DNA of 32,000 bases from Candidatus Auribacterota bacterium. Its GTDB lineage: Bacteria > Auribacterota > UBA6266. Positions 1 through 32,000 of this stretch are shown one piece after another. The DNA lies in NCBI GenBank assembly GCA_023136205.1, contig JAGLRQ010000040.1:57-32056 (forward strand). The letters run 5' to 3'. The translations under genes and the position numbers were made by a program. The notes beneath the pieces were generated by a model. That model had not been told where the DNA came from and did not search any database. It was given only the letters and a program-made list of their open reading frames with translations. Numbering within the stretch: position 1 is the stretch's first letter; the number at the start of each line of letters is the position of its first letter.

Positions 1-1
1 C

Positions 2-64
2 TTGGATGATATTGCGCATAAAACCAGAAAAGAAGTAAGTAAGAGATTGATTGGAGAAGAATAA
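2..64 (+). CDS. 3' end of an unidentified CDS entering from upstream (partial)
   Basis: Frame-2 open reading from the window edge ending at TAA 62-64. Only 20 codons are visible, so no product can be assigned. Confidence 0.3.
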   Translation: MDDIAHKTRKEVSKRLIGEE

Positions 65-230
65 AAGAGATGAAGTTCGCCTTTCATATTGGGGAACCTT
101 TTTTCCCTTTGACGGTTGTGGATCATATCTTTTTTTTTAATTTTCTTTATGCTAAAATAAAACTAAGGAATAAGGTAAAAGCAAATAGTGAATAGGAACA
201 AAGATCTAAGTAAAAAAGGAGGAGAGAAAA

Positions 231-530
231 ATGAGTGTATTAAAAGATTTGGTTAATTTGGGTTTGGGAGCATTAGTTATAACAAAAGAGAAAGCGGAAG
301 AGGTTGTGAATGAATTGGTTAAAAAAGGTGAAGTTGGCCAGGAGGAAGGAAAAGAATTAATTAGTAAGTTGATTGAAAAAGGAGAAAAAAGCAAAAAGGA
401 GATAGAGGATCGGATTGAAAAAACGGTTAAAGACGTTGTAGGAAAATTAGATATATCGACTAAGAAGGAAATAGAAGAGCTTAAATTTGAAATTGAAGAG
501 TTGAAAAAGAAATTAAATAAAGAAGAATAA
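231..530 (+). CDS. Small phasin-family-like coiled-coil protein
   Basis: AAGGAGG-type SD (aaaaaggaggag) upstream of the ATG. The 99-aa protein is highly charged with E/K heptad-like repeats and an N-terminal LKDLVNLGLGALVITKEKAEEVV motif, typical of phasin-like proteins often found next to ubiB-like genes. Confidence 0.6.
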   Translation: MSVLKDLVNLGLGALVITKEKAEEVVNELVKKGEVGQEEGKELISKLIEKGEKSKKEIEDRIEKTVKDVVGKLDISTKKEIEELKFEIEELKKKLNKEE

Positions 531-668
531 AAGGTCATTTCAATTTATAGTATACAAAGCAGAAAGAACTAGTGGGTAAATATTTTCCTGTAACACAATT
601 ATTTAGGTTACTGAGCGTTATGAGCATTCTTCGCTTTCAATAGCATTTTTCTGGTTAGGAGTTTTTAA

Positions 669-2357
669 TTGGTTATTGGTAATGTTACTCAAAAAATACG
701 CAATGTAAAAAGATTGCGGCAAATTTCGCATATCTTTGTCAAGTACGGTTTTGGTTATATCGTTGACCGCTTAAATATAGACCAAAATCTTGTCGGCAGG
801 AAGATTATCAAAATTGCTTCAGCTAAGAAACTTGATGTATTTGATATCCCAATACCTGTCAGAATCCGTAAGATGATGGAAGAGTTGGGCCCTGCCTTTA
901 TAAAATTAGGCCAGGTTCTAAGTACACGCCCGGATTTGATCCCTTTAGAGTTTTGTCAGGAACTTGAAAAATTGCAGAATGAAGTTCCCGCGTTTGCGTA
1001 TGAGAAAGCAAAAGAGCAGATCGAAAACGAATTAAAAGAGCCGATAGATAAGCTATTCAGTAGTTTTTCTGTTGATTCCTTTGCCGCCGCTTCATTGTCA
1101 CAGGTTTATATGGCCGAATCGAAATCAGGAGAGAAACTTGTGGTAAAAGTTCAAAGGCCGGACATCGAAAAGACAATACGGGCGGATTTAGATATTTTAT
1201 ATACGTTAGCTCAATTGGCAGAAAAATATATCGAAGAAATCAGGCTTTATAATCCCACGGTGGTTGTTGATGAGTTCAAAAAGACGATTTTGAGAGAAAT
1301 AGATTTCAGTCTGGAGGCAAAAAATATTGACAGATTCCGGCGTAATTTCAAGGATGATAATACCGTATATATTTTTAAGGTAATGCATCATTTATCAACG
1401 AAGAAAATTTTAACTATGGAGAGGCTGGAAGGGATAAAGGCGAGCAACGTAAATGAGATAGGACGCATTGGATTGGACAAAAGACAGATAGCGATAAATG
1501 GAGCCGATGCTATTTTGAAACAGATTTTTATGCATGGTTTTTTTCATGCGGATCCGCATCCCGGGAATATATTTGTTTTGAAAGATGGCCGTATTGCCTT
1601 TTTGGATTTTGGTATGGTTGGGCGTATCGATGCAGAAACAAGAGAACAGATTTCCGGTATCCTGGTTGCTATAATTCATCGGGATACGAAAGGGATTATC
1701 GAGACTTTTGTATCAATGGGGGCAGTTGAGAAAGACACCGGTGTTAAAAAACTGAATTTAGATTTGACAGACTTCGTAGAGAATTATTATGAAATTCCTT
1801 TAAAAGACCTTAGGATGGATCAGTTTTTGCCTGATTTAATTAATATAATTTCGCATAATCGGATCAAAGTACCTGCCGATTTTTTCCTTTTGAGCAAAGC
1901 CTTGATAACAATTGAAAGCGTAGGCAAAAAAATGTCTCCTGATTTTAATGCTGTTTCTCAAGCAAAGCCTTTTGTCGAACGGCTGGTAAAAGAAAGATAT
2001 AGCACAAAGAATATAGTAAGGGGGGTAAAAGGATTTTTAAAGGGGCTCTACATCCTTACGAATTTATTACCTAGAGATTTAACGATAATTCTTAACAAAA
2101 TAAAAAAAGGGACACTGCGGGTAGAATTTGAGCATAGAGGGTTGGAAAATTTAATCCATGTACTTGATAAAGTCAGCAATAGAGTTGCTTTTAGTCTGGT
2201 CATTGCGGCATTAATTGTAGGTTCATCTATTATAATGCAGGCTGATAAAGGCCCTATATTGTTTGATTTTCCGGTGTTAGGTGTAATTGGGTTTGTTGCG
2301 GCCGGCATAATGGGGTTATGGTTAGCCATAGCAATATTGCGTTCAGGCAGGCTATAA
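669..2357 (+). CDS. ABC1/UbiB-family atypical protein kinase with C-terminal transmembrane helices
   Basis: TTG start 7 nt after AGGAG (657-661). Family motifs are present: GPAFIKLGQVLSTRPDLIP, AAASLSQVY, VVKVQRP, FFHADPHPGNIF, LDFGMVG. The C-terminus is hydrophobic (AFSLVIAALIVGS... GVIGFVAAGIMGLWLAIAIL). Confidence 0.85.
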   Translation: MVIGNVTQKIRNVKRLRQISHIFVKYGFGYIVDRLNIDQNLVGRKIIKIASAKKLDVFDIPIPVRIRKMMEELGPAFIKLGQVLSTRPDLIPLEFCQELEKLQNEVPAFAYEKAKEQIENELKEPIDKLFSSFSVDSFAAASLSQVYMAESKSGEKLVVKVQRPDIEKTIRADLDILYTLAQLAEKYIEEIRLYNPTVVVDEFKKTILREIDFSLEAKNIDRFRRNFKDDNTVYIFKVMHHLSTKKILTMERLEGIKASNVNEIGRIGLDKRQIAINGADAILKQIFMHGFFHADPHPGNIFVLKDGRIAFLDFGMVGRIDAETREQISGILVAIIHRDTKGIIETFVSMGAVEKDTGVKKLNLDLTDFVENYYEIPLKDLRMDQFLPDLINIISHNRIKVPADFFLLSKALITIESVGKKMSPDFNAVSQAKPFVERLVKERYSTKNIVRGVKGFLKGLYILTNLLPRDLTIILNKIKKGTLRVEFEHRGLENLIHVLDKVSNRVAFSLVIAALIVGSSIIMQADKGPILFDFPVLGVIGFVAAGIMGLWLAIAILRSGRL

Positions 2358-3350
2358 ATGGGATTTTTAAAAAGGGAGAAATCTAAAACAGGATTAGTTC
2401 TGGGCAGCGGCGCAGCGCGGGGTTTAGCTCACATTGGAGTATTAAAGGCACTAAAAGAGCAAAATATATCTATTGATATGATAGCAGGCTCAAGTATGGG
2501 CGCGCTTGTTGGTGCCTGTTATGCAAGGCATGGAAAAATAATAGATATTGAAGAAATAGCATTAAGGATGGATTGGAAACAGTTAGCTCAATTAGCGGAT
2601 CCTAACTTAGCCCTGTTTTTCAAAGGAGTTATTCATGGTAAAAAGGTTAAAGACCTTCTAAAGACTTTAATAGGAGATGTAAATTTTAGGGACTTAAAGA
2701 TTCCTTTGGCTGTTGTGGCTACTGATGTTAATACAGGTGAGGAGATAGTCATAAAGACTGGTTCGGTAATTGACGCGGTAAGGGCGAGTATTTCTGTACC
2801 TGCTATATTTATGCCGGTTAAATTGAGAGATAGATTCCTGATAGATGGCGGGATAGTAAATCCCGTTCCAGTAACTGTAGTTAAAAATATGGGTGCAACA
2901 TTCATTATCGCTTGCAATGTAACCTATAAGCCCCAAAGAAGAAAACTTCTCAGATCTGCGAAAGGACAAAAATCCCCTGTGCCAATACCAAAGGCACAGA
3001 TTAAAAATGCAGCTTTAGTGACGTTAAATAACAAAATCGACAAACTTTTTCAAAACAATAAAGATAAGATACAAAGTTTCCAAAGACTTACTGATTCTTT
3101 CAAAAAAAAGATTTATAAAGGAAAACAAAGAATAGATCCAAATACGCCAAGCATATTTGATACTATATTAAAAGCAATTTATGCTATGGAATATGAGATA
3201 GCGAAGTCAAAAATGAAAGAGGCAGATGTTATAATAACCCCCGATACTGGACACATTGCTGCATTAGAGTTCTATCGGGCAAAAGAGGCGATAGCGGAGG
3301 GATACAAAGCAGCAAAAGACACCCTTTCTGAAAAGGGCCCTTCATTTTAA
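2358..3350 (+). CDS. Patatin-like phospholipase
   Basis: The ATG directly abuts the upstream stop codon. Contains the oxyanion GSGAARG motif, the nucleophile elbow GSSMG and the catalytic DGG (LIDGGIVNPVP), which define the patatin fold. Confidence 0.85.
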   Translation: MGFLKREKSKTGLVLGSGAARGLAHIGVLKALKEQNISIDMIAGSSMGALVGACYARHGKIIDIEEIALRMDWKQLAQLADPNLALFFKGVIHGKKVKDLLKTLIGDVNFRDLKIPLAVVATDVNTGEEIVIKTGSVIDAVRASISVPAIFMPVKLRDRFLIDGGIVNPVPVTVVKNMGATFIIACNVTYKPQRRKLLRSAKGQKSPVPIPKAQIKNAALVTLNNKIDKLFQNNKDKIQSFQRLTDSFKKKIYKGKQRIDPNTPSIFDTILKAIYAMEYEIAKSKMKEADVIITPDTGHIAALEFYRAKEAIAEGYKAAKDTLSEKGPSF

Positions 3351-3547
3351 AAGAGTATAGTAAAATGGAGGATAAGAAATGGGAACAGCTGTCCCTATCT
3401 CTTATTTTATGTTGGCTCCACAGTGTTTACGTGCCGCGGCAAACTACCCAAGATTGACTTCGATGGAATTTTCAGCTTTGCTACGATGGGCTCGATGGGA
3501 TGACGGAAGAGCGGGATATTATTAAAAAAAAATTCTGTAAAAAATTC

Positions 3548-3576
3548 TTGACAGATGCTTTTTTATAAGGTATAAA
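3548..3576 (+). promoter_or_regulatory. Sigma70-type promoter upstream of the amtB leader
   Basis: TTGACA (3548-3553), exactly 17 nt, then TATAAA (3571-3576). Confidence 0.5.
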
Positions 3577-3591
3577 GTACTTATTAAGTAC
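3577..3591. promoter_or_regulatory. Perfect palindrome GTACTTA-T-TAAGTAC overlapping the predicted transcription start (candidate operator)
   Basis: A 15-nt perfect inverted repeat immediately after the -10 hexamer. The GTAC...GTAC core recurs at 5853-5866 downstream of the glnN promoter. Confidence 0.35.
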
Positions 3592-3620
3592 AGAGATTGT
3601 GCTTGGAAGTTTTGCAATGG

Positions 3621-3645
3621 GGCGTTTGAGAGAGCGTCTTTTTTT
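3621..3645 (+). terminator. Intrinsic terminator-like hairpin T1 in the amtB upstream region
   Basis: GGCGUU / AGCGUC stem (two G-U pairs), loop UGAGAG, followed by U7 (3639-3645). Confidence 0.5.
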
Positions 3646-3693
3646 GTGTTTAGGCCGTGTAGTTTTTCAGAGTAGAATATTTTTGGATGACGA

Positions 3694-3739
3694 AGTCCTT
3701 TTAAGCAGAGATATTTGCTGAAGAGGGCTATTTTGTTTT
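3694..3739 (+). terminator. Long hairpin T2 plus U-rich tail in the amtB leader
   Basis: AGUCCUUUUAAGCA / UGCUGAAGAGGGCU forms 13 pairs with 1 mismatch and an 8-nt loop, followed by AUUUUGUUUU. Confidence 0.35.
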
Positions 3740-3761
3740 AAGCACGTTGTTGGTGCTTTAT

Positions 3762-3800
3762 TTGAGCTCAGGTGCTCAATTTAATGCCGTTGAAGGCATT
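3762..3800 (+). promoter_or_regulatory. Two adjacent 6-bp hairpins with hexaloops (antiterminator-like) in the amtB leader
   Basis: UUGAGC-UCAGGU-GCUCAA (3762-3779) and AAUGCC-GUUGAA-GGCAUU (3783-3800). Both loops have G at position 4. The 3' arm of the second hairpin is shared with terminator T3. Confidence 0.4.
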
Positions 3801-3818
3801 ATCTTGAGTGCCTTTTTT
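3793..3818 (+). terminator. Intrinsic terminator T3 immediately upstream of amtB
   Basis: AAGGCAUU / GAGUGCCUU stem (8 pairs including one G-U), loop AUCUUG, then a U-run to 3818. Its 5' arm overlaps the preceding hexaloop hairpin. Confidence 0.55.
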
Positions 3819-3857
3819 ATTTAGATGAATAAAAAACAAAGTAAAAAGGAGGGAAGA

Positions 3858-5198
3858 ATGAAGAAACTGTTTAAATTGCCTAAAAGCCTATTATTCATAC
3901 TGGTCTTTTTTACAGGAGGATATGTTTTCGCGGATGATACAGTCGCGTCTAACGCGACGGCGATAAATACCGTGTGGACATTGGTGGCGGCGTTCCTGGT
4001 ATTTTTCATGCAGCCGGGTTTTGCAATGGTTGAAACCGGTTTTACCAGAGCGAAGAACGCGGCGAATATCTTGATGAAAAATCTTATGGATTTTTCGATT
4101 GGCTCAATTGCCTTCTTTGTAATTGGGTTCGGGATAATGTTTGGAACGGATATGTTTGGCTTGTTTGGAACAGATGGTTTTTTCCTCAGTTCCGCGAACA
4201 CGACAAGCGGAGAAGGGATGTGGCAGTACGCGTACTGGATTTTCCAGGCGGTTTTTGCGGCTACAGCGGCAACCATTGTTTCCGGTGCGATGGCAGAAAG
4301 GACAAAATTTCCAGCATATCTAATCTATTCAGTCTTTATATGTGCTTTAATCTATCCCGTGGTAGGCCATTGGATATGGGGAGGCGGTTGGCTTGCCGCT
4401 AAAGGAATGATTGACTTTGCGGGTTCTACAGTTGTCCATTCTGTTGGAGGCTGGGCGGCTCTTGCGGGAGCTATACTTGTAGGCCCCAGGCTTGGTAAAT
4501 ACAACAAAGACGGGTCTTCAAACGCGATACCCGGGCATAACATACCGCTGGCAGCTCTTGGAGTGTTCATTCTCTGGTTTGGATGGTTTGGGTTTAACGC
4601 GGGCAGTACCACCGCGGGAACTGACTTGAGTATAGCTGTGATTGCCGTGACGACTAACCTTGCTGCCGCTGCCGGAGCGATAACAGCGATGATAACAGTC
4701 TGGATACAGTTTGGCAAACCTGATACCAGTATGGCTCTAAACGGGGCACTCGCCGGATTAGTCGCGATAACAGCTCCCTGCGCGAATGTTTCTCCGATCA
4801 GCGCGATTATAATAGGGGCTATTGCGGGCGTAATCGTTGTTTTGAGTGTGGAGTTTATTGACAAGGTTCTTCACATCGATGATCCCGTTGGCGCGATATC
4901 CGTGCACGGTGTGTGCGGCGCTTTCGGAACGCTGGCGGCAGGCCTTTTCGCGGAAGAAGCCTATGGTGGAGTAAACGGTTTGTTTTTTGGCGGCGGAATG
5001 GGCCAGTTTATTATCCAGGTCACAGGTGTTATTGCCGTATTTATATGGACATTTGGATCCGCGTGCGCTCTCTTTTATCTGGTAAAAAAGACTATGGGGC
5101 TTAGGGCTTCTGATCAAGAGCAGTTGAAAGGCCTGGATATCAGCGAGCATGGCATGGAATCTTACGCTGGGTTTCAGATATTCAGTACGGAAAATTAA
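3858..5198 (+). CDS. amtB: Ammonium transporter (Amt family)
   Basis: The ATG at 3858 is preceded by AAGGAGGG and was preferred over the ORF-track start at 3825. Signal-peptide-like N-terminus MKKLFKLPKSLLFILVFFTGGYVFA. Amt signatures are present: FMQPGFAMVETGF, DFAGSTVVHSVGGWAALAGAILVGPR, LWFGWFGFNAGS, GVHGVCGAFGTL. Confidence 0.9.
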   Translation: MKKLFKLPKSLLFILVFFTGGYVFADDTVASNATAINTVWTLVAAFLVFFMQPGFAMVETGFTRAKNAANILMKNLMDFSIGSIAFFVIGFGIMFGTDMFGLFGTDGFFLSSANTTSGEGMWQYAYWIFQAVFAATAATIVSGAMAERTKFPAYLIYSVFICALIYPVVGHWIWGGGWLAAKGMIDFAGSTVVHSVGGWAALAGAILVGPRLGKYNKDGSSNAIPGHNIPLAALGVFILWFGWFGFNAGSTTAGTDLSIAVIAVTTNLAAAAGAITAMITVWIQFGKPDTSMALNGALAGLVAITAPCANVSPISAIIIGAIAGVIVVLSVEFIDKVLHIDDPVGAISVHGVCGAFGTLAAGLFAEEAYGGVNGLFFGGGMGQFIIQVTGVIAVFIWTFGSACALFYLVKKTMGLRASDQEQLKGLDISEHGMESYAGFQIFSTEN

Positions 5199-5279
5199 AC
5201 GGATGTTTGGCGAGGCATGGGGCAGGTTTTTCCCCATGCCTCAAAAATGGAAGATTAATAAAAAGAAGGAGACTTTAAA

Positions 5280-5621
5280 ATGAAATTAATAATTGCTATG
5301 ATTCAGCCGCACAAACTTCCGGATGTAAAAAAAGCGCTTTTTGCTGCTGACGTACATAAAATGACTGTTACAAATGCTCTTGGATGCGGCCAGCAGAAAG
5401 GTTTCATGGAAGCTTACAGGGGGGTTATTCATGAAGTTAACCTTTTGAAAAAGGTAAAACTTGAAATCGCGGTGAACAAAGAATTTGTCCAGCCCACAGT
5501 TGATGCTATTATTAAAGGAGCCAGAACCGGCAAAATAGGGGACGGTAAGATATTTGTACTTGACTTGCCCACCTGCATAAGAATCAGGACAGGAGAAGAA
5601 GGGGGTATGGCTATTGGTTAA
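5280..5621 (+). CDS. glnK: P-II nitrogen regulatory protein, amtB-linked
   Basis: 113 aa, aligns end to end with GlnB/GlnK ([18 protein letters not shown]). SD AAGGAG upstream. Lies directly downstream of amtB. The T-loop has His, not Tyr, at position 51. Confidence 0.9.
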
Positions 5622-5802
5622 AAACCGGAAGGATTAACAGAATATATGCCAAGCTGGTGAAAGATAAGTTAAACCTGTAATATTTTTTTTTATTTGAGTT
5701 AACATTTGTATAAACACTTAAGGTTCACACGAGCAGTAGAAAACCGCGTTGGAAAGCATCAGGTAAGTGTGGAATTTTCGAAAGAAATAATATAGAATGA
5801 AC

Positions 5803-5831
5803 TTGACATATAGAAAAATGTATAGTAAAAA
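5803..5831 (+). promoter_or_regulatory. Sigma70-type promoter for the glnN-gltBD operon
   Basis: TTGACA (5803-5808), 17 nt, then TAAAAA (5826-5831). The -10 is weak. Confidence 0.45.
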
Positions 5832-5851
5832 GGACAACGATTTTGGAAATA

Positions 5852-5896
5852 GGTACAAAGTTGTACCGCCGGAAAAAAGATAACAAAGGCGTTCTT
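5852..5896 (+). promoter_or_regulatory. ANTAR-type dual hexaloop RNA element (P1 + P2) in the glnN leader
   Basis: P1 is GGUAC-AAAGUU-GUACC (5852-5867). P2 is GAUAAC-AAAGGC-GUUCUU (5879-5896, one U/C mismatch). Both hexaloops have A at position 1 and G at position 4, as in described ANTAR targets. The P2 3' half lies in the terminator 5' arm. Confidence 0.55.
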
Positions 5897-5927
5897 AAAC
5901 CTGCAGGGTTTTTGAGTGCCTTTTTTT
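5888..5927 (+). terminator. Intrinsic terminator in the glnN leader
   Basis: GGCGUUCUUAAACCU / GGGUUUUUGAGUGCC gives 13 of 15 pairs with loop GCA, followed by U7 (5921-5927). It lies 45 nt before the glnN start codon. Confidence 0.65.
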
Positions 5928-5971
5928 GTTTGTGTTTATGGAGCAAATAGTAAAATAATAGGAGATAAAAT

Positions 5972-8080
5972 ATGAGCAGGAAATCTGAACTGGACCCAGC
6001 AAAAGCGATAACAGAGATTTATGGTGAAAACGTGTTTAGCTTTAAAACAATGCGCAATTATCTTTCGGATAAGGCGATTAACTCTTTGAGAGAAACTATG
6101 GAGAAGGGAAAGTCACTAAATCCGGCCATTGCTGATGAAGTTGCCGATGCCATGAAAAACTGGGCGGTTTCAAAAGGGGCAACCCATTTTACTCATTGGT
6201 TTCAGCCTCTGACCGGGACAACGGCAGAAAAGCATGATTCCTTTATTGCCCCGGATTCTGAGGGAGGGGTAATACTTCAATTTTCAGGTAAAGAATTAAT
6301 TCAGGGAGAGCCCGATGCTTCAAGTTTTCCGTCCGGAGGATTAAGGACTACTTTTGAAGCAAGGGGATACACTGCATGGGACCCGACCAGCCCCGCATTT
6401 ATAAAAGAGGGAGAAAATGGGGCGACTCTCTGCATCCCGACCGTATTTTGCGGGTACCACGGCGATTCTCTGGATAAAAAAACTCCTCTACTGAGGTCTA
6501 TGGAAGCTTTATCAGAGCAGGTGTGCCGCTTAGGCAGGCTGTTTAAAATTAAAGATGGCGGAAGAAAAGCGTATGCGACTCTCGGAGCGGAACAGGAATA
6601 TTTTCTTATAGATAAGGCCTTTTATGAAAGCCGGCTTGACCTTATTCAAACGGGAAGAACAATATTTGGCAAAGCACCGGCAAAACACCAGCAAATGGAA
6701 GATCATTATTTTGGCGCCATTAAAGACAGGGTAATGTCTTTTATGGATGACCTTGACAGAGAATTATGGAAACTCGGGATTCCGTCGAAAACCCGCCATA
6801 ACGAGGTTTGTCCCGGCCAGTTTGAAGTCGCGGCTGTTTATGAAGGATTAAATTTGTCTGTTGACCATAACATGATGCTTATGGAAGTTCTGCGCAAGGT
6901 GGCTGAAGATCATGATTTTGTATGCCTTCTTCATGAAAAGCCGTTTGCCGGCGTTAATGGTTCGGGCAAACACAATAACTGGTCGATAAAAGGCCCGGAT
7001 GGTAAAAACTGGCTGAGCCCGGGGGATAACCCGCATGATAACGCGAAGTTTCTGACGTTGATTTGCGCGCTTATCAAGGCGGTGGATACTCACGCGGAGA
7101 TATTAAGAGCTTCGGTAGCTACCGCGGGTAATGATCACAGGCTTGGAGCTAACGAGGCGCCTCCCGCGATTTTATCAATTTTTCTTGGGGAACAATTAAC
7201 GGGTGTGATCGGCCAGATAGAAAGAGGTGAGACCAAAACTTCCAAGAGCGGCGGTTTTATAAAAATCGGGGTTTCTTCGCTTCCAACCCTTCCGAGAGAC
7301 GCGACCGACAGGAACAGGACATCGCCGTTTGCGTTTACCGGGAATAAGTTTGAGTTCCGCGCGGTAGGCTCAAACCAGAACTGTGCCGGCCCAAACATAG
7401 TATTAAACACGATTGTCGCGGCGGCTATTGATGATATTTGCGCTTCACTTGAAAAAGATGTTTCCGCGAAAAAAGATTTTAACAAATCTTTACAGAAAAT
7501 ACTGCAGAAGATAGTTAAAGAACATAAACGTATTTTATTTAATGGGGATAATTATACTGACGCGTGGCACGCGGAAGCAAAGAAGAGAGGGCTTCCTAAT
7601 CTAAAAACAACGCCTGAATCCTTAAAAATCCTCCTGGACGCGAAAACGGTTAAGCTTTTTGGAAAGTATAAGGTTTTATCAGAGAAAGAGCTTAAGTCCA
7701 GATTTGAGGTTTATCAAAAAGAGTATGATGAAATTATCCAGGTTGAATCGGAAGTAGCGGTAACAATAGCTAAGACACAGGTTATTAACGCGGCTTTGGA
7801 GTACCAGAGTGAATTGGCCGAAACCATCAATGCTGTTTCTAAGATCGACAGGAAAAACGCGTTAAAATCAACAAGGGGCCTGCTTTCTGACGTATGCGCA
7901 AAAACAGAGGGCGCTCTTGTTTCAATAAGCAGGCTTGAGAAAGCCATAAAGAAAGGTTCATCAAAGGAGAAAATCGCGGCCCTGGCGAAACTTCGGGAAT
8001 TTGTCGATGCTCTTGAAGGATTAGTTCCCGATGAAAAGTGGCCGCTCGCGACATATGCTGAAATGATGTTTATGATGTGA
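5972..8080 (+). CDS. glnN: Glutamine synthetase, type III
   Basis: 702 aa, the length class of GSIII. The N-terminus (FSFKTMRNYLS...ATHFTHWFQPLTG) and core (NEVCPGQFE, HEKPFAGVNGSGKHNNWS, RLGANEAPPAI, NRTSPFAFTGNKFEFRAVGS) match the Bacteroides-type GlnN family. SD GGAG upstream. Confidence 0.9.
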   Translation: MSRKSELDPAKAITEIYGENVFSFKTMRNYLSDKAINSLRETMEKGKSLNPAIADEVADAMKNWAVSKGATHFTHWFQPLTGTTAEKHDSFIAPDSEGGVILQFSGKELIQGEPDASSFPSGGLRTTFEARGYTAWDPTSPAFIKEGENGATLCIPTVFCGYHGDSLDKKTPLLRSMEALSEQVCRLGRLFKIKDGGRKAYATLGAEQEYFLIDKAFYESRLDLIQTGRTIFGKAPAKHQQMEDHYFGAIKDRVMSFMDDLDRELWKLGIPSKTRHNEVCPGQFEVAAVYEGLNLSVDHNMMLMEVLRKVAEDHDFVCLLHEKPFAGVNGSGKHNNWSIKGPDGKNWLSPGDNPHDNAKFLTLICALIKAVDTHAEILRASVATAGNDHRLGANEAPPAILSIFLGEQLTGVIGQIERGETKTSKSGGFIKIGVSSLPTLPRDATDRNRTSPFAFTGNKFEFRAVGSNQNCAGPNIVLNTIVAAAIDDICASLEKDVSAKKDFNKSLQKILQKIVKEHKRILFNGDNYTDAWHAEAKKRGLPNLKTTPESLKILLDAKTVKLFGKYKVLSEKELKSRFEVYQKEYDEIIQVESEVAVTIAKTQVINAALEYQSELAETINAVSKIDRKNALKSTRGLLSDVCAKTEGALVSISRLEKAIKKGSSKEKIAALAKLREFVDALEGLVPDEKWPLATYAEMMFMM

Positions 8081-8101
8081 TAAACGCAATAAAGCAGGCA
8101 A

Positions 8102-8136
8102 TTACGGCACCACGTTTAATGGTGCCGTAACTTTTG
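8102..8136 (+). terminator. Hairpin terminator between glnN and gltB
   Basis: 11-bp perfect stem UUACGGCACCA / UGGUGCCGUAA, 7-nt loop, tail CUUUUG. Only about 28 nt separate it from the gltB start, so read-through is probably needed for gltB expression. Confidence 0.6.
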
Positions 8137-8163
8137 TGTAAACGCTAAATAAAAATATTGATC

Positions 8164-11100
8164 ATGGAAGAGAATCAGTTTTTCAAGAAACAGGGGCTTT
8201 ACGATCCGCGGTTTGAGCATGACAGCTGCGGGGTCGGTTTTGTATGCAATGTTAAAGGTGAAAAAACCCATGAAATTATAGTCCAGGGGTTAAAGGTTTT
8301 AAAGCGCCTGTCACACCGCGGCGCGACAGGTTCGGATCCGGAGACCGGGGATGGCGCGGGAATTCTTATACAGATACCGCATGATTTTTTTGCCGGGGAG
8401 TGCGGTGAAATAAAAATAGATTTGCCTCCTCCCGGGAAATACGGGACAGGACTTATCTTTCTTCCTGTTGATAAAAAGGAACGTATTTTCTGCAAAAAGC
8501 TTTTCAGTAAAGCGGTTGAAGAATTGGGACAGAAAGTTCTTGGCTGGAGAGAAGTTCCTGTTAGTGAATCTGTTATAGGAAAAACCGCAAAGGAGATAAG
8601 GCCGGTAATAGAGCAAATATTTATTTCCCGTAACGAAAACATAAAAGATACGCTGGATTTTGAAAGAAAACTTTATTTAATAAGAAAACATGTTGAAAAT
8701 GTTATAAGAAGTTCGAAACTGAAGCAGAAGGCTTTTTTTTATATTACCAATATTTCCTGCCGTACCTTTATCTATAAAGGGCTTCTTATGCCTTCTCAGC
8801 TTGAAAGGTTCTTTCCTGATCTGGGAAATGAAAAGCTCGCAAGTTCGTTGTGTATTGTTCATTCAAGATACAGTACAAATACTTTTCCCTCCTGGGATTT
8901 ATCCCAGCCTTTCAGATTTCTTGCCCACAATGGTGAAATAAATACACTTCGCGGCAATGTTAATTGGATGCGGGCAAAGGAAGGGTTGTTAAACAGCAGT
9001 TATTTTGGGGAAGATGTTGAGAAAATAAAACCTGTAATTGTGCCCGGCGGCAGTGATTCCGCGGCTTTGGACAATGTTCTTGAACTGTTGGTCCTATCAG
9101 GCAGATCTTTGCCGCATGCCATGATGATGTTAATTCCTTCAGCCTGGGAACAGGACGCGTTTATGGACGAGAAGCTTAGGGCTTTTTATCAGTACCATGC
9201 ATGCCTGATGGAGCCATGGGATGGCCCCGCGGCTATTGCTTTTACAGATGGAACTTGTCTGGGCGCGTTTCTTGACAGGAACGGGCTCAGGCCCGCGAGG
9301 TATATTATCACGAAAAATGATTTATTAGTCATGGCTTCAGAGGTTGGTGTTCTTGATATAGATCCCGGTGACATTAAGGTTTCAGGGAGGCTTGAACCCG
9401 GCAAGATGCTTTATGTAGATACCGAAAAAAAGAAAGTAGTGGATAATAAAGAGCTGAAAGAAGAAATTTCTTTAGGGAAACCCTATGATAGCTGGCTTAA
9501 AAAAAATATGGCCAGAATCGAAGATTTGCCTGAACCGATTTATAACAAAAGCGGAAATAAAGATGTTATTCCTCTTCTCAAAGCATTTGGTTATACAAGA
9601 GAAGATTTGAAATTTATCATTAAGCCCATGGCCGAAAATGGGGGAGAAGCCATAGGCTCTATGGGTAATGATACTCCGCACGCGGTTCTGTCCAAGAGGC
9701 CGCAGCTTGTTTATAATTATTTTAAACAATTGTTTGCACAGGTGACAAATCCGCCTATTGACCCTATACGGGAAGAACTTGTCATGAGCCTGGAATGCTA
9801 TATGGGAACGAGAAGGAATCTTCTTGACGAAACACCATTACATTGCGGCAAACTGAAGCTTAAACATCCTATACTTTCAAACGCGGATTTGGAAAAGATC
9901 AGGAAAATTAATCAAAAAGGATTTTGTTCAAAAACAATTTCGATTCTTTTTAAAGCTAAAGATGAAAGCTCTTTTCAAGAAGCTCTTGAGAGAATTTGTC
10001 TTGAAGCTGCCGCGGCTATAGAAGGAAACAATACTTTTATAATTTTAAGTGACAGAGGTGTGAATAAGGATTATGCCGCCATACCGGCATTAATAGCTGT
10101 GGGAGCTGTTCATCAGTACCTGGTCAAGCAAGGATCCCGATCCCAGATTGCCCTAATTGTAGAGAGTGGGGAGCCAAGGGATGTCCATCATTTTTCCCTC
10201 CTGTTCGCGTTTGGCGCGGGCTGTGTTAACCCATATATGGCGTTTGATTCTGTTGAATATATGATTAGGGAAGGTATGCTGGATACCGAAATAGAAATGG
10301 CAAATAAAAATTATATCAACGCGCTTAAGAAAGGTATATTAAAAATTCTTTCAAAAATGGGTATCTCAACTTTACGAAGTTACAGGGGAGCGCAAATATT
10401 TGAAGCACTCGGTTTAAATAAAGAAATTATAGAGAAATGTTTTACCGGGACAGTGTCTCGTATTGAGGGGGCAGGTATGGAGGTAATCGCGAAGGAAACC
10501 TTGATCCGGCACAGAGATGCTTATTGCGTAAGAGGCGAGAATTCTAACCTGCTGCCTGCTGGAGGCGTTTATCAATGGAAGAAAGACGGTGAATTCCACC
10601 TGTGGAATCCGGAAAGCATTGCTGCTCTCCAGGATGCGGCGAAACATGATGATTACGATAAATATGAAGAGTTTTCTTGTTTGATCAATGATCAGTCAAA
10701 CAACCCCGCGACTTTAAGAAGTTTATGGAAATTCAAAAAGGTTAACCCTGTTGCGATAGATGAAGTTGAGTCAATACATAATATTTTTGGCCGGTTTGTT
10801 ACGGGTGCTATGAGCTTTGGCTCAATAAGTAAGGATGCCCATGAAAGTATTGCCCTTGCGATGAACAGGATTGGGGGAAAATCCAACACCGGCGAAGGAG
10901 GGGAGGATCCGTCAAGATTTGTATCTCTGCGCAGCGGACATTCAAAAAGAAGCGCGATAAAACAGGTTGCCTCCGGCAGATTCGGTGTTTCAACAAACTA
11001 TCTGGTTAATGCTGATGAAGTACAGATAAAAATCGCTCAGGGGGCTAAGCCGGGTGAAGGAGGCCAGCTTCCGGGCCATAAGGTTAGTGTGACAATAGCA

Positions 11101-12693
11101 AGCACGAGATATACTACTCCGGGTGTGACACTTATTTCACCACCGCCTCATCATGACATATATTCGATTGAAGATCTTGCACAGCTGATTTTTGATCTGA
11201 AAAATGTAAATCCGAGAGCCCGGATAAGTGTAAAACTTGTGTCTGAAATCGGAGTTGGAACTGTCGCGGCAGGCGTCGCGAAAGGACGCGCGGATATGAT
11301 TCTGATCTCCGGCAGTGATGGCGGGACAGGAGCATCTCCGCGAAGCTCAATAATGCACGCGGGCCTTCCGTGGGAACTTGGCCTGTCAGAAACTCATCAA
11401 ACCCTCGTTTTAAATAATCTTCGCAGCAGAGTAGTTTTGCAGACTGACGGACAAATAAGAACCGGAAGGGATGTTGCTATAGCGGCTCTTCTTGGCGCGG
11501 AGGAGTATGGAATTTGTTCTGCCTGTCTGGTTATTCTTGGTTGTGTGATGTTAAGACATTGCCATTTAAATAACTGTTCTATGGGTGTAGCCACTCAAGA
11601 TCCTATTTTACGGAGCAGGTTTCGCGGAAGGCCGGAATACATTGTTACCTATATGAACTTTGTTGCCCAGGAACTTCGCGAGATCATGGCTTCTCTTGGA
11701 ATAAGAAACCTGGACGACATGATTGGCCGGACGGATTTATTGGAAGTAAACAAAGATATAATTCCATGGAAAGCTTCACAGATTGATTTTTCAAATATTC
11801 TGTATAAACCTGATATTAAAGAGGGAGTAGGTACGTTTTGTAAAAAAAGGCAAAATCATGGTATTGATAATGTTCTTGATCGCAGGCTTATCAAACTGGC
11901 GCGCAGAAGTTTGTTGAACAGGGAACAGATACGCGAAGAGATTAGCATTTGCAATACTGATAGATCTACCGGAGCAATGTTGAGTGGGGAAATTTGCAGG
12001 ATTTACGGCGAAGAAGGTTTCCCGAACGACACTATTTATTTTAAATTCACTGGTGTGGCAGGCCAGAGTTTCGGAGCCTGGCTTACAAAGGGTGTTACTT
12101 TTGAACTGGAAGGTATAACCAATGATTACGTAGGCAAAGGTATTTCAGGAGGGAAGATAATTATTTATCCGGATAGACGTTCTAAATACAAGGCTCACGA
12201 AAATATTATAGTAGGCAATACAAGTTTTTATGGAGCTATAAGCGGTGAGGCATACATAAGAGGTATCGCCGGTGAAAGATTTTGCGTTAGGAATTCGGGA
12301 GTTAATGCTGTTGTTGAGGGTGTTGGGGATCACGGCTGTGAATACATGACGGGTGGGAGAATTGTGATATTGGGAAAAACCGGTAGAAATTTTGCCGCGG
12401 GCATGTCGGGGGGTATCGCGTATGTATTTGATGAAGACAACATGATTGAAAGTAGATGCAATATAAATATGGTTAACATTGATGTGGTTGATGATGAGGA
12501 TGAGGCAGCGATACATGAACTTGTTCATAATCATTATAAATATACTCAAAGCGAAAAGGCAAAAATGATTTTGGGGGATTTTAAGAAGAGTTTGAAAAGT
12601 TTCGTTAAGGTAATTCCCGTTGAGTATAAGCGGATTTTGGAAACTAAAAAAACAGATGAAAAATTGGGGTTAACAGAGATATCCGATGGGTGA
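8164..12693 (+). CDS. gltB: Glutamate synthase large subunit
   Basis: About 1509 aa. Has the N-terminal Ntn amidotransferase Cys (EHDSCGVGFV), FMN/Fe-S central and GXGXG C-terminal domains (GAMSFGSIS, SNTGEGGE, LISPPPHHDIYSIEDL, GGTGASP). The start could alternatively be TTG at 8158. Confidence 0.95.
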   Translation: MEENQFFKKQGLYDPRFEHDSCGVGFVCNVKGEKTHEIIVQGLKVLKRLSHRGATGSDPETGDGAGILIQIPHDFFAGECGEIKIDLPPPGKYGTGLIFLPVDKKERIFCKKLFSKAVEELGQKVLGWREVPVSESVIGKTAKEIRPVIEQIFISRNENIKDTLDFERKLYLIRKHVENVIRSSKLKQKAFFYITNISCRTFIYKGLLMPSQLERFFPDLGNEKLASSLCIVHSRYSTNTFPSWDLSQPFRFLAHNGEINTLRGNVNWMRAKEGLLNSSYFGEDVEKIKPVIVPGGSDSAALDNVLELLVLSGRSLPHAMMMLIPSAWEQDAFMDEKLRAFYQYHACLMEPWDGPAAIAFTDGTCLGAFLDRNGLRPARYIITKNDLLVMASEVGVLDIDPGDIKVSGRLEPGKMLYVDTEKKKVVDNKELKEEISLGKPYDSWLKKNMARIEDLPEPIYNKSGNKDVIPLLKAFGYTREDLKFIIKPMAENGGEAIGSMGNDTPHAVLSKRPQLVYNYFKQLFAQVTNPPIDPIREELVMSLECYMGTRRNLLDETPLHCGKLKLKHPILSNADLEKIRKINQKGFCSKTISILFKAKDESSFQEALERICLEAAAAIEGNNTFIILSDRGVNKDYAAIPALIAVGAVHQYLVKQGSRSQIALIVESGEPRDVHHFSLLFAFGAGCVNPYMAFDSVEYMIREGMLDTEIEMANKNYINALKKGILKILSKMGISTLRSYRGAQIFEALGLNKEIIEKCFTGTVSRIEGAGMEVIAKETLIRHRDAYCVRGENSNLLPAGGVYQWKKDGEFHLWNPESIAALQDAAKHDDYDKYEEFSCLINDQSNNPATLRSLWKFKKVNPVAIDEVESIHNIFGRFVTGAMSFGSISKDAHESIALAMNRIGGKSNTGEGGEDPSRFVSLRSGHSKRSAIKQVASGRFGVSTNYLVNADEVQIKIAQGAKPGEGGQLPGHKVSVTIASTRYTTPGVTLISPPPHHDIYSIEDLAQLIFDLKNVNPRARISVKLVSEIGVGTVAAGVAKGRADMILISGSDGGTGASPRSSIMHAGLPWELGLSETHQTLVLNNLRSRVVLQTDGQIRTGRDVAIAALLGAEEYGICSACLVILGCVMLRHCHLNNCSMGVATQDPILRSRFRGRPEYIVTYMNFVAQELREIMASLGIRNLDDMIGRTDLLEVNKDIIPWKASQIDFSNILYKPDIKEGVGTFCKKRQNHGIDNVLDRRLIKLARRSLLNREQIREEISICNTDRSTGAMLSGEICRIYGEEGFPNDTIYFKFTGVAGQSFGAWLTKGVTFELEGITNDYVGKGISGGKIIIYPDRRSKYKAHENIIVGNTSFYGAISGEAYIRGIAGERFCVRNSGVNAVVEGVGDHGCEYMTGGRIVILGKTGRNFAAGMSGGIAYVFDEDNMIESRCNINMVNIDVVDDEDEAAIHELVHNHYKYTQSEKAKMILGDFKKSLKSFVKVIPVEYKRILETKKTDEKLGLTEISDG

Positions 12694-14107
12694 TCCAAAA
12701 GGGTTTTTAAAAGTTAAACGGCAGGCTTCAGATTTCAGGCCTGTCTGTGAACGTGTTAAAGATTATAAGGAGGTATTTCAAATACCCTCCGATAAGAAAT
12801 CGATGGAACAGGCATCCCGCTGTATGGATTGCGGGACCCCTTTTTGTAATTGGGGTTGTCCTGTCGGAAACTATATCCCGGAATGGAATGATTTTATGTT
12901 CCACGGACATTGGGAAAAGGCATATAGACTTCTTGACGCGATGAACAATTTGCCGGAAATAACCGGGAGAGTTTGCCCGGCCGCGTGTGAATACGCGTGT
13001 GTGCTGGGAGCAAATGATGATCCGGTAACTGTAAGGGAAAACGAGCTTGCGATTATTGAGTATGCTTTTAAAAAAGGATTTGTAAAACATAGAGTATGCG
13101 GATCCAGAACCGGTAAAAGAATTGCTGTTGTGGGTTCAGGCCCGGCAGGAATCTCGAGCGCGGATCAACTTAACAGATATGGCCATAGTGTTGTCGTTTT
13201 TGAAAAAGCTGAAAAGATAGGGGGTATACTAAGATATGGAATTCCTGATTTTAAGCTTGAAAAGTGGATTTTAGACAGACGTATAAACATCTTAAAAAAA
13301 GAAGGAATTAAGTTTATTACCGGTGTTAATGTTGGAATTGATTATGGAGTTCCTAAGCTGCTTAAAGAATTTGATGCTGTTTGTCTTGCCGGTGGTTCCC
13401 GGGTTCCCAGAGATTTAAAGATAGAAGGAAGGGGCCTAAAAGGCATTCATTTCGCGATGGATTATTTGACACAGCAGAATAAAAGGGTTTCAGGGGAAAA
13501 CTTTTCGGAAGATTTAATAGATGCAAAGGGTAGAAAGGTAGTTGTTATTGGCGGCGGGGATACCGGTTCGGATTGTGTTGGAACGGCACATAGGCAGGGA
13601 GCAAATTGTGTTGTTCAGATAGAGATTATGCCAAAGCCGGAGGGGTGCCGTACTGATGACTACCCCTGGCCGTCTTATCCAATGATATTAAAAACGTCCA
13701 CCAGCCATGAAGAAGGGGGAGAAAGGTATTGGTCTCTATTAACTAAAAATTTTACAGGTAAAAATGGCAGGGTTAGCAAGATTATATGCAAGAAGGTTGA
13801 ATTCTCTAAGGCCGATAAAAAAGGCTGTTCATTAATGAAAGAAATACCGGACAGCGAGTTTGAAATTGATGCCGGCCTTGTAATAATTGCCGCGGGTTTC
13901 TTACATGCTTCTCATGGCGGGCTGGTTGATAATCTGGGTGTTGAAAAAGATGAGCGTGGAAATGTAAAAACCAATGAAAATTTTATGACTTCCATAAAAA
14001 ATGTTTTTTCTGCCGGCGATATGAGAAGGGGCCAGTCTCTTGTTGTATGGGCTATTAATGAAGGCAGAAGATGCGCGGAAGCAATTGATAAATTTCTTTT
14101 AGGGTAA
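12686..14107 (+). CDS. gltD: Glutamate synthase small subunit (NAD(P)H-dependent)
   Basis: ATG overlaps the gltB stop (ATGGGTGA). Has the Fe-S Cys clusters (CMDCGTPFC, CPVGN, CPAACEYAC) and dinucleotide folds (VAVVGSGPAG, VVVIGGGDTGSDC). Confidence 0.9.
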   Translation: MGDPKGFLKVKRQASDFRPVCERVKDYKEVFQIPSDKKSMEQASRCMDCGTPFCNWGCPVGNYIPEWNDFMFHGHWEKAYRLLDAMNNLPEITGRVCPAACEYACVLGANDDPVTVRENELAIIEYAFKKGFVKHRVCGSRTGKRIAVVGSGPAGISSADQLNRYGHSVVVFEKAEKIGGILRYGIPDFKLEKWILDRRINILKKEGIKFITGVNVGIDYGVPKLLKEFDAVCLAGGSRVPRDLKIEGRGLKGIHFAMDYLTQQNKRVSGENFSEDLIDAKGRKVVVIGGGDTGSDCVGTAHRQGANCVVQIEIMPKPEGCRTDDYPWPSYPMILKTSTSHEEGGERYWSLLTKNFTGKNGRVSKIICKKVEFSKADKKGCSLMKEIPDSEFEIDAGLVIIAAGFLHASHGGLVDNLGVEKDERGNVKTNENFMTSIKNVFSAGDMRRGQSLVVWAINEGRRCAEAIDKFLLG

Positions 14108-14118
14108 GGTGTGTTTAT

Positions 14119-16734
14119 ATGGATGAGAACTTTAGTACAGGACTTCCGGATTTGGATAGTATTTTACGGGGGATATGTCCGGGTGATAATGTCGTTTTCC
14201 AGGTAGATACTGTAGGGGATTATATTCCATTTGTCCATCCTTTCTGCGAAAAGGCTCATATGCAGGGCCGGGATCTAATTTATTTTCGCTTTGCCGATCA
14301 CGAGTATCTTATTCCTAAGGGTGTTTCTGCTCATGTTTATGAAATTCATCCGGAGGCCGGCTTTGAAAAATTTATTGCCGAAATTTTTGATGTTATTGAA
14401 AAATTCGGTTATGGCGCCTGTTATGTTTTTGATTCTCTTTCCGAGCTTGCGGTTGACTGGTACAGTGACCGTATGCTGGGAAACTTCTTTATGCTTACGT
14501 GTCCTTATCTATATACCTTTGATACGGTCGCGTATTTCGGGCTTTTAAGGAATCATCATTCTTCATATGCCGTTGATGCCATACACAGCACCGCGCAGGT
14601 GGTTCTTGATATTTATCGTAGAAAAAGCGAATTTTATGTCTATCCTCTTAAAGTATATGAGCGGCATTCTAAAACAATGTATATGCCTCATAAGTGGGAT
14701 GGTGACAGGTTTATTCCGGAAGTAAGGAGCGCGGCAATCGCGGAGATACTCGGGTCAGTTTCCCACCCGTGGCTTGATTTTACGATAAACCGTTATGATA
14801 TCTGGGCCCGAAGCTTTACAGAAGCGCAGGAGATTGTTGACTCGGGCGCTAACGAAAAGCCGAAAGACTCGAGACAAAAAACCCTGTTTAGCCGCCTTAT
14901 CCGAATGGTGGTTTCAAGAGACCCGCGGGTTCTGTCTCTTATAGAGAAATATTTTAACCTGAAAGATGTGGTTAATATAGGAAAACGGATGATAGGTACA
15001 GGCCTGATCGGCGGCAAATCTCTCGGGATGCTGCTTGCGCGGTCTATAGTGAAGAATCAAGATAAAGATTTACATGACAAACTTGAATATCACGATTCGT
15101 TTTTTATCGGGTCGGATGTATTTTATACGTATATTATTGAAAACGGCTGCTGGTGGGCAAGGCGCGGAATAAAAAGAGAGGGTACATCCTTTAATGGGTT
15201 TATGGAAGTCAGACAACGTATGCTTTCCGGTAAGTTCCCGGACTACATTAAAAATCAATTTATTGAGATGCTCGATTATTTTGGGCAGTCTCCCATTATA
15301 GTCAGGTCTTCAAGCCTTCTTGAGGATGCGTATGGAAACGCTTTTTCCGGAAAGTACGAGAGTGTTTTTTGCGCGAATCAGGGAACACCCGAAGAACGTC
15401 TGGAGAAATTTATAGAAGCTGTTAGAATAGTCTATACGAGCACAATGAGCAAAGAGGCGATAGCTTACCGGGCGCGCTGGAACCTGCTGGATCGAGATGA
15501 ACAAATGGCTATTTTAGTACAGAGGGTTTCTGGCTCTATATATGGGGATCAGTATTTTCCTCAGGTTGCGGGTGTTGGGTTTTCATTTAATCCCTATGTA
15601 TGGAGCAATGAAATTAAACCGGAAGAAGGAATGATCCGTCTGGTTTTTGGTTTGGGGACCCGGGCTGTTGACAGAAGCGGCGATGATTATACACGGCTGG
15701 TGGCTTTAAATTCGCCGGACAGACGCCCGGAAGGAAGCCTTGCGGATGTTAGAAAATACTCTCAGCATCGTGTGGATGTTCTTGACTTACATGATAACCG
15801 TTATGTAACGAAAGATTTTGAGGAGGTAGTGCGGGGAGCTCCTGAATTTGACCCTAAGATGTTTGCTTCCCGCGATAAGGAAGTTGAAAGGAAAGCCAGA
15901 GAATACGGAACAAAAAATGTGTTCTCATGGGTTTTGACTTTTGACGAGCTTTTATCAGGCACAGGGTTTGTCGGGGATATGGGGAAAATGCTTAAGATTC
16001 TTCAAAAAGCTTATAATCATCCCGTGGATGTGGAATTCACGGCGAATTTTCTGGACGGTTGGCAGGATTATAATATAAACCTGCTTCAATGCAGGCCGTT
16101 TCAGATAAAAGGAAATCTGCGGAAAGTCAAGGCCCCGGTATCTATAAAGGACGAGCAGGTATTGCTGAAAACAAGAGGGCCGATTATCGGCAGCAGTATT
16201 TCTACGACAGTTGACAGAATTATTTATGTTGTTCCTGAAGTTTATAGTAAAATGAAGATAACAGACAGATATTCCGTTGCTCGTTTAATCGGACGAATTA
16301 CCCATCTCAAAGACAAGGGGAAAATACCCAAAATTATGCTTATCGGCCCGGGGAGGTGGGGAACCACCACGCCTTCTTTAGGTGTGCCCGTTTCATTTGC
16401 GGAGATAGATACCGTTTCTGTTATATGTGAAGTCGCGGCTATGGATGAAAACCTGATTCCGGATATATCTCTGGGAACGCATTTTTTTAATGACCTTGTT
16501 GAGGTAGATATGTTATATCTTGCTGTTTTTCCGGATAAAAAAGACAGCGCGATAAACAGATGTTTTTTTAATAACACTAAAAATAAGCTGGCTTCTTTGA
16601 TACCTGTTGAAAAATTATTTTCTCAGGCTGTAAAAGTAATAGATTCCGACAGTATTGAATCAGGCCGGCCGATGTGCCTGAACGCGGATGTCCTTGAACA
16701 AAAAGGAATCTGCTATCTAGATGTTAAAAAATAA
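14119..16734 (+). CDS. PEP/pyruvate-binding (PPDK_N ATP-grasp) domain protein with a degenerate KaiC/RecA-like N-terminal domain
   Basis: Starts 11 nt after gltD. The N-terminus GLPDLDSILRGICPGDNVVF...YVFDSLSEL resembles KaiC/RadA-like ATPases but lacks a GKT/S Walker A. The centre (IIVRSSSLLEDAYGNAFSGKYESVF, AILVQR, GVGFSFNP, VFGLGTRAVD) matches the nucleotide-binding domain of pyruvate-phosphate/water dikinases. No phospho-His swivel motif was seen. Confidence 0.7.
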   Translation: MDENFSTGLPDLDSILRGICPGDNVVFQVDTVGDYIPFVHPFCEKAHMQGRDLIYFRFADHEYLIPKGVSAHVYEIHPEAGFEKFIAEIFDVIEKFGYGACYVFDSLSELAVDWYSDRMLGNFFMLTCPYLYTFDTVAYFGLLRNHHSSYAVDAIHSTAQVVLDIYRRKSEFYVYPLKVYERHSKTMYMPHKWDGDRFIPEVRSAAIAEILGSVSHPWLDFTINRYDIWARSFTEAQEIVDSGANEKPKDSRQKTLFSRLIRMVVSRDPRVLSLIEKYFNLKDVVNIGKRMIGTGLIGGKSLGMLLARSIVKNQDKDLHDKLEYHDSFFIGSDVFYTYIIENGCWWARRGIKREGTSFNGFMEVRQRMLSGKFPDYIKNQFIEMLDYFGQSPIIVRSSSLLEDAYGNAFSGKYESVFCANQGTPEERLEKFIEAVRIVYTSTMSKEAIAYRARWNLLDRDEQMAILVQRVSGSIYGDQYFPQVAGVGFSFNPYVWSNEIKPEEGMIRLVFGLGTRAVDRSGDDYTRLVALNSPDRRPEGSLADVRKYSQHRVDVLDLHDNRYVTKDFEEVVRGAPEFDPKMFASRDKEVERKAREYGTKNVFSWVLTFDELLSGTGFVGDMGKMLKILQKAYNHPVDVEFTANFLDGWQDYNINLLQCRPFQIKGNLRKVKAPVSIKDEQVLLKTRGPIIGSSISTTVDRIIYVVPEVYSKMKITDRYSVARLIGRITHLKDKGKIPKIMLIGPGRWGTTTPSLGVPVSFAEIDTVSVICEVAAMDENLIPDISLGTHFFNDLVEVDMLYLAVFPDKKDSAINRCFFNNTKNKLASLIPVEKLFSQAVKVIDSDSIESGRPMCLNADVLEQKGICYLDVKK

Positions 16735-16752
16735 TATTTTGGGGATTTTGAT

Positions 16753-17460
16753 ATGAAAGAAAATGAGAAACAGCTTGAAGCCCTGTTTAAAATAAGCAAG
16801 GCGATTGCTTCAGATAATTATCTTGAAGACATTCTTAAACTTATAGTCGCGGTTACCGCCCAGGTGATGAACTCAAATATATGTACTTTAATGCTTATTG
16901 ACGAGCGAAAGAAAGAGCTTACAATACGGGCAACCCAGAGCGTAAGTGATGAATATAATAAAAAACCCCCAATTAAAATAGGCGAAGGGATTTCAGGCAA
17001 GGTCGCGAAAGAAAACAAGCCAATTTCAGTAAAAGATGTCGGTTTGGAAAAAGAATACAAATATCATGATATGGCTAAAAATGAGGGTTTAAAGTCTCTG
17101 CTTTGTGTGCCTCTTACGGTTAAGGGAAAGGTTATAGGCGTTATAAATTGTTATACTCCGGTCCCTCATGAATTTTCTTACGGCGAAATCAATATCCTCA
17201 AGACTATAGCCCATCAGGCCGCTGTCGCGATTGAAAACACCGAACTTATGGTAAAAACTAGGGTTATACAGGAAGAGCTTGAATCAAGAAAAAGAATCGA
17301 AAGAGCAAAGGGCATGTTGATGGAAGAAGAAAAATTGACAGAGCAGGAAGCCTATAACAAGATACAAAAGTTTGCCATGGATAACCGCAAAACCATGAAG
17401 GAAATAGCGGAAGCGATGATTCTGGCATATGATATGAGGCAGGGAAAAAAGAAAAAATAA
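16753..17460 (+). CDS. GAF-ANTAR RNA-binding transcription antiterminator
   Basis: Starts 18 nt after the upstream gene. GAF domain at about residues 10-165 (GEGISGKVA, LCVPL..GKVIGVINCY, AHQAAVAIEN). C-terminal ANTAR helices: LESRKRIERAKGMLMEEEKLTEQEAYNKIQKFAMDNRKTMKEIAEAMI. Confidence 0.85.
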   Translation: MKENEKQLEALFKISKAIASDNYLEDILKLIVAVTAQVMNSNICTLMLIDERKKELTIRATQSVSDEYNKKPPIKIGEGISGKVAKENKPISVKDVGLEKEYKYHDMAKNEGLKSLLCVPLTVKGKVIGVINCYTPVPHEFSYGEINILKTIAHQAAVAIENTELMVKTRVIQEELESRKRIERAKGMLMEEEKLTEQEAYNKIQKFAMDNRKTMKEIAEAMILAYDMRQGKKKK

Positions 17461-17520
17461 AATTGGACGCAGAGAACGCAGAGAAAAAACATAAAGTAGA
17501 TTTTAAAAACCTCATTTTTT

Positions 17521-17550
17521 AACCACAAATGAACACAAATCGACACAAAT
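17521..17550 (-). repeat. 30-nt tri-decamer repeat (ACACAAATNN x3), left island boundary copy
   Basis: The reverse complement ATTTGTGTCGATTTGTGTTCATTTGTGGTT matches 27397-27426 at 26 of 30 positions. The adjacent GACGCAGAGAACGCAGAGAA (17466-17485) is also internally repetitive. Confidence 0.6.
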
Positions 17551-17567
17551 TAAAAACAATAGAGAAA

Positions 17568-17595
17568 TAAGAAAAGGGAGTTGACCCCCTTTTCC
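17568..17595 (+). repeat. Hairpin-forming direct repeat, copy A (TAAGAAAAGGGAGTTGACCCCCTTTTCC)
   Basis: Identical to 19632-19658 apart from one extra C. GAAAAGGG pairs with CCCTTTTC as an 8-bp stem. Confidence 0.7.
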
Positions 17596-17623
17596 ACCCC
17601 CTTTTTCCAGACCCCCTTTTCCA
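17585..17623 (+). repeat. Tandem repeat CCCCCTTTTCCA x3 (middle unit expanded)
   Basis: Units lie at 17585-17596, 17597-17611 and 17612-17623, read directly from the sequence. Confidence 0.6.
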
Positions 17624-17865
17624 TCTGTATAGCTCCGTATTGATTCATTGATAGTGTAGTTGTTCAACAAACAGTTGTGAAAAAGCCAAATAAAAGATAA
17701 GATAAATTTTATACTAATAGTTGGTTTGCACAAAATACAAAACTTTGCTAACGTAAGACAGGAAGGTCTTTAGATGTAGGCTTATTCCAGAGCTTTATTA
17801 TGTATTTATTTTATTACTATCTTTAATGTACGTTATTTGGGGCGGCTCATTAAAAGGAGGTCTAT

Positions 17866-18144
17866 ATGGAAAAAAAACGGAAGTTCGATCTGAACGAAAT
17901 TAAAGCTCTCTTGCAGGAAAACGGATATACTATTGCTAGTGGCCTTAACCTAAGCTATAACACGGCGACTGAAAGTTGTGGTTCTTATTGCACCGGAGGC
18001 TGTAGAGGAGGCTGCTATACATGTAGTACTGGAACTTCTAAGAAAACAACGCAAGTAGTTCAACCTGCTATTCAAATTAGTAGAGAAAACATACTTGATA
18101 ATATCTTAACAATAACAAATGCACCAGCAGTTCGAAAGAAGTAG
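17866..18144 (+). CDS. Candidate RiPP precursor peptide with a central Cys ladder
   Basis: Strong SD AAGGAGG 6 nt before the ATG. 92 aa with five Cys, all in ESCGSYCTGGCRGGCYTCSTGTS (CX3CX3CX3CX2C), in a Gly/Ser/Thr-rich core. Charged helical N-terminal region. Lies 62 nt upstream of a radical SAM/SPASM gene. Confidence 0.6.
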   Translation: MEKKRKFDLNEIKALLQENGYTIASGLNLSYNTATESCGSYCTGGCRGGCYTCSTGTSKKTTQVVQPAIQISRENILDNILTITNAPAVRKK

Positions 18145-18206
18145 AGTTGCTTCTTACTGGTTAAAAGAGATCTGCCGCCCCGAAATTAAATATCAGGAGA
18201 ATTATA

Positions 18207-19634
18207 ATGAGATATCAACTGCACCACGATATCGGCATGAGATGTGATGTTGATAGAAATATCATTTATGTAAAAAATCCTGTTGAATCTGAATTGAGTG
18301 ATTTTCTGCAGACAATTAATTCTGAATTGGCTGTCTTCCTCGGACTGATGGATGGTTCTATGGAGATAGACGATGTCGTCCGGAACTGGAGCGAACTATT
18401 TTTCGGTACTAAACCTGACCGTGAGATTGGGAAGGTGCTTCAAGCTATGTTGAAGAGTAAACTCGGCCCGGATCTTCAGGTTCACCAAATATTGAACAAG
18501 GTGGATTCAAAGACATTAGGAAGAAGAGACCTCCCCGAAATAAGCACTCTTATTGTTCCCAAAGAAATCGAAAATATTGACGACCCGAGGCTCAGAATAC
18601 CTCTCCAGATGCTCTTTATGCCAACGTTGGATTGTACCCAGAAGTGTTCCTACTGCTATAGCACGGAATCATATTCGGATAATATAAAGGCCCTTGAATT
18701 CAAGAGAATACAGGAAATAATGGAAGAGGCGAAAAGGCTTGGTATGCACACAATAGATCTTTCCGGAGGAGAACCCGTTAGCTATAGACATTTCTTTCCT
18801 CTTCTGGAGAAGCTGTTTGAACTGGGGTTGGAGGTTAATTTGCCTACCAAATATCCACTCTCGAGAGAGGATGTAAAAAGGCTTAAAGCTATTGGCTTGA
18901 AAACGATACAAATAAGCATAGATGCCCTAACCCCAAAGGTTATAGATAAAGTTGTAGGCCTAAAAGGCTATGGACTAAAGATACTTAAGACACTCGATTA
19001 CTTAGAAGAAGCGGCGATAGGCGTAAGAACGAACACGGTCATAACATCATATACACTCGAAGAAGTAGAGCCCCTTATGCGCTTTTTAGCAACAAAAAAG
19101 AATATATACCGTGTAACTCAGTCACCCTATTCTATTTCCAGGTTTAAACACAAAAGCAAATTTCCAATCAGTAATGAAGAGTATAAAGTTATACTCGAGG
19201 CATCAGAAAAGATATTTGAATCGAGGCCCGATATAAGTTTTAATCCAGGAGATGTATTCGAACCCTACGAAAAAGTTTCCGTTATCGAACGGGAGAAGAG
19301 CTGGGACGAGAGGTCTTTTTGTAGTGGCGGCAGGCAAAATTTTGCTCTCCTGCCCGATGGCAAAGTTACCATGTGTGAAGAGCTGTACTATCAGCGTCAC
19401 TATATTATGGGTGACCTTACGGAGCAGTCGATCATGGAGATGTGGAATTCTCCAGAGGCAAAAAGCATATCCTATCCGCCGAAAGAACTATTTCCCGATG
19501 GGCCATGCAGAGATTGTAAAGACCTTGCTGCATGTCACTATTCTCCCGGAAGGTGCGTTAGAGAGGCTATTAAGCACTTCGGAGAAGATAAACATTATTA
19601 TCCAGATCCTAGGTGTCCTAAGGCTCCTGTTTAA
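18207..19634 (+). CDS. Radical SAM/SPASM peptide-modifying enzyme with an N-terminal RRE (PqqD-like) domain
   Basis: SD AGGAG upstream. CX3CX2C cluster CTQKCSYC plus SGGEP. The C-terminal SPASM-like cysteines are CSGG...DGKVTMC (GX4C) and CRDCKDLAACHYSPGRC, with a final C in RCPKAP. The first ~100 aa (IIYVKNP...INSELAVFLGLMDGSMEIDDVVRNW) look like a PqqD-type RiPP recognition element. Confidence 0.9.
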   Translation: MRYQLHHDIGMRCDVDRNIIYVKNPVESELSDFLQTINSELAVFLGLMDGSMEIDDVVRNWSELFFGTKPDREIGKVLQAMLKSKLGPDLQVHQILNKVDSKTLGRRDLPEISTLIVPKEIENIDDPRLRIPLQMLFMPTLDCTQKCSYCYSTESYSDNIKALEFKRIQEIMEEAKRLGMHTIDLSGGEPVSYRHFFPLLEKLFELGLEVNLPTKYPLSREDVKRLKAIGLKTIQISIDALTPKVIDKVVGLKGYGLKILKTLDYLEEAAIGVRTNTVITSYTLEEVEPLMRFLATKKNIYRVTQSPYSISRFKHKSKFPISNEEYKVILEASEKIFESRPDISFNPGDVFEPYEKVSVIEREKSWDERSFCSGGRQNFALLPDGKVTMCEELYYQRHYIMGDLTEQSIMEMWNSPEAKSISYPPKELFPDGPCRDCKDLAACHYSPGRCVREAIKHFGEDKHYYPDPRCPKAPV

Positions 19635-19658
19635 GAAAAGGGAGTTGACCCCTTTTCC
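19632..19658 (+). repeat. Hairpin-forming direct repeat, copy B (TAAGAAAAGGGAGTTGACCCCTTTTCC)
   Basis: Begins with the stop codon of the radical SAM gene. Matches copy A at 17568-17595. May also act as a terminator hairpin. Confidence 0.7.
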
Positions 19659-19680
19659 TTTCCTTTTCCTTTTCCTTTTC
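19651..19680 (+). repeat. Tandem CCTTTT-type microsatellite (about 5 units)
   Basis: CCTTTTCCTTTCCTTTTCCTTTTCCTTTTC read directly, immediately after hairpin copy B. Confidence 0.6.
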
Positions 19681-19792
19681 ATTAGAGAACCGGCAAAATA
19701 CACCCCCCCAATTTATACTCCCCGGAACAACAAACCCGGAAATAGGAACGGCTTGAAAGGTTATATGGGAAACACAAGGTAGTTGTATGTTT

Positions 19793-19845
19793 TGTTCAAA
19801 TATATTGCTTGTTCATTAATAATGAACATTAGAATAAATTGAACA
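19793..19845. promoter_or_regulatory. Nested-palindrome operator unit 1 (TGTTCA-N11-TGTTCA-N7-TGAACA-N11-TGAACA)
   Basis: Half-sites start at 19793, 19810, 19823 and 19840. The centre TGTTCATTAATAATGAACA is a perfect 19-nt palindrome. Confidence 0.5.
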
Positions 19846-19877
19846 ATTCTGGGATATGGTGAAATAATAACTATCAT

Positions 19878-19938
19878 TTGACTTTTGTTCAAAAATAAGA
19901 TATGTTCACAATAGATGAACATATCAATTATTTGAACA
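19878..19938. promoter_or_regulatory. Promoter (TTGACT-17-TATGTT) overlapped by nested-palindrome operator unit 2
   Basis: -35 TTGACT at 19878-19883 and -10 TATGTT at 19901-19906. Half-sites start at 19886, 19903, 19916 and 19933, with the same 11/7/11 spacing as unit 1. The downstream gene starts at 19953. Confidence 0.5.
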
Positions 19939-19952
19939 GATTGAGGTGATAT

Positions 19953-20999
19953 ATGATTGACAAATATACAGAAAATGAAGTTTTTCAAGCTGCCTTGGCT
20001 GCCTTTAGAAAAAATCTAGATAGGCCAGTTGACTTTATCGTTGACAATGCTGCAGAGCAATATTTGGACCAAAATGTAAGAGTGGATAGAACACTGCAGA
20101 TAAACCTCGATGGCAAAGAAATTCGCTTTTGTGTTGAGATAAAAACAAACATCAATACAGCAACAATTGGTCAATTGTTGAATCTAAAAAATCAGCTTCC
20201 TTATCCACTTATGCTTGTTACAAATTATACTAGAGAACATATTGCAAATCAATTAAGGCAGAATGGAATAGAATTCATTGATACAGCTGGAAATGCTTAT
20301 ATTAATCGGCCTCCCGTTTATATTTTTGTAATAGGAAATAAACCTCCTGAAGCTTTTATACAGGTTCCGGTTAAACAAGCTTTTAGGCCCACAGGCCTTA
20401 GAGTGGTTTTCGCTTTCCTATGCGATCCAAATTTAGTAAATAAAACATATCGTGAGATTGCTGATACTGCAGGTGTTGCTCTTGGAAATATTGGATGGAT
20501 AATGCGTGATTTAAGAAATTTTGGTTTTCTCTTAGAGATGGGAAAACATAAGTTTAAATTGGTCCAAAAAGAACAACTTTTAAATCGATGGGTTGTTGGA
20601 TATCAAGAAAAATTAAGGCCAAAACTGTTAATAGGCCGTTTTGAGGGTGTCTTAGGTTGGTGGAAACAAAAAAATCTTAATTATAAGCATGCTCAATGGG
20701 GCGGGGAAGTTGCTGCTGCTAGATTAACGAAATATTTAAAACCACAGAATATTATTATCTATGTAAAACAAAATTATCTCAAAGATTTAGTAATAGCAAA
20801 TAGATTAAAAAAAGATATCCATGGTGAAACAGAAATTTTCAAATGTTTTTGGAAACAAATTGGGCAAAATGAATTTCAAGATATTGTACATCCAATTCTT
20901 GTTTACGCGGATCTTATGGCAACAGGTGACCGGAGAAACATTGAAACGGCAAGGATGATTTATGAACAACATATTTTCCGATATATCAAAGAAGATTGA
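19953..20999 (+). CDS. AbiEi-like wHTH regulator/antitoxin candidate, possibly with an N-terminal nuclease-like fold
   Basis: 348 aa. Central wHTH-like segment NKTYREIADTAGVALGNIGWIMRDLRNFGFL. C-terminal VYADLMATGDRRNIETARMIYEQ resembles AbiEi-family C-termini. The N-terminal D..x9..EIK (LDGKEIRFCVEIK) is compatible with PD-(D/E)xK. Assigned from recalled motifs only, without a search. Confidence 0.45.
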   Translation: MIDKYTENEVFQAALAAFRKNLDRPVDFIVDNAAEQYLDQNVRVDRTLQINLDGKEIRFCVEIKTNINTATIGQLLNLKNQLPYPLMLVTNYTREHIANQLRQNGIEFIDTAGNAYINRPPVYIFVIGNKPPEAFIQVPVKQAFRPTGLRVVFAFLCDPNLVNKTYREIADTAGVALGNIGWIMRDLRNFGFLLEMGKHKFKLVQKEQLLNRWVVGYQEKLRPKLLIGRFEGVLGWWKQKNLNYKHAQWGGEVAAARLTKYLKPQNIIIYVKQNYLKDLVIANRLKKDIHGETEIFKCFWKQIGQNEFQDIVHPILVYADLMATGDRRNIETARMIYEQHIFRYIKED

Positions 21000-21813
21000 G
21001 CCATCTTTTGCTGATGCCCTTTCTGAAGTAAAAAAGATTGCGGATGATTTAAGCATTCCTTTTTTCCTTATTGGAGCAAAAGCAAGGGATTGTATACTTG
21101 AGTACCATTATGATATTAGATCCCCTCGAGTTACTGAAGACATAGATATAGCTGTGCTGGTACCAGATTGGGAGAAATACAAAACCTTAACAGATGCCTT
21201 GCTTGCCACCAGTAAATTTTCTAAAGAAAAGCAAAAACAAAGATATGCTTACAATGATACCCTTATTGACATAGTTCCCTTTGGCCCTATTTCCGGCAAG
21301 AATAAAGAAGTAAAATGGCCTCCGGAATGTGAAGTCATTATGAGTACTTTTGGCTTTGAGGAAATCTACAAACATGCTATTACCCTTAGACTTCGTGATA
21401 ACCCGATACTTGATGTAAAAATGCCCACGATTCCAGGGCTGGCAATAATGAAATTAATATCATGGAGTGAAAGAAATTCCCCCGAACGGCAAAAAGATGC
21501 AAAAGATTTATTATTCATTATGAAAAACTATGAAGATGCTGGAATTGAATCTCGTTTATATGAAAAAGAGAGTTCGTTACTCGAGGAAGAAGGGTTTGAT
21601 AACCAGCTGGCAGGAATTAGGCTTCTTGGGCGTGATATGGCAAAAATATCTAACGCTGATACTTTAGAAAAAATTAAAGAAATTTTATCTAATGAAACTG
21701 GCGATCAAACACAATACGAATTAATATCCAATATGCTTGGCATATCGGGCAGTTTTGAAGAAACATTAATGCAATTAGAAAAATTGGAGCAGGGCGTTTC
21801 AGAGGTTTTATAA
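20962..21813 (+). CDS. Pol-beta-superfamily nucleotidyltransferase, AbiEii-like toxin candidate
   Basis: Overlaps the upstream gene by 38 nt. The motif IGAKARD...SPRVTEDIDIAV fits the G[SA]-x(n)-DxD NTase signature and the R-x-[ST]-x-DID pattern of AbiEii/AbiGii. Confidence 0.5.
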   Translation: MNNIFSDISKKIEPSFADALSEVKKIADDLSIPFFLIGAKARDCILEYHYDIRSPRVTEDIDIAVLVPDWEKYKTLTDALLATSKFSKEKQKQRYAYNDTLIDIVPFGPISGKNKEVKWPPECEVIMSTFGFEEIYKHAITLRLRDNPILDVKMPTIPGLAIMKLISWSERNSPERQKDAKDLLFIMKNYEDAGIESRLYEKESSLLEEEGFDNQLAGIRLLGRDMAKISNADTLEKIKEILSNETGDQTQYELISNMLGISGSFEETLMQLEKLEQGVSEVL

Positions 21814-21878
21814 AAAGGCTATGGAAGTATGACTAGAAACGAAACCCCAAGATGTTTCTATAAAATGAGTTATGTGTT

Positions 21879-22040
21879 ATGAACAACAAAAACCCCGGAC
21901 TCATAGAACGATTTTTCACCTGGTTATTCGCACCGGTGAATGATATTGTTGAAGATACAACTGATTTAATAGCTGAGAAAGTAAGTAAGAAAATTAAGGA
22001 AGATAAGTTGCAGGAAGAAGGGGATGTGGGAAGCGAATAG
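21879..22040 (+). CDS. Short ORF, 53 aa, unknown function (below the ORF-track cutoff)
   Basis: ATG to TAG, MNNKNPGLIERFFTWLFAPVNDIVEDTTDLIAEKVSKKIKEDKLQEEGDVGSE. No clear SD. May be non-coding. Confidence 0.2.
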   Translation: MNNKNPGLIERFFTWLFAPVNDIVEDTTDLIAEKVSKKIKEDKLQEEGDVGSE

Positions 22041-22094
22041 GAAATAGGTGTCTGTCCCTAATTTTTTAATTTTTTCTACTAATTTTTTCTACTA

Positions 22095-22184
22095 CGCAAA
22101 AGAAAATCATGCGGTCATGTATGGCAGGGGAGGCCAAGTAAGAAAAGATAGAAACCGGCAGAAAAAGGCGCTGTCCCCTTTACC
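22095..22184 (+). repeat. 90-bp direct repeat, copy 1 (contains a RAYT/IS200-like transposase remnant)
   Basis: Matches 22476-22565 with a single mismatch (GGCC vs GACC). One frame reads RKRKSCGHVWQGRPSKKR*, resembling the GH[LV]WQGR[FY] motif of COG1943-type transposases. Confidence 0.8.
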
Positions 22185-22299
22185 CTTTCAAGAAAATACT
22201 GAAAGAGCAGGGTGAGATTTTCTTTCGTGCTATCACATCAAAAAAGGAGAAACAATTTTTAATCGGCGGAGGGTGGAAGTGGTTGTAGGGAAAAAGGGT

Positions 22300-22319
22300 A
22301 ATTAAGTGTTGTGTCACCC
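22300..22319 (+). repeat. Short dispersed repeat AATTAAGTGTTGTGTCACCC
   Basis: Related to 22362-22380 and to the reverse complement of 24243-24261. Embedded in a GGTAAT...ATTACC hairpin. Confidence 0.5.
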
Positions 22320-22361
22320 GATTACCTGCGAAAAAATAAACCGGGACCTAGTCGGAAAGAT

Positions 22362-22388
22362 AGTTAAGTGTTCTGTCCCCGGAATTGC
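22362..22388 (+). repeat. 27-nt repeat, left inverted copy (AGTTAAGTGTTCTGTCCCCGGAATTGC)
   Basis: Matches the reverse complement of 24235-24261 at 21 of 27 positions. Confidence 0.5.
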
Positions 22389-22475
22389 GGAATTGCCCTT
22401 GGAACTCCAAACGATAAAGAATCTTTTTCAAAGGCATTCAATATCCTTGCTATGAGGTACTCGCAGTATATAAAC

Positions 22476-22565
22476 CGCAAAAGAAAATCATGCGGTCATG
22501 TATGGCAGGGGAGACCAAGTAAGAAAAGATAGAAACCGGCAGAAAAAGGCGCTGTCCCCTTTACC
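22476..22565 (+). repeat. 90-bp direct repeat, copy 2
   Basis: See copy 1. Starts 381 bp downstream of it. Confidence 0.8.
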
Positions 22566-22588
22566 TTTACCTTTACCTTTACCTTTAC
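22559..22588 (+). repeat. Tandem hexamer CTTTAC x5
   Basis: Read directly. Copy 1 of the 90-bp repeat has only one such unit at the same position. Confidence 0.7.
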
Positions 22589-22651
22589 CGGAATTTTTAA
22601 AAACGCGATTAATTTTATTGTAAGTTAATCGTCAAGATGATGTGAGTCGGT

Positions 22652-24232
22652 ATGTCAAATAAGAATAAAAAGCAAAAACGTTTTTCATCAATAAACAAGC
22701 ATAAACGTGATGGGCGGATGCTTCGTTCTATGCCTGCCGATATGAAAGTTGACCTAATTGATTGGGAGCGAGATTTGATGCCGGAGCATATTTGGATAGA
22801 TTTGCTCGCTGAGGAATATAAAGATAAGCCATGGCACAAAATTTATGAACATTTTTTAGATGAATTGGATGCTGTTGGAAAAGGTATCCATTTGTTTGGA
22901 TTGATTTCAGATTTTGGTCTAATCCCTGAAGATGCCCGCAAAAAATTCGCATTATCAAAACAGGAGTTGATTTACGAGGCATTTTATAAACCCATCGGTG
23001 GCATTTTAAGCTTATATCCAGATAGCCCTGCAAGTTGGATGATTCTTGATGAGCACAAACAGGCTGATAATATAAACTTTGAGACTGAACTCGCAAGGTT
23101 GGCTAATTCCCTCAAAAGACTTATTAAGGCAAAAGATTTATATGCCGGACATATACGGATGATGCCATTTACAAGAGCAATAAAACATGGATTGGTTAAG
23201 ATACCCCTTGACGAAAAGGAGATCGATATGCTTACACGATACCCTACCGGATGCAGTGAGGAGGAGCGGTATTCTATACAACAGCATGCAAGGGTAATAA
23301 TGAATAGCCAGTATATGATAAACGACATATATCAGAAGAAGGTGTGGCCGAAATATTTTTGGAGACATAATTATAACTTAGTGCCTTGCCATCCCGTAAA
23401 AAAGTCATTGGATAGTGGTGATGATATTGATGTGGGGAAAATGAAATCTTTGCAAGAGCGAATTTGGACAAACTGTATAAGAATGATGAAATATCTTGAT
23501 AAAATTGCTCAGCAGTATAAATACGATTTATTCGATCCGTTTAAGGATGAAATATTACTTGGACTTTTTTCAAGAGTTGTTCGCTTGTATATATCATTTG
23601 CCGCGAATCCGTTTTTATGGAATCGAGATCTCTCTGGGCTCATGTTGCGGTGCATCGGTGAAACAACTATATTGTTCTTTTATTTTGCGAATAAGGCCAC
23701 TGATGAAGAATTTAGAAATTTTAAGAATTACTCTCAAGGGAAAGATAAATTGTTGATGCTTCATTTACAAGATACGTTGTTATACGGCAAGTCTTTAGAT
23801 GGTAAGAATATTGATCAGATCGCCCAAGATATTGGTGGAGGTTTGATAGCAGAAATGATGCCAATTGATTTAAAAGGATGGACTACAAAAAACATTCGTG
23901 ATTTAGCATTGGAAACTGGATTAGAGCGAATTTATCGATGGGTTATAGATCCATGTAGCTCTGAATTGCACGGATCATGGTCTAGTCTGCAGAAGTCTAA
24001 TCTTGTTATTTGTGCCCAGATATTGCATCGTTTTCATAAGGTTCCGAAATTTTTCGAACCTCCTATAAGATTATTAACCCTATATGTTGCCAAAGAGATT
24101 TACTTACAGGCAAAGGAAAATGGCGTAAATAAACTTGGATTTCCAGAGCCTAATGAGACCTTGGATGAAATAGAGGAAATAAAAGCAGCCTATGACAAAG
24201 TGGTTAAAGATTATCAAGAGACAAATGTGTGA
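22652..24232 (+). CDS. Hypothetical protein, 526 aa, no recognisable family
   Basis: Long uninterrupted ORF with a basic N-terminus (MSNKNKKQKRFSSINKHKRDGR). Predicted mostly helical, and no catalytic motif was recognised with any certainty. Confidence 0.6.
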   Translation: MSNKNKKQKRFSSINKHKRDGRMLRSMPADMKVDLIDWERDLMPEHIWIDLLAEEYKDKPWHKIYEHFLDELDAVGKGIHLFGLISDFGLIPEDARKKFALSKQELIYEAFYKPIGGILSLYPDSPASWMILDEHKQADNINFETELARLANSLKRLIKAKDLYAGHIRMMPFTRAIKHGLVKIPLDEKEIDMLTRYPTGCSEEERYSIQQHARVIMNSQYMINDIYQKKVWPKYFWRHNYNLVPCHPVKKSLDSGDDIDVGKMKSLQERIWTNCIRMMKYLDKIAQQYKYDLFDPFKDEILLGLFSRVVRLYISFAANPFLWNRDLSGLMLRCIGETTILFFYFANKATDEEFRNFKNYSQGKDKLLMLHLQDTLLYGKSLDGKNIDQIAQDIGGGLIAEMMPIDLKGWTTKNIRDLALETGLERIYRWVIDPCSSELHGSWSSLQKSNLVICAQILHRFHKVPKFFEPPIRLLTLYVAKEIYLQAKENGVNKLGFPEPNETLDEIEEIKAAYDKVVKDYQETNV

Positions 24233-24234
24233 TC

Positions 24235-24261
24235 GCAGTTTCGGGGACACGATACTTAATT
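24235..24261 (-). repeat. 27-nt repeat, right inverted copy
   Basis: GCAGTTTCGGGGACACGATACTTAATT begins 3 nt after the stop codon of the 526-aa gene. It is the inverted partner of 22362-22388. Confidence 0.5.
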
Positions 24262-24371
24262 GCCCAATAGAGATTAGCCGGGATAATTAGTGACACTTTC
24301 CATATTATTGAAAGATTTCCTTACTCTCCTTCCTATTGTAACCACTTTTCTTCCATGCTAAAATACCTATC

Positions 24372-25253
24372 ATGAATTTTGATTTTAATCCAAACACAAA
24401 AGAGTTTTCATTTAAAAATGCTTTGGTACTTGCTGAAGCATCAGAATTAGCCTACAAATCTCAGGCGGAATATGAAAAGATTCTTAAAGAAGAATGGGGA
24501 TTCTCGGATGTTTACCCCTTAGATAAAAAAGAAACCCAGGGTTTTATTGCTAAAAAAGCTGATATGATATTAATTGCTTTTCGAGGCACGGAAGAAACAA
24601 AGAACGAAGATATATTCACAGATATATTAGCGTGCCAGACAAAAACAGAACTGGGGAAAGTCCATTACGGATTTTTACGGGCGCTTAAAGCTGTCTGGAA
24701 GGATATTGTGACAGCAGTTAAAAATTATCAGGACAACAATCAACCTGTATGGATTGCAGGGCATAGCCTGGGAGGGGCTCTAGCCGCCCTTGCCGCAGCT
24801 AAGCTTGTATCGATAGATGCATGTCAAAACATTGGTGGGGTATATACATTTGGACAACCGATGATAGGAGATAAAGATTTTAAAGAAAAGTTTGAAAAGT
24901 TACTTCCAAGCGGAGCTTATAGAGTTACCAACTTTAAAGATCCAGTTACTTTAGTGCCATTGAATATTAATTTAAAGATATGGGGAAAGCGCATAATTTT
25001 CCAATACGATCATGCGGGTAAAATTATATTGTTTAATGAATCCGGGAAAATAGCTAAATCCGGAGATTTAATTACACGATGGGCGTTAATTTTAGTAGCT
25101 GTTTTAGGTTTTTTTGCTGCGTTTATTGTTAAAATGCTAAGAAAAGTGAAAACACCAGGCGAAATGTTAAAATGGGTTAAAAGTCTGGCAAAACCTCATG
25201 GATTAGATCAATATAAAGAAAATATTATTAAGAATTTGGGGTACGAGAAGTAA
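24372..25253 (+). CDS. Class 3 (fungal-type) lipase-family alpha/beta hydrolase with a C-terminal TM helix
   Basis: Nucleophile elbow GHSLGGALA, FRGTE, VYTFGQP, NFKDPVTLVP and a YDHAG His. Hydrophobic helix WALILVAVLGFFAAFIVKML near the C-terminus. Confidence 0.8.
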   Translation: MNFDFNPNTKEFSFKNALVLAEASELAYKSQAEYEKILKEEWGFSDVYPLDKKETQGFIAKKADMILIAFRGTEETKNEDIFTDILACQTKTELGKVHYGFLRALKAVWKDIVTAVKNYQDNNQPVWIAGHSLGGALAALAAAKLVSIDACQNIGGVYTFGQPMIGDKDFKEKFEKLLPSGAYRVTNFKDPVTLVPLNINLKIWGKRIIFQYDHAGKIILFNESGKIAKSGDLITRWALILVAVLGFFAAFIVKMLRKVKTPGEMLKWVKSLAKPHGLDQYKENIIKNLGYEK

Positions 25254-25312
25254 AAAGATTGAAATGGAGGTTCAAATTATTTTTCTTATTGAGCGTGTCG
25301 TCAATAAATTAA

Positions 25313-26644
25313 TTAGGTGTCTGGCTCTGTTTTTTTCTTTTTGGGAAAAATGCGATCATAAAATTTTATCTCTCGATGTTCGTCACACAACAATTCAATA
25401 AATGCTAATGCCTTCTCAGACCCAATATTGTTTTCTAATAAAATGTTCCCAAGAATTCTTAACCGACGTAGTTGCCCAGCCTCCTTGATTCTCCTTTTAA
25501 GCTGTGGATCATTCTGGATTGTATCAACGAATATCTCTGTGGCCTTTATGTCAAAATGATGAAACATTTTTTTTATGTAGGGTGCTGCACCATCAGAATA
25601 AAAGTCGGTGCGCGCAAAACGCATGCTTGTTCCTTTACAACCAACAAATGTTTTTATAATAGCCTTAACATACATGCTCAAAGAAGAGTTAGGAATAAAC
25701 TTAGAAAGAGGCTCCAACTCTTTTATATATTTCTCTTCTTCAGGCCAGTTATCGAGTGCCGCGTGTAAATTCTTAACAATAGGGTTTATCAGCATTTTAC
25801 GACTCGCGACACTTACATACATCAAACCCTGTACTAGGTTTATGTAGGCAAGACCTCTATTAATTTTGTCTTTGTCTCCGTCGATAATTAGTTTATCAAA
25901 TCTCTTGCCTATCTGCTTTTTGTCTTCCTTCGTTATAGTATACCATAGTGTAGGAGCGCAGAATTCAATATTACCCCGCAATTCACTTGAAATTTTTGCA
26001 CCCACATATGTGGTAAAAAAGCGATTAGATAATTCGGTTTTGTAAATTGAGGGGAGATCTGAAAATGCCTGCTCTATTGCAATTTCATTACGGTTATAAG
26101 AGCTGCTATCCATCTGAAACAAATAAGTAGAGATATCAATGATTGATGGAGGAAAGTCTTCAGATAAAACATATTTGTTGCAATCAGAAATTAAGTTAAG
26201 GACCTTTATAAGGTTAGGGTCGGAAGTTTTTGGGTGTCCGTAGAACATGTTCCGTGTTTCCCTGGCTTGGTGCATTAATTTTCGCCCCTCCCAACCGAGA
26301 ACCCCAATTTTATATGCACCCTCTATAAGGTCATGTTCTGTAACATGATCCTGGAAGTCCTCATATTTCTCGATTTTTTTCTTCGGGGTCATTTCTTTAT
26401 TGAAAAGATCGATGCTTCGGTGGAGTATCTTTTGGCGTAAGTCATCTACTACCGCATTCCAATATGCCCCGATAGCGCTCCTATAACCCTTAACAGGCAA
26501 TACCTTTAATGCCTCTTTAAGATAAGGGCAATCTTTGACTTCCTCTCGTACATTCGCAAATTCCTTTGACAAAAGAGAGCTTTCCTCGCTGGTCAATAGT
26601 TTCTTCCTCGTATTGTCAGTTGTTACTAATTCACCTTTTTTCAT
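25313..26644 (-). CDS. Hypothetical protein with an N-terminal HEPN/DUF4145-like domain
   Basis: 443 aa. Residues ~40-140 (GYRSAIGAYWNAVVDDLRQKI ... LIEGAYKIGVLGWEGRKLMHQARETRNMFYGHP) follow the DUF4145/Abi helical pattern and contain an Rx5H (RNMFYGH) motif of the HEPN type. The C-terminal ~300 aa are unassigned. Confidence 0.5.
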   Translation of the reverse strand: MKKGELVTTDNTRKKLLTSEESSLLSKEFANVREEVKDCPYLKEALKVLPVKGYRSAIGAYWNAVVDDLRQKILHRSIDLFNKEMTPKKKIEKYEDFQDHVTEHDLIEGAYKIGVLGWEGRKLMHQARETRNMFYGHPKTSDPNLIKVLNLISDCNKYVLSEDFPPSIIDISTYLFQMDSSSYNRNEIAIEQAFSDLPSIYKTELSNRFFTTYVGAKISSELRGNIEFCAPTLWYTITKEDKKQIGKRFDKLIIDGDKDKINRGLAYINLVQGLMYVSVASRKMLINPIVKNLHAALDNWPEEEKYIKELEPLSKFIPNSSLSMYVKAIIKTFVGCKGTSMRFARTDFYSDGAAPYIKKMFHHFDIKATEIFVDTIQNDPQLKRRIKEAGQLRRLRILGNILLENNIGSEKALAFIELLCDEHREIKFYDRIFPKKKKTEPDT

Positions 26645-26873
26645 GATCTATCCTCTCGTTCTGTTAAGCTGACCGCCTGCAACTAGCTTAACATTACTGA
26701 TATATAAGAAATTTTCTCTAATATAACATTTTCCATCTATTTTTTTATATATGCTCAACTACCACATTTTAAGTGGGAGAGCATATGATCGTCAATATAA
26801 AATTCAAGCCTAGCCCTGAATTAAAGCTTCTGGATCAAGCACTACTACAAAATTCCGATGACACAACACCCAA

Positions 26874-27074
26874 TCACCCAAACAACCCCTCCCTAACGTA
26901 AATCTCAAACACATTATTCCTTAACCTAATCTTTCGAATTTGGGATTTCGGTATCCAGGTTTTCTCTACATTTTCAACAAGGACAGCCTTTTCAGTTTCA
27001 TGAAGTATTCTAACTTGGGTCCAGACATATCTTGGTTTTGGATATAAAAGTTTGTAGATGCTAAATGGCCACAT
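26874..27074 (-). CDS. Small hypothetical protein (66 aa)
   Basis: ORF only, in a repeat-rich intergenic region. The ETEKAVLV...WIPKSQI pattern is reminiscent of small phage-associated proteins. Weak support. Confidence 0.3.
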   Translation of the reverse strand: MWPFSIYKLLYPKPRYVWTQVRILHETEKAVLVENVEKTWIPKSQIRKIRLRNNVFEIYVREGLFG

Positions 27075-27396
27075 AGTGTTAGAAAAAAGGGACAGTCCAC
27101 GCGCTCGCTTCGCTTGCTTGGGACTTTCCCCATTTTCTTTAGCTCCACCCCCCGCCGTTTTGGAAAGAAAAACGAAGACGCGGGGGTTTCCAACACATAA
27201 TTTGAGGGAAAGGGGAACATTTACATGTGGTGATAACTGATATTAGCTGTAGCAAGGTGATGTTGTATGTGCTTGGGATGGGGCTTGGATGATTTGTGTG
27301 GGAATTTGATGATGTGTTTAAAAGGACTGGCGGAGAGGGAGGGAATATTCACCGCGTCTTCTTAATAGTTATCTTTTTTATTTCTTTCTTATTTTT

Positions 27397-27426
27397 ATCT
27401 GTGTCAATCTGTGTTCATCTGTGGTT
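27397..27426 (+). repeat. 30-nt tri-decamer repeat (ATCTGTGTNN x3), right island boundary copy
   Basis: ATCTGTGTCAATCTGTGTTCATCTGTGGTT matches the reverse complement of 17521-17550 at 26 of 30 positions. Confidence 0.6.
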
Positions 27427-27475
27427 ATTTTTTTTTAACTATTCACTAGATACAAGATACTAGATACTGCTTTTA

Positions 27476-28111
27476 TTACTTAAAAACCGTTCCTGTTTCC
27501 ATCGACCAGAAAAGTAAATCCAGCTCATCCATAGGGATGCCTGCTTTTTTTGAAAAGCGTTCTAAATTTTTCTCCATAGAGAGATATTCTTTTTTAGAAA
27601 TAATTTTTGGGATTTTTTTGATAATTTTCAGTTTAAGCATGTTTCTTAAGATGTGAATATCAAGAATAGCGAGATTTTTTCCCTGTCCGATATTTCTTAG
27701 AAAGTGGCTTGCTTCTTTATAACCAAGGCCCTTTACATTTTTTACCAGCCAGCCGCGTGTTTCATCAATATTTAAGGTGTTAATTTTATTTTTAATACAC
27801 AGGCGGTTTTTCTTAGCAAACAGATTTCGGGCTTCAATAATATATCTTGTTTTATTATTGTGAAATCTTACGCCGTTTATTTTGAGAGCGGGGCTTATTT
27901 GAGCAAAGCTTCCGTTGAAAAGAACCCCGGTTTCTTCAAGAGAGGAAATTGCTTTATCACACATTACGGCTTTTGACTGCGGCGTGCACAGGCAGAAACA
28001 AAGCTCCGCGAAGATTTTTTTATCCGCTTTTTTCCATGTGGACTGAAAATCAGCCAGCCTTTTTTTTATTGTGAGCTTTTTCGCCTTGTAACAGCTTAAT
28101 AGTTCTCGCAT
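27476..28111 (-). CDS. ogg: 8-oxoguanine DNA glycosylase/AP lyase, archaeal-type (Ogg2-like HhH-GPD)
   Basis: Motifs [43 protein letters not shown] and AILDIHILR match the Ogg2 family. The start was placed at the second Met (28111) because the longest ORF (to 28153) overlaps rubrerythrin more extensively. Confidence 0.7.
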
Positions 28112-28689
28112 AGCACTTCGTAGTAAGCCTGTGGATGCAGGCAGGCCGGACATTCGTCAGGGGCCTCGGCGCCTTCGTGAATGTATCCGCAGTTTCTGCA
28201 TTTCCAGAGTACTTTGCCGCTCTTCTTAAATACGGTACCGCTTTCGATGTTAGCGGCAAGTTTCAAATATCTTTTTTCATGCGCGACTTCGACTTCTGCT
28301 ATTTCTCTGAATTGCTTTGCTATTTCCGGGAATCCTTCTTCATCGGCTGTTTTTGCCGCTTGGGGGTAAAGTTTAGTGTGCTCTTCGTTTTCACCGGCAG
28401 CCGCGGATTTAAGGTTCTGAAGCGTATTTCCAAGTGAAACAGGGTAGTCGGCTTCGACCTTAGATGCCGCAGGTTCCTGCGCGCCAAGTTCCTTAACTAA
28501 AATTTTAAAAAATCTTTTAGCATGTTCTTTTTCGTTATCCGCGGTTTCCTGCAATATCGCTTCGATTTGCATATAACCTTCTTTTTTCGCCGCTGAAGCG
28601 TAATAGGTGTACCTGTTTCTTGCCTGTGATTCACCCGCGAATGACGCGATAAGATTTTTTTCTGTTTCTGTTCCTTTTAAATTAGCCAT
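28096..28689 (-). CDS. rbr: Rubrerythrin
   Basis: N-terminal diiron four-helix motifs ([38 protein letters not shown]) plus a C-terminal rubredoxin-like CRNCGY...CPAC. Confidence 0.9.
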
Positions 28690-29035
28690 TTTTTACCTCC
28701 AGATTGTTTTCCCATATACCGTGTATATTACAGAAAGAAAGAGCGATGATATTTTTAAAGGCGCCTTTCTTAATATTTACTTTTCCCCGGGGAAGTGTGT
28801 TTTCTTCACCCAGTTCCATGGTGCTGATGTGGACAAACTTATTATCGTTTTTTTCACCAAAAAGCTGTATATACTTAATATGGTGTTCGACTGTGCTTGG
28901 GTGCATTACTTCCTTTCCCACCTGAACAGTTACTATAAGCTCATTACAGGAGGAACATTCTTTTACATCAATTGCCGGGACGTGTTTTTCTTTTCCCTCG
29001 GCTTCCTGTGTTTTGATGTAGTCCGCGAATTTCAT
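28682..29035 (-). CDS. sor: Superoxide reductase (1Fe-SOR / neelaredoxin-like)
   Basis: [15 protein letters not shown] and CNIHGIW supply the His4-Cys ligand pattern of SOR centre II. Overlaps the rbr start by 8 nt. Confidence 0.85.
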
Positions 29036-29058
29036 TTTTCTCTCCTTTTTATTTAAAT

Positions 29059-29769
29059 CTATATTTCTTCAAACTGATCTTTTTGCGCGCCGCATACAGG
29101 GCATGTCCAGTTTTCAGGAATATCTTCAAAAGCTGTCCCTGGTTTTATGCTATGCTCCGGGTCTCCCTTTTCCGGATCATAAATGTAGCCGCAAACCATG
29201 CATTTAAATTTTTTCATTTTACCTGCCTTTGTTTTGTTATTTGTTTCTGTTGCTTCAATATATGTTGGAGCGTTTTTCGCGGTTTTACCGCCTTTGATAT
29301 TATGGTAGTCCGCATAGGTTAAAGGTTTTGCGGCTGAAAGAATATCCGCGTTTACTATACCGGCAACGAAGAATATATGGCTGTCTATTTCAATTTCATT
29401 TTCGACTTTGCCCTCGAGATAAGAGATACAATGTTCTGTAACTACCGGAATATTTGTTTTTTCTGAGATGAAATACTTCGTGCCGGCAAATTTATTTATA
29501 TCGCGGCCTGTTCTAAAACCAAATTTACCTATAAAGGGCAGGGGAGTATCATCAGCGAGAACAGATAAAGAAAACTTTTTGCTCTTTTGAAGCATTTCAC
29601 ACGTGAGATTCTTTTTGTTTAGGCAGATTCCGAATTTAAGAGAGGCAGAAGTAAGCTGACTGCAGACGTTCGCAATTTGCCCGCTTAATTTGCCGTCGAA
29701 TTCGGTTGAAACGATATACATTCCATAAGATATGCCGCGAAGCGCTTCTTTTAATTTCATTTTATCCAC
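29059..29769 (-). CDS. Flavin reductase-like domain fused to a C-terminal rubredoxin (high-molecular-weight rubredoxin type)
   Basis: N-terminal flavin-reductase pattern ([21 protein letters not shown]). C-terminal [15 protein letters not shown]...[13 protein letters not shown] rubredoxin. Confidence 0.8.
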
Positions 29770-29796
29770 TTATTTTTTTTCGTTTGTTTATAATCT

Positions 29797-31449
29797 CTAA
29801 ACGGAATATTTAGCAGCTATCGGCATCCGTCTGCCGGTTCCAAATGCTTTTGAGGTAACTTTAAGCCCGGGAGCTGATTGCCTGCGCTTGTATTCACTCT
29901 TGTTTATCGCGTTAACCACCCATTTTACCGTTTTGAGCGGTATCCTCTTTGAAGAAATTTCTTTTATTGAGAGATGACGGTCTATGTAGAGTTCGATTAT
30001 TTTGTCCAGGATCTCATAAGGAGGAAGTGTGTCCTGATCCTTTTGGTTTGGCCGCAGTTCTGCCGAAGGAACTTTCGTGATTGTCTTTTCAGGGATTATT
30101 ATTTTATCTTTGTTTATATAATCTGCCAGCTTATACACAAGGGTTTTTGGGACATCCGAAAGAACGCTTAAACCACCGCTCATGTCGCCGTAAAGCGTGC
30201 AATAGCCAACGGCAGCCTCGCTTTTATTTCCCGTTGATAAAACCATATAGCCGAATTTGTTCGAAAGTGCCATTAAGATGTTCCCGCGTATTCTTGCCTG
30301 TATATTTTCCTCCGCGATATTGGATTTTCTGCCGGCAAATTGTTTTTTTAGTGATCTCAGATAAGTTGAAAAGAGGTTTTTTATAGGAATTGTCTCAAAT
30401 TTTATTCCAAGAGTTTTAGATAGCTTTTTTGAATCTTCGATGCTTCCCATAGAAGAATACCGGGAAGGCATTGTTATTCCAATAACATTTTCTTTTCCCA
30501 GGGCATCCTTCGCGATGCAGCAGGTTACTGCTGAGTCAATTCCCCCCGACAGCCCGAGTATTACCTTTTTAAATCCGCATTTATGAGTATAGTCTTTTAA
30601 TCCGAGAACGAGCGCGTTATACAGGGATTCAATTTTTTTCTGCGGCGTATAATTTATTGATTCATTCGAAGCTGTATCAACCGTTTTAATCTTTTCTTCA
30701 AAAGAGGGGAGTATGGTGTTAAGATTTCCTCTTTTATCAAAAAACATGCTTCTTCCGTCAAATACAAGTTCATCGTTTCCGCCTATCTGATTGACGAAAA
30801 CAACAGGAATCTTGTACTTTTTAGCATGGTTTGTAAACAGTTTGCGGCGCAGGCTTTCTTTGCCGATATGAAATGGGGATGCCGATATATTGATTAATAA
30901 ATCGATACCCTTAGCGGCAAGGAGTTTAACAGGGTCAATGTGGTATCTTTCTTTTAACAGCGGGGTATGAATATTCCACGCGTCTTCACATATGGTAATT
31001 CCGATTTTGTTTCCTTTGAATTTTACAGGTTTTATTTCTTTGCCGTGCTGGAAATATCTGGTTTCGTCAAAAACATCGTAAGAGGGGAGCAGCGTTTTAT
31101 AAGTTTTTGAAATGATTTTTCCCTTATAAAACAGAATGGCAGCATTGTGAAGCTTTTTTCCTTTTTTATTATTCGCGGGCAATACGGTTCCTATAAGAAT
31201 TCCCATGCCGGGATTTTTCCTTGAGATTTGTATTAGTTTTTTCTCGGCCTGGTTAACTTGTTCCAGGAACCATTTGCTATCAAGGAGGTCCCGTGGAGGA
31301 TAACCTGTCAGATAAAGTTCAGGGAACACAATAAGGTCGGGATTTTTAGTTTTACTTATTGTGATTGCCTGTCTGGCTTTTTTTATATTGCCCTTGATAT
31401 CTCCAACTGTAGGATTAAGCTGTGCAATGGTAATTCTCATAATGAGCAT
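29797..31449 (-). CDS. nadE: Glutamine-dependent NAD+ synthetase (CN-hydrolase + NAD synthase domains)
   Basis: N-terminal nitrilase-type domain (RITIAQLNP, FPELYLTGY, ICEDAW) and a PP-loop GLSGGIDSAV. The start may be the internal Met at 31440. Confidence 0.9.
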   Translation of the reverse strand: MLIMRITIAQLNPTVGDIKGNIKKARQAITISKTKNPDLIVFPELYLTGYPPRDLLDSKWFLEQVNQAEKKLIQISRKNPGMGILIGTVLPANNKKGKKLHNAAILFYKGKIISKTYKTLLPSYDVFDETRYFQHGKEIKPVKFKGNKIGITICEDAWNIHTPLLKERYHIDPVKLLAAKGIDLLINISASPFHIGKESLRRKLFTNHAKKYKIPVVFVNQIGGNDELVFDGRSMFFDKRGNLNTILPSFEEKIKTVDTASNESINYTPQKKIESLYNALVLGLKDYTHKCGFKKVILGLSGGIDSAVTCCIAKDALGKENVIGITMPSRYSSMGSIEDSKKLSKTLGIKFETIPIKNLFSTYLRSLKKQFAGRKSNIAEENIQARIRGNILMALSNKFGYMVLSTGNKSEAAVGYCTLYGDMSGGLSVLSDVPKTLVYKLADYINKDKIIIPEKTITKVPSAELRPNQKDQDTLPPYEILDKIIELYIDRHLSIKEISSKRIPLKTVKWVVNAINKSEYKRRQSAPGLKVTSKAFGTGRRMPIAAKYSV

Positions 31450-31502
31450 TTTAAAAAGCGGCTGTGGTTAAGTCAAGCGATAAGATTGCCTTTTAAAAAA
31501 TC

Positions 31503-31532
31503 TTGACAAAAGTTCTTATTTTTTTGTAACGT
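31503..31532 (+). promoter_or_regulatory. Candidate promoter of gdhA
   Basis: TTGACA at 31503-31508, with TG-T-AACGT / TAACGT 17-18 nt downstream. The -10 is non-canonical, so the assignment is tentative. Confidence 0.35.
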
Positions 31533-31544
31533 AATATCCCTAAT

Positions 31545-31593
31545 CGCACAATGGTGTGCGGAAATATTTTTTTTATTGAGACAAAGGTGTCCC
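31545..31593 (+). promoter_or_regulatory. ANTAR-type dual hexaloop RNA element (P1 + P2) in the gdhA leader
   Basis: P1 is CGCAC-AAUGGU-GUGCG (31545-31560). P2 is GAGAC-AAAGGU-GUCCC (31578-31593, one A/C mismatch). Both loops have A1 and G4. P2 lies entirely within the terminator 5' arm. Confidence 0.6.
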
Positions 31594-31621
31594 GGGCCGT
31601 AGGGATATCTTTGTCTTTTTT
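31579..31621 (+). terminator. Intrinsic terminator in the gdhA leader
   Basis: 15-bp stem AGACAAAGGUGUCCC / GGGAUAUCUUUGUCU (three G-U pairs), 8-nt loop, then a U-run at 31617-31621. It lies 66 nt before the gdhA start. Confidence 0.7.
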
Positions 31622-31686
31622 ATTGGAAACTTATCCCATACTTAGCGGCGGGAAGCAGGTAAAAACTCAAAGAGGAGGAAGAGAAA

Positions 31687-32000
31687 TTGAGTTATATCAA
31701 AGATGTTTTAAACCTCGTAAAGAGTCGAAATCCCAGCGAGTTGGAATTTTACCAGGCGGTAGAAGAAGTACTGGAATCACTTGAACCGGTGCTGGAACAA
31801 CATCCGGAATACCAAAAAGCGAGCATACTCGAGCGTATTGTGGAACCTGAGAGGGTTGTAATGTTCCGTGTTCCATGGATGGGAGATAAAGGCCGGTATC
31901 ATGTAAACAGAGGTTTCAGGATTGAAATGAACAGCGCTATTGGGCCGTACAAAGGCGGTTTAAGGTTTCATCCGACCGTTAATCTGGGTATTTTAAAATT
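31687..32000 (+). CDS. gdhA: Glutamate dehydrogenase (NADP-type GdhA), 5' part, continues beyond the window
   Basis: TTG start 8 nt after AGGAGG (31673-31678). The translation ...NPSELEFYQAVEEVLESLEPVLEQHPEY...ILERIVEPERVVMFRVPWMGDKGRYHVNRGFRIEMNSAIGPYKGGLRFHP is the canonical GdhA N-terminus. Confidence 0.85.
   Translation, partial: MSYIKDVLNLVKSRNPSELEFYQAVEEVLESLEPVLEQHPEYQKASILERIVEPERVVMFRVPWMGDKGRYHVNRGFRIEMNSAIGPYKGGLRFHPTVNLGILK

Follow-up and report, generated by a model that had tools for sequence, protein, structure and literature searches.

A probable ANTAR-type transcription attenuator in the glnN leader of an uncultured Omnitrophota-like bacterium

Introduction

Between a putative promoter and glnN, the gene for a type III glutamine synthetase, the 32,000-nucleotide stretch of DNA analysed here (the window) carries two small hairpins and a strong intrinsic terminator. 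What would allow RNA polymerase to pass this terminator and reach the gene? Antitermination by the ANTAR protein EutV requires both hairpins of the target RNA, A1 and G4 of their hexaloops and AC/GU closing pairs (PMC3369931), and the ANTAR dimer contacts each hexaloop individually (PMC8934654). ANTAR sites before glutamine synthetase, glutamate synthase, ammonium transporter and P-II genes have already been catalogued (Ramesh et al. 2012, Table S2). We analysed the glnN leader by folding, by a search with a covariance model of published ANTAR substrates and by comparison with related loci.

Results

Anatomy of the glnN leader

The following features make up the leader and the gene it precedes.

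5803-5831, + strand: putative sigma-70-type glnN promoter, TTGACA (5803-5808), 17-nt spacer, TAAAAA (5826-5831), read from the sequence
5852-5867, + strand: P1 hairpin GGUAC-AAAGUU-GUACC, 5 bp, hexaloop with A1 and G4 (sequence, RNAfold)
5868-5878, + strand: 11-nt linker between P1 and P2, GCCGGAAAAAA, read from the sequence
5879-5896, + strand: P2 hairpin GAUAAC-AAAGGC-GUUCUU, putative antiterminator element, hexaloop with A1 and G4 (sequence)
5885-5927, + strand: intrinsic terminator, stem 5885-5923 and U7 5921-5927 (RNAfold minimum free energy structure)
5972-8080, + strand: glnN, type III glutamine synthetase, the regulated gene (Pfam GSIII_N, Gln-synt_C, Gln-synt_C-ter)

The TTGACA-17-TAAAAA promoter lies where the original prediction had placed it, as do P1, P2, their A1/G4 hexaloops, the U7 tract and the distance of 45 nt from that tract to the glnN ATG at 5972. 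A consensus promoter scan did not return this promoter, because TAAAAA is without T at position 6; an alternative -10 element, TATAGT (5821-5826), was rejected since it would leave a 12-nt spacer. Transcription is predicted to start at about 5838-5840, some 12-14 nt before P1. The 141-nt leader has a minimum free energy of -33.2 kcal/mol, against -23.8 +/- 2.9 in shuffled sequences (z = -3.2).

P1 is stable by itself (-6.5 kcal/mol) and fits both the published P1 consensus, SYAC-AAHGRH-GUDB, and our covariance model R1, described below. The P2 stem has five pairs with one internal mismatch (3 bp, U·C, 2 bp); alone it folds at +0.9 kcal/mol, and is therefore predicted to be unstable unaided and to need protein. 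A 2x2 internal loop divides the terminator stem into 10 + 6 pairs, of which the three outermost A-U pairs draw on the U tract; the segment 5845-5930 that includes this stem folds at -25.0 kcal/mol. The predicted strong stem followed by U7 is thus present, with 16 pairs in RNAfold rather than the 15 positions first described. The minimum free energy structure of the leader contains the terminator and not P2, so that the folding proposed with the prediction gave a stable P1, an unstable P2 and a dominant terminator.

The loop and 3' half of P2 (5885-5896) begin the 5' arm of the terminator (5885-5902). P2 and the terminator are therefore mutually exclusive, as had been claimed, and two A1/G4 hexaloops with a weak P2 set against a strong terminator form the canonical ANTAR antitermination layout. 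The linker falls within the range of those in published substrates, where linkers are A/U-rich and span 5-12 nt in the Enterococcus faecalis eut leaders (PMC3369931). Two details of P2 count against assignment to this class: its closing pairs are AC/GU where the published P2 consensus has GC/GC, and its stem contains the internal mismatch.

Similarity to published ANTAR substrates

No Rfam 15 family, the glutamine riboswitch and T-box included, matched the window at gathering thresholds, and the region 3300-8200 searched at E up to 10 gave only one spurious miRNA match. Since Rfam offered nothing relevant, we built a covariance model (R1) from the 30 substrates aligned in Ramesh et al. 2012, Fig. 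S2, with zero window sequences among them, and used it, filters disabled, to search the window on both strands, 64 kb in all. The two best matches were the leader of gdhA (31546-31591) at 23.8 bits (E 7e-4) and that of glnN at 22.2 bits (E 1.5e-3), followed by a third at 9.6 bits (E 1.2), the E-values being rough, as they come from a shortened calibration. The glnN site thus stands 12-13 bits above background matches, and the search with the published motif that had been suggested as a check ranks the glnN and gdhA leaders at the top of the window. Across 88 kb of glnN loci lacking an ANTAR gene, R1 found nothing at or above 12 bits (maximum 11.5 bits).

The core AC-AAWGKY-GU had been described as common to the four hairpins of these two leaders, and ACAAWGKYGT indeed occurs exactly four times in the window (5855, 5883, 31548 and 31581) against 0.35 expected, an enrichment that is circular because the pattern was derived from those same four sites. 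A loose scan for dual A..G.. hexaloops gave 27 matches on the + strand (27 + 3 in the window), mostly intragenic; such loose pairs are common by chance. The non-circular significance therefore resides in the covariance model of published substrates. A script for hairpin-plus-terminator pairs, applied to 80 loci, gave noisy output and overlooked the gdhA site, since the terminator there swallows P2; we used neither this script nor the loose scan as evidence.

Further elements in the window

One other leader carries a full element and another a possible degenerate one.

31545-31623, + strand: gdhA-leader element of the same kind as in the glnN leader (folding; R1, 23.8 bits)
3613-3647, + strand: degenerate candidate element in the amtB-glnB leader (hairpin scans)

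The gdhA leader (31503-31686) is close to the window's far end, and the gene, which starts with TTG at 31687 and runs off the window, encodes the N-terminus of an NADP-specific glutamate dehydrogenase. Its P1 is CGCAC-AAUGGU-GUGCG (31545-31560) and its P2 GAGAC-AAAGGU-GUCCC (31578-31593); a 16-bp terminator (31578-31617) with a U tract engulfs the whole of P2. The neighbouring gene, for NAD synthase, is divergently transcribed, and this terminator therefore cannot serve an upstream gene. 'Glutamate dehydrogenase' is absent from Table S2 of Ramesh et al. 2012, whereas the site found here has counterparts in two related loci (L169 and L170), in which a P2-type hairpin, GGAC-AAWGGU-GUUC, and a terminator also precede gdhA.

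In the amtB-glnB leader, the 3' half of a hexaloop hairpin, UGC-AAUGGG-GCG (3613-3624), begins a short terminator (3619-3640) followed by U7. No P1 with A1/G4 is seen there and the dual-hairpin model R1 gives no match; the amt leader of the orthologous locus L167 holds an analogous unit. The amtB-glnB leader is thus possibly a third, degenerate element.

Conservation in related genomes

Scans of genome and metagenome contigs with GlnN yielded only relatives of at most 69% identity; closer ones (76% and 73%) came from a homologous-protein search and contig look-ups. The nearest syntenic relative, L167, whose GlnN and GAF-ANTAR proteins are each 76% identical to those of the window, retains the promoter, P1, P2 and the terminator, and both promoter hexamers are identical. 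The third pair of P1 changes from U-A to C-G and one terminator pair from U·G to A-U, both compensatory; two one-sided changes in the terminator preserve pairing and the inner pairs are undisrupted. A1 and G4 are invariant despite altered loop positions 2-3, and the inner pairs of P2 are conserved. Alignment with this one orthologous leader, a check that the prediction had proposed, thus returned two compensatory and two one-sided changes; as a covariation test, this comparison with a single close orthologue has no statistical power (values as high as those observed arise in 127 of 500 shuffles).

A GAF-ANTAR protein (47-76% identical) is also encoded, directly beside glnN or gltD, in eleven related glnN loci, most of them Candidatus Omnitrophota-like, and ten of these loci contain hexaloop hairpins with A1 (rarely G1) and G4 that overlap terminators. 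The hairpins are thus kept in L167 and the architecture recurs in ten GAF-ANTAR loci, in line with the conservation expected of a genuine element. In nine loci (L001, L002, L006, L081, L085, L087, L168, L169 and L170) the GAF-ANTAR gene adjoins glnN and the 3' half of the hexaloop hairpin begins the terminator. The leaders that bear elements in the relatives belong to glnN, amtB, gltB, gdhA, carB or the ANTAR gene itself, which is directly flanked by elements in L087, L168 and L001. In L087, R1 matched seven times at 12-17 bits, each time in a leader and on the coding strand, the next match scoring 5.6 bits. None of five loci without an ANTAR gene has a hexaloop-terminator element; in L172, which likewise lacks the element, a GAF-sigma54 activator takes the place of the ANTAR gene. 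Among 19 hand-picked hairpins from the relatives, stems vary and A1/G4 are invariant; these hairpins were chosen by eye for having a stem, which makes their pairing statistics partly circular and of little weight.

The GAF-ANTAR protein

The candidate regulator is encoded in the same window.

16753-17460, + strand: GAF-ANTAR one-component protein, 235 aa, candidate cognate antiterminator (Pfam)

Pfam recognizes GAF_2 (1e-22) and ANTAR (67.8 bits, cutoff 27.3), the GAF domain taking up about residues 1-165. Among PDB chains, the ANTAR part matches the corresponding regions of 1s8n, 6wsh, 4akk (NasR) and 1qo0 (AmiR), and the GAF part matches the PtsP GAF structures 3trc and 3ci6, as well as PtsP and NifA family models. 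The gene is the fourth past glnN, in the order gltB, gltD, a PPDK_N-domain gene and GAF-ANTAR. It lies about 11 kb downstream of the glnN leader, and a terminator-like hairpin (8102-8130) stands between glnN and gltB; autoregulation is therefore only a possibility. An exact-sequence look-up of the protein returned only the same species, in loci that end short of the leader.

Discussion

Proposed mechanism

The results make it very probable that the leader of glnN works as an ANTAR-type transcription attenuator, most likely regulated by the GAF-ANTAR protein that 16753-17460 encodes. By default, the nascent RNA would fold into the terminator at 5885-5927, halting RNA polymerase 45 nt short of glnN. 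Once active, the regulator would bind as an ANTAR dimer to the two hexaloops, at A5857/G5860 in P1 and A5885/G5888 in P2, and hold the otherwise unstable P2 closed. Closed P2 would sequester 5885-5896, the base of the terminator 5' arm, and so permit read-through into glnN. The same protein is predicted to control the gdhA leader too, and possibly that of amtB-glnB; together these leaders would constitute a small nitrogen-assimilation regulon. As its signal, the GAF domain might sense a metabolite that reflects nitrogen status, 2-oxoglutarate or glutamine for instance. Joint switching-on of glutamate dehydrogenase and GS-GOGAT is physiologically unusual and counts against the attenuator model.

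Other explanations of the leader

The leader might be an ANTAR attenuator governed by another ANTAR protein of the genome, for example a receiver-ANTAR protein like EutV or Geobacter GnfR, with the GAF-ANTAR protein of this locus unrelated or only partly responsible. The window displays 32 kb of the genome, some 11 kb separate its ANTAR gene from the glnN leader, and ANTAR domains are reported not to be specialised by protein architecture (PMC7496416), so that RNA sequence alone cannot assign the ANTAR partner. We nevertheless regard this as unlikely, given that GAF-ANTAR orthologues adjoin glnN or gltD in the eleven related loci, ten of them with elements, that three of these loci have elements flanking the ANTAR gene itself, and that no second ANTAR protein was seen in any locus examined.

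Far less probable is that 5885-5927 is a plain terminator of the amtB-glnB operon and the hexaloop hairpins a chance occurrence in an A-rich intergenic region. Chance pairs of this loose kind are frequent, as the 27 on the + strand attest, and no convincing terminator is seen between the glnB stop (5621) and 5885, so the terminator may serve that operon as well. A conserved promoter, however, sits between glnB and the hexaloop hairpins, the R1 score exceeds all background by 12-13 bits, and the gdhA leader is arranged alike with no co-directional gene upstream; the element is moreover kept in L167 with pair-preserving changes, and many leaders of the relatives show the same hairpin-terminator architecture. 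In some phyla, nitrogen genes are known to be preceded by glutamine-responsive riboswitches and other cis-acting RNAs, which lends some plausibility to a protein-independent switch, be it a metabolite riboswitch, a T-box or leader-peptide attenuation. We give such a switch the smallest chance of the three: the Rfam searches returned nothing relevant, only about 90 nt separate the predicted start from the U tract, with two hairpins of the 5-bp class and no larger fold, and reading of the sequence revealed no leader ORF ahead of the terminator.

Relation to known ANTAR systems

The closest likeness of the proposed ANTAR attenuator is to the EutV/EutW-controlled eut leaders of Enterococcus faecalis and Listeria (PMC3369931, PMC8934654), which have two short A1/G4 hexaloop hairpins, an AC/GU-closed P1 (GGUAC-AAAGGC-GUACUG in L. 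monocytogenes eutG against GGUAC-AAAGUU-GUACC in glnN), an A/U-rich linker and a P2 whose 3' half is common to an intrinsic terminator. The eut regulator is a phosphorylated receiver-ANTAR protein, whereas the candidate here is a one-component GAF-ANTAR protein; the genes serve ethanolamine use there and ammonium assimilation here, P2 is GC/GC-closed there and AC/GU-closed with a mismatch here, and the eut hosts are Firmicutes, unlike the uncultured Omnitrophota-like bacterium that is the source of the window. In the ANTAR nitrogen regulons predicted for Desulfotomaculum acetoxidans and D. reducens, Carboxydothermus, Alkaliphilus and others (Ramesh et al. 2012, Fig. 9, Table S2), substrates likewise overlap terminators before nitrogen genes, the cluster often includes an ANTAR gene and there are several sites per genome. 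Those regulons are mainly from Firmicutes and Proteobacteria and are predictions, none of them tied experimentally to a GAF-ANTAR protein.

In NasR/nasF of Klebsiella oxytoca and AmiR/amiE of Pseudomonas aeruginosa, nitrogen-source genes are likewise under ANTAR regulators, NasR being one-component and AmiR protein-partnered, that act on A1/G4 hexaloop hairpins beside a leader terminator, and the ANTAR domain encoded in the window matches the structures of both (4akk, 1qo0). They have a NIT or pseudo-receiver sensor in place of GAF, and target nitrate or amide utilisation genes rather than core assimilation genes. GnfK/GnfR of Geobacter sulfurreducens is similarly reported to antiterminate nitrogen-fixation genes through an ANTAR protein (Ueki and Lovley 2010, PMC2995071); it is a histidine kinase with a receiver-ANTAR partner, controlled by sigma-54, whereas a single GAF-ANTAR protein and sigma-70-like promoters are found here. 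No characterised GAF-ANTAR protein is described in the literature covered, a 2020 paper and a 2025 review.

Implications

The glnN leader is a new example of an established mechanism. Its value is incremental, since the mechanism was known and the 2012 catalogue already listed ANTAR sites upstream of glutamine synthetase genes. The predicted ANTAR nitrogen regulon gains glutamate dehydrogenase and, in one relative, carbamoyl-phosphate synthase, and the GAF-ANTAR protein with its probable RNA targets, a pairing that is clean and well conserved, offers a test case, whose short canonical leaders would be convenient for finding the GAF ligand. In this candidate phylum, few members of which have been cultured, nitrogen regulation, as far as it is visible, appears to operate mainly at the RNA level.

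A bolder possibility, which we hold only tentatively, is that in this uncultured, Omnitrophota-like lineage the GAF-ANTAR protein is the master nitrogen regulator, one that senses a metabolite directly and antiterminates the whole assimilation set instead of controlling initiation. The set switched could comprise amtB-glnB, glnN, gltBD and gdhA, with carB added in relatives, and the PtsP- and NifA-like GAF domain would suggest 2-oxoglutarate or glutamine as the metabolite. The protein could take the place of the initiation-level control exerted elsewhere by NtrC, GlnR or TnrA. The relatives could add to this scheme tandem units of a single hexaloop hairpin and a terminator, with no room for P1, which fit the minimal ANTAR site as it was redefined in 2022, namely one hexaloop. 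If true, this would be the first assignment of a function and a ligand for the large uncharacterised class of GAF-ANTAR proteins.

Results

Pfam annotation shows a nitrogen-assimilation cluster on the + strand within the first 17.5 kb of the window; a further leader lies at the far end, before a gene cut short by the window edge:

3825-5198, +: amtB
5280-5621, +: P-II gene
5972-8080, +: glnN, type III glutamine synthetase (GSIII)
8158-12693, +: gltB
12686-14107, +: gltD
14119-16734, +: 871-aa protein with a PPDK_N (PEP-utilising, ATP-grasp) domain
16753-17460, +: GAF-ANTAR protein, 235 aa
31503-31686, +: gdhA leader

The first 104 residues encoded behind the last leader match NADP-specific glutamate dehydrogenase (NF006929, E 4.5e-47), which bears out its earlier naming as the gdhA leader. 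PPDK_N, the ATP-binding domain of PEP synthase and pyruvate phosphate dikinase (residues 296-675), is the only domain recognised in the 871-aa protein, whose gene lies between gltD and the GAF-ANTAR gene. Its association with GSIII genes recurs across loci, homologues adjoining glnN in the related loci L172 (874 aa, opposite strand) and L157 (partial, 50% identical). A terminator-like hairpin between glnN and gltB (8102-8140; 11 bp, 6 G-C) is followed by CUUUUGUGU and carries no attached hexaloop motif; glnN may therefore be transcribed largely alone, with partial read-through into gltBD-PPDK_N-ANTAR. Just 3' of the ANTAR gene (17575-17625) are three close direct repeats, CCCCCUUUU(U)CCA-like (gacccccttttccaccccctttttccagacccccttttccatc).

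The glnN and gdhA leaders follow an identical plan, with two small hexaloop hairpins, P1 and P2:

5803-5808, +: TTGACA, then a 17-nt spacer and TAAAAA (5826-5831), putative glnN promoter, read from the sequence
5852-5867, +: glnN-leader P1, GGUAC-AAAGUU-GUACC, read from the sequence
5879-5896, +: glnN-leader P2, GAUAAC-AAAGGC-GUUCUU (three pairs, U·C mismatch, two pairs)
5885-5923, +: intrinsic terminator, then U7 (5921-5927), 45 nt before the glnN ATG
31545-31560, +: gdhA-leader P1, CGCAC-AAUGGU-GUGCG
31578-31593, +: gdhA-leader P2, GAGAC-AAAGGU-GUCCC
31578-31617, +: gdhA-leader 16-bp terminator plus U tract, containing all of P2

When the sequence was re-read, the promoter, P1, P2, terminator, U7 and 45-nt distance of the original prediction were all found where it had placed them. 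The minimum-energy structure of the glnN leader is the terminator (RNAfold; 10 + 6 pairs around a 2x2 internal loop), and the leader folds more stably than its shuffles (z = -3.2). Taken separately, P1 has an energy of -6.5 kcal/mol; that of P2 is +0.9 kcal/mol, against -25 kcal/mol for the 5845-5930 segment with the terminator, and P2 will therefore not form unless held. Because the loop and 3' half of P2 (5885-5896) are also the base of the terminator 5' arm, P2 and the terminator are mutually exclusive, as had been proposed.

The amtB-glnB leader (3549-3830) is long (about 280 nt), with a TTGACA-17-TATAAA promoter and two intrinsic terminators. The first terminator (3619-3640 plus U7) is overlapped by a hexaloop hairpin, UGC-AAUGGG-GCG, with A and G at loop positions 1 and 4 (A1/G4); the hairpin upstream of it, GUACUU-AUU-AAGUAC (3579-3593), lacks a hexaloop. 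The 5' arm of the second (about 3772-3815 plus U tract) is overlapped by UUGAGC-UCAGGU-GCUCAA (3763-3780, loop U1/G4), and its 3' arm, UUGAGUGCCUUUUUU, has the same sequence as the 3' arm of the glnN terminator.

The sequence is rich in A, and loosely defined A..G.. hexaloop hairpin pairs are common in it (27 on the + strand of the window). The core ACAAWGKYGT, which the original prediction had found common to the four hairpins of the two leaders, does occur four times against 0.35 expected, but this pattern was derived from the sites themselves, and neither count is a fair test of significance. As an independent test we report a covariance-model search, as had been suggested for this leader. 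The model, R1, was built from 30 non-redundant ANTAR substrates aligned in Fig. S2 of Ramesh et al. 2012 (PMC3369931), with zero window sequences; these were trimmed to P1-linker-P2, realigned and modelled with 3 + 3 base pairs. The search covered both window strands, with filters off.

Best R1 matches in the window
Rank 1: gdhA leader, 31546-31591, 23.8 bits, E 7e-4
Rank 2: glnN leader, 5853-5893, 22.2 bits, E 1.5e-3
Rank 3: 31422-31463, 9.6 bits, E 1.2

The two leaders thus stand at the top; the E-values are rough, coming from a shortened calibration, and the 12-bit gap above background is independent of them. The amtB-glnB leader gave no match to this dual-hairpin model in the window search. 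R1 matches of at least 12 bits were absent from glnN loci (88 kb in all) of bacteria that lack an ANTAR gene nearby (Pontiella, two Fibrobacter, Akkermansia).

Pattern scans yielded GlnN relatives at most 69% identical, those named being mostly Candidatus Omnitrophota; closer relatives came from a protein search. In one of these, L167 (GCA_023228325.1), GlnN is 76% identical to that of the window and the gene order is syntenic (amt, P-II, amt, glnN, gltB, gltD, then Ogg and rubrerythrin genes, which occupy 27476-28689 in the window). Right after gltD comes a GAF-ANTAR orthologue (76% identical) that had not been called as a gene, and the glnN leaders can be aligned from the -35 hexamer through the U tract. 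L167 has P1 GCAC-AGGGUU-GUGC, P2 AAAAC-AGAGGC-GUUCUU and the same terminator. Stem substitutions keep pairing (P1 third pair, U-A to C-G; a terminator pair, U·G to A-U; two one-sided changes, G-U/A-U and U-G/U-A), and the loops differ at positions 2-3 and share A1 and G4. The expected conservation of the hairpins in an orthologue is thus seen, in two sequences, for which covariation has no statistical power (127/500 shuffles reach the observed values).

The PPDK_N gene is absent from the corresponding position in L167. The stretch 17461-27475 (~10 kb) likewise has no counterpart there, the Ogg and rubrerythrin genes directly following the GAF-ANTAR gene, and it has the look of an inserted island. 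Within it, a Cys-rich 92-aa ORF (about 17866-18144) lies beside a radical SAM/SPASM enzyme gene (18207-19634), a RiPP-like pair. Other genes there encode the toxin and antitoxin of an AbiEi/AbiEii pair (19953-21813), a protein with DUF5677, a class-3 lipase and a protein of 443 aa that the contig annotation lists as AF_1680.

Ten more loci (L001, L002, L006, L081, L085, L087, L168, L169, L170 and L171) have glnN next to a GAF-ANTAR gene (47-58% identical), and all but L171 have hexaloop hairpins whose 3' half starts an intrinsic terminator. Their loops are nearly always A1/G4, with G1 in a few.

Leaders with hairpin-terminator elements in these loci
glnN: L002, L081, L085, L087, L168, L170
amtB: L006, L087, L170
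gltB, or the HTH gene before it: L087, L168
ANTAR gene itself: L087
carB: L001
gdhA: L169, L170

The gdhA hairpins of L169 (GGAC-AAAGGU-GUUC) and L170 (GGAC-AAUGGU-GUUC) compare with GAGAC-AAAGGU-GUCCC in the window. In L087, R1 gave seven matches of 12-17 bits, all on the coding strand and all in leaders (next, 5.6 bits), and in L168 matches of 23.9, 18.0 and 15.2 bits. L171, which encodes GAF-GAF-ANTAR, gave no R1 match in any leader; its only match (12.9 bits, 351-398) is inside a DNA methylase gene. In L172, where a GAF-sigma54 activator takes the place of the ANTAR gene, such an element was not found. The RNA motif and the ANTAR gene thus travel together.

Several variations were seen among the relatives. 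Attenuator units consisting of a single A1/G4 hexaloop hairpin plus terminator (L087 15816-16110 and 18738-18990; L167 5480-5670) are stacked two or three in tandem per leader, and amt leaders have three hairpin-terminator units in L087 and in the L167 amt operon, and two in L006. Some single-hairpin units have no room for P1, because the hairpin starts ~10 nt past the predicted transcription start. Such units differ from the canonical P1-P2 layout and fit the minimal ANTAR site of one hexaloop proposed in 2022. Four loci have a stand-alone GAF protein gene (about 165 aa; L002 8625-9128, L006 5821-6306, L081 8481-8978, L085 3801-4298; 27-30% identity with the GAF portion of GAF-ANTAR) directly upstream of the GAF-ANTAR gene; the L171 protein is a 410-aa fusion, and the window species has the single-GAF form only. 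In L001, an Omnitrophota MAG, a dual-hairpin element (4200-4352; GGUAC-AAUGAUA-GUAUC, then GGAC-AAAGAC-GUUC, plus terminator) lies between the GAF-ANTAR gene and putative carB, which we take to encode the carbamoyl-phosphate synthase large subunit. This position suggests that in some relatives the regulon extends to arginine/pyrimidine precursor synthesis.

Discussion

The interpretation of the glnN leader as an ANTAR antitermination element is supported: in every computable test of membership it falls within the dual-hexaloop family. The standard model is the reading best supported by what was observed: the anatomy and energetics, the agreement with published substrates, the conservation, and the presence of the element together with the regulator gene. 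An activated ANTAR dimer would bind both hexaloops and stabilise P2, and the stabilised P2 would exclude the terminator. EutV antitermination needs P1, P2, loop positions 1 and 4 and the AC/GU closing pairs (PMC3369931), and a single hexaloop is contacted by each ANTAR domain (PMC8934654).

Three observations contradict the view that the 5885-5927 terminator serves only to end the amtB-glnB operon: a conserved promoter separates glnB from the hairpins, R1 scores the leader far above background, and the gene upstream of the gdhA copy is divergent. Nothing supports a riboswitch, a T-box or a leader peptide, as Rfam gave no match and there are zero ORFs upstream of the terminator. Under ANTAR antitermination, the locus-encoded GAF-ANTAR protein is the likely regulator, because its gene is adjacent in twelve loci, the window included. 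With only 32 kb visible, a different ANTAR protein encoded elsewhere in the genome might be imagined in this role, but the conserved adjacency makes that improbable.

The GAF domain best matches the N-terminal GAF domains of PtsP (enzyme I-Ntr; NF008283, E 1.5e-19) and NifA (TIGR01817, E 8e-14), and its best PDB matches include the PtsP GAF structures 3trc and 3ci6. Since the GAF domains of PtsP and NifA respond to glutamine and/or 2-oxoglutarate, a nitrogen-status metabolite is a reasonable, if tentative, guess for the ligand. GS-GOGAT and GDH are usually regulated reciprocally, and the same switch on glnN and gdhA is thus somewhat unexpected; the gdhA association nevertheless recurs in L169 and L170.

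Elements overlapping terminators before P-II, ammonium transporter, glutamate synthase and glutamine synthetase genes have been reported in many bacteria (Ramesh et al. 2012, PMC3369931), and the glnN leader works like this family. Table S2 of that study has 25 occurrences of 'glutamine synthetase', 11 of 'glutamate synthase', 18 of 'ammonium transporter' and 0 of 'glutamate dehydrogenase'. PAL and NasR are the only characterised one-component ANTAR proteins named by the 2020 NasR paper (PMC7496416), and GAF figures in a 2025 review only as a type of domain. Compared with the catalogued ANTAR nitrogen sites, the distinctive points of the present case are the GAF-ANTAR partner, the gdhA target and the lineage. 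These leaders are of modest interest, and of use mainly as a clean, short and conserved substrate set for characterising a GAF-ANTAR regulator.

Follow-up and report, generated by a model that had tools for sequence, protein, structure and literature searches.

Using a 32,000-nt stretch of DNA from a metagenome-assembled genome of Candidatus Aureabacteria/Auribacterota (hereafter the window, i.e., the whole stretch that was analyzed), we identify a protein in which a GAF sensor domain is fused to an ANTAR domain, and which is probably a one-component, signal-responsive transcription antiterminator of ammonium-assimilation genes, including those of its own operon. Two leader RNAs in the window, ahead of glnN and gdhA, show the canonical dual-hexaloop architecture of ANTAR targets, and leaders of the same kind accompany orthologues of this regulator in related genomes.

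The regulator and its operon

The regulator gene is the final gene of the string glnN-gltB-gltD-PPDK_N-regulator, in which all genes lie on one strand. The genes of the window that concern us, and the putative promoter of the operon, are:

3825-5198, + strand: amtB, putative further regulon member (Pfam)
5280-5621, + strand: glnK, putative further regulon member (Pfam)
5803-5831, + strand: putative promoter of the glnN operon, sigma-70-like, with TTGACA at 5803-5808, a 17-nt spacer and TAAAAA at 5826-5831 (sequence reading)
5972-8080, + strand: glnN, GS type III (Pfam)
8158 or 8165 to 12693, + strand: gltB (Pfam)
12686-14107, + strand: gltD (Pfam)
14119-16734, + strand: PPDK_N-only gene (Pfam)
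16753-17460, + strand: GAF-ANTAR regulator gene, 235 aa, ATG start (ORF list, Pfam, AF2 model, EutV residue alignment)
31687-32000, + strand: 5′ part of gdhA, TTG start, ribosome-binding site AGAGGAGGA, continuing beyond the window end (tblastn to the gdhA of related locus L005)

The gdhA fragment shares 73% identity with the gdhA of L005 by tblastn. A 443-aa ORF on the − strand (25313-26644) was rejected as gdhA, having no Pfam match and being unrelated; gdhA is the gene at the window end. The sequence-only reading had described the operon as a tight string, and this holds for the gltB/gltD (−8 nt), gltD/PPDK_N (11 nt) and PPDK_N/regulator (18 nt) junctions but not for glnN-gltB, where a spacer of 77-84 nt contains an 11-bp hairpin (8102-8130) with a weak U tail. 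This hairpin may restrict the read-through that reaches the regulator, and to that extent counts against the model that we favor. The same gene order recurs in locus L001, and the TTGACA-N17 layout of the promoter also precedes the leaders of L007, L002 and L009.

Pfam searches bore out the assignment of the ORF at 16753-17460 as GAF plus ANTAR. Residues 24-161 match GAF_2 (E = 1.1e-22; the GAF family also matches, E = 6.9e-21) and residues 172-223 match ANTAR (PF03861; E = 7e-19; score 67.8 bits, cut-off 27.3; covering positions 3-54 of the 54 in the profile), with both domain scores exceeding the Pfam cut-offs. The same searches found no Response_reg (REC) domain, the N-terminus being GAF, and no NIT or AmiR_N domain. 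The AF2 model (pLDDT 85) places the GAF domain at residues ~1-140, followed by a long linker helix and a three-helix ANTAR bundle to residue 234, with helices in the ANTAR region at 143-193, 197-210 and 215-234 (pLDDT ~90); the long helix ahead of the bundle is a putative dimerizing helix. Sequence matches of the ANTAR part in the PDB are Rv1626, EutV, NasR and AmiR, and the structures 4akk and 1qo0 align to this part of the protein only.

In EutV, residues R142, K143, E160, Y164, M172 and R175 bind the flipped G4 or plug the loop of the RNA (PMC8934654). Our alignment demonstrated that these correspond to R179, K180, E197, Y201, M209 and R212 of the regulator, identical in every case, and that all six are invariant among 29 orthologues, in a family with a mean column identity of ~75%. 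Of the other EutV contact residues, K147 corresponds to R184 and N173 to D210, while R177 differs (T214). Judged from its domains and contact residues, the regulator is an ANTAR-domain protein of the RNA-binding antiterminator family.

Leader RNAs of glnN, gdhA and amtB

The elements of the glnN and gdhA leaders are:

5852-5867, + strand: glnN leader P1 hairpin GGUAC-AAAGUU-GUACC, hexaloop with A1/G4 (descriptor; R2 covariance model)
5882-5893, + strand: glnN leader P2 hairpin AAC-AAAGGC-GUU, putative antiterminator, overlapping the 5′ arm of the terminator (descriptor; R2)
5885-5927, + strand: glnN intrinsic terminator, with a stem in two parts and a U7 run at ~5921-5927 (RNAfold MFE; descriptor, −13 kcal/mol)
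31544-31561, + strand: gdhA leader P1 hairpin UCGCAC-AAUGGU-GUGCGG (descriptor; conservation)
31580-31591, + strand: gdhA leader P2 hairpin GAC-AAAGGU-GUC, within the 5′ arm of the terminator (descriptor; conservation)
31578-31621, + strand: gdhA intrinsic terminator, stem at 31578-31615 of ~16 bp, −21.7 kcal/mol, z −5.2, with a U6 run at ~31616-31621 (folding, descriptor)

Both hairpin loops carry A1 and G4 in the glnN leader (AAAGUU, AAAGGC) and in the gdhA leader (AAUGGU, AAAGGU), and in each leader, as in related loci, P2 is mutually exclusive with the intrinsic terminator. A covariance model, R1, whose training set was six regulator leaders, proved over-fitted and did not detect the gdhA leader of the window at all; a second model, R2, gave the glnN leader 41.5 bits (E = 3e-8) and the gdhA leader no more than 11.2 bits (E = 0.75), the low score of the latter being due to its 18-nt linker. 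Because R1 missed this leader and R2 gave it only ~11 bits, we scanned both strands of the window with a generic ANTAR descriptor and compared the outcome with shuffled sequences. The glnN and gdhA sites, each with dual hexaloops overlapping a terminator, were the only two found (mean 0.43 in 40 shuffles), confirming the ANTAR-type targets that had been read ahead of these two genes, and the core ACAAAGGYGT occurs twice in the window against 0.13 expected. The gdhA leader is kept in three Auribacterota genomes (the window, L001 and L094), with one compensatory change from A-U to G-C. Its assignment as a predicted ANTAR target thus comes from the generic descriptor and from conservation in three genomes, and its R2 score counts against it.

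Two attenuators lie in tandem ahead of amtB:

3586-3646, + strand: amtB attenuator 1, candidate only (folding; R2 E = 0.32)
3740-3818, + strand: amtB attenuator 2, divergent, of uncertain assignment (folding, z −5.3; R2 E = 0.18, with P1 alone matched)

Attenuator 1 combines a P1 hairpin AAGUAC-AGAGAUU-GUGCUU (3586-3604) with a weak P2 hairpin UGC-AAUGGG-GCG (3613-3624) and a likewise weak terminator (3619-3640) with a U run, and its loops (AGAGAUU, AAUGGG) follow the A1/G4 rule in part. Attenuator 2 has the same architecture, with a P1 hairpin AAGCAC-GUUGUUG-GUGCUU (3740-3758) and a P2 hairpin UUGAGC-UCAGGU-GCUCAA (3762-3779) that overlaps a strong terminator (3771-3812) with a U6 run, though both of its loops (GUUGUUG, UCAGGU) lack A1 and depart from the rule. 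The word "divergent", used by the sequence-only reading for the target ahead of amtB-glnK, is therefore a fair one. These weak matches make the tandem amtB attenuators a poorer fit to an ANTAR target and count against the favored model; amtB leaders of the ANTAR-target type were found in the relatives L009 (E = 5e-7) and L031.

Orthologues and their leaders in related genomes

Orthologues of the regulator, 50-78% identical and mainly from Omnitrophota, were identified in ~90 other loci. An alignment-based scan of metagenomes yielded far more of these than a scan of genome contigs with the single protein (8 loci), and phmmer, run exhaustively against 1.8 billion representatives, gave no useful information, with giant multi-GAF proteins dominating its top matches. 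Of the 74 loci with enough flanking sequence, 58 contain an ammonium-assimilation gene, i.e., glnA, gdhA, gltBD, amtB, nadE or a gene with a Glu_synthase domain, within 3 kb of the orthologue.

In 850 kb of sequence, R1 identified 20 further sites at E < 0.03, all of them on the + strand, i.e., that of the regulator, all intergenic, and all located 5′ of the regulator gene itself or of assimilation genes. R2 identified 46 sites at E ≤ 1, intergenic with one exception and with 45 on the + strand, which precede the regulator (~18 sites), genes with a Glu_synthase domain, glnA, gdhA, gltB, amtB and glnN; a T run lies 3′ of most of them, in most cases T5 or longer within 7-45 nt. An independent descriptor, applied to the related loci, found 44 sites on the + strand and 5 on the − strand. 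Base pairing in the leader alignment reaches 94.7%, against 34-51% with slid partners, and compensatory changes occur in 5 of 9 pairs, counts that come from an alignment fitted to the covariance model; G·U pairs are frequent. Ten leaders picked by hand were also aligned with MAFFT, but the 3′ arms of P1 came out misaligned and this alignment was excluded from the results.

The P1 loops of the relatives' leaders are often 7 nt long, the linkers span 6-19 nt, and no P1 was found at several "second" tandem attenuators, e.g., L007 (9900-9960) and the gdhA leader of L005, which may be single-hairpin sites. The search for co-occurrence of orthologues and leaders was thus positive, with the same motif placed before both the regulator and nitrogen genes, and the comparative data lend strong support to the antitermination reading. 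The proposal of autoregulation also stands: the regulator of the window is co-oriented with, closely linked to and 3′ of the glnN leader, and regulators of relatives carry a leader of their own. Since the motif precedes the regulator gene itself in relatives, autoregulation through its own leader appears to be a conserved design among them.

Proposed mechanism

In the model that we favor, constitutive sigma-70-type promoters would start transcription of glnN-gltBD-PPDK_N-regulator and gdhA, and probably of amtB-glnK too, and transcription would by default halt at the intrinsic terminator in the 5′ leader. An active dimer of the regulator would clamp the loops of P1 and P2 with its two ANTAR domains. 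The sequence of each clamped loop is A-A-N-G-G/U-Y, and, as happens in EutV, its G4 would be flipped out. With a predicted stem of only 3-5 bp, P2 overlaps the 5′ arm of the terminator through its loop and 3′ arm, so that a stabilized P2 would block the terminator and RNA polymerase would read through. With the regulator last in the glnN operon here, and behind its own copy of the leader in most relatives, positive feedback would result either way. Activity would be set by the N-terminal GAF domain, with low glutamine or high 2-oxoglutarate favoring the RNA-binding form, and the protein may hold the status of a "master regulator". Nitrogen-limitation regulons do not usually co-induce gdhA together with GS-GOGAT, which counts against this model.

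Nature of the input signal

The best sequence matches of the GAF domain in the PDB are GAF domains of PtsP (3ci6, E = 1.5e-19; 3trc, E = 4.2e-17), which also take ranks 1-3 in Foldseek (TM 0.80-0.85, with 0.85 for 3trc), and the two best families in NCBIfam are PtsP (1.5e-19) and NifA (7.7e-14). 2-Oxoglutarate is reportedly sensed by EI-Ntr (PtsP), and is said to be sensed by the GAF domain of NifA as well. EI-Ntr's GAF domain binds glutamine (PMC4848567). Because the regulator GAF is closest to these two, the signal it most likely senses is nitrogen status, with glutamine and/or 2-oxoglutarate read directly, a hypothesis that we regard as a lead, not a result. Identity with the PtsP- and NifA-type GAF domains is only ~23-25%, and the glutamine-binding residues of PtsP have no structural definition.

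A different input for the same antiterminator, be it a partner protein (e.g., PII/GlnK), a nucleotide second messenger or redox state, is possible although we think it unlikely. Some NifA GAF domains are under PII/GlnK control, and AmiC-AmiR and NasS-NasT offer analogues of control by a partner. There is a glnK in the same locus, and a stand-alone GAF paralogue lies directly 5′ of some distant orthologues, but no partner gene consistently adjoins the regulator across loci. For a nucleotide, Foldseek ranks the GAF domain of an HD-GYP c-di-GMP phosphodiesterase (4mcw) and the cAMP-bound Lcd1 GAF after PtsP with close scores, and the ANTAR protein NasT is modulated by c-di-GMP (PMC10783516); against a different input, PtsP and NifA, the families that match best, both have GAF domains that sense nitrogen metabolites, and many polar or charged residues of the regulator's domain are invariant (R59, Q62, S63, Y68, N69, K71, K75, E78, D95, K100, Y102 and K103), a pattern that a small polar ligand would lead one to expect. 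Also on the side of a different input are three cysteines of the GAF domain, C44 and C133 (invariant) and C118 (nearly so), which from the strand order of GAF domains probably lie on neighboring strands.

Alternative explanations for the leaders

That the leaders are served by another factor, i.e., a REC-ANTAR protein encoded elsewhere or a riboswitch, and that the GAF-ANTAR protein is a passenger with other targets, is improbable. The window covers 32 kb of the genome, so a second ANTAR protein could serve these leaders, and among the examples described in PMC3369931 and PMC2995071, REC-ANTAR proteins do serve very similar leaders in Firmicutes and Geobacter. The leader motif, however, lies directly 5′ of the GAF-ANTAR gene in ~18 independent loci and nearby in many more, and no REC-ANTAR gene is listed among the called genes of the five loci that were inspected in full (L009, L011, L012, L013 and L094). 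A riboswitch is opposed by Rfam, which at the gathering threshold gave nothing relevant in the whole window, and likewise at E ≤ 10 for the glnN and gdhA leaders; no curated Rfam family, riboswitches included, matches the motif. P2 with its 3-5 bp is, moreover, too weak to outcompete the terminator unaided.

Mycobacterial ANTAR targets act at the level of translation or mRNA stability. We consider it very improbable that the regulator binds the leaders and acts mainly in this way rather than on termination: a few related sites (L009, 711-805; L015, 1133-1177) have no U run and lie near a start codon, but both strong leaders of the window contain canonical terminators with U6-U7 runs, 45-70 nt 5′ of well-separated ribosome-binding sites, and the T5+ runs noted above follow most related sites.

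It is scarcely credible that P1 and P2 act as DNA palindromes, either as operators bound by a dimeric transcription factor or as promoter elements of a sigma-54-like kind, and we rejected this reading because G·U pairs occur, because the sites favor one strand and because of where they lie. As DNA, P1 (GGCAC-N7-GUGCC) is palindromic too and superficially resembles the TGGCAC of the sigma-54 −24 element, but 20 of the 46 sequences have G·U at pair 76-94, the stems vary with pairing kept (GGUAC, GAUAC, UUUC, CAAUAC) while the loops are conserved, 45 of the 46 R2 sites are on the coding strand, the elements lie 3′ of TTGACA-N17-TAxxxT promoters and overlap terminators, and the TTGC −12 element is absent at the required spacing.

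Comparison with known systems

The favored antitermination model has its closest experimental counterpart in GnfK/GnfR of Geobacter sulfurreducens (Ueki and Lovley, 2010; PMC2995071), where GnfR is likewise an ANTAR antiterminator of nitrogen genes that include amtB and glnK. Its targets carry leader terminators preceded and overlapped by a conserved CAGGCAANGGCGCC (PMC2995071), which reads as a GGC-AANGGC-GCC hairpin whose AANGGC hexaloop is the P2 loop found here. The input of GnfR is a REC domain phosphorylated by a kinase, whereas that of the regulator is a GAF domain; control of nif genes by GnfR operates under a sigma-54/GnfLM cascade, with gdhA regulated at its promoter and in the opposite direction (PMC2995071), whereas the predicted targets here are GS, GOGAT, GDH and Amt behind sigma-70-like promoters, with autoregulation through the regulator's own leader. 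By this analogy, the regulator is predicted to work like GnfR but is not a member of the GnfK/GnfR-type two-component systems.

Several of the regulons that Ramesh et al. (2012; PMC3369931) predicted, as far as the examples set out there extend, show the same dual A1/G4 hexaloops with P2 overlapping the terminator, and involve the same gene classes (glutamine/glutamate synthase, "glutamate synthase-like protein", PII and amt). For example, glnA and an ANTAR regulator form operons in Alkaliphilus, Carboxydothermus and Desulforudis, with the regulator gene inside the regulated operon as here, and Desulfotomaculum has a glutamate-synthase regulon. According to Table S2 of that study, the regulators of Carboxydothermus and Desulforudis are of the REC type, and that of Alkaliphilus is given just as "ANTAR regulatory protein"; the hosts it names are cultured Firmicutes and Proteobacteria, whereas ours are Auribacterota and Omnitrophota, and by its account no GAF- or PAS-ANTAR protein had been characterized at that time. 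The circuit had been put forward as uncharacterized, which holds for its GAF one-component input and its lineage, and only these are new here; the type of circuit is not, because it was predicted in the regulons of PMC3369931 just described and demonstrated by experiment for GnfR (PMC2995071).

EutV of Enterococcus faecalis, a REC-ANTAR protein with an RNA-bound structure (PMC8934654), shares the ANTAR fold, the contact residues and dual-hexaloop targets with the regulator, and differs in its sensor domain, its ethanolamine-use regulon and its phosphorylation-induced dimerization. Reviews list only NasR (NIT-ANTAR) and PAL (PAS-LOV-ANTAR) as characterized one-component ANTAR proteins (PMC7496416), and our literature search found no characterized GAF-ANTAR protein. 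In NasR and PAL a sensor is also joined via a helix to ANTAR, and NasR also acts by antitermination in a nitrogen pathway, but their sensors are NIT and LOV domains that respond to nitrate and light, whereas here the sensor is a GAF domain that probably reads general nitrogen status. PtsP and NifA, the closest GAF relatives, both read cellular nitrogen status, but the former is coupled to a PEP-dependent phosphotransferase output and the latter to a sigma-54 AAA+ activator, where the regulator has an RNA-binding domain.

Significance

GAF-ANTAR is one of the common ANTAR architectures, yet neither this type of sensor nor these uncultivated phyla are known to have been studied. The locus and its ~90 relatives offer a predicted RNA target with a covariance model, an ammonium-assimilation regulon with autoregulation, and a hypothesis for the ligand; since the regulator is small and highly conserved, the system could be reconstituted in vitro although the hosts are uncultivated. 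The known principle of ANTAR antitermination is unchanged by this finding. If correct, our model would reveal how Omnitrophota and Auribacterota sense nitrogen status, and would provide a compact metabolite-to-RNA switch that synthetic biology might employ.

We advance a wider reading tentatively, as one that is possible but less probable than not: that in Omnitrophota and Auribacterota nitrogen is regulated principally by the one-component GAF-ANTAR family, whose PtsP/NifA-like GAF domain would read glutamine and/or 2-oxoglutarate directly, and which would drive, without the involvement of a kinase, a PII relay or a DNA-binding factor, antitermination of a self-amplifying regulon of GS, GOGAT, GDH, Amt/PII and the enzyme with the Glu_synthase domain. 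Were this so, it would be the first GAF-ANTAR protein with an assigned ligand and regulon, and would represent an RNA-level substitute for NtrBC, GlnR or NtcA in two uncultivated phyla.

GAF-ANTAR gene and its operon

Our searches confirm that the last gene of the glnN string encodes, as the sequence-only reading had it, a GAF domain joined to an ANTAR domain, with Pfam GAF_2 covering residues 24-161 (E 1.1e-22) and ANTAR residues 172-223 (E 7e-19; 67.8 bits, cut-off 27.3). Its sequence matches exactly that of a "GAF and ANTAR domain-containing protein" from a Candidatus Aureabacteria MAG, whose NCBI phylum is now Candidatus Auribacterota (PVC group).

Regulator gene and the features upstream of it (genes assigned by Pfam)
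3825-5198, +, amtB
5280-5621, +, glnK
5972-8080, +, glnN, type III glutamine synthetase
8102-8130, glnN-gltB intergenic 11-bp hairpin TTACGGCACCA...TGGTGCCGTAA, weak U tail
8158-12693, +, gltB
12686-14107, +, gltD
14119-16734, +, 871-aa protein with PPDK_N as its sole Pfam domain
16753-17460, +, GAF-ANTAR regulator, 235-aa ORF with ATG start

The string from glnN to the PPDK_N gene had been described as tightly packed; the gaps of -8, 11 and 18 nt hold for the last three junctions, but glnN and gltB are separated by 77-84 nt. The 11-bp hairpin in this spacer, with its poor U tail, may terminate part of the transcripts or stabilise the mRNA, thereby setting the ratio of glnN to gltBD and restricting read-through into the regulator. 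The gltB start is more likely ATG 8165 than the listed TTG 8158. At the far end of the window only the first ~100 codons of gdhA are present (TTG start, 31687), with a glutamine-dependent NAD synthetase gene divergent from it.

In the 871-aa protein PPDK_N occupies residues 296-675, and the N-terminal ~290 aa have, by eye, the appearance of a degenerate KaiC/RecA-like domain. Its gene recurs with the regulon, lying within the operon in the window and in L001 (an Auribacterota relative), in the gdhA/nadE neighbourhood in L094 (another Auribacterota MAG), and close to the regulator in L033, L049 and L085.

The ~10-kb segment at 17461-27489 has the look of a mobile or defence island placed immediately 3' of the regulator gene. 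L001, 94% identical, lacks it and has ~107 nt there instead; imperfect inverted repeats of 36 nt (17520-17555 and 27392-27427) with 86% complementarity flank it. Within it are a Cys-rich 92-aa ORF (17866-18144) adjoining a radical SAM/SPASM enzyme (18207-19634), which together look like a RiPP-type pair, the toxin-antitoxin pair AbiEi/AbiEii (19953-21813), a DUF5677 protein, a class-3 lipase, and an ORF of 443 aa for which Pfam gave no match. Each of the three Auribacterota genomes (window, L001 and L094) has an oxidative-stress cluster (27476-29769, -, in the window) separating the regulator from nadE/gdhA. Among its genes are those for an Ogg-type glycosylase, a rubrerythrin-like ORF and a fusion of flavin reductase with rubredoxin, joined in L094 by a flavodiiron protein, prismane and Rrf2.

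ANTAR-type leaders in the window

An ANTAR target is defined by a pair of hexaloop hairpins (P1 and P2) with A and G at loop positions 1 and 4 (A1/G4), the second hairpin overlapping a terminator (Ramesh et al. 2012, PMC3369931; Walshe et al. 2022, PMC8934654). The leaders of glnN and gdhA have the features of this class that we tested, as the sequence-only reading had proposed: A1 and G4 are present in all four loops, and in both leaders the P2 bases are shared with the 5' arm of the terminator.

Leader elements
5852-5867, +, glnN P1, GGUAC-AAAGUU-GUACC, downstream of a promoter-like site read from sequence (TTGACA-N17-TAAAAA)
5882-5893, +, glnN P2, AAC-AAAGGC-GUU, after a 14-nt linker
From 5885, +, glnN terminator, two-part stem ending in a U7 run
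31544-31561, +, gdhA P1, UCGCAC-AAUGGU-GUGCGG
31580-31591, +, gdhA P2, GAC-AAAGGU-GUC, after an 18-nt linker
31578-31615, +, gdhA terminator, ~16 bp, -21.7 kcal/mol, U6 run
3586-3646, amtB attenuator 1, loops AGAGAUU and AAUGGG (A1/G4), 3-bp P2, weak terminator
3740-3818, amtB attenuator 2, same architecture, strong terminator (z -5.3)

We turned this definition into a generic descriptor that requires a P1 stem of 4 bp or more closing a 6-7 nt loop, a P2 stem of 3 bp or more closing a hexaloop, A1 and G4 in each loop, and an overlapping terminator. Over the two strands of the window it matched only the glnN and gdhA leaders, compared with 0.43 matches on average in 40 dinucleotide shuffles, and their shared core ACAAAGGYGT occurs twice where 0.13 occurrences are expected. 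The divergent target proposed before amtB-glnK fared less well: tandem attenuators of similar architecture are present, but their covariance-model E values are weak (0.32 and 0.18), and the loops of attenuator 2 (GUUGUUG, UCAGGU) keep G4 and lack A1. We regard both attenuators as candidates only.

Conservation of the regulator and its leaders

The best 120 database relatives (231-263 aa, 71-78% identity) are for the most part from Omnitrophota MAGs, and an alignment of 29 of them has a mean column identity of 75%. Among ~90 orthologue loci (48-96% identity) gathered from genome and metagenome contigs, 74 had at least 2 kb of flank, and 58 of these carry an ammonium-assimilation gene within 3 kb of the orthologue. 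Neighbours include glnA (15 loci), gdhA (13), nadE (11), gltD (8), gltB, amtB and pyrG (4 each) and carAB (3). For example, gene orders are amtB-glnK-gltB-gltD-regulator-GluSynDom-pyrG in L009, glnA-...-gltB-gltD-regulator-carAB-purSQL-pyrG in L011, and gltBD-regulator ... nadE/gdhA in L094.

The commonest neighbour (32 of the 74 loci) is a ~530-aa protein with the Glu_synthase FMN domain alone, encoded usually directly 3' of the regulator and in many cases preceded by an ANTAR-type leader of its own (L009, 10936-12528; also L002, L004, L007, L012, L014-L019 and others); it has no NCBIfam match, and the window holds no copy. A ~160-aa stand-alone GAF paralogue lies directly 5' of the GAF-ANTAR gene in the distant loci L057, L067, L073, L074 and L088, and tandem or truncated GAF-ANTAR copies with leaders between them occur in L012, L015, L019 and L023.

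A regulator gene that is not at an operon tail carries a similarly designed leader of its own, as in L007 (TTGACA-N17-TATCTT, GGCAC-AAGGUUC-GUGCC, 6 nt, GGAC-AAAGGC-GUUUU, terminator overlap), often with a second attenuator in tandem 3' of it. Six such leaders served to build a covariance model, R1, which at E<0.03 found 20 more sites across 850 kb, every one on the regulator's strand, the window's glnN leader being among them (E about 1e-5 to 7e-5). From these 26 sites we built model R2, which found 46 sites at E<=1; 45 of them have + orientation, and all except one are intergenic. They are located 5' of the regulator (~18), Glu_synthase-domain genes, glnA, gdhA, gltB, amtB and glnN, and most are followed after 7-45 nt by a T run of five or longer. 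The gdhA leader of the window scores just 11 bits with R2; its architecture is nonetheless kept in a further two genomes of Auribacterota, where an A-U pair of P1 has changed to G-C in a compensatory manner. In the relatives, the independent descriptor matched 44 times on the + strand and 5 times on the - strand, in the same gene classes. The earlier reading had named a lack of co-occurrence between orthologues and such leaders in related genomes as a refuting result; the two do co-occur, with the leader motif 5' of the regulator gene itself and of ammonium-assimilation genes.

In the 46-sequence alignment, with the caveat that it was fitted to the model, 94.7% of cells are paired, versus 34-51% with partners slid by 1-3 columns, compensatory double changes occur in five of nine pairs, and G·U pairs are common. 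Stems vary freely (GGCAC, GGUAC, GAUAC, UUUC, CAAUAC) and loops are constant, AA(N)G(G/U)Y. Neither a DNA operator nor a sigma-54 site is compatible with this pattern, the bias in strand and the G·U pairs.

Attenuators are frequently arrayed in tandem in the relatives, two or three per leader (L009, 3290-3585; L007, 9758-9960; L005, 9823-9960; L026, 6114-6298; L039, 10727-10836); some second units consist of a P2-type hairpin and lack an evident P1, and some P2 loops are of 8 nt (AACGAAGC, ACUGUAGC), not 6.

RNA-contact residues and the GAF sensor

The AlphaFold model (pLDDT 85) has a GAF domain, a continuous helix at 143-193 and two more helices completing the ANTAR bundle, and the protein has the ANTAR family features that we tested. 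Structural work on EutV (PMC8934654) has defined the residues involved in binding the flipped G4 and in plugging the hexaloop. Alignment to EutV (PDB 6wsh) demonstrated identity at six contact positions (EutV R142, K143, E160, Y164, M172 and R175; regulator R179, K180, E197, Y201, M209 and R212), all invariant across the 29-sequence orthologue alignment, with conservative changes at K147 (R184) and N173 (D210) and a difference at R177 (T214).

The GAF domain is nearest to those of PtsP (EI-Ntr), both by sequence (3ci6, E 1.5e-19; 3trc, 4.2e-17) and by fold (Foldseek ranks 1-3, TM 0.80-0.85, 23-25% identity), and the top two NCBIfam models are PtsP (1.5e-19) and NifA (7.7e-14). The NifA GAF domain binds 2-oxoglutarate. 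Glutamine binding by the EI-Ntr GAF domain, which inhibits autophosphorylation, is described in PMC4848567 (citing Lee 2013 and Goodwin & Gage). On distant homology only, glutamine and/or 2-oxoglutarate are the leading ligand candidates. C44 and C133 are invariant and C118 nearly so among the 29 orthologues; C44 and C133 are probably on adjacent strands, judging from GAF strand order, and the cysteines may provide a redox or metal input or merely pack the core in anaerobes. In an alternative and less likely reading, for which the invariant C44 and C133 may be cited, a protein partner such as GlnK, a nucleotide or a redox signal would act on the GAF domain.

Proposed mechanism

These findings confirm the earlier observation and support its interpretation as a GAF-ANTAR antiterminator of nitrogen genes. 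By default, transcription would stop at the terminators within the leaders. An active regulator dimer would clamp the P1 and P2 loops, stabilising the weak P2 and so blocking the terminator; transcription would then continue into gdhA, into the glnN-gltBD-PPDK_N-regulator genes and possibly into amtB-glnK. Because the regulator gene lies downstream of its own target, positive feedback is predicted, in agreement with the earlier proposal of positive autoregulation; relatives' regulators with their own leader would share it. The regulon content suggests a switch that would be on when glutamine is low or 2-oxoglutarate is high, but this direction is tentative, as it is somewhat unusual for gdhA to be regulated together with GS-GOGAT. 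Two further, less likely alternatives are that another ANTAR protein serves the leaders and that the regulator acts on translation instead of transcription.

Relation to known systems

ANTAR leaders 5' of PII, amt and glutamine/glutamate synthase genes of many bacteria are among the predictions of Ramesh et al. (2012, PMC3369931), as are operons holding their own ANTAR regulator in Alkaliphilus, Carboxydothermus and Desulforudis. In Geobacter, antitermination of nif, glnK and amtB depends on GnfR (Ueki & Lovley 2010, PMC2995071), and the conserved Geobacter CAGGCAANGGCGCC reads GGC-AANGGC-GCC, with a hexaloop as in P2 of the window (PMC2995071). The regulator works like the GnfR, NasR and AmiR types but belongs to none of these subtypes, lacking the REC, NIT and pseudo-REC domains that respectively define them. 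The circuit had been put forward as uncharacterised; its type is already known, whereas the one-component GAF input and the lineage are new. Earlier papers state that no GAF-ANTAR member had been characterised (Ramesh 2012, PMC3369931; Goodson 2020, PMC7496416), and our literature search found no characterisation since. The hosts belong to uncultivated PVC-group phyla. ANTAR control of nitrogen genes will itself be no surprise to specialists; the value of the system is as a ready-made, testable one for the uncharacterised class of GAF-ANTAR proteins, bringing together defined RNA targets and a hypothesis on the ligand.

Follow-up and report, generated by a model that had tools for sequence, protein, structure and literature searches.

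Results

Organization of the locus

Within the window (i.e., the whole 32,000-nucleotide stretch of Candidatus Auribacterota DNA that was analyzed), two neighboring genes encode a 92-aa peptide and a 475-aa radical SAM-SPASM enzyme (Table 1). The original prediction, made from the sequence alone, held that these genes constitute a self-contained two-gene cassette, and this view was supported in all of the tests that were run. As had been described, the peptide ORF is preceded by a strong Shine-Dalgarno sequence (AAGGAGG at 17854-17860, with 5 nt between it and the ATG), all five of its Cys residues (C38, C42, C46, C50, and C53) lie in one ladder of the pattern C-GSY-C-TGG-C-RGG-C-YT-C (residues 38-53), and this ladder sits between a leader-like region of ~37 aa and a tail of ~35 aa. 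The distance of 62 nt from the peptide stop codon to the start of the enzyme gene was likewise as reported.

Table 1. Features of the cassette and its flanks, with positions in the window
Feature	Position	Strand	Description
Upstream copy of 25-nt direct repeat	17568..17592	+	hairpin-forming, terminator-like; TAAGAAAAGGGAGTTGACCCCCTTT
Region 5' of peptide gene	17795..17865	+	leader/promoter-proximal; co-travels with the cassette
Precursor peptide gene	17866..18144	+	92 aa; leader, Cys/Gly core, and tail
Leader	17866-17976	+	precursor residues 1-37
Cys/Gly core	17977-18039	+	precursor residues 38-58
C42-TGG-C46-RGG-C50-YT-C53-ST-G56	17989..18033	+	family-invariant CX3CX3CX2C-xx-G, built from C-x-x-G units
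Conserved C-terminal tail	18040-18141	+	precursor residues 59-92 (~35 aa)
Intergenic spacer	18145..18206	+	62 nt; AGGAG at 18195-18199 ahead of the enzyme ATG
RRE-radical SAM-SPASM enzyme gene	18207..19634	+	475 aa; putative maturase
N-terminal RRE-like winged-helix domain	18207..18521	+	about residues 1-105
C143-x3-C147-x2-C150	18633..18656	+	invariant columns
GGE motif	18762-18776	+	S186-P190 (SGGEP)
SPASM domain	19311..19631	+	seven invariant Cys: C372, C390, C434, C437, C443, C450, C470
Downstream copy of 25-nt direct repeat	19632..19657	+	terminator-like hairpin GAAAAGGG-AGTTGAC-CCCTTTTC, then CT-rich run

The cassette is bracketed by two copies of a 25-nt repeat, for which 0.08 matches would be expected by chance. 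The upstream copy lies 108 nt past a GAF-ANTAR gene and is followed by C/T-rich tracts, and the downstream copy begins at the enzyme stop codon. An 8-bp hairpin that overlaps the peptide stop codon was considered as a possible attenuator between the two genes and was rejected, as it does not exceed shuffled sequence in stability (z = 0.25). No RNA genes were detected in the window by Rfam or tRNA scans. Aside from the GAF-ANTAR gene, the neighbors of the cassette in the window are nitrogen-assimilation and AbiE toxin-antitoxin genes. The expected lack of a protease, transporter, or immunity gene was borne out both in the window and in close relatives; no pqq, mft, sulfatase, or Moco genes were found near the cassette, and when all neighbors within 5 kb were clustered, the peptide gene was the only accessory gene shared by the close family. 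M16 peptidases near two relatives (L003 and L095) and DsbD/rhodanese genes near another (L093) are not common to the other relatives.

The peptide and enzyme genes are conserved as a pair

The small ORF is kept next to orthologous enzymes, as the peptide gene adjoins the enzyme gene in every close relative over a range of ~47-100% enzyme identity. Orthologues of 78-85% identity, from metagenome-assembled genomes (MAGs) labelled Nitrospirota or Zixibacteria and from other MAGs, have the same peptide of 92-95 aa upstream, and those of 47-51% identity are accompanied by peptides of 86-102 aa in which leader, core, and tail are the same. At 30-38% identity (Paenibacillus, Geothrix, Breoghania, Afifella, Methanothrix, and deltaproteobacteria), one or two Cys-ladder peptides with a related leader are encoded upstream, and a related upstream Cys-ladder peptide also accompanies the Bacteroidota homologues. 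Using a regular expression for same-strand ORFs up to 1 kb upstream, a four-Cys-ladder ORF was detected in 48 of 81 related loci, and elsewhere in these loci such ORFs occurred at a background rate of 0.026 per kb; the remaining 33 loci had no such ORF by this expression. Counting one representative for each cluster at 50% identity, the enzyme family, defined by matches to the N-terminal domain, comprises 386 members from bacteria and archaea, including cultured strains of Paenibacillus, Geothrix, Breoghania, and Afifella. Precursors with GG leaders and a C39-peptidase ABC exporter accompany the Bacteroidota homologues, and ABC-transporter genes occur near relatives labelled Geothrix and Ignavibacteriales, with a MacB-type permease recognized by Pfam in Geothrix only.

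Nucleotide homology to four relatives (L081, L082, L002, and L003), at 75-80% identity, starts at 17795-17811 and ends at 19634. The homologous unit in these closest relatives thus measures ~1.83 kb and contains the two genes and the upstream leader region, while the flanks are unrelated. The 1.8-kb two-gene unit appears to have moved among MAGs whose labels place them in different phyla.

Purifying selection acts on the leader, core, and tail of the peptide. Where dS was estimable, dN/dS was 0.11-0.19 for the whole peptide; the core had a value of 0.04, and the tail had values of 0.13-0.24. Stretches of the leader and tail (YTIASGLNLSY, AIQIS, and ILTIT) alternate hydrophobic and polar residues, a pattern that by eye suggests strands. 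The possibility that leader and tail are degenerate repeats, raised by inspection of ILREAGYRIS and VLEELVTIS, was rejected, since an hhalign comparison of profiles from 21 leaders and 21 tails aligned a single column with a probability of 0.2.

The family core is a C-x-x-G repeat and the tail is clade-specific

The original prediction regarded the peptide as an orphan without a described family. Its isolated status was not borne out, as a wider family of C-x-x-G-repeat precursors was found, in which CX3CX3CX2C-xx-G is invariant. Family-wide, the position three residues past a ladder Cys is Gly in 52% and Cys in 24% of cases, and Gly occupies positions +1, +2, and +4 in 7%, 12%, and 4%, respectively. 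G45, G49, and G56 are unchanged throughout the clade of the window's peptide. Only Cys and Gly are conserved across the family cores; Thr, Ser, or Asn is frequent just before the fourth ladder Cys, without being invariant, and in one precursor (P0138) the four Cys of the invariant core are the only ones present.

Each of the 21 precursors from the window's clade retains the ~35-aa tail. Outside this clade the tail is mostly missing, and most precursors of the wider family stop 3-8 residues past the last Cys. Variability along the peptide is highest in the 13 residues that directly follow the ladder, and the conserved blocks of the tail lie 14-30 residues away. The family core motif and the conserved clade-specific tail are what is new here.

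The enzyme has the architecture of an RRE-dependent maturase

Motifs and Pfam matches confirmed a radical SAM enzyme with CX3CX2C, GGE, and a near-canonical SPASM region. Radical_SAM (PF04055) matched residues 139-294 with 73 bits (cutoff 29.5), and SPASM (PF13186) matched residues 372-438 with 47.7 bits (cutoff 21.5). The SPASM Cys are spaced C372-x12-G-x4-C390 ... C434-x2-C437-x5-C443-x6-C450 ... C470, with x6 at the last spacing in place of the x3 of the usual consensus. C143, C147, C150, and the seven SPASM Cys were unchanged in 46 homologues. An AlphaFold2 model of the full enzyme (pLDDT 92.2) had SuiB as its best PDB match by Foldseek (487 alignment columns, TM 0.66), followed by SkfB, PqqE, and CteB (TM 0.45 to CteB).

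The N-terminal domain has strands at residues 2-5, 9-14, 17-22, and 34-37 and helices at 39-47, 54-66, and 72-82. When residues 1-126 were modelled alone (pLDDT 92.6), all 12 of the top PDB matches were RRE-containing structures, namely TbiB1 with its leader peptide (probability 0.91-0.97), ThcOx, the SuiB N-terminus, and lasso B1, with the PbtF RRE at rank 36; the E-values of these fold matches are weak (0.03-0.2; TM 0.4-0.66). The Pfam PqqD model did not match the window enzyme and matched 3 of 27 N-termini in the family. The prediction of a PqqD-like RRE thus finds support in the fold and not in Pfam recognition of the window protein. All four features of the class are present, including an adjoining precursor gene, and it is supported that the enzyme is an RRE-dependent radical SAM-SPASM RiPP maturase.

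Position of the pair in databases and the literature

We compared the enzyme with NCBIfam, considering the best 25 of 74 matches. The top matches were PqqE (81 bits, cutoff 381), MoaA (67 bits, cutoff 284), and MftC (64 bits, cutoff 265), and the StsB model scored 43 bits (cutoff 625). No sulfatase-maturase (anSME), SCIFF-maturase, or GggB-named model was among those best 25 matches, and no model reached its cutoff, which leaves the enzyme outside the known sactisynthase groups (AlbA/ThnB, TrnC/D, RumMC, StsB, GggB, and others). A profile of the family gave E-values of 5e-28 for PqqE, 4e-22 for SuiB, 1e-20 for SkfB (no better than MoaA), and 4e-10 for CteB. The expectation that the enzyme would stand apart from anSME and cofactor-maturing SPASM enzymes agrees with its low PqqE score and with the lack of pqq or mft neighbors, and its closer relationship to peptide maturases agrees with its best structural matches.

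For the window peptide, the best NCBIfam match was TIGR04117 (E = 5e-4, 20.0 bits against a cutoff of 50, residues 27-61), and the peptides of relatives scored at most 18 bits against TIGR04117 and TIGR04118 (cutoffs 50 and 35). The Cys spacing had been described as a mirror of that of SCIFF peptides. This proved a numerical coincidence, and a SCIFF relationship was rejected: the peptide had no SCIFF HMM match at E <= 0.1, and CteB is a poorer match to the enzyme than PqqE, SuiB, or SkfB. The assignment of the Bacteroidota relatives to the curated GG-Bacteroidales radical SAM family was also rejected, as none of eight that were scanned came near an NCBIfam cutoff. No Pfam or NCBIfam model claims the enzyme or the peptide, including those of the cultured Paenibacillus, Breoghania, and Bacteroidota members, and no paper on the family was found in the literature on CXXX-repeat/TIGR families, Cys-rich radical SAM RiPPs, and follower peptides (a search that did not cover the RODEO dataset of PMC10288494).

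Discussion

The data presented above are most consistent with a two-gene RiPP module in which leader-RRE binding would direct modification of the Cys/Gly core, probably to thioethers, a proposal to which, taken as a whole, we assign a probability of roughly 0.6. Its parts differ in strength. The peptide and the enzyme are very probably a precursor and its maturase; by analogy with other Cys-rich systems, the modification is somewhat likely to be a Cys-derived thioether; and a linkage specifically from Cys to Gly(i+3) is a tentative suggestion that we would not favor on its own. In the proposed mechanism, the 92-aa product would be the precursor, and its N-terminal leader, which carries the motif hydrophobic-x-x-I/L-K/E-x-x-L-x-x-x-G-Y, would be bound by the RRE domain, placing the C-x-x-G core in the radical SAM active site. 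As is general for the radical SAM superfamily, the [4Fe-4S] cluster of the CX3CX2C motif would reductively cleave SAM, and the 5'-deoxyadenosyl radical would take a hydrogen from a core residue. The carbon radical would then be trapped by the thiolate of a core Cys, which probably sits on the auxiliary SPASM cluster, as has been proposed for CteB, and an intramolecular thioether would result (-2 Da); this step would repeat along the ladder. In CteB, a Cys of the substrate coordinates the SPASM cluster at its open iron (PMC8326336).

Given the prevalence of Gly at +3 and the invariance of G45, G49, and G56, our most specific proposal is that of small S-C-alpha rings from Cys(i) to Gly(i+3), like those of streptosactin or StsA, and not of a link such as that in SCIFF. 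However, Gly might be conserved just for flexibility or for turns, and it speaks against the thioether proposal that the enzyme is not close to any characterized thioether synthase, as the CteB and StsB comparisons illustrate. The 35-aa tail is a conserved clade-specific addition that could serve as a hairpin acceptor arm or as another recognition element, or could remain in the final product. The module brings along neither a protease nor an exporter, so that any trimming and export would fall to unlinked functions, or else the product would be intracellular.

Were the tail an acceptor arm, the peptide could be a nested-hairpin (type I) sactipeptide, in which Cys 38-53 would be linked to the C-alpha of residues ~63-80 and the tail, as the acceptor half of the core, would fold back as in thuricin Z/huazacin, thurincin H, and thuricin CD. 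Huazacin/thuricin Z has CX3CX3CX3C donors with acceptors ~4 apart in its C-terminal half (Cys16-Asp26, Cys12-Thr30, Cys8-Tyr34, and Cys4-His38; PMC8172795), and the window peptide resembles it in donor spacing followed by a long C-terminal segment, one that is retained by the whole clade under purifying selection. Nevertheless, we consider this unlikely, since most precursors of the family, with the same core and a homologous enzyme, end so soon after the last Cys that there is no room for a hairpin. In addition, the stretch directly after the ladder is the most variable and the conserved tail blocks are distant from it, and the enzyme is not detectably nearer to hairpin sactisynthases than to other SPASM enzymes. 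The same pair might instead carry out other radical SAM chemistry (epimerization, C-C or C-O cross-linking, Cys oxidation, or another Cys transformation), with the Cys used chiefly for anchoring the peptide to the auxiliary cluster, or for metal binding or disulfides in the product. The nearest structural and sequence neighbors, SuiB and PqqE, do form C-C links and are not thioether synthases, and function in this superfamily is unreadable from sequence unless identity to a characterized enzyme is very high (PMC10288494). What makes this improbable to us is that the family cores conserve no residue besides Cys and Gly, with no aromatic, Lys, Glu, or Tyr partner that would fit known C-C or C-O links, and that Cys-rich cores beside RRE-radical SAM-SPASM enzymes have so far proved to be thioether peptides (PMC8326336).

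A different question is the fate of the product, which might be an intracellular matured mini-protein or cofactor-like peptide that is kept whole, with the leader and tail as structural arms, e.g., a signalling peptide such as SCIFF or a cross-linked Cys cage that holds a metal or an Fe-S cluster. Such a role would fit the apparently mobile unit of only two genes, the lack of any protease, exporter, or immunity gene in the window or conserved among its close relatives, selection on all three parts of the peptide, and the strands suggested by eye in its leader and tail. On the other hand, the C39-ABC or MacB-type exporters and GG leaders of more distant relatives imply export in those branches, and RiPPs are commonly processed by unlinked housekeeping proteases and exporters, so that we regard an intracellular product as improbable as well. 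It is highly improbable that the adjacency is incidental, with the enzyme being an anSME or a cofactor SPASM enzyme (PQQ, mycofactocin, heme d1, or Moco) and the ORF being unrelated or non-coding. The top NCBIfam scores do go to PqqE, MoaA, and MftC, but they fall far under their cutoffs, the corresponding pqq, mft, sulfatase, and Moco genes are absent nearby, the N-terminal domain has an RRE fold, and the small ORF, which shows purifying selection, accompanies the enzyme gene in different phyla and appears to move together with it.

The proposed precursor-maturase pair can be compared with several known systems. The streptosactin (GggA/GggB) and StsA/StsB systems likewise place an RRE-radical SAM-SPASM enzyme beside a small Cys-rich precursor, and their Cys-to-Gly links resemble the repeating C-x-x-G unit of the window's family at the level of motif. 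Streptosactin contains i+3 links from Cys to Gly or Ser (Cys31-Gly34 and Cys25-Ser28; PMC8172795), and StsA also contains a Cys-to-Gly S-C-alpha sactionine (PMC10288494). The window's family differs in its longer ladder (four to eight Cys, compared to two or three), and the window's cassette differs in having no linked protease or transporter and in its conserved C-terminal tail. SCIFF and other ranthipeptides (CteA-CteB, Tte1186a, and freyrasin PapA-PapB) are also encoded by minimal cassettes of a peptide and a radical SAM-SPASM enzyme that are common among anaerobes, and share with the window Thr, Ser, and Gly between the core Cys and an enzyme with an N-terminal RRE and a seven-Cys SPASM domain (PMC8326336). 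In contrast, the core is at the middle of a ~90-aa peptide in the window and at the C-terminus of ~45 aa in SCIFF, and the conserved unit is C-x-x-G in the window and Cys plus Thr, Asp, or Asn acceptors in SCIFF and ranthipeptides.

The Cys-repeat radical SAM targets that Haft defined bioinformatically (TIGR04117 Syntroph_Cxxx, TIGR04118 AC3_0185, and TIGR04149 GG-Bacteroidales), whose related cassettes are ACGX, GeoRSP, and SCM, are also small peptides with Cys repeats of period 4, encoded, as is the window peptide, beside a radical SAM/SPASM enzyme. These three families are, to our knowledge, experimentally uncharacterized. Peptides of the window's family match all three models weakly and far below cutoff, and its enzymes score 59-92 bits against the GeoRSP, ScmE, and ACGX maturase models (cutoff 400). 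SuiB, which acts on SuiA to make streptide and resembles the window enzyme over its whole length including the N-terminal domain, and PqqE, which acts on PqqA and is its best sequence match, are SPASM enzymes with RRE-mediated recognition of a ribosomal peptide, as is proposed here. SuiB makes a Lys-Trp C-C link, and PqqE makes a Glu-Tyr C-C link. Identity of the window enzyme to the two is 16-20%, pqqBCD are absent, and the family cores, which conserve Cys and Gly, lack the Lys/Trp and Glu/Tyr pairs of SuiA and PqqA.

Much new peptide chemistry comes from radical SAM RiPP maturases, and the family described here has no curated model and no characterized member that we could find, yet carries a simple and sharply conserved substrate signature of C-x-x-G repeats within CX3CX3CX2C-xx-G. 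The system is of a well-known kind, a precursor with a radical SAM maturase, and is not categorically new. Many uncharacterized radical SAM-RiPP families exist, and as one of these it offers a useful lead and is no surprise. Given that the cassette is minimal, its chemistry should be accessible by a single co-expression, and the conserved tail makes the window's clade a test case for radical SAM maturases acting on a core that is flanked on both sides. The apparent spread of the 1.8-kb unit raises the question of how the peptide benefits its hosts with no dedicated export or immunity genes. It is possible, if doubtful, that several of these elements hold jointly, i.e., that a 1.8-kb module moving between anaerobe phyla encodes a novel Cys/Gly scaffold with an intracellular mini-protein role. 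The (C-x-x-G)n core may then become contiguous i-to-i+3 Cys-Gly thioether rings, or another Cys/Gly cross-link, and in the window's clade the product, at ~90 aa with its conserved leader and tail kept, may be an intracellular metal or redox cage or a signal and not an antibiotic that is trimmed and exported. If true, this would define a new class of RiPP whose precursor logic is also new, with a mid-peptide core joined to a conserved follower.

The cassette and the architecture of its enzyme

The original prediction described a RiPP precursor followed by an RRE-radical SAM-SPASM maturase, and its placement of the features of both genes was borne out, with both ORFs found where it had put them. 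The peptide consists of a 37-aa leader, a core and a ~35-aa tail, with five cysteines that all lie within residues 38-53 in the pattern C-GSY-C-TGG-C-RGG-C-YT-C. The enzyme contains the motifs C143-x3-C147-x2-C150 and SGGEP and a seven-Cys SPASM region (C372-x12-G-x4-C390 ... C434-x2-C-x5-C-x6-C450 ... C470), with Pfam scores of 73 bits for Radical_SAM and 48 bits for SPASM. Enzyme and peptide clusters 100% identical to those of the window belong to a MAG labelled 'Candidatus Aureabacteria bacterium'.

Coordinates of the cassette and its surroundings in the window
Feature	Position	Strand	Details
Nitrogen-assimilation gene string	3825-17460		co-directional
25-nt direct repeat, first copy	17568-17592		TAAGAAAAGGGAGTTGACCCC(C)TTT; copies 96% identical
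Segment similar to four nearest relatives	17795/17811-19634		75-80% nucleotide identity
Peptide ORF	17866-18144	+	92 aa; preceded by AAGGAGG
Enzyme ORF	18207-19634	+	475 aa; starts 62 nt downstream of peptide ORF
25-nt direct repeat, second copy	19632-19656
~56-nt element, two copies	19790-19938		TGTTCA...TGAACA inverted repeats
AbiEi antitoxin gene	19953-20999		overlaps AbiEii
AbiEii gene	20962-21813
93-nt direct repeat, two copies	22095-22187 and 22476-22568		98% identical, 381 nt apart
DUF5677 protein gene	22652-24232		526 aa
Class-3 lipase gene	24372-25253

The proposal of a PqqD-like RRE (RiPP recognition element) found no match in Pfam for the window protein, but was upheld by fold. Residues 1-126 modelled alone (pLDDT 92.6) gave structure matches of which the top 12 all contain an RRE (TbiB1 together with its leader peptide, ThcOx, lasso-peptide B1 and the N-terminus of SuiB); the PbtF RRE also appeared, at rank 36. 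E-values were weak (0.03-0.2), but probabilities reached 0.97 and no non-RRE appears in the top 12. We accept an RRE-rSAM-SPASM architecture. The AlphaFold2 model of the whole enzyme, built on 46 homologues (pLDDT 92.2, pTM 0.90), was matched by Foldseek first to SuiB (TM 0.66), with 487 aligned columns that span the whole length including the N-terminal domain, and subsequently to SkfB, PqqE and CteB. In searches of solved structures, the family profile ranked PqqE (5e-28) and SuiB (4e-22) ahead of MoaA and SkfB (1e-20), with CteB weaker (4e-10).

No curated NCBIfam family was found to claim the window enzyme, its top matches (PqqE, at 81 bits against a cutoff of 381, MoaA, MftC and the GeoRSP/ScmE/ACGX maturases) all falling far under their cutoffs; the same was true of eight relatives, including those from cultured Paenibacillus and Breoghania and from several Bacteroidota. 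When 1.84 billion proteins were searched with a profile of the N-terminal domain, 386 cluster representatives (clusters at 50% identity) matched, with almost every match at the N-terminus of a protein of ~470-510 aa; the enzyme family is moderately large and of a single architecture.

Conservation of the peptide-enzyme pair

The small ORF is conserved beside orthologous enzymes, as the precursor assignment had anticipated. Every close relative has one: upstream of each enzyme 78-85% identical to that of the window (in MAGs labelled Nitrospirota and Zixibacteria, and in unbinned contigs) lies a 92-95-aa peptide of like design, and enzymes 47-51% identical are accompanied by peptides of 86-102 aa with leader, core and tail. 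A peptide profile search recovered 20 clade peptide clusters, all 'hypothetical' or without a name. Homologues at 30-38% identity, from four Paenibacillus species, Geothrix, Breoghania, Afifella, Methanothrix, deltaproteobacteria, Ignavibacteriales, Aminicenantes and Omnitrophota, have one or two Cys-ladder peptides upstream with the related leader L-x-E-L-K-x-L-L-x-x-x-G-L-S. Cultured members of the wider family include Paenibacillus rhizophilus, P. zanthoxyli, Geothrix alkalitolerans and Breoghania corrubedonensis. In 48 of 81 loci, an ORF with a four-Cys ladder lies no more than 1 kb upstream of the enzyme and on its strand, compared to a density of 0.026 per kb elsewhere in these loci.

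At L094, a locus of ~50% identity (4459-4966; contig_11717, ERZ25039603), the peptide is split over three frames and the N-terminus of the enzyme lies in a separate ORF; this copy is either a pseudogene or carries frameshift errors from long reads. A tandem pair of paralogous rSAM-SPASM genes follows the precursor in Geothrix alkalitolerans (L013, 5878-11296), where a MacB/FtsX-type permease comes next, and in Aminicenantes and Clostridia (L045, L056). At five loci (L021, L045, L055, L056 and L069) the enzyme adjoins a conserved ~390-aa protein to which Pfam gives no match.

Core, tail and selection

Within the clade of the window peptide, C42, G45, C46, G49, C50, C53 and G56 are invariant. 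Since one clade member is missing the first ladder Cys, the minimal motif is CX3CX3CX2C-xx-G, a block that can also be aligned across the wider family. Of 156 ladder Cys in 29 precursors, 52% are followed by Gly and 24% by Cys at position +3, while Gly occupies +1, +2 and +4 in only 7%, 12% and 4%, which makes C-x-x-G the repeating unit.

The clade tail, (H/Q)-P-T-(F/I)-Q-(F/I) ... E-G-(I/V)-L-E-E-L-V-T-I, was found in 21/21 members (Q-P-A-I-Q-I-S-R-E-N-I-L-D-N-I-L-T-I-T in the window peptide), while most of the wider family lacks it. Three loci (L008, L016 and L020) encode unrelated tails that begin with Pro and look amphipathic-helix-like by eye. Comparison of clade leaders and tails led us to reject the idea that the tail repeats the leader. 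Purifying selection acts on the peptide gene, with dN/dS of 0.11-0.19 for the whole gene, 0.04 for the core and 0.13-0.24 for the tail.

Mobility and genomic surroundings

At the nucleotide level, the window resembles its four nearest relatives only over the cassette, with unrelated flanks, and the boundaries of this similarity therefore define a mobile unit of ~1.83 kb comprising a short upstream region and the two genes. The presence of this unit in MAGs assigned to different phyla points to probable horizontal transfer, with the caveat of MAG binning. No gene other than the peptide was found to be common to the neighbourhoods of the close family.

On one side, the cassette adjoins a nitrogen-assimilation operon (ammonium transporter, type III glutamine synthetase, glutamate synthase large and small subunits, and an 871-aa protein whose ~290-aa N-terminus, without assignment, is fused to a PEP-utilising, ATP-binding PPDK_N domain) that ends in a GAF-ANTAR RNA-binding regulator, and on the other an AbiEi/AbiEii toxin-antitoxin pair. 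Two copies of the 25-nt repeat bracket the cassette exactly, each forming a hairpin that resembles a terminator and leads into C/T-rich tracts. The window contains just two occurrences of the 17-nt core of this repeat, where 0.08 would be expected by chance, and the repeat is absent at the loci of relatives. It may have arisen by duplication of a terminator, or may mark how the cassette was inserted. The ~56-nt elements immediately upstream of AbiEi look like putative operator sites for AbiE autoregulation. Between the AbiE pair and the DUF5677 gene, a small ORF (…GQVRKDRNRQKKALSPLP…) overlaps with each copy of the 93-nt repeat, and each copy has CCCCTTTACC-type tracts at its end, resembling those beside the cassette hairpins; this may be a genome-wide repeat element. 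The DUF5677 and lipase genes that follow the AbiE pair, together with lower GC downstream of the cassette (~0.33-0.38 compared to 0.40-0.45 upstream), suggest a variable or defence island.

Among distant relatives, Bacteroidota loci (L024-L080) have GG-leader precursors with a C39-peptidase ABC exporter and a TonB-dependent-receptor-like outer-membrane protein nearby, the Geothrix locus a MacB-type transporter, and the Ignavibacteriales locus ABC-transporter genes grouped with those of Geothrix by BLAST only. These neighbourhoods have the gene content of a classical exported-RiPP context, which supports the RiPP reading for the whole enzyme superfamily. The Bacteroidota precursors combine the GG leader with C-x-x-G repeats (e.g., CKPGCTGGCISGC, CKRGCVPGCRPGCAPGC); their enzymes, none reaching an NCBIfam cutoff, are more divergent N-terminally, the locus search matching only from residues ~100-130 onward.

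Proposed mechanism and alternatives

Beyond the established architecture, conserved pairing, selection, modularity and core motif, we infer a pathway in which the RRE would bind the leader and the enzyme would cleave SAM reductively and abstract a hydrogen atom, after which a Cys thiolate on the auxiliary cluster would trap the carbon radical as a thioether, a reaction presumably repeated along the ladder. Because Gly is the sole non-Cys residue conserved in register, and Cys-to-Gly sactionines have precedent in streptosactin (Cys31-Gly34, i+3; PMC8172795) and in the three Cys-Gly links of StsA (PMC10288494), our most specific guess, by analogy and at well below even odds, is that the core may form small i-to-i+3 Cys-Gly rings.

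Huazacin offers a precedent for a nested hairpin (PMC8172795), in which the conserved tail would serve as acceptor arm; we consider this unlikely here. SuiB and PqqE being the nearest neighbours of the enzyme speaks for chemistry other than thioether formation on the peptide, to which we nonetheless give little credence, and it is similarly improbable that the product stays untrimmed and intracellular. An anSME or cofactor role for the enzyme, with incidental adjacency of the ORF, is effectively excluded.

No feature of the cassette is at odds with expectations for the rSAM-RiPP class. The cassette resembles sactipeptide/ranthipeptide cassettes in its working, yet stands outside every defined family: SCIFF models give no match to the peptide at E <= 0.1, and no SCIFF-maturase model is among the best 25 of the enzyme's 74 NCBIfam hits; TIGR04117 and TIGR04118, which model CXXX-repeat targets, match at only 18-20 bits (cutoffs 50 and 35), and no description of this peptide/enzyme family was found in the literature searched. 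We regard the cassette as representing an rSAM-RiPP family that is uncurated and uncharacterised, with C-x-x-G repeats in its core and, in the window's clade, also a conserved follower. Though one among many uncharacterised rSAM-RiPP families, it represents a clean, testable lead.

Follow-up and report, generated by a model that had tools for sequence, protein, structure and literature searches.

The question raised by the 5′ leader of gdhA, near the end of the 32,000-nt stretch of Auribacterota DNA analyzed in this study (hereafter the window), is whether it acts as a protein-dependent RNA switch and, if so, which protein reads it. According to the published definition of the ANTAR target, such a leader contains two hairpins of at least 3 bp whose hexaloops have A at position 1 and G at position 4, a linker of variable length, and a second hairpin, P2, that competes with an overlapping terminator (Ramesh 2012). 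Furthermore, the two base pairs that close the loops, 5′-AC...GU-3′, are sequence-specific for the regulator EutV (Ramesh 2012). All of the published sequence-level features are present here: the gdhA leader has stems of at least 3 bp, A1/G4 hexaloops and a P2 that overlaps the terminator, and the genome contains an ANTAR gene. We therefore consider it likely, from sequence analysis and genome comparison, that the gdhA leader is an ANTAR-class protein-dependent transcription attenuator and that its partner is the GAF-ANTAR protein encoded in the same window (Table 1).

Table 1. Features of the window that bear on the gdhA leader, its putative regulator and the two sibling leaders.
Feature	Coordinates	Strand	Description
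amtB-glnK sibling leader	3584-3645	+	P1 UUAAGUAC-AGAGAUU-GUGCUUGG; P2 UGC-AAUGGG-GCG; overlapping terminator and U-run
glnN sibling leader	5852-5927	+	P1 GGUAC-AAAGUU-GUACC; P2 AAC-AAAGGC-GUU; overlapping terminator and U-run
GAF-ANTAR one-component regulator	16753-17460	+	235 aa; last gene of the apparent glnN-gltB-gltD-PPDK_N-like operon
Putative sigma-70-type promoter	31503-31537	+	Read from the sequence
P1 hairpin	31544-31561	+	U·G, then CGCAC/GUGCG stem
Linker	31562-31577	+	AAAUAUUUUUUUUAUU; A/U-rich; 16-18 nt, the length being set by the choice of P2 start
P2 hairpin	31578-31593	+	GAGAC-AAAGGU-GUCCC; core GAC/GUC at 31580-31591
Intrinsic terminator	31578-31624	+	5′ arm 31578-31593; loop 31594-31601; 3′ arm 31602-31617; U-run
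Shine-Dalgarno and TTG start	31671-31689	+	AGAGGAGG; GGAGG 31674-31678; TTG 31687-31689
gdhA, 5′ part	31687-32000	+	NADP-specific glutamate dehydrogenase; full gene of 445 aa on the source contig

The dual hexaloops and the overlapping terminator of the gdhA leader had been pointed out in a preliminary description of this DNA, and the sequence, the folds and a terminator scan all place them at 31544-31624. The P1 hexaloop, AAUGGU (31550-31555), has A1 and G4 and is closed by AC...GU as read from the sequence, and the hairpin folds with an energy of -8.4 kcal/mol (z = -4.0). The P2 hexaloop, AAAGGU (31583-31588), likewise has A1 and G4 and the AC...GU closure. These features, which had been described as common to the gdhA and glnN leaders, can be read directly in both, the two AC-closed loops of the latter being ACAAAGUUGU and ACAAAGGCGU. 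P2 itself had been written with arms of 5 nt. Its sequence and its position inside the terminator arm stand, but the arms do not pair throughout: the order of the pairs is C-G, A-U, G-C, an A·C mismatch and G-C, and the effective core is 3 bp. Folded alone, P2 reaches only -2.4 kcal/mol and is no better than shuffled sequences.

The terminator is of a different order of stability. Its 5′ arm AGACAAAGGUGUCCC (31579-31593) pairs with GGGAUAUCUUUGUCU (31602-31616) around the 8-nt loop GGGCCGUA, and the U-run at 31616-31621 is followed by A and then UU. The location claimed for this stem and its U-run, upstream of the Shine-Dalgarno sequence and the TTG start, is correct, and its length of 15 bp, two G·U pairs included, becomes 16 when G31578·U31617 is counted; the terminator scan called the same hairpin with 16 pairs and a T-tail. 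The predicted energy is -25.1 kcal/mol (z = -6.8), and 0 of 200 shuffles were equally stable. Because the 5′ arm contains the whole of P2, the two structures are mutually exclusive. The weakness of P2 and the great stability of the terminator indicate that termination is the default state and that P2 needs a stabilizer from outside.

The element sits 65 nt 5′ of the gdhA Shine-Dalgarno sequence and TTG start. The reading frame is confirmed by translation, which yields the N-terminus of GdhA, and the ortholog in a second Auribacterota MAG (L168) has an ATG at the same residue (MSYIKDVL); the protein matches NCBIfam NF006929 with 773 bits (cut-off 536). On the source contig, gdhA is monocistronic, with a 3′ terminator of its own and a convergent neighbor. 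The gene upstream of the leader, nadE, is on the minus strand and divergent, and the possibility that the hairpin ends a plus-strand gene further upstream was accordingly rejected. A plus-strand ORF at 31258-31506 was likewise rejected as a terminated gene, being antisense inside nadE. Upstream of P1, a candidate -35 hexamer, TTGACA (31503-31508), is followed by an uncertain -10 hexamer, either TAACGT (31527-31532, with an 18-nt spacer) or TAATAT (31532-31537, with a 23-nt spacer), and this candidate promoter was not accepted by a consensus promoter scan. At the equivalent place, the amtB and glnN leaders have clear promoters, TTGACA-17-TATAAA and TTGACA-17-TAAAAA, respectively. The scan found no promoter-like site between the terminator and gdhA, and expression of gdhA must therefore cross the terminator.

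The gene order of the window, as assigned with Pfam, is amtB and glnK; glnN, gltB, gltD, a gene for an 871-aa PPDK_N-like protein and the GAF-ANTAR gene; unrelated genes; and finally nadE on the minus strand and gdhA. Because the intergenic gaps from glnN, which encodes a type III glutamine synthetase, to the GAF-ANTAR gene are merely 11-77 nt, these five genes look like a single operon. The gdhA leader is separated from the ANTAR gene by 14.1 kb; the distance of 25 kb that had been given for the regulator is instead that of the glnN leader (25.7 kb). In Pfam, the protein scores 75.6 bits for GAF and 67.8 bits for ANTAR (PF03861, cut-off 27.3). Its ANTAR domain matches those of Rv1626 (1.6e-10), EutV (1.3e-7), NasR and AmiR. 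In an ungapped alignment to EutV, the equivalents of the contact residues K143, Y164, M172 and R175 are kept, and at the positions of R168, N173 and R177 the protein has Q, D and T, like Rv1626. The window and the approximately 9.4 kb beyond gdhA (L087), which together cover approximately 42 kb of this genome, yielded no second ANTAR gene.

The GAF domain of the regulator is nearest to those of PtsP (EI-Ntr) and NifA-like proteins (3trc and 3ci6, E ~1e-14; 4g3k, 7e-13), and its top NCBIfam matches are PtsP and NifA. The GAF domains of PtsP (EI-Ntr) and NifA sense nitrogen status via glutamine and/or 2-oxoglutarate. Because the nearest relatives are sensors of nitrogen status, we propose by analogy that the GAF domain of the regulator probably senses a metabolite of the same kind, 2-oxoglutarate or glutamine. 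The best 120 homologs listed are at least 71% identical to the regulator and carry no functional names, and the named sources among them are Aureabacteria, Omnitrophota (Omnitrophica) and one Actinobacteria. Proteins at least 71% identical occur in MAGs that bear the labels Auribacterota, Omnitrophota and Planctomycetota, and in a Desulfobacterales MAG the identity is approximately 50%. A broad search of representative genomes was dominated by giant multi-GAF proteins and was uninformative about the size of the GAF-ANTAR family.

The three leaders of the window resemble each other closely. The loops and closing pairs of the gdhA leader are indistinguishable from those of the glnN and amtB leaders, the P1 loop of the amtB leader having 7 nt with A1 and G4. 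Because loops and closing pairs are shared, a single protein could plausibly serve all three. The preliminary description had postulated a shared trans-acting RNA-binding regulator for the nitrogen leaders, in effect the ANTAR mechanism although the name was not used, and the GAF-ANTAR gene in the window, the third leader in front of amtB and the conservation in other genomes support this idea.

A leader of the same kind precedes gdhA in other genomes. In L168, which was reached via homology of the regulator and not via a scan with the gdhA N-terminus, the nadE/gdhA synteny and the structure of the leader are kept and the sequence has changed. Its spacer contains the P1 hairpin UCAC-AAAGAC-GUGA, the P2 hairpin GAC-AAAGAU-GUC, a linker of 21 nt and a terminator of -15 kcal/mol; compared with the window, P1 shows a double change from G-C to U-A, and the terminator shows one-sided changes. 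The upstream regions of approximately 155 gdhA loci, taken from JGI metagenomes and GTDB genomes, were accessible to scanning and yielded four further gdhA leaders with the element (L024, L107, L115 and L111), all of which differ in sequence; the L115 leader precedes gdhA-nfnA-nfnB. The GTDB scan with the gdhA N-terminus returned 80 loci from a wide range of unrelated phyla, as gdhA is promiscuous, and the leader was present only in L024. In the locus with the closest gdhA relative (L088, 80% identity), a degenerate look-alike 257 nt upstream was not counted. The P1-P2 linkers of the related leaders span 3-17 nt, and some of their P1 loops have 7 nt.

The loci of the regulator point to the same area of metabolism. 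All 10 of the GAF-ANTAR loci examined are ammonium-assimilation or glutamine-amidotransferase clusters that include amtB, glnK, glnA or glnN, gltBD or a split GOGAT, carAB and purLQS, and also pyrG, nadE, asnB, guaA and hisHF. In five loci (L071, L171, L173, L174 and L175), one or two attenuators stand in front of the regulator gene itself, and in the window this gene is downstream of the glnN leader in the same apparent operon; positive autoregulation thus appears to be recurring. In the L170 regulator locus, no leader was detectable. When the scanned gdhA loci were searched by tblastn with the regulator as query, only two proved to contain a GAF-ANTAR gene, and both of these have attenuators. 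In the Desulfobacterales MAG (L024), a GAF-ANTAR gene with 50% identity is immediately 5′ of the gdhA leader, and in a Planctomycetales MAG (L071), a 71%-identical GAF-ANTAR gene is immediately 3′ of gdhA, behind two tandem attenuators. In the window and in L168, the regulator gene is 10-14 kb from the gdhA leader.

We infer that the protein encoded at 16753-17460, rather than a paralog elsewhere, reads the gdhA leader, and the binding, the ligand and the direction of the response are inferred in the same manner. The strongest alternative is that the leader is of the ANTAR type and is read by another ANTAR paralog elsewhere in the genome, perhaps with the opposite signal, such that gdhA would be regulated reciprocally to GS-GOGAT and amtB. 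Paralogs do occur together, as L071 has two GAF-ANTAR genes within 6 kb that flank nfnAB-gdhA and whose products are 55% and 71% identical to the protein of the window; moreover, the protein beside gdhA in L024 is only half identical to it, reciprocal control of gdhA is known in Geobacter, and the roughly 42 kb covered are a portion of this genome. However, the gdhA loops in their closing context (AC-AAUGGU-GU and AC-AAAGGU-GU) do not differ recognizably from the loops of the glnN and amtB leaders, the stretch from the start of the window to 9.4 kb beyond gdhA holds a single ANTAR gene, and the 12.5 kb of L168 that include gdhA likewise hold no ANTAR gene other than the 76%-identical ortholog. 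We therefore regard a separate reader as unlikely and retain the GAF-ANTAR protein of the window as the partner of the leader.

Under the mechanism that we propose for this pair, transcription would start near 31538, and P1 would be made first. By default, the terminator would form, and RNA polymerase would stop at the U-run before gdhA. A GAF-ANTAR dimer in its RNA-binding state would bind the hexaloop of P1 first and that of P2 second, recognizing A1, G4 in its flipped-out position and the AC/GU closure; with P2 held, the terminator could not nucleate, and read-through into gdhA would result. The same protein would also antiterminate the amtB-glnK and glnN-gltBD leaders, and inclusion of the regulator gene in the glnN-gltBD operon would lead to positive autoregulation. 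Under high nitrogen demand, all of the routes of ammonium assimilation would rise together.

The element could also work in trans. A single hexaloop suffices for ANTAR binding, and EutX/Rli55 is a small RNA that titrates its regulator. The terminated gdhA leader of approximately 80 nt might thus act in the manner of EutX/Rli55, titrating the regulator via its two ANTAR sites instead of or beside a switch in cis. A promoter-like site of its own and the strongest terminator of the three leaders (-25 kcal/mol) mean that short transcripts should accumulate, and one hexaloop would be enough for binding, as EutX illustrates. Transcription of gdhA, however, has to cross the terminator, as the interval downstream of it holds no promoter-like site, and the element is tied by position to gdhA in six lineages. 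Such a titrating RNA is therefore very unlikely, and we prefer the switch in cis.

Certain elements of this architecture are too simple to be informative in isolation. The octamer CAAWGKNG alone is not enriched in the window (17 found, 15.9 expected), and the loop motif by itself is therefore uninformative. Our descriptor of the full architecture was derived from the literature and required a pair of A..G.. hexaloops, each carried by no fewer than 3 bp and separated by a linker of 2-35 nt, with P2 within a terminator of at most -8 kcal/mol and a T-run of at least 5. In the window, it finds three distinct sites, the amtB, glnN and gdhA leaders, all on the coding strand and directly 5′ of nitrogen-assimilation genes, and no match in the coding regions of the window. 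In 200 dinucleotide shuffles, the mean was 0.225 sites, and one shuffle in 200 reached three. In approximately 912 kb of related loci outside the window, searched on both strands, eight matches were found, the remaining three of the 11 listed being in the window; seven of the eight are in leaders of nitrogen genes, and one is evidently spurious. The preliminary description had named a wealth of equally good matches inside coding regions as the outcome that would speak against a specific motif; no such flood of matches appeared, either in the three-site result for the window or in the search of the related loci.

Base-pair changes were counted across nine leaders. Because whole-leader MAFFT alignments split the P1 stem, equal-length P1 and P2 segments were used, and no covariance model was built. 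In these segments, 85.9% of the cells are paired, and changes on both sides occur in 8 of 11 pairs overall and in 5 of 6 pairs of P1. The descriptor used to choose the leaders required 3 bp in each stem, which leaves the outer pairs of P1 as the sole unbiased part of these counts; these outer pairs, on which the descriptor made no demand, do covary. The covariation score is 0.604, compared with 0.23 for shuffles (0 of 500 reach 0.604) and 0.07-0.15 for slid controls. The AC/GU closure of P2 is invariant, whereas its third pair alternates among G-C, A-U and G-U, and its fourth and fifth pairs show no conservation. Every one of the nine aligned leaders has A1 and G4 in its loops.

These results bear on a simpler reading, according to which the leader has a constitutive partial terminator or a chance pair of hairpins beside an ordinary terminator, and no protein-dependent switching occurs. 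Such a reading would be in keeping with a P2 that, taken alone, is no more stable than shuffled sequence and with a core octamer at its expected frequency. However, no plus-strand gene upstream needs a terminator, nadE being divergent; the full architecture occurs three times in the window against 0.225 expected and solely before nitrogen genes; and six gdhA leaders of differing sequence carry the element, with a P1 that covaries and an AC/GU closure that does not vary. We therefore consider this explanation extremely improbable. A metabolite riboswitch or another known cis-RNA (a T-box, a glutamine riboswitch, or a PyrR or TRAP site), which a structured 5′ leader with a terminator before a gene of amino acid metabolism might suggest, is scarcely credible, as Rfam gave no match at gathering thresholds in the whole window and only spurious sub-threshold snoRNA and sRNA matches at E up to 10 in 31450-31700, and as the conserved part consists of two tiny hairpins without a pocket-forming junction. 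Neither Rfam scan, that of the window or that of the leader region, yielded a match to an ANTAR-target family. The ANTAR-class attenuator thus remains our preferred reading of the leader.

The closest model for the proposed switch is EutV with the eutP, eutG, eutS and eutA leaders of Enterococcus faecalis, which have the same A1/G4 hexaloops, the AC...GU closure and a P2 inside the terminator arm. In the crystal structure of EutV with RNA, the flipped-out G4 is the only base-specific contact, and the structure supports binding of P1 and then of P2. In the eut leaders, termination is the default and protein binding leads to read-through, as is proposed for the gdhA leader. The two systems differ in that EutV has a phosphorylated receiver domain, whereas the window regulator is a one-component protein with a GAF domain, and in that the eut targets are ethanolamine-utilization genes rather than genes of ammonium assimilation. 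Moreover, the linkers of the eut leaders have 5-12 nt, and linkers of 3 or 14 nt impaired EutV induction in Enterococcus faecalis, whereas the linker of the gdhA leader has 16-18 nt and some sibling P1 loops have 7 nt; in the definition of the family, the linker is variable. NasR with nasF in Klebsiella oxytoca and AmiR with amiE in Pseudomonas aeruginosa resemble the present case in having a one-component (NasR) or ligand-controlled regulator, a dual-hexaloop leader and a nitrogen-related function, and the ANTAR domains of NasR and AmiR are homologous to that of the window regulator. However, NasR senses nitrate through a NIT domain and AmiR has AmiC as a partner, whereas the window regulator has GAF, and the targets of NasR and AmiR serve the use of nitrate or amides, whereas those considered here are the central GDH, GS and GOGAT. 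The GAF domains closest to that of the regulator, those of PtsP (EI-Ntr), NifA and the NifA-like proteins Nlh1 and Nlh2, belong to proteins with a phosphotransferase or a sigma-54 activator as output, whereas the output of the window regulator is an RNA-binding domain.

With regard to the target genes, the nearest precedents are GnfK/GnfR of Geobacter sulfurreducens and the regulons predicted for Desulfotomaculum and Pelobacter, which also have leaders before amtB, glnK, GS and glutamate synthase genes (Ramesh 2012). A conserved core, GCAANGGCGC, in these ANTAR nitrogen regulons is similar to that observed here. GnfR is a two-component response regulator, in contrast to the one-component window protein, and antiterminates nif, glnK and amtB in Geobacter. 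The ANTAR nitrogen regulons were predicted for P-II, ammonium transporters, and glutamine and glutamate synthases (Ramesh 2012); glutamate dehydrogenase is absent from the accessible portion of the target tables of that study, in which glutamine synthetase appears 25 times. In the literature searched, we found no paper that ties ANTAR to gdhA. The gdhA gene of Geobacter has no ANTAR target and is repressed at initiation by GnfM, and gdhA is repressed under nitrogen limitation in both enterics and Geobacter. Co-induction of gdhA with GS-GOGAT and amtB would be the opposite of this enteric and Geobacter pattern. No GAF-ANTAR protein had been characterized at the time of the definition of the ANTAR target (Ramesh 2012), and the table of characterized ANTAR antiterminators in a 2025 review lists AmiR, NasR, EutV and Rv1626, none of which has a GAF input. 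The mechanism is thus already known, and what this case adds is a new target gene, gdhA, together with a sensor architecture, GAF-ANTAR, and a phylum that had both gone unstudied. A well-understood RNA switch is thereby extended to a central enzyme, glutamate dehydrogenase, and the GAF-ANTAR architecture, uncharacterized according to reviews up to 2025, gains a concrete and testable regulon, with the regulator and its three leaders all found inside 32 kb.

A broader proposal, which we put forward tentatively and hold to be possible rather than probable, is that the small and unusually well conserved GAF-ANTAR protein serves several lineages, most of them with few or no cultivated members, as their master regulator of nitrogen metabolism: a one-component sensor of 2-oxoglutarate or glutamine that acts through antitermination only and replaces NtrC, GlnR, TnrA and NtcA. 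If this proposal holds, the network would consist of amtB-glnK, GS, GOGAT and NADP-GDH together with the NADPH supply by NfnAB, and possibly of the adjacent glutamine-amidotransferase genes; it would be subject to positive autoregulation, and GDH would be co-induced with GS-GOGAT rather than regulated reciprocally. The organism belongs to an uncultivated PVC phylum, and an element of this kind offers one of a small number of routes to learning how such organisms sense nitrogen. Furthermore, the protein and its RNA form a compact pair, and reconstitution in vitro could reveal the ligand of the GAF domain. The three leaders of the window differ in the strength of their terminators, that of gdhA being the strongest (-25 kcal/mol, compared with -17 kcal/mol for glnN and -8.4 kcal/mol for amtB), and the three genes may hence differ in basal read-through.

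In the gdhA leader, a run of eight U begins 6 nt after the first hairpin, P1, and P1 together with this run (window 31544-31575) was identified by the terminator scan as a weak terminator-like site. The run could be a pause site that allows time for loading of the regulator; at the equivalent place after P1, the second Auribacterota MAG (L168) has only four U, compared with the eight in the window. Certain attenuator units of the comparison loci carry G rather than A at loop position 1 (L173:~655-700 and L071:~465-520, the latter in a Planctomycetales MAG), with the loops AC-GAAGGC-GU and AC-GAAGAC-GU, and in these units the loop is still closed by AC...GU pairs and a terminator overlap is retained. 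The L071 unit lies 5′ of nfnA-nfnB-gdhA, and no obvious P1 was found for it.

The 5′UTR of amtB contains a second nested hairpin, terminator-like and immediately 5′ of the start codon, that may represent another attenuator, different in kind. The same arrangement occurs in the amtB 5′UTR of an unrelated MAG (L176:590-660), and the 13-mer CAATTTAATGCCG is identical in the two.

Two lineages have gdhA and NfnAB-like genes in one co-transcribed unit (L115:3895-6124; L071:565-2835). The NfnAB-like genes of both encode two subunits, one a DHODB-type FAD/NAD protein and the other GltD-like, an arrangement that would provide NADPH for an assimilatory GDH.

On the minus strand, divergent from gdhA, the ATG at 31440 (MRITIAQLNPTVGD) lies approximately 7 nt downstream of the end of a promoter-like site and is likely the true start of nadE. 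The listed ORF start, 31449, is probably too early, and the nadE mRNA may be leaderless.

Coordinates of features in the window and in the comparison loci
Feature	Location	Strand	Description
nadE promoter-like site and likely start	window 31440-31476 region	minus	TTGACT-17-TAAAAT, ending at 31448
amtB second hairpin	window 3770-3824		GGUGCUCAAUUUAAUGCCGUUGAAGGCAUUAUCUUGAGUGCC then six U
PPDK_N-like gene	window 14119-16734		871 aa
Glu_synthase-only gene	L171:10936-12528		
Glu_synthase-only gene	L173:1516-3168		
Glu_synthase-only gene	L174:10788-12353		
Glu_synthase-only gene	L175:10729-12294		
Glu_synthase-only gene	L176:11143-12735		

Directly 3′ of the GAF-ANTAR gene, five comparison loci encode a protein of 520-550 aa with the Glu_synthase (FMN) domain alone, and small HTH_8 (Fis-like) genes are also recurrent in these clusters. 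Between gltD and the regulator gene, the window encodes a PPDK_N-like protein (PEP-utilising, ATP-grasp) of unassigned role, which occurs again in L168 (7637-10273), adjoining nadE and gdhA. In L004, upstream of 3001, the frame immediately 5′ of gdhA resembles, in a reading by eye only, the C-terminal portion of a related protein.

Short direct repeats, three of ACACAAAT and three resembling GACCCCCTTTTCC, are located 3′ of the regulator gene (window 17500-17630). Beyond the repeats come a 92-aa ORF rich in Cys and then a radical-SAM/SPASM gene (window 17866-19634); together the two resemble a RiPP precursor with its maturase.
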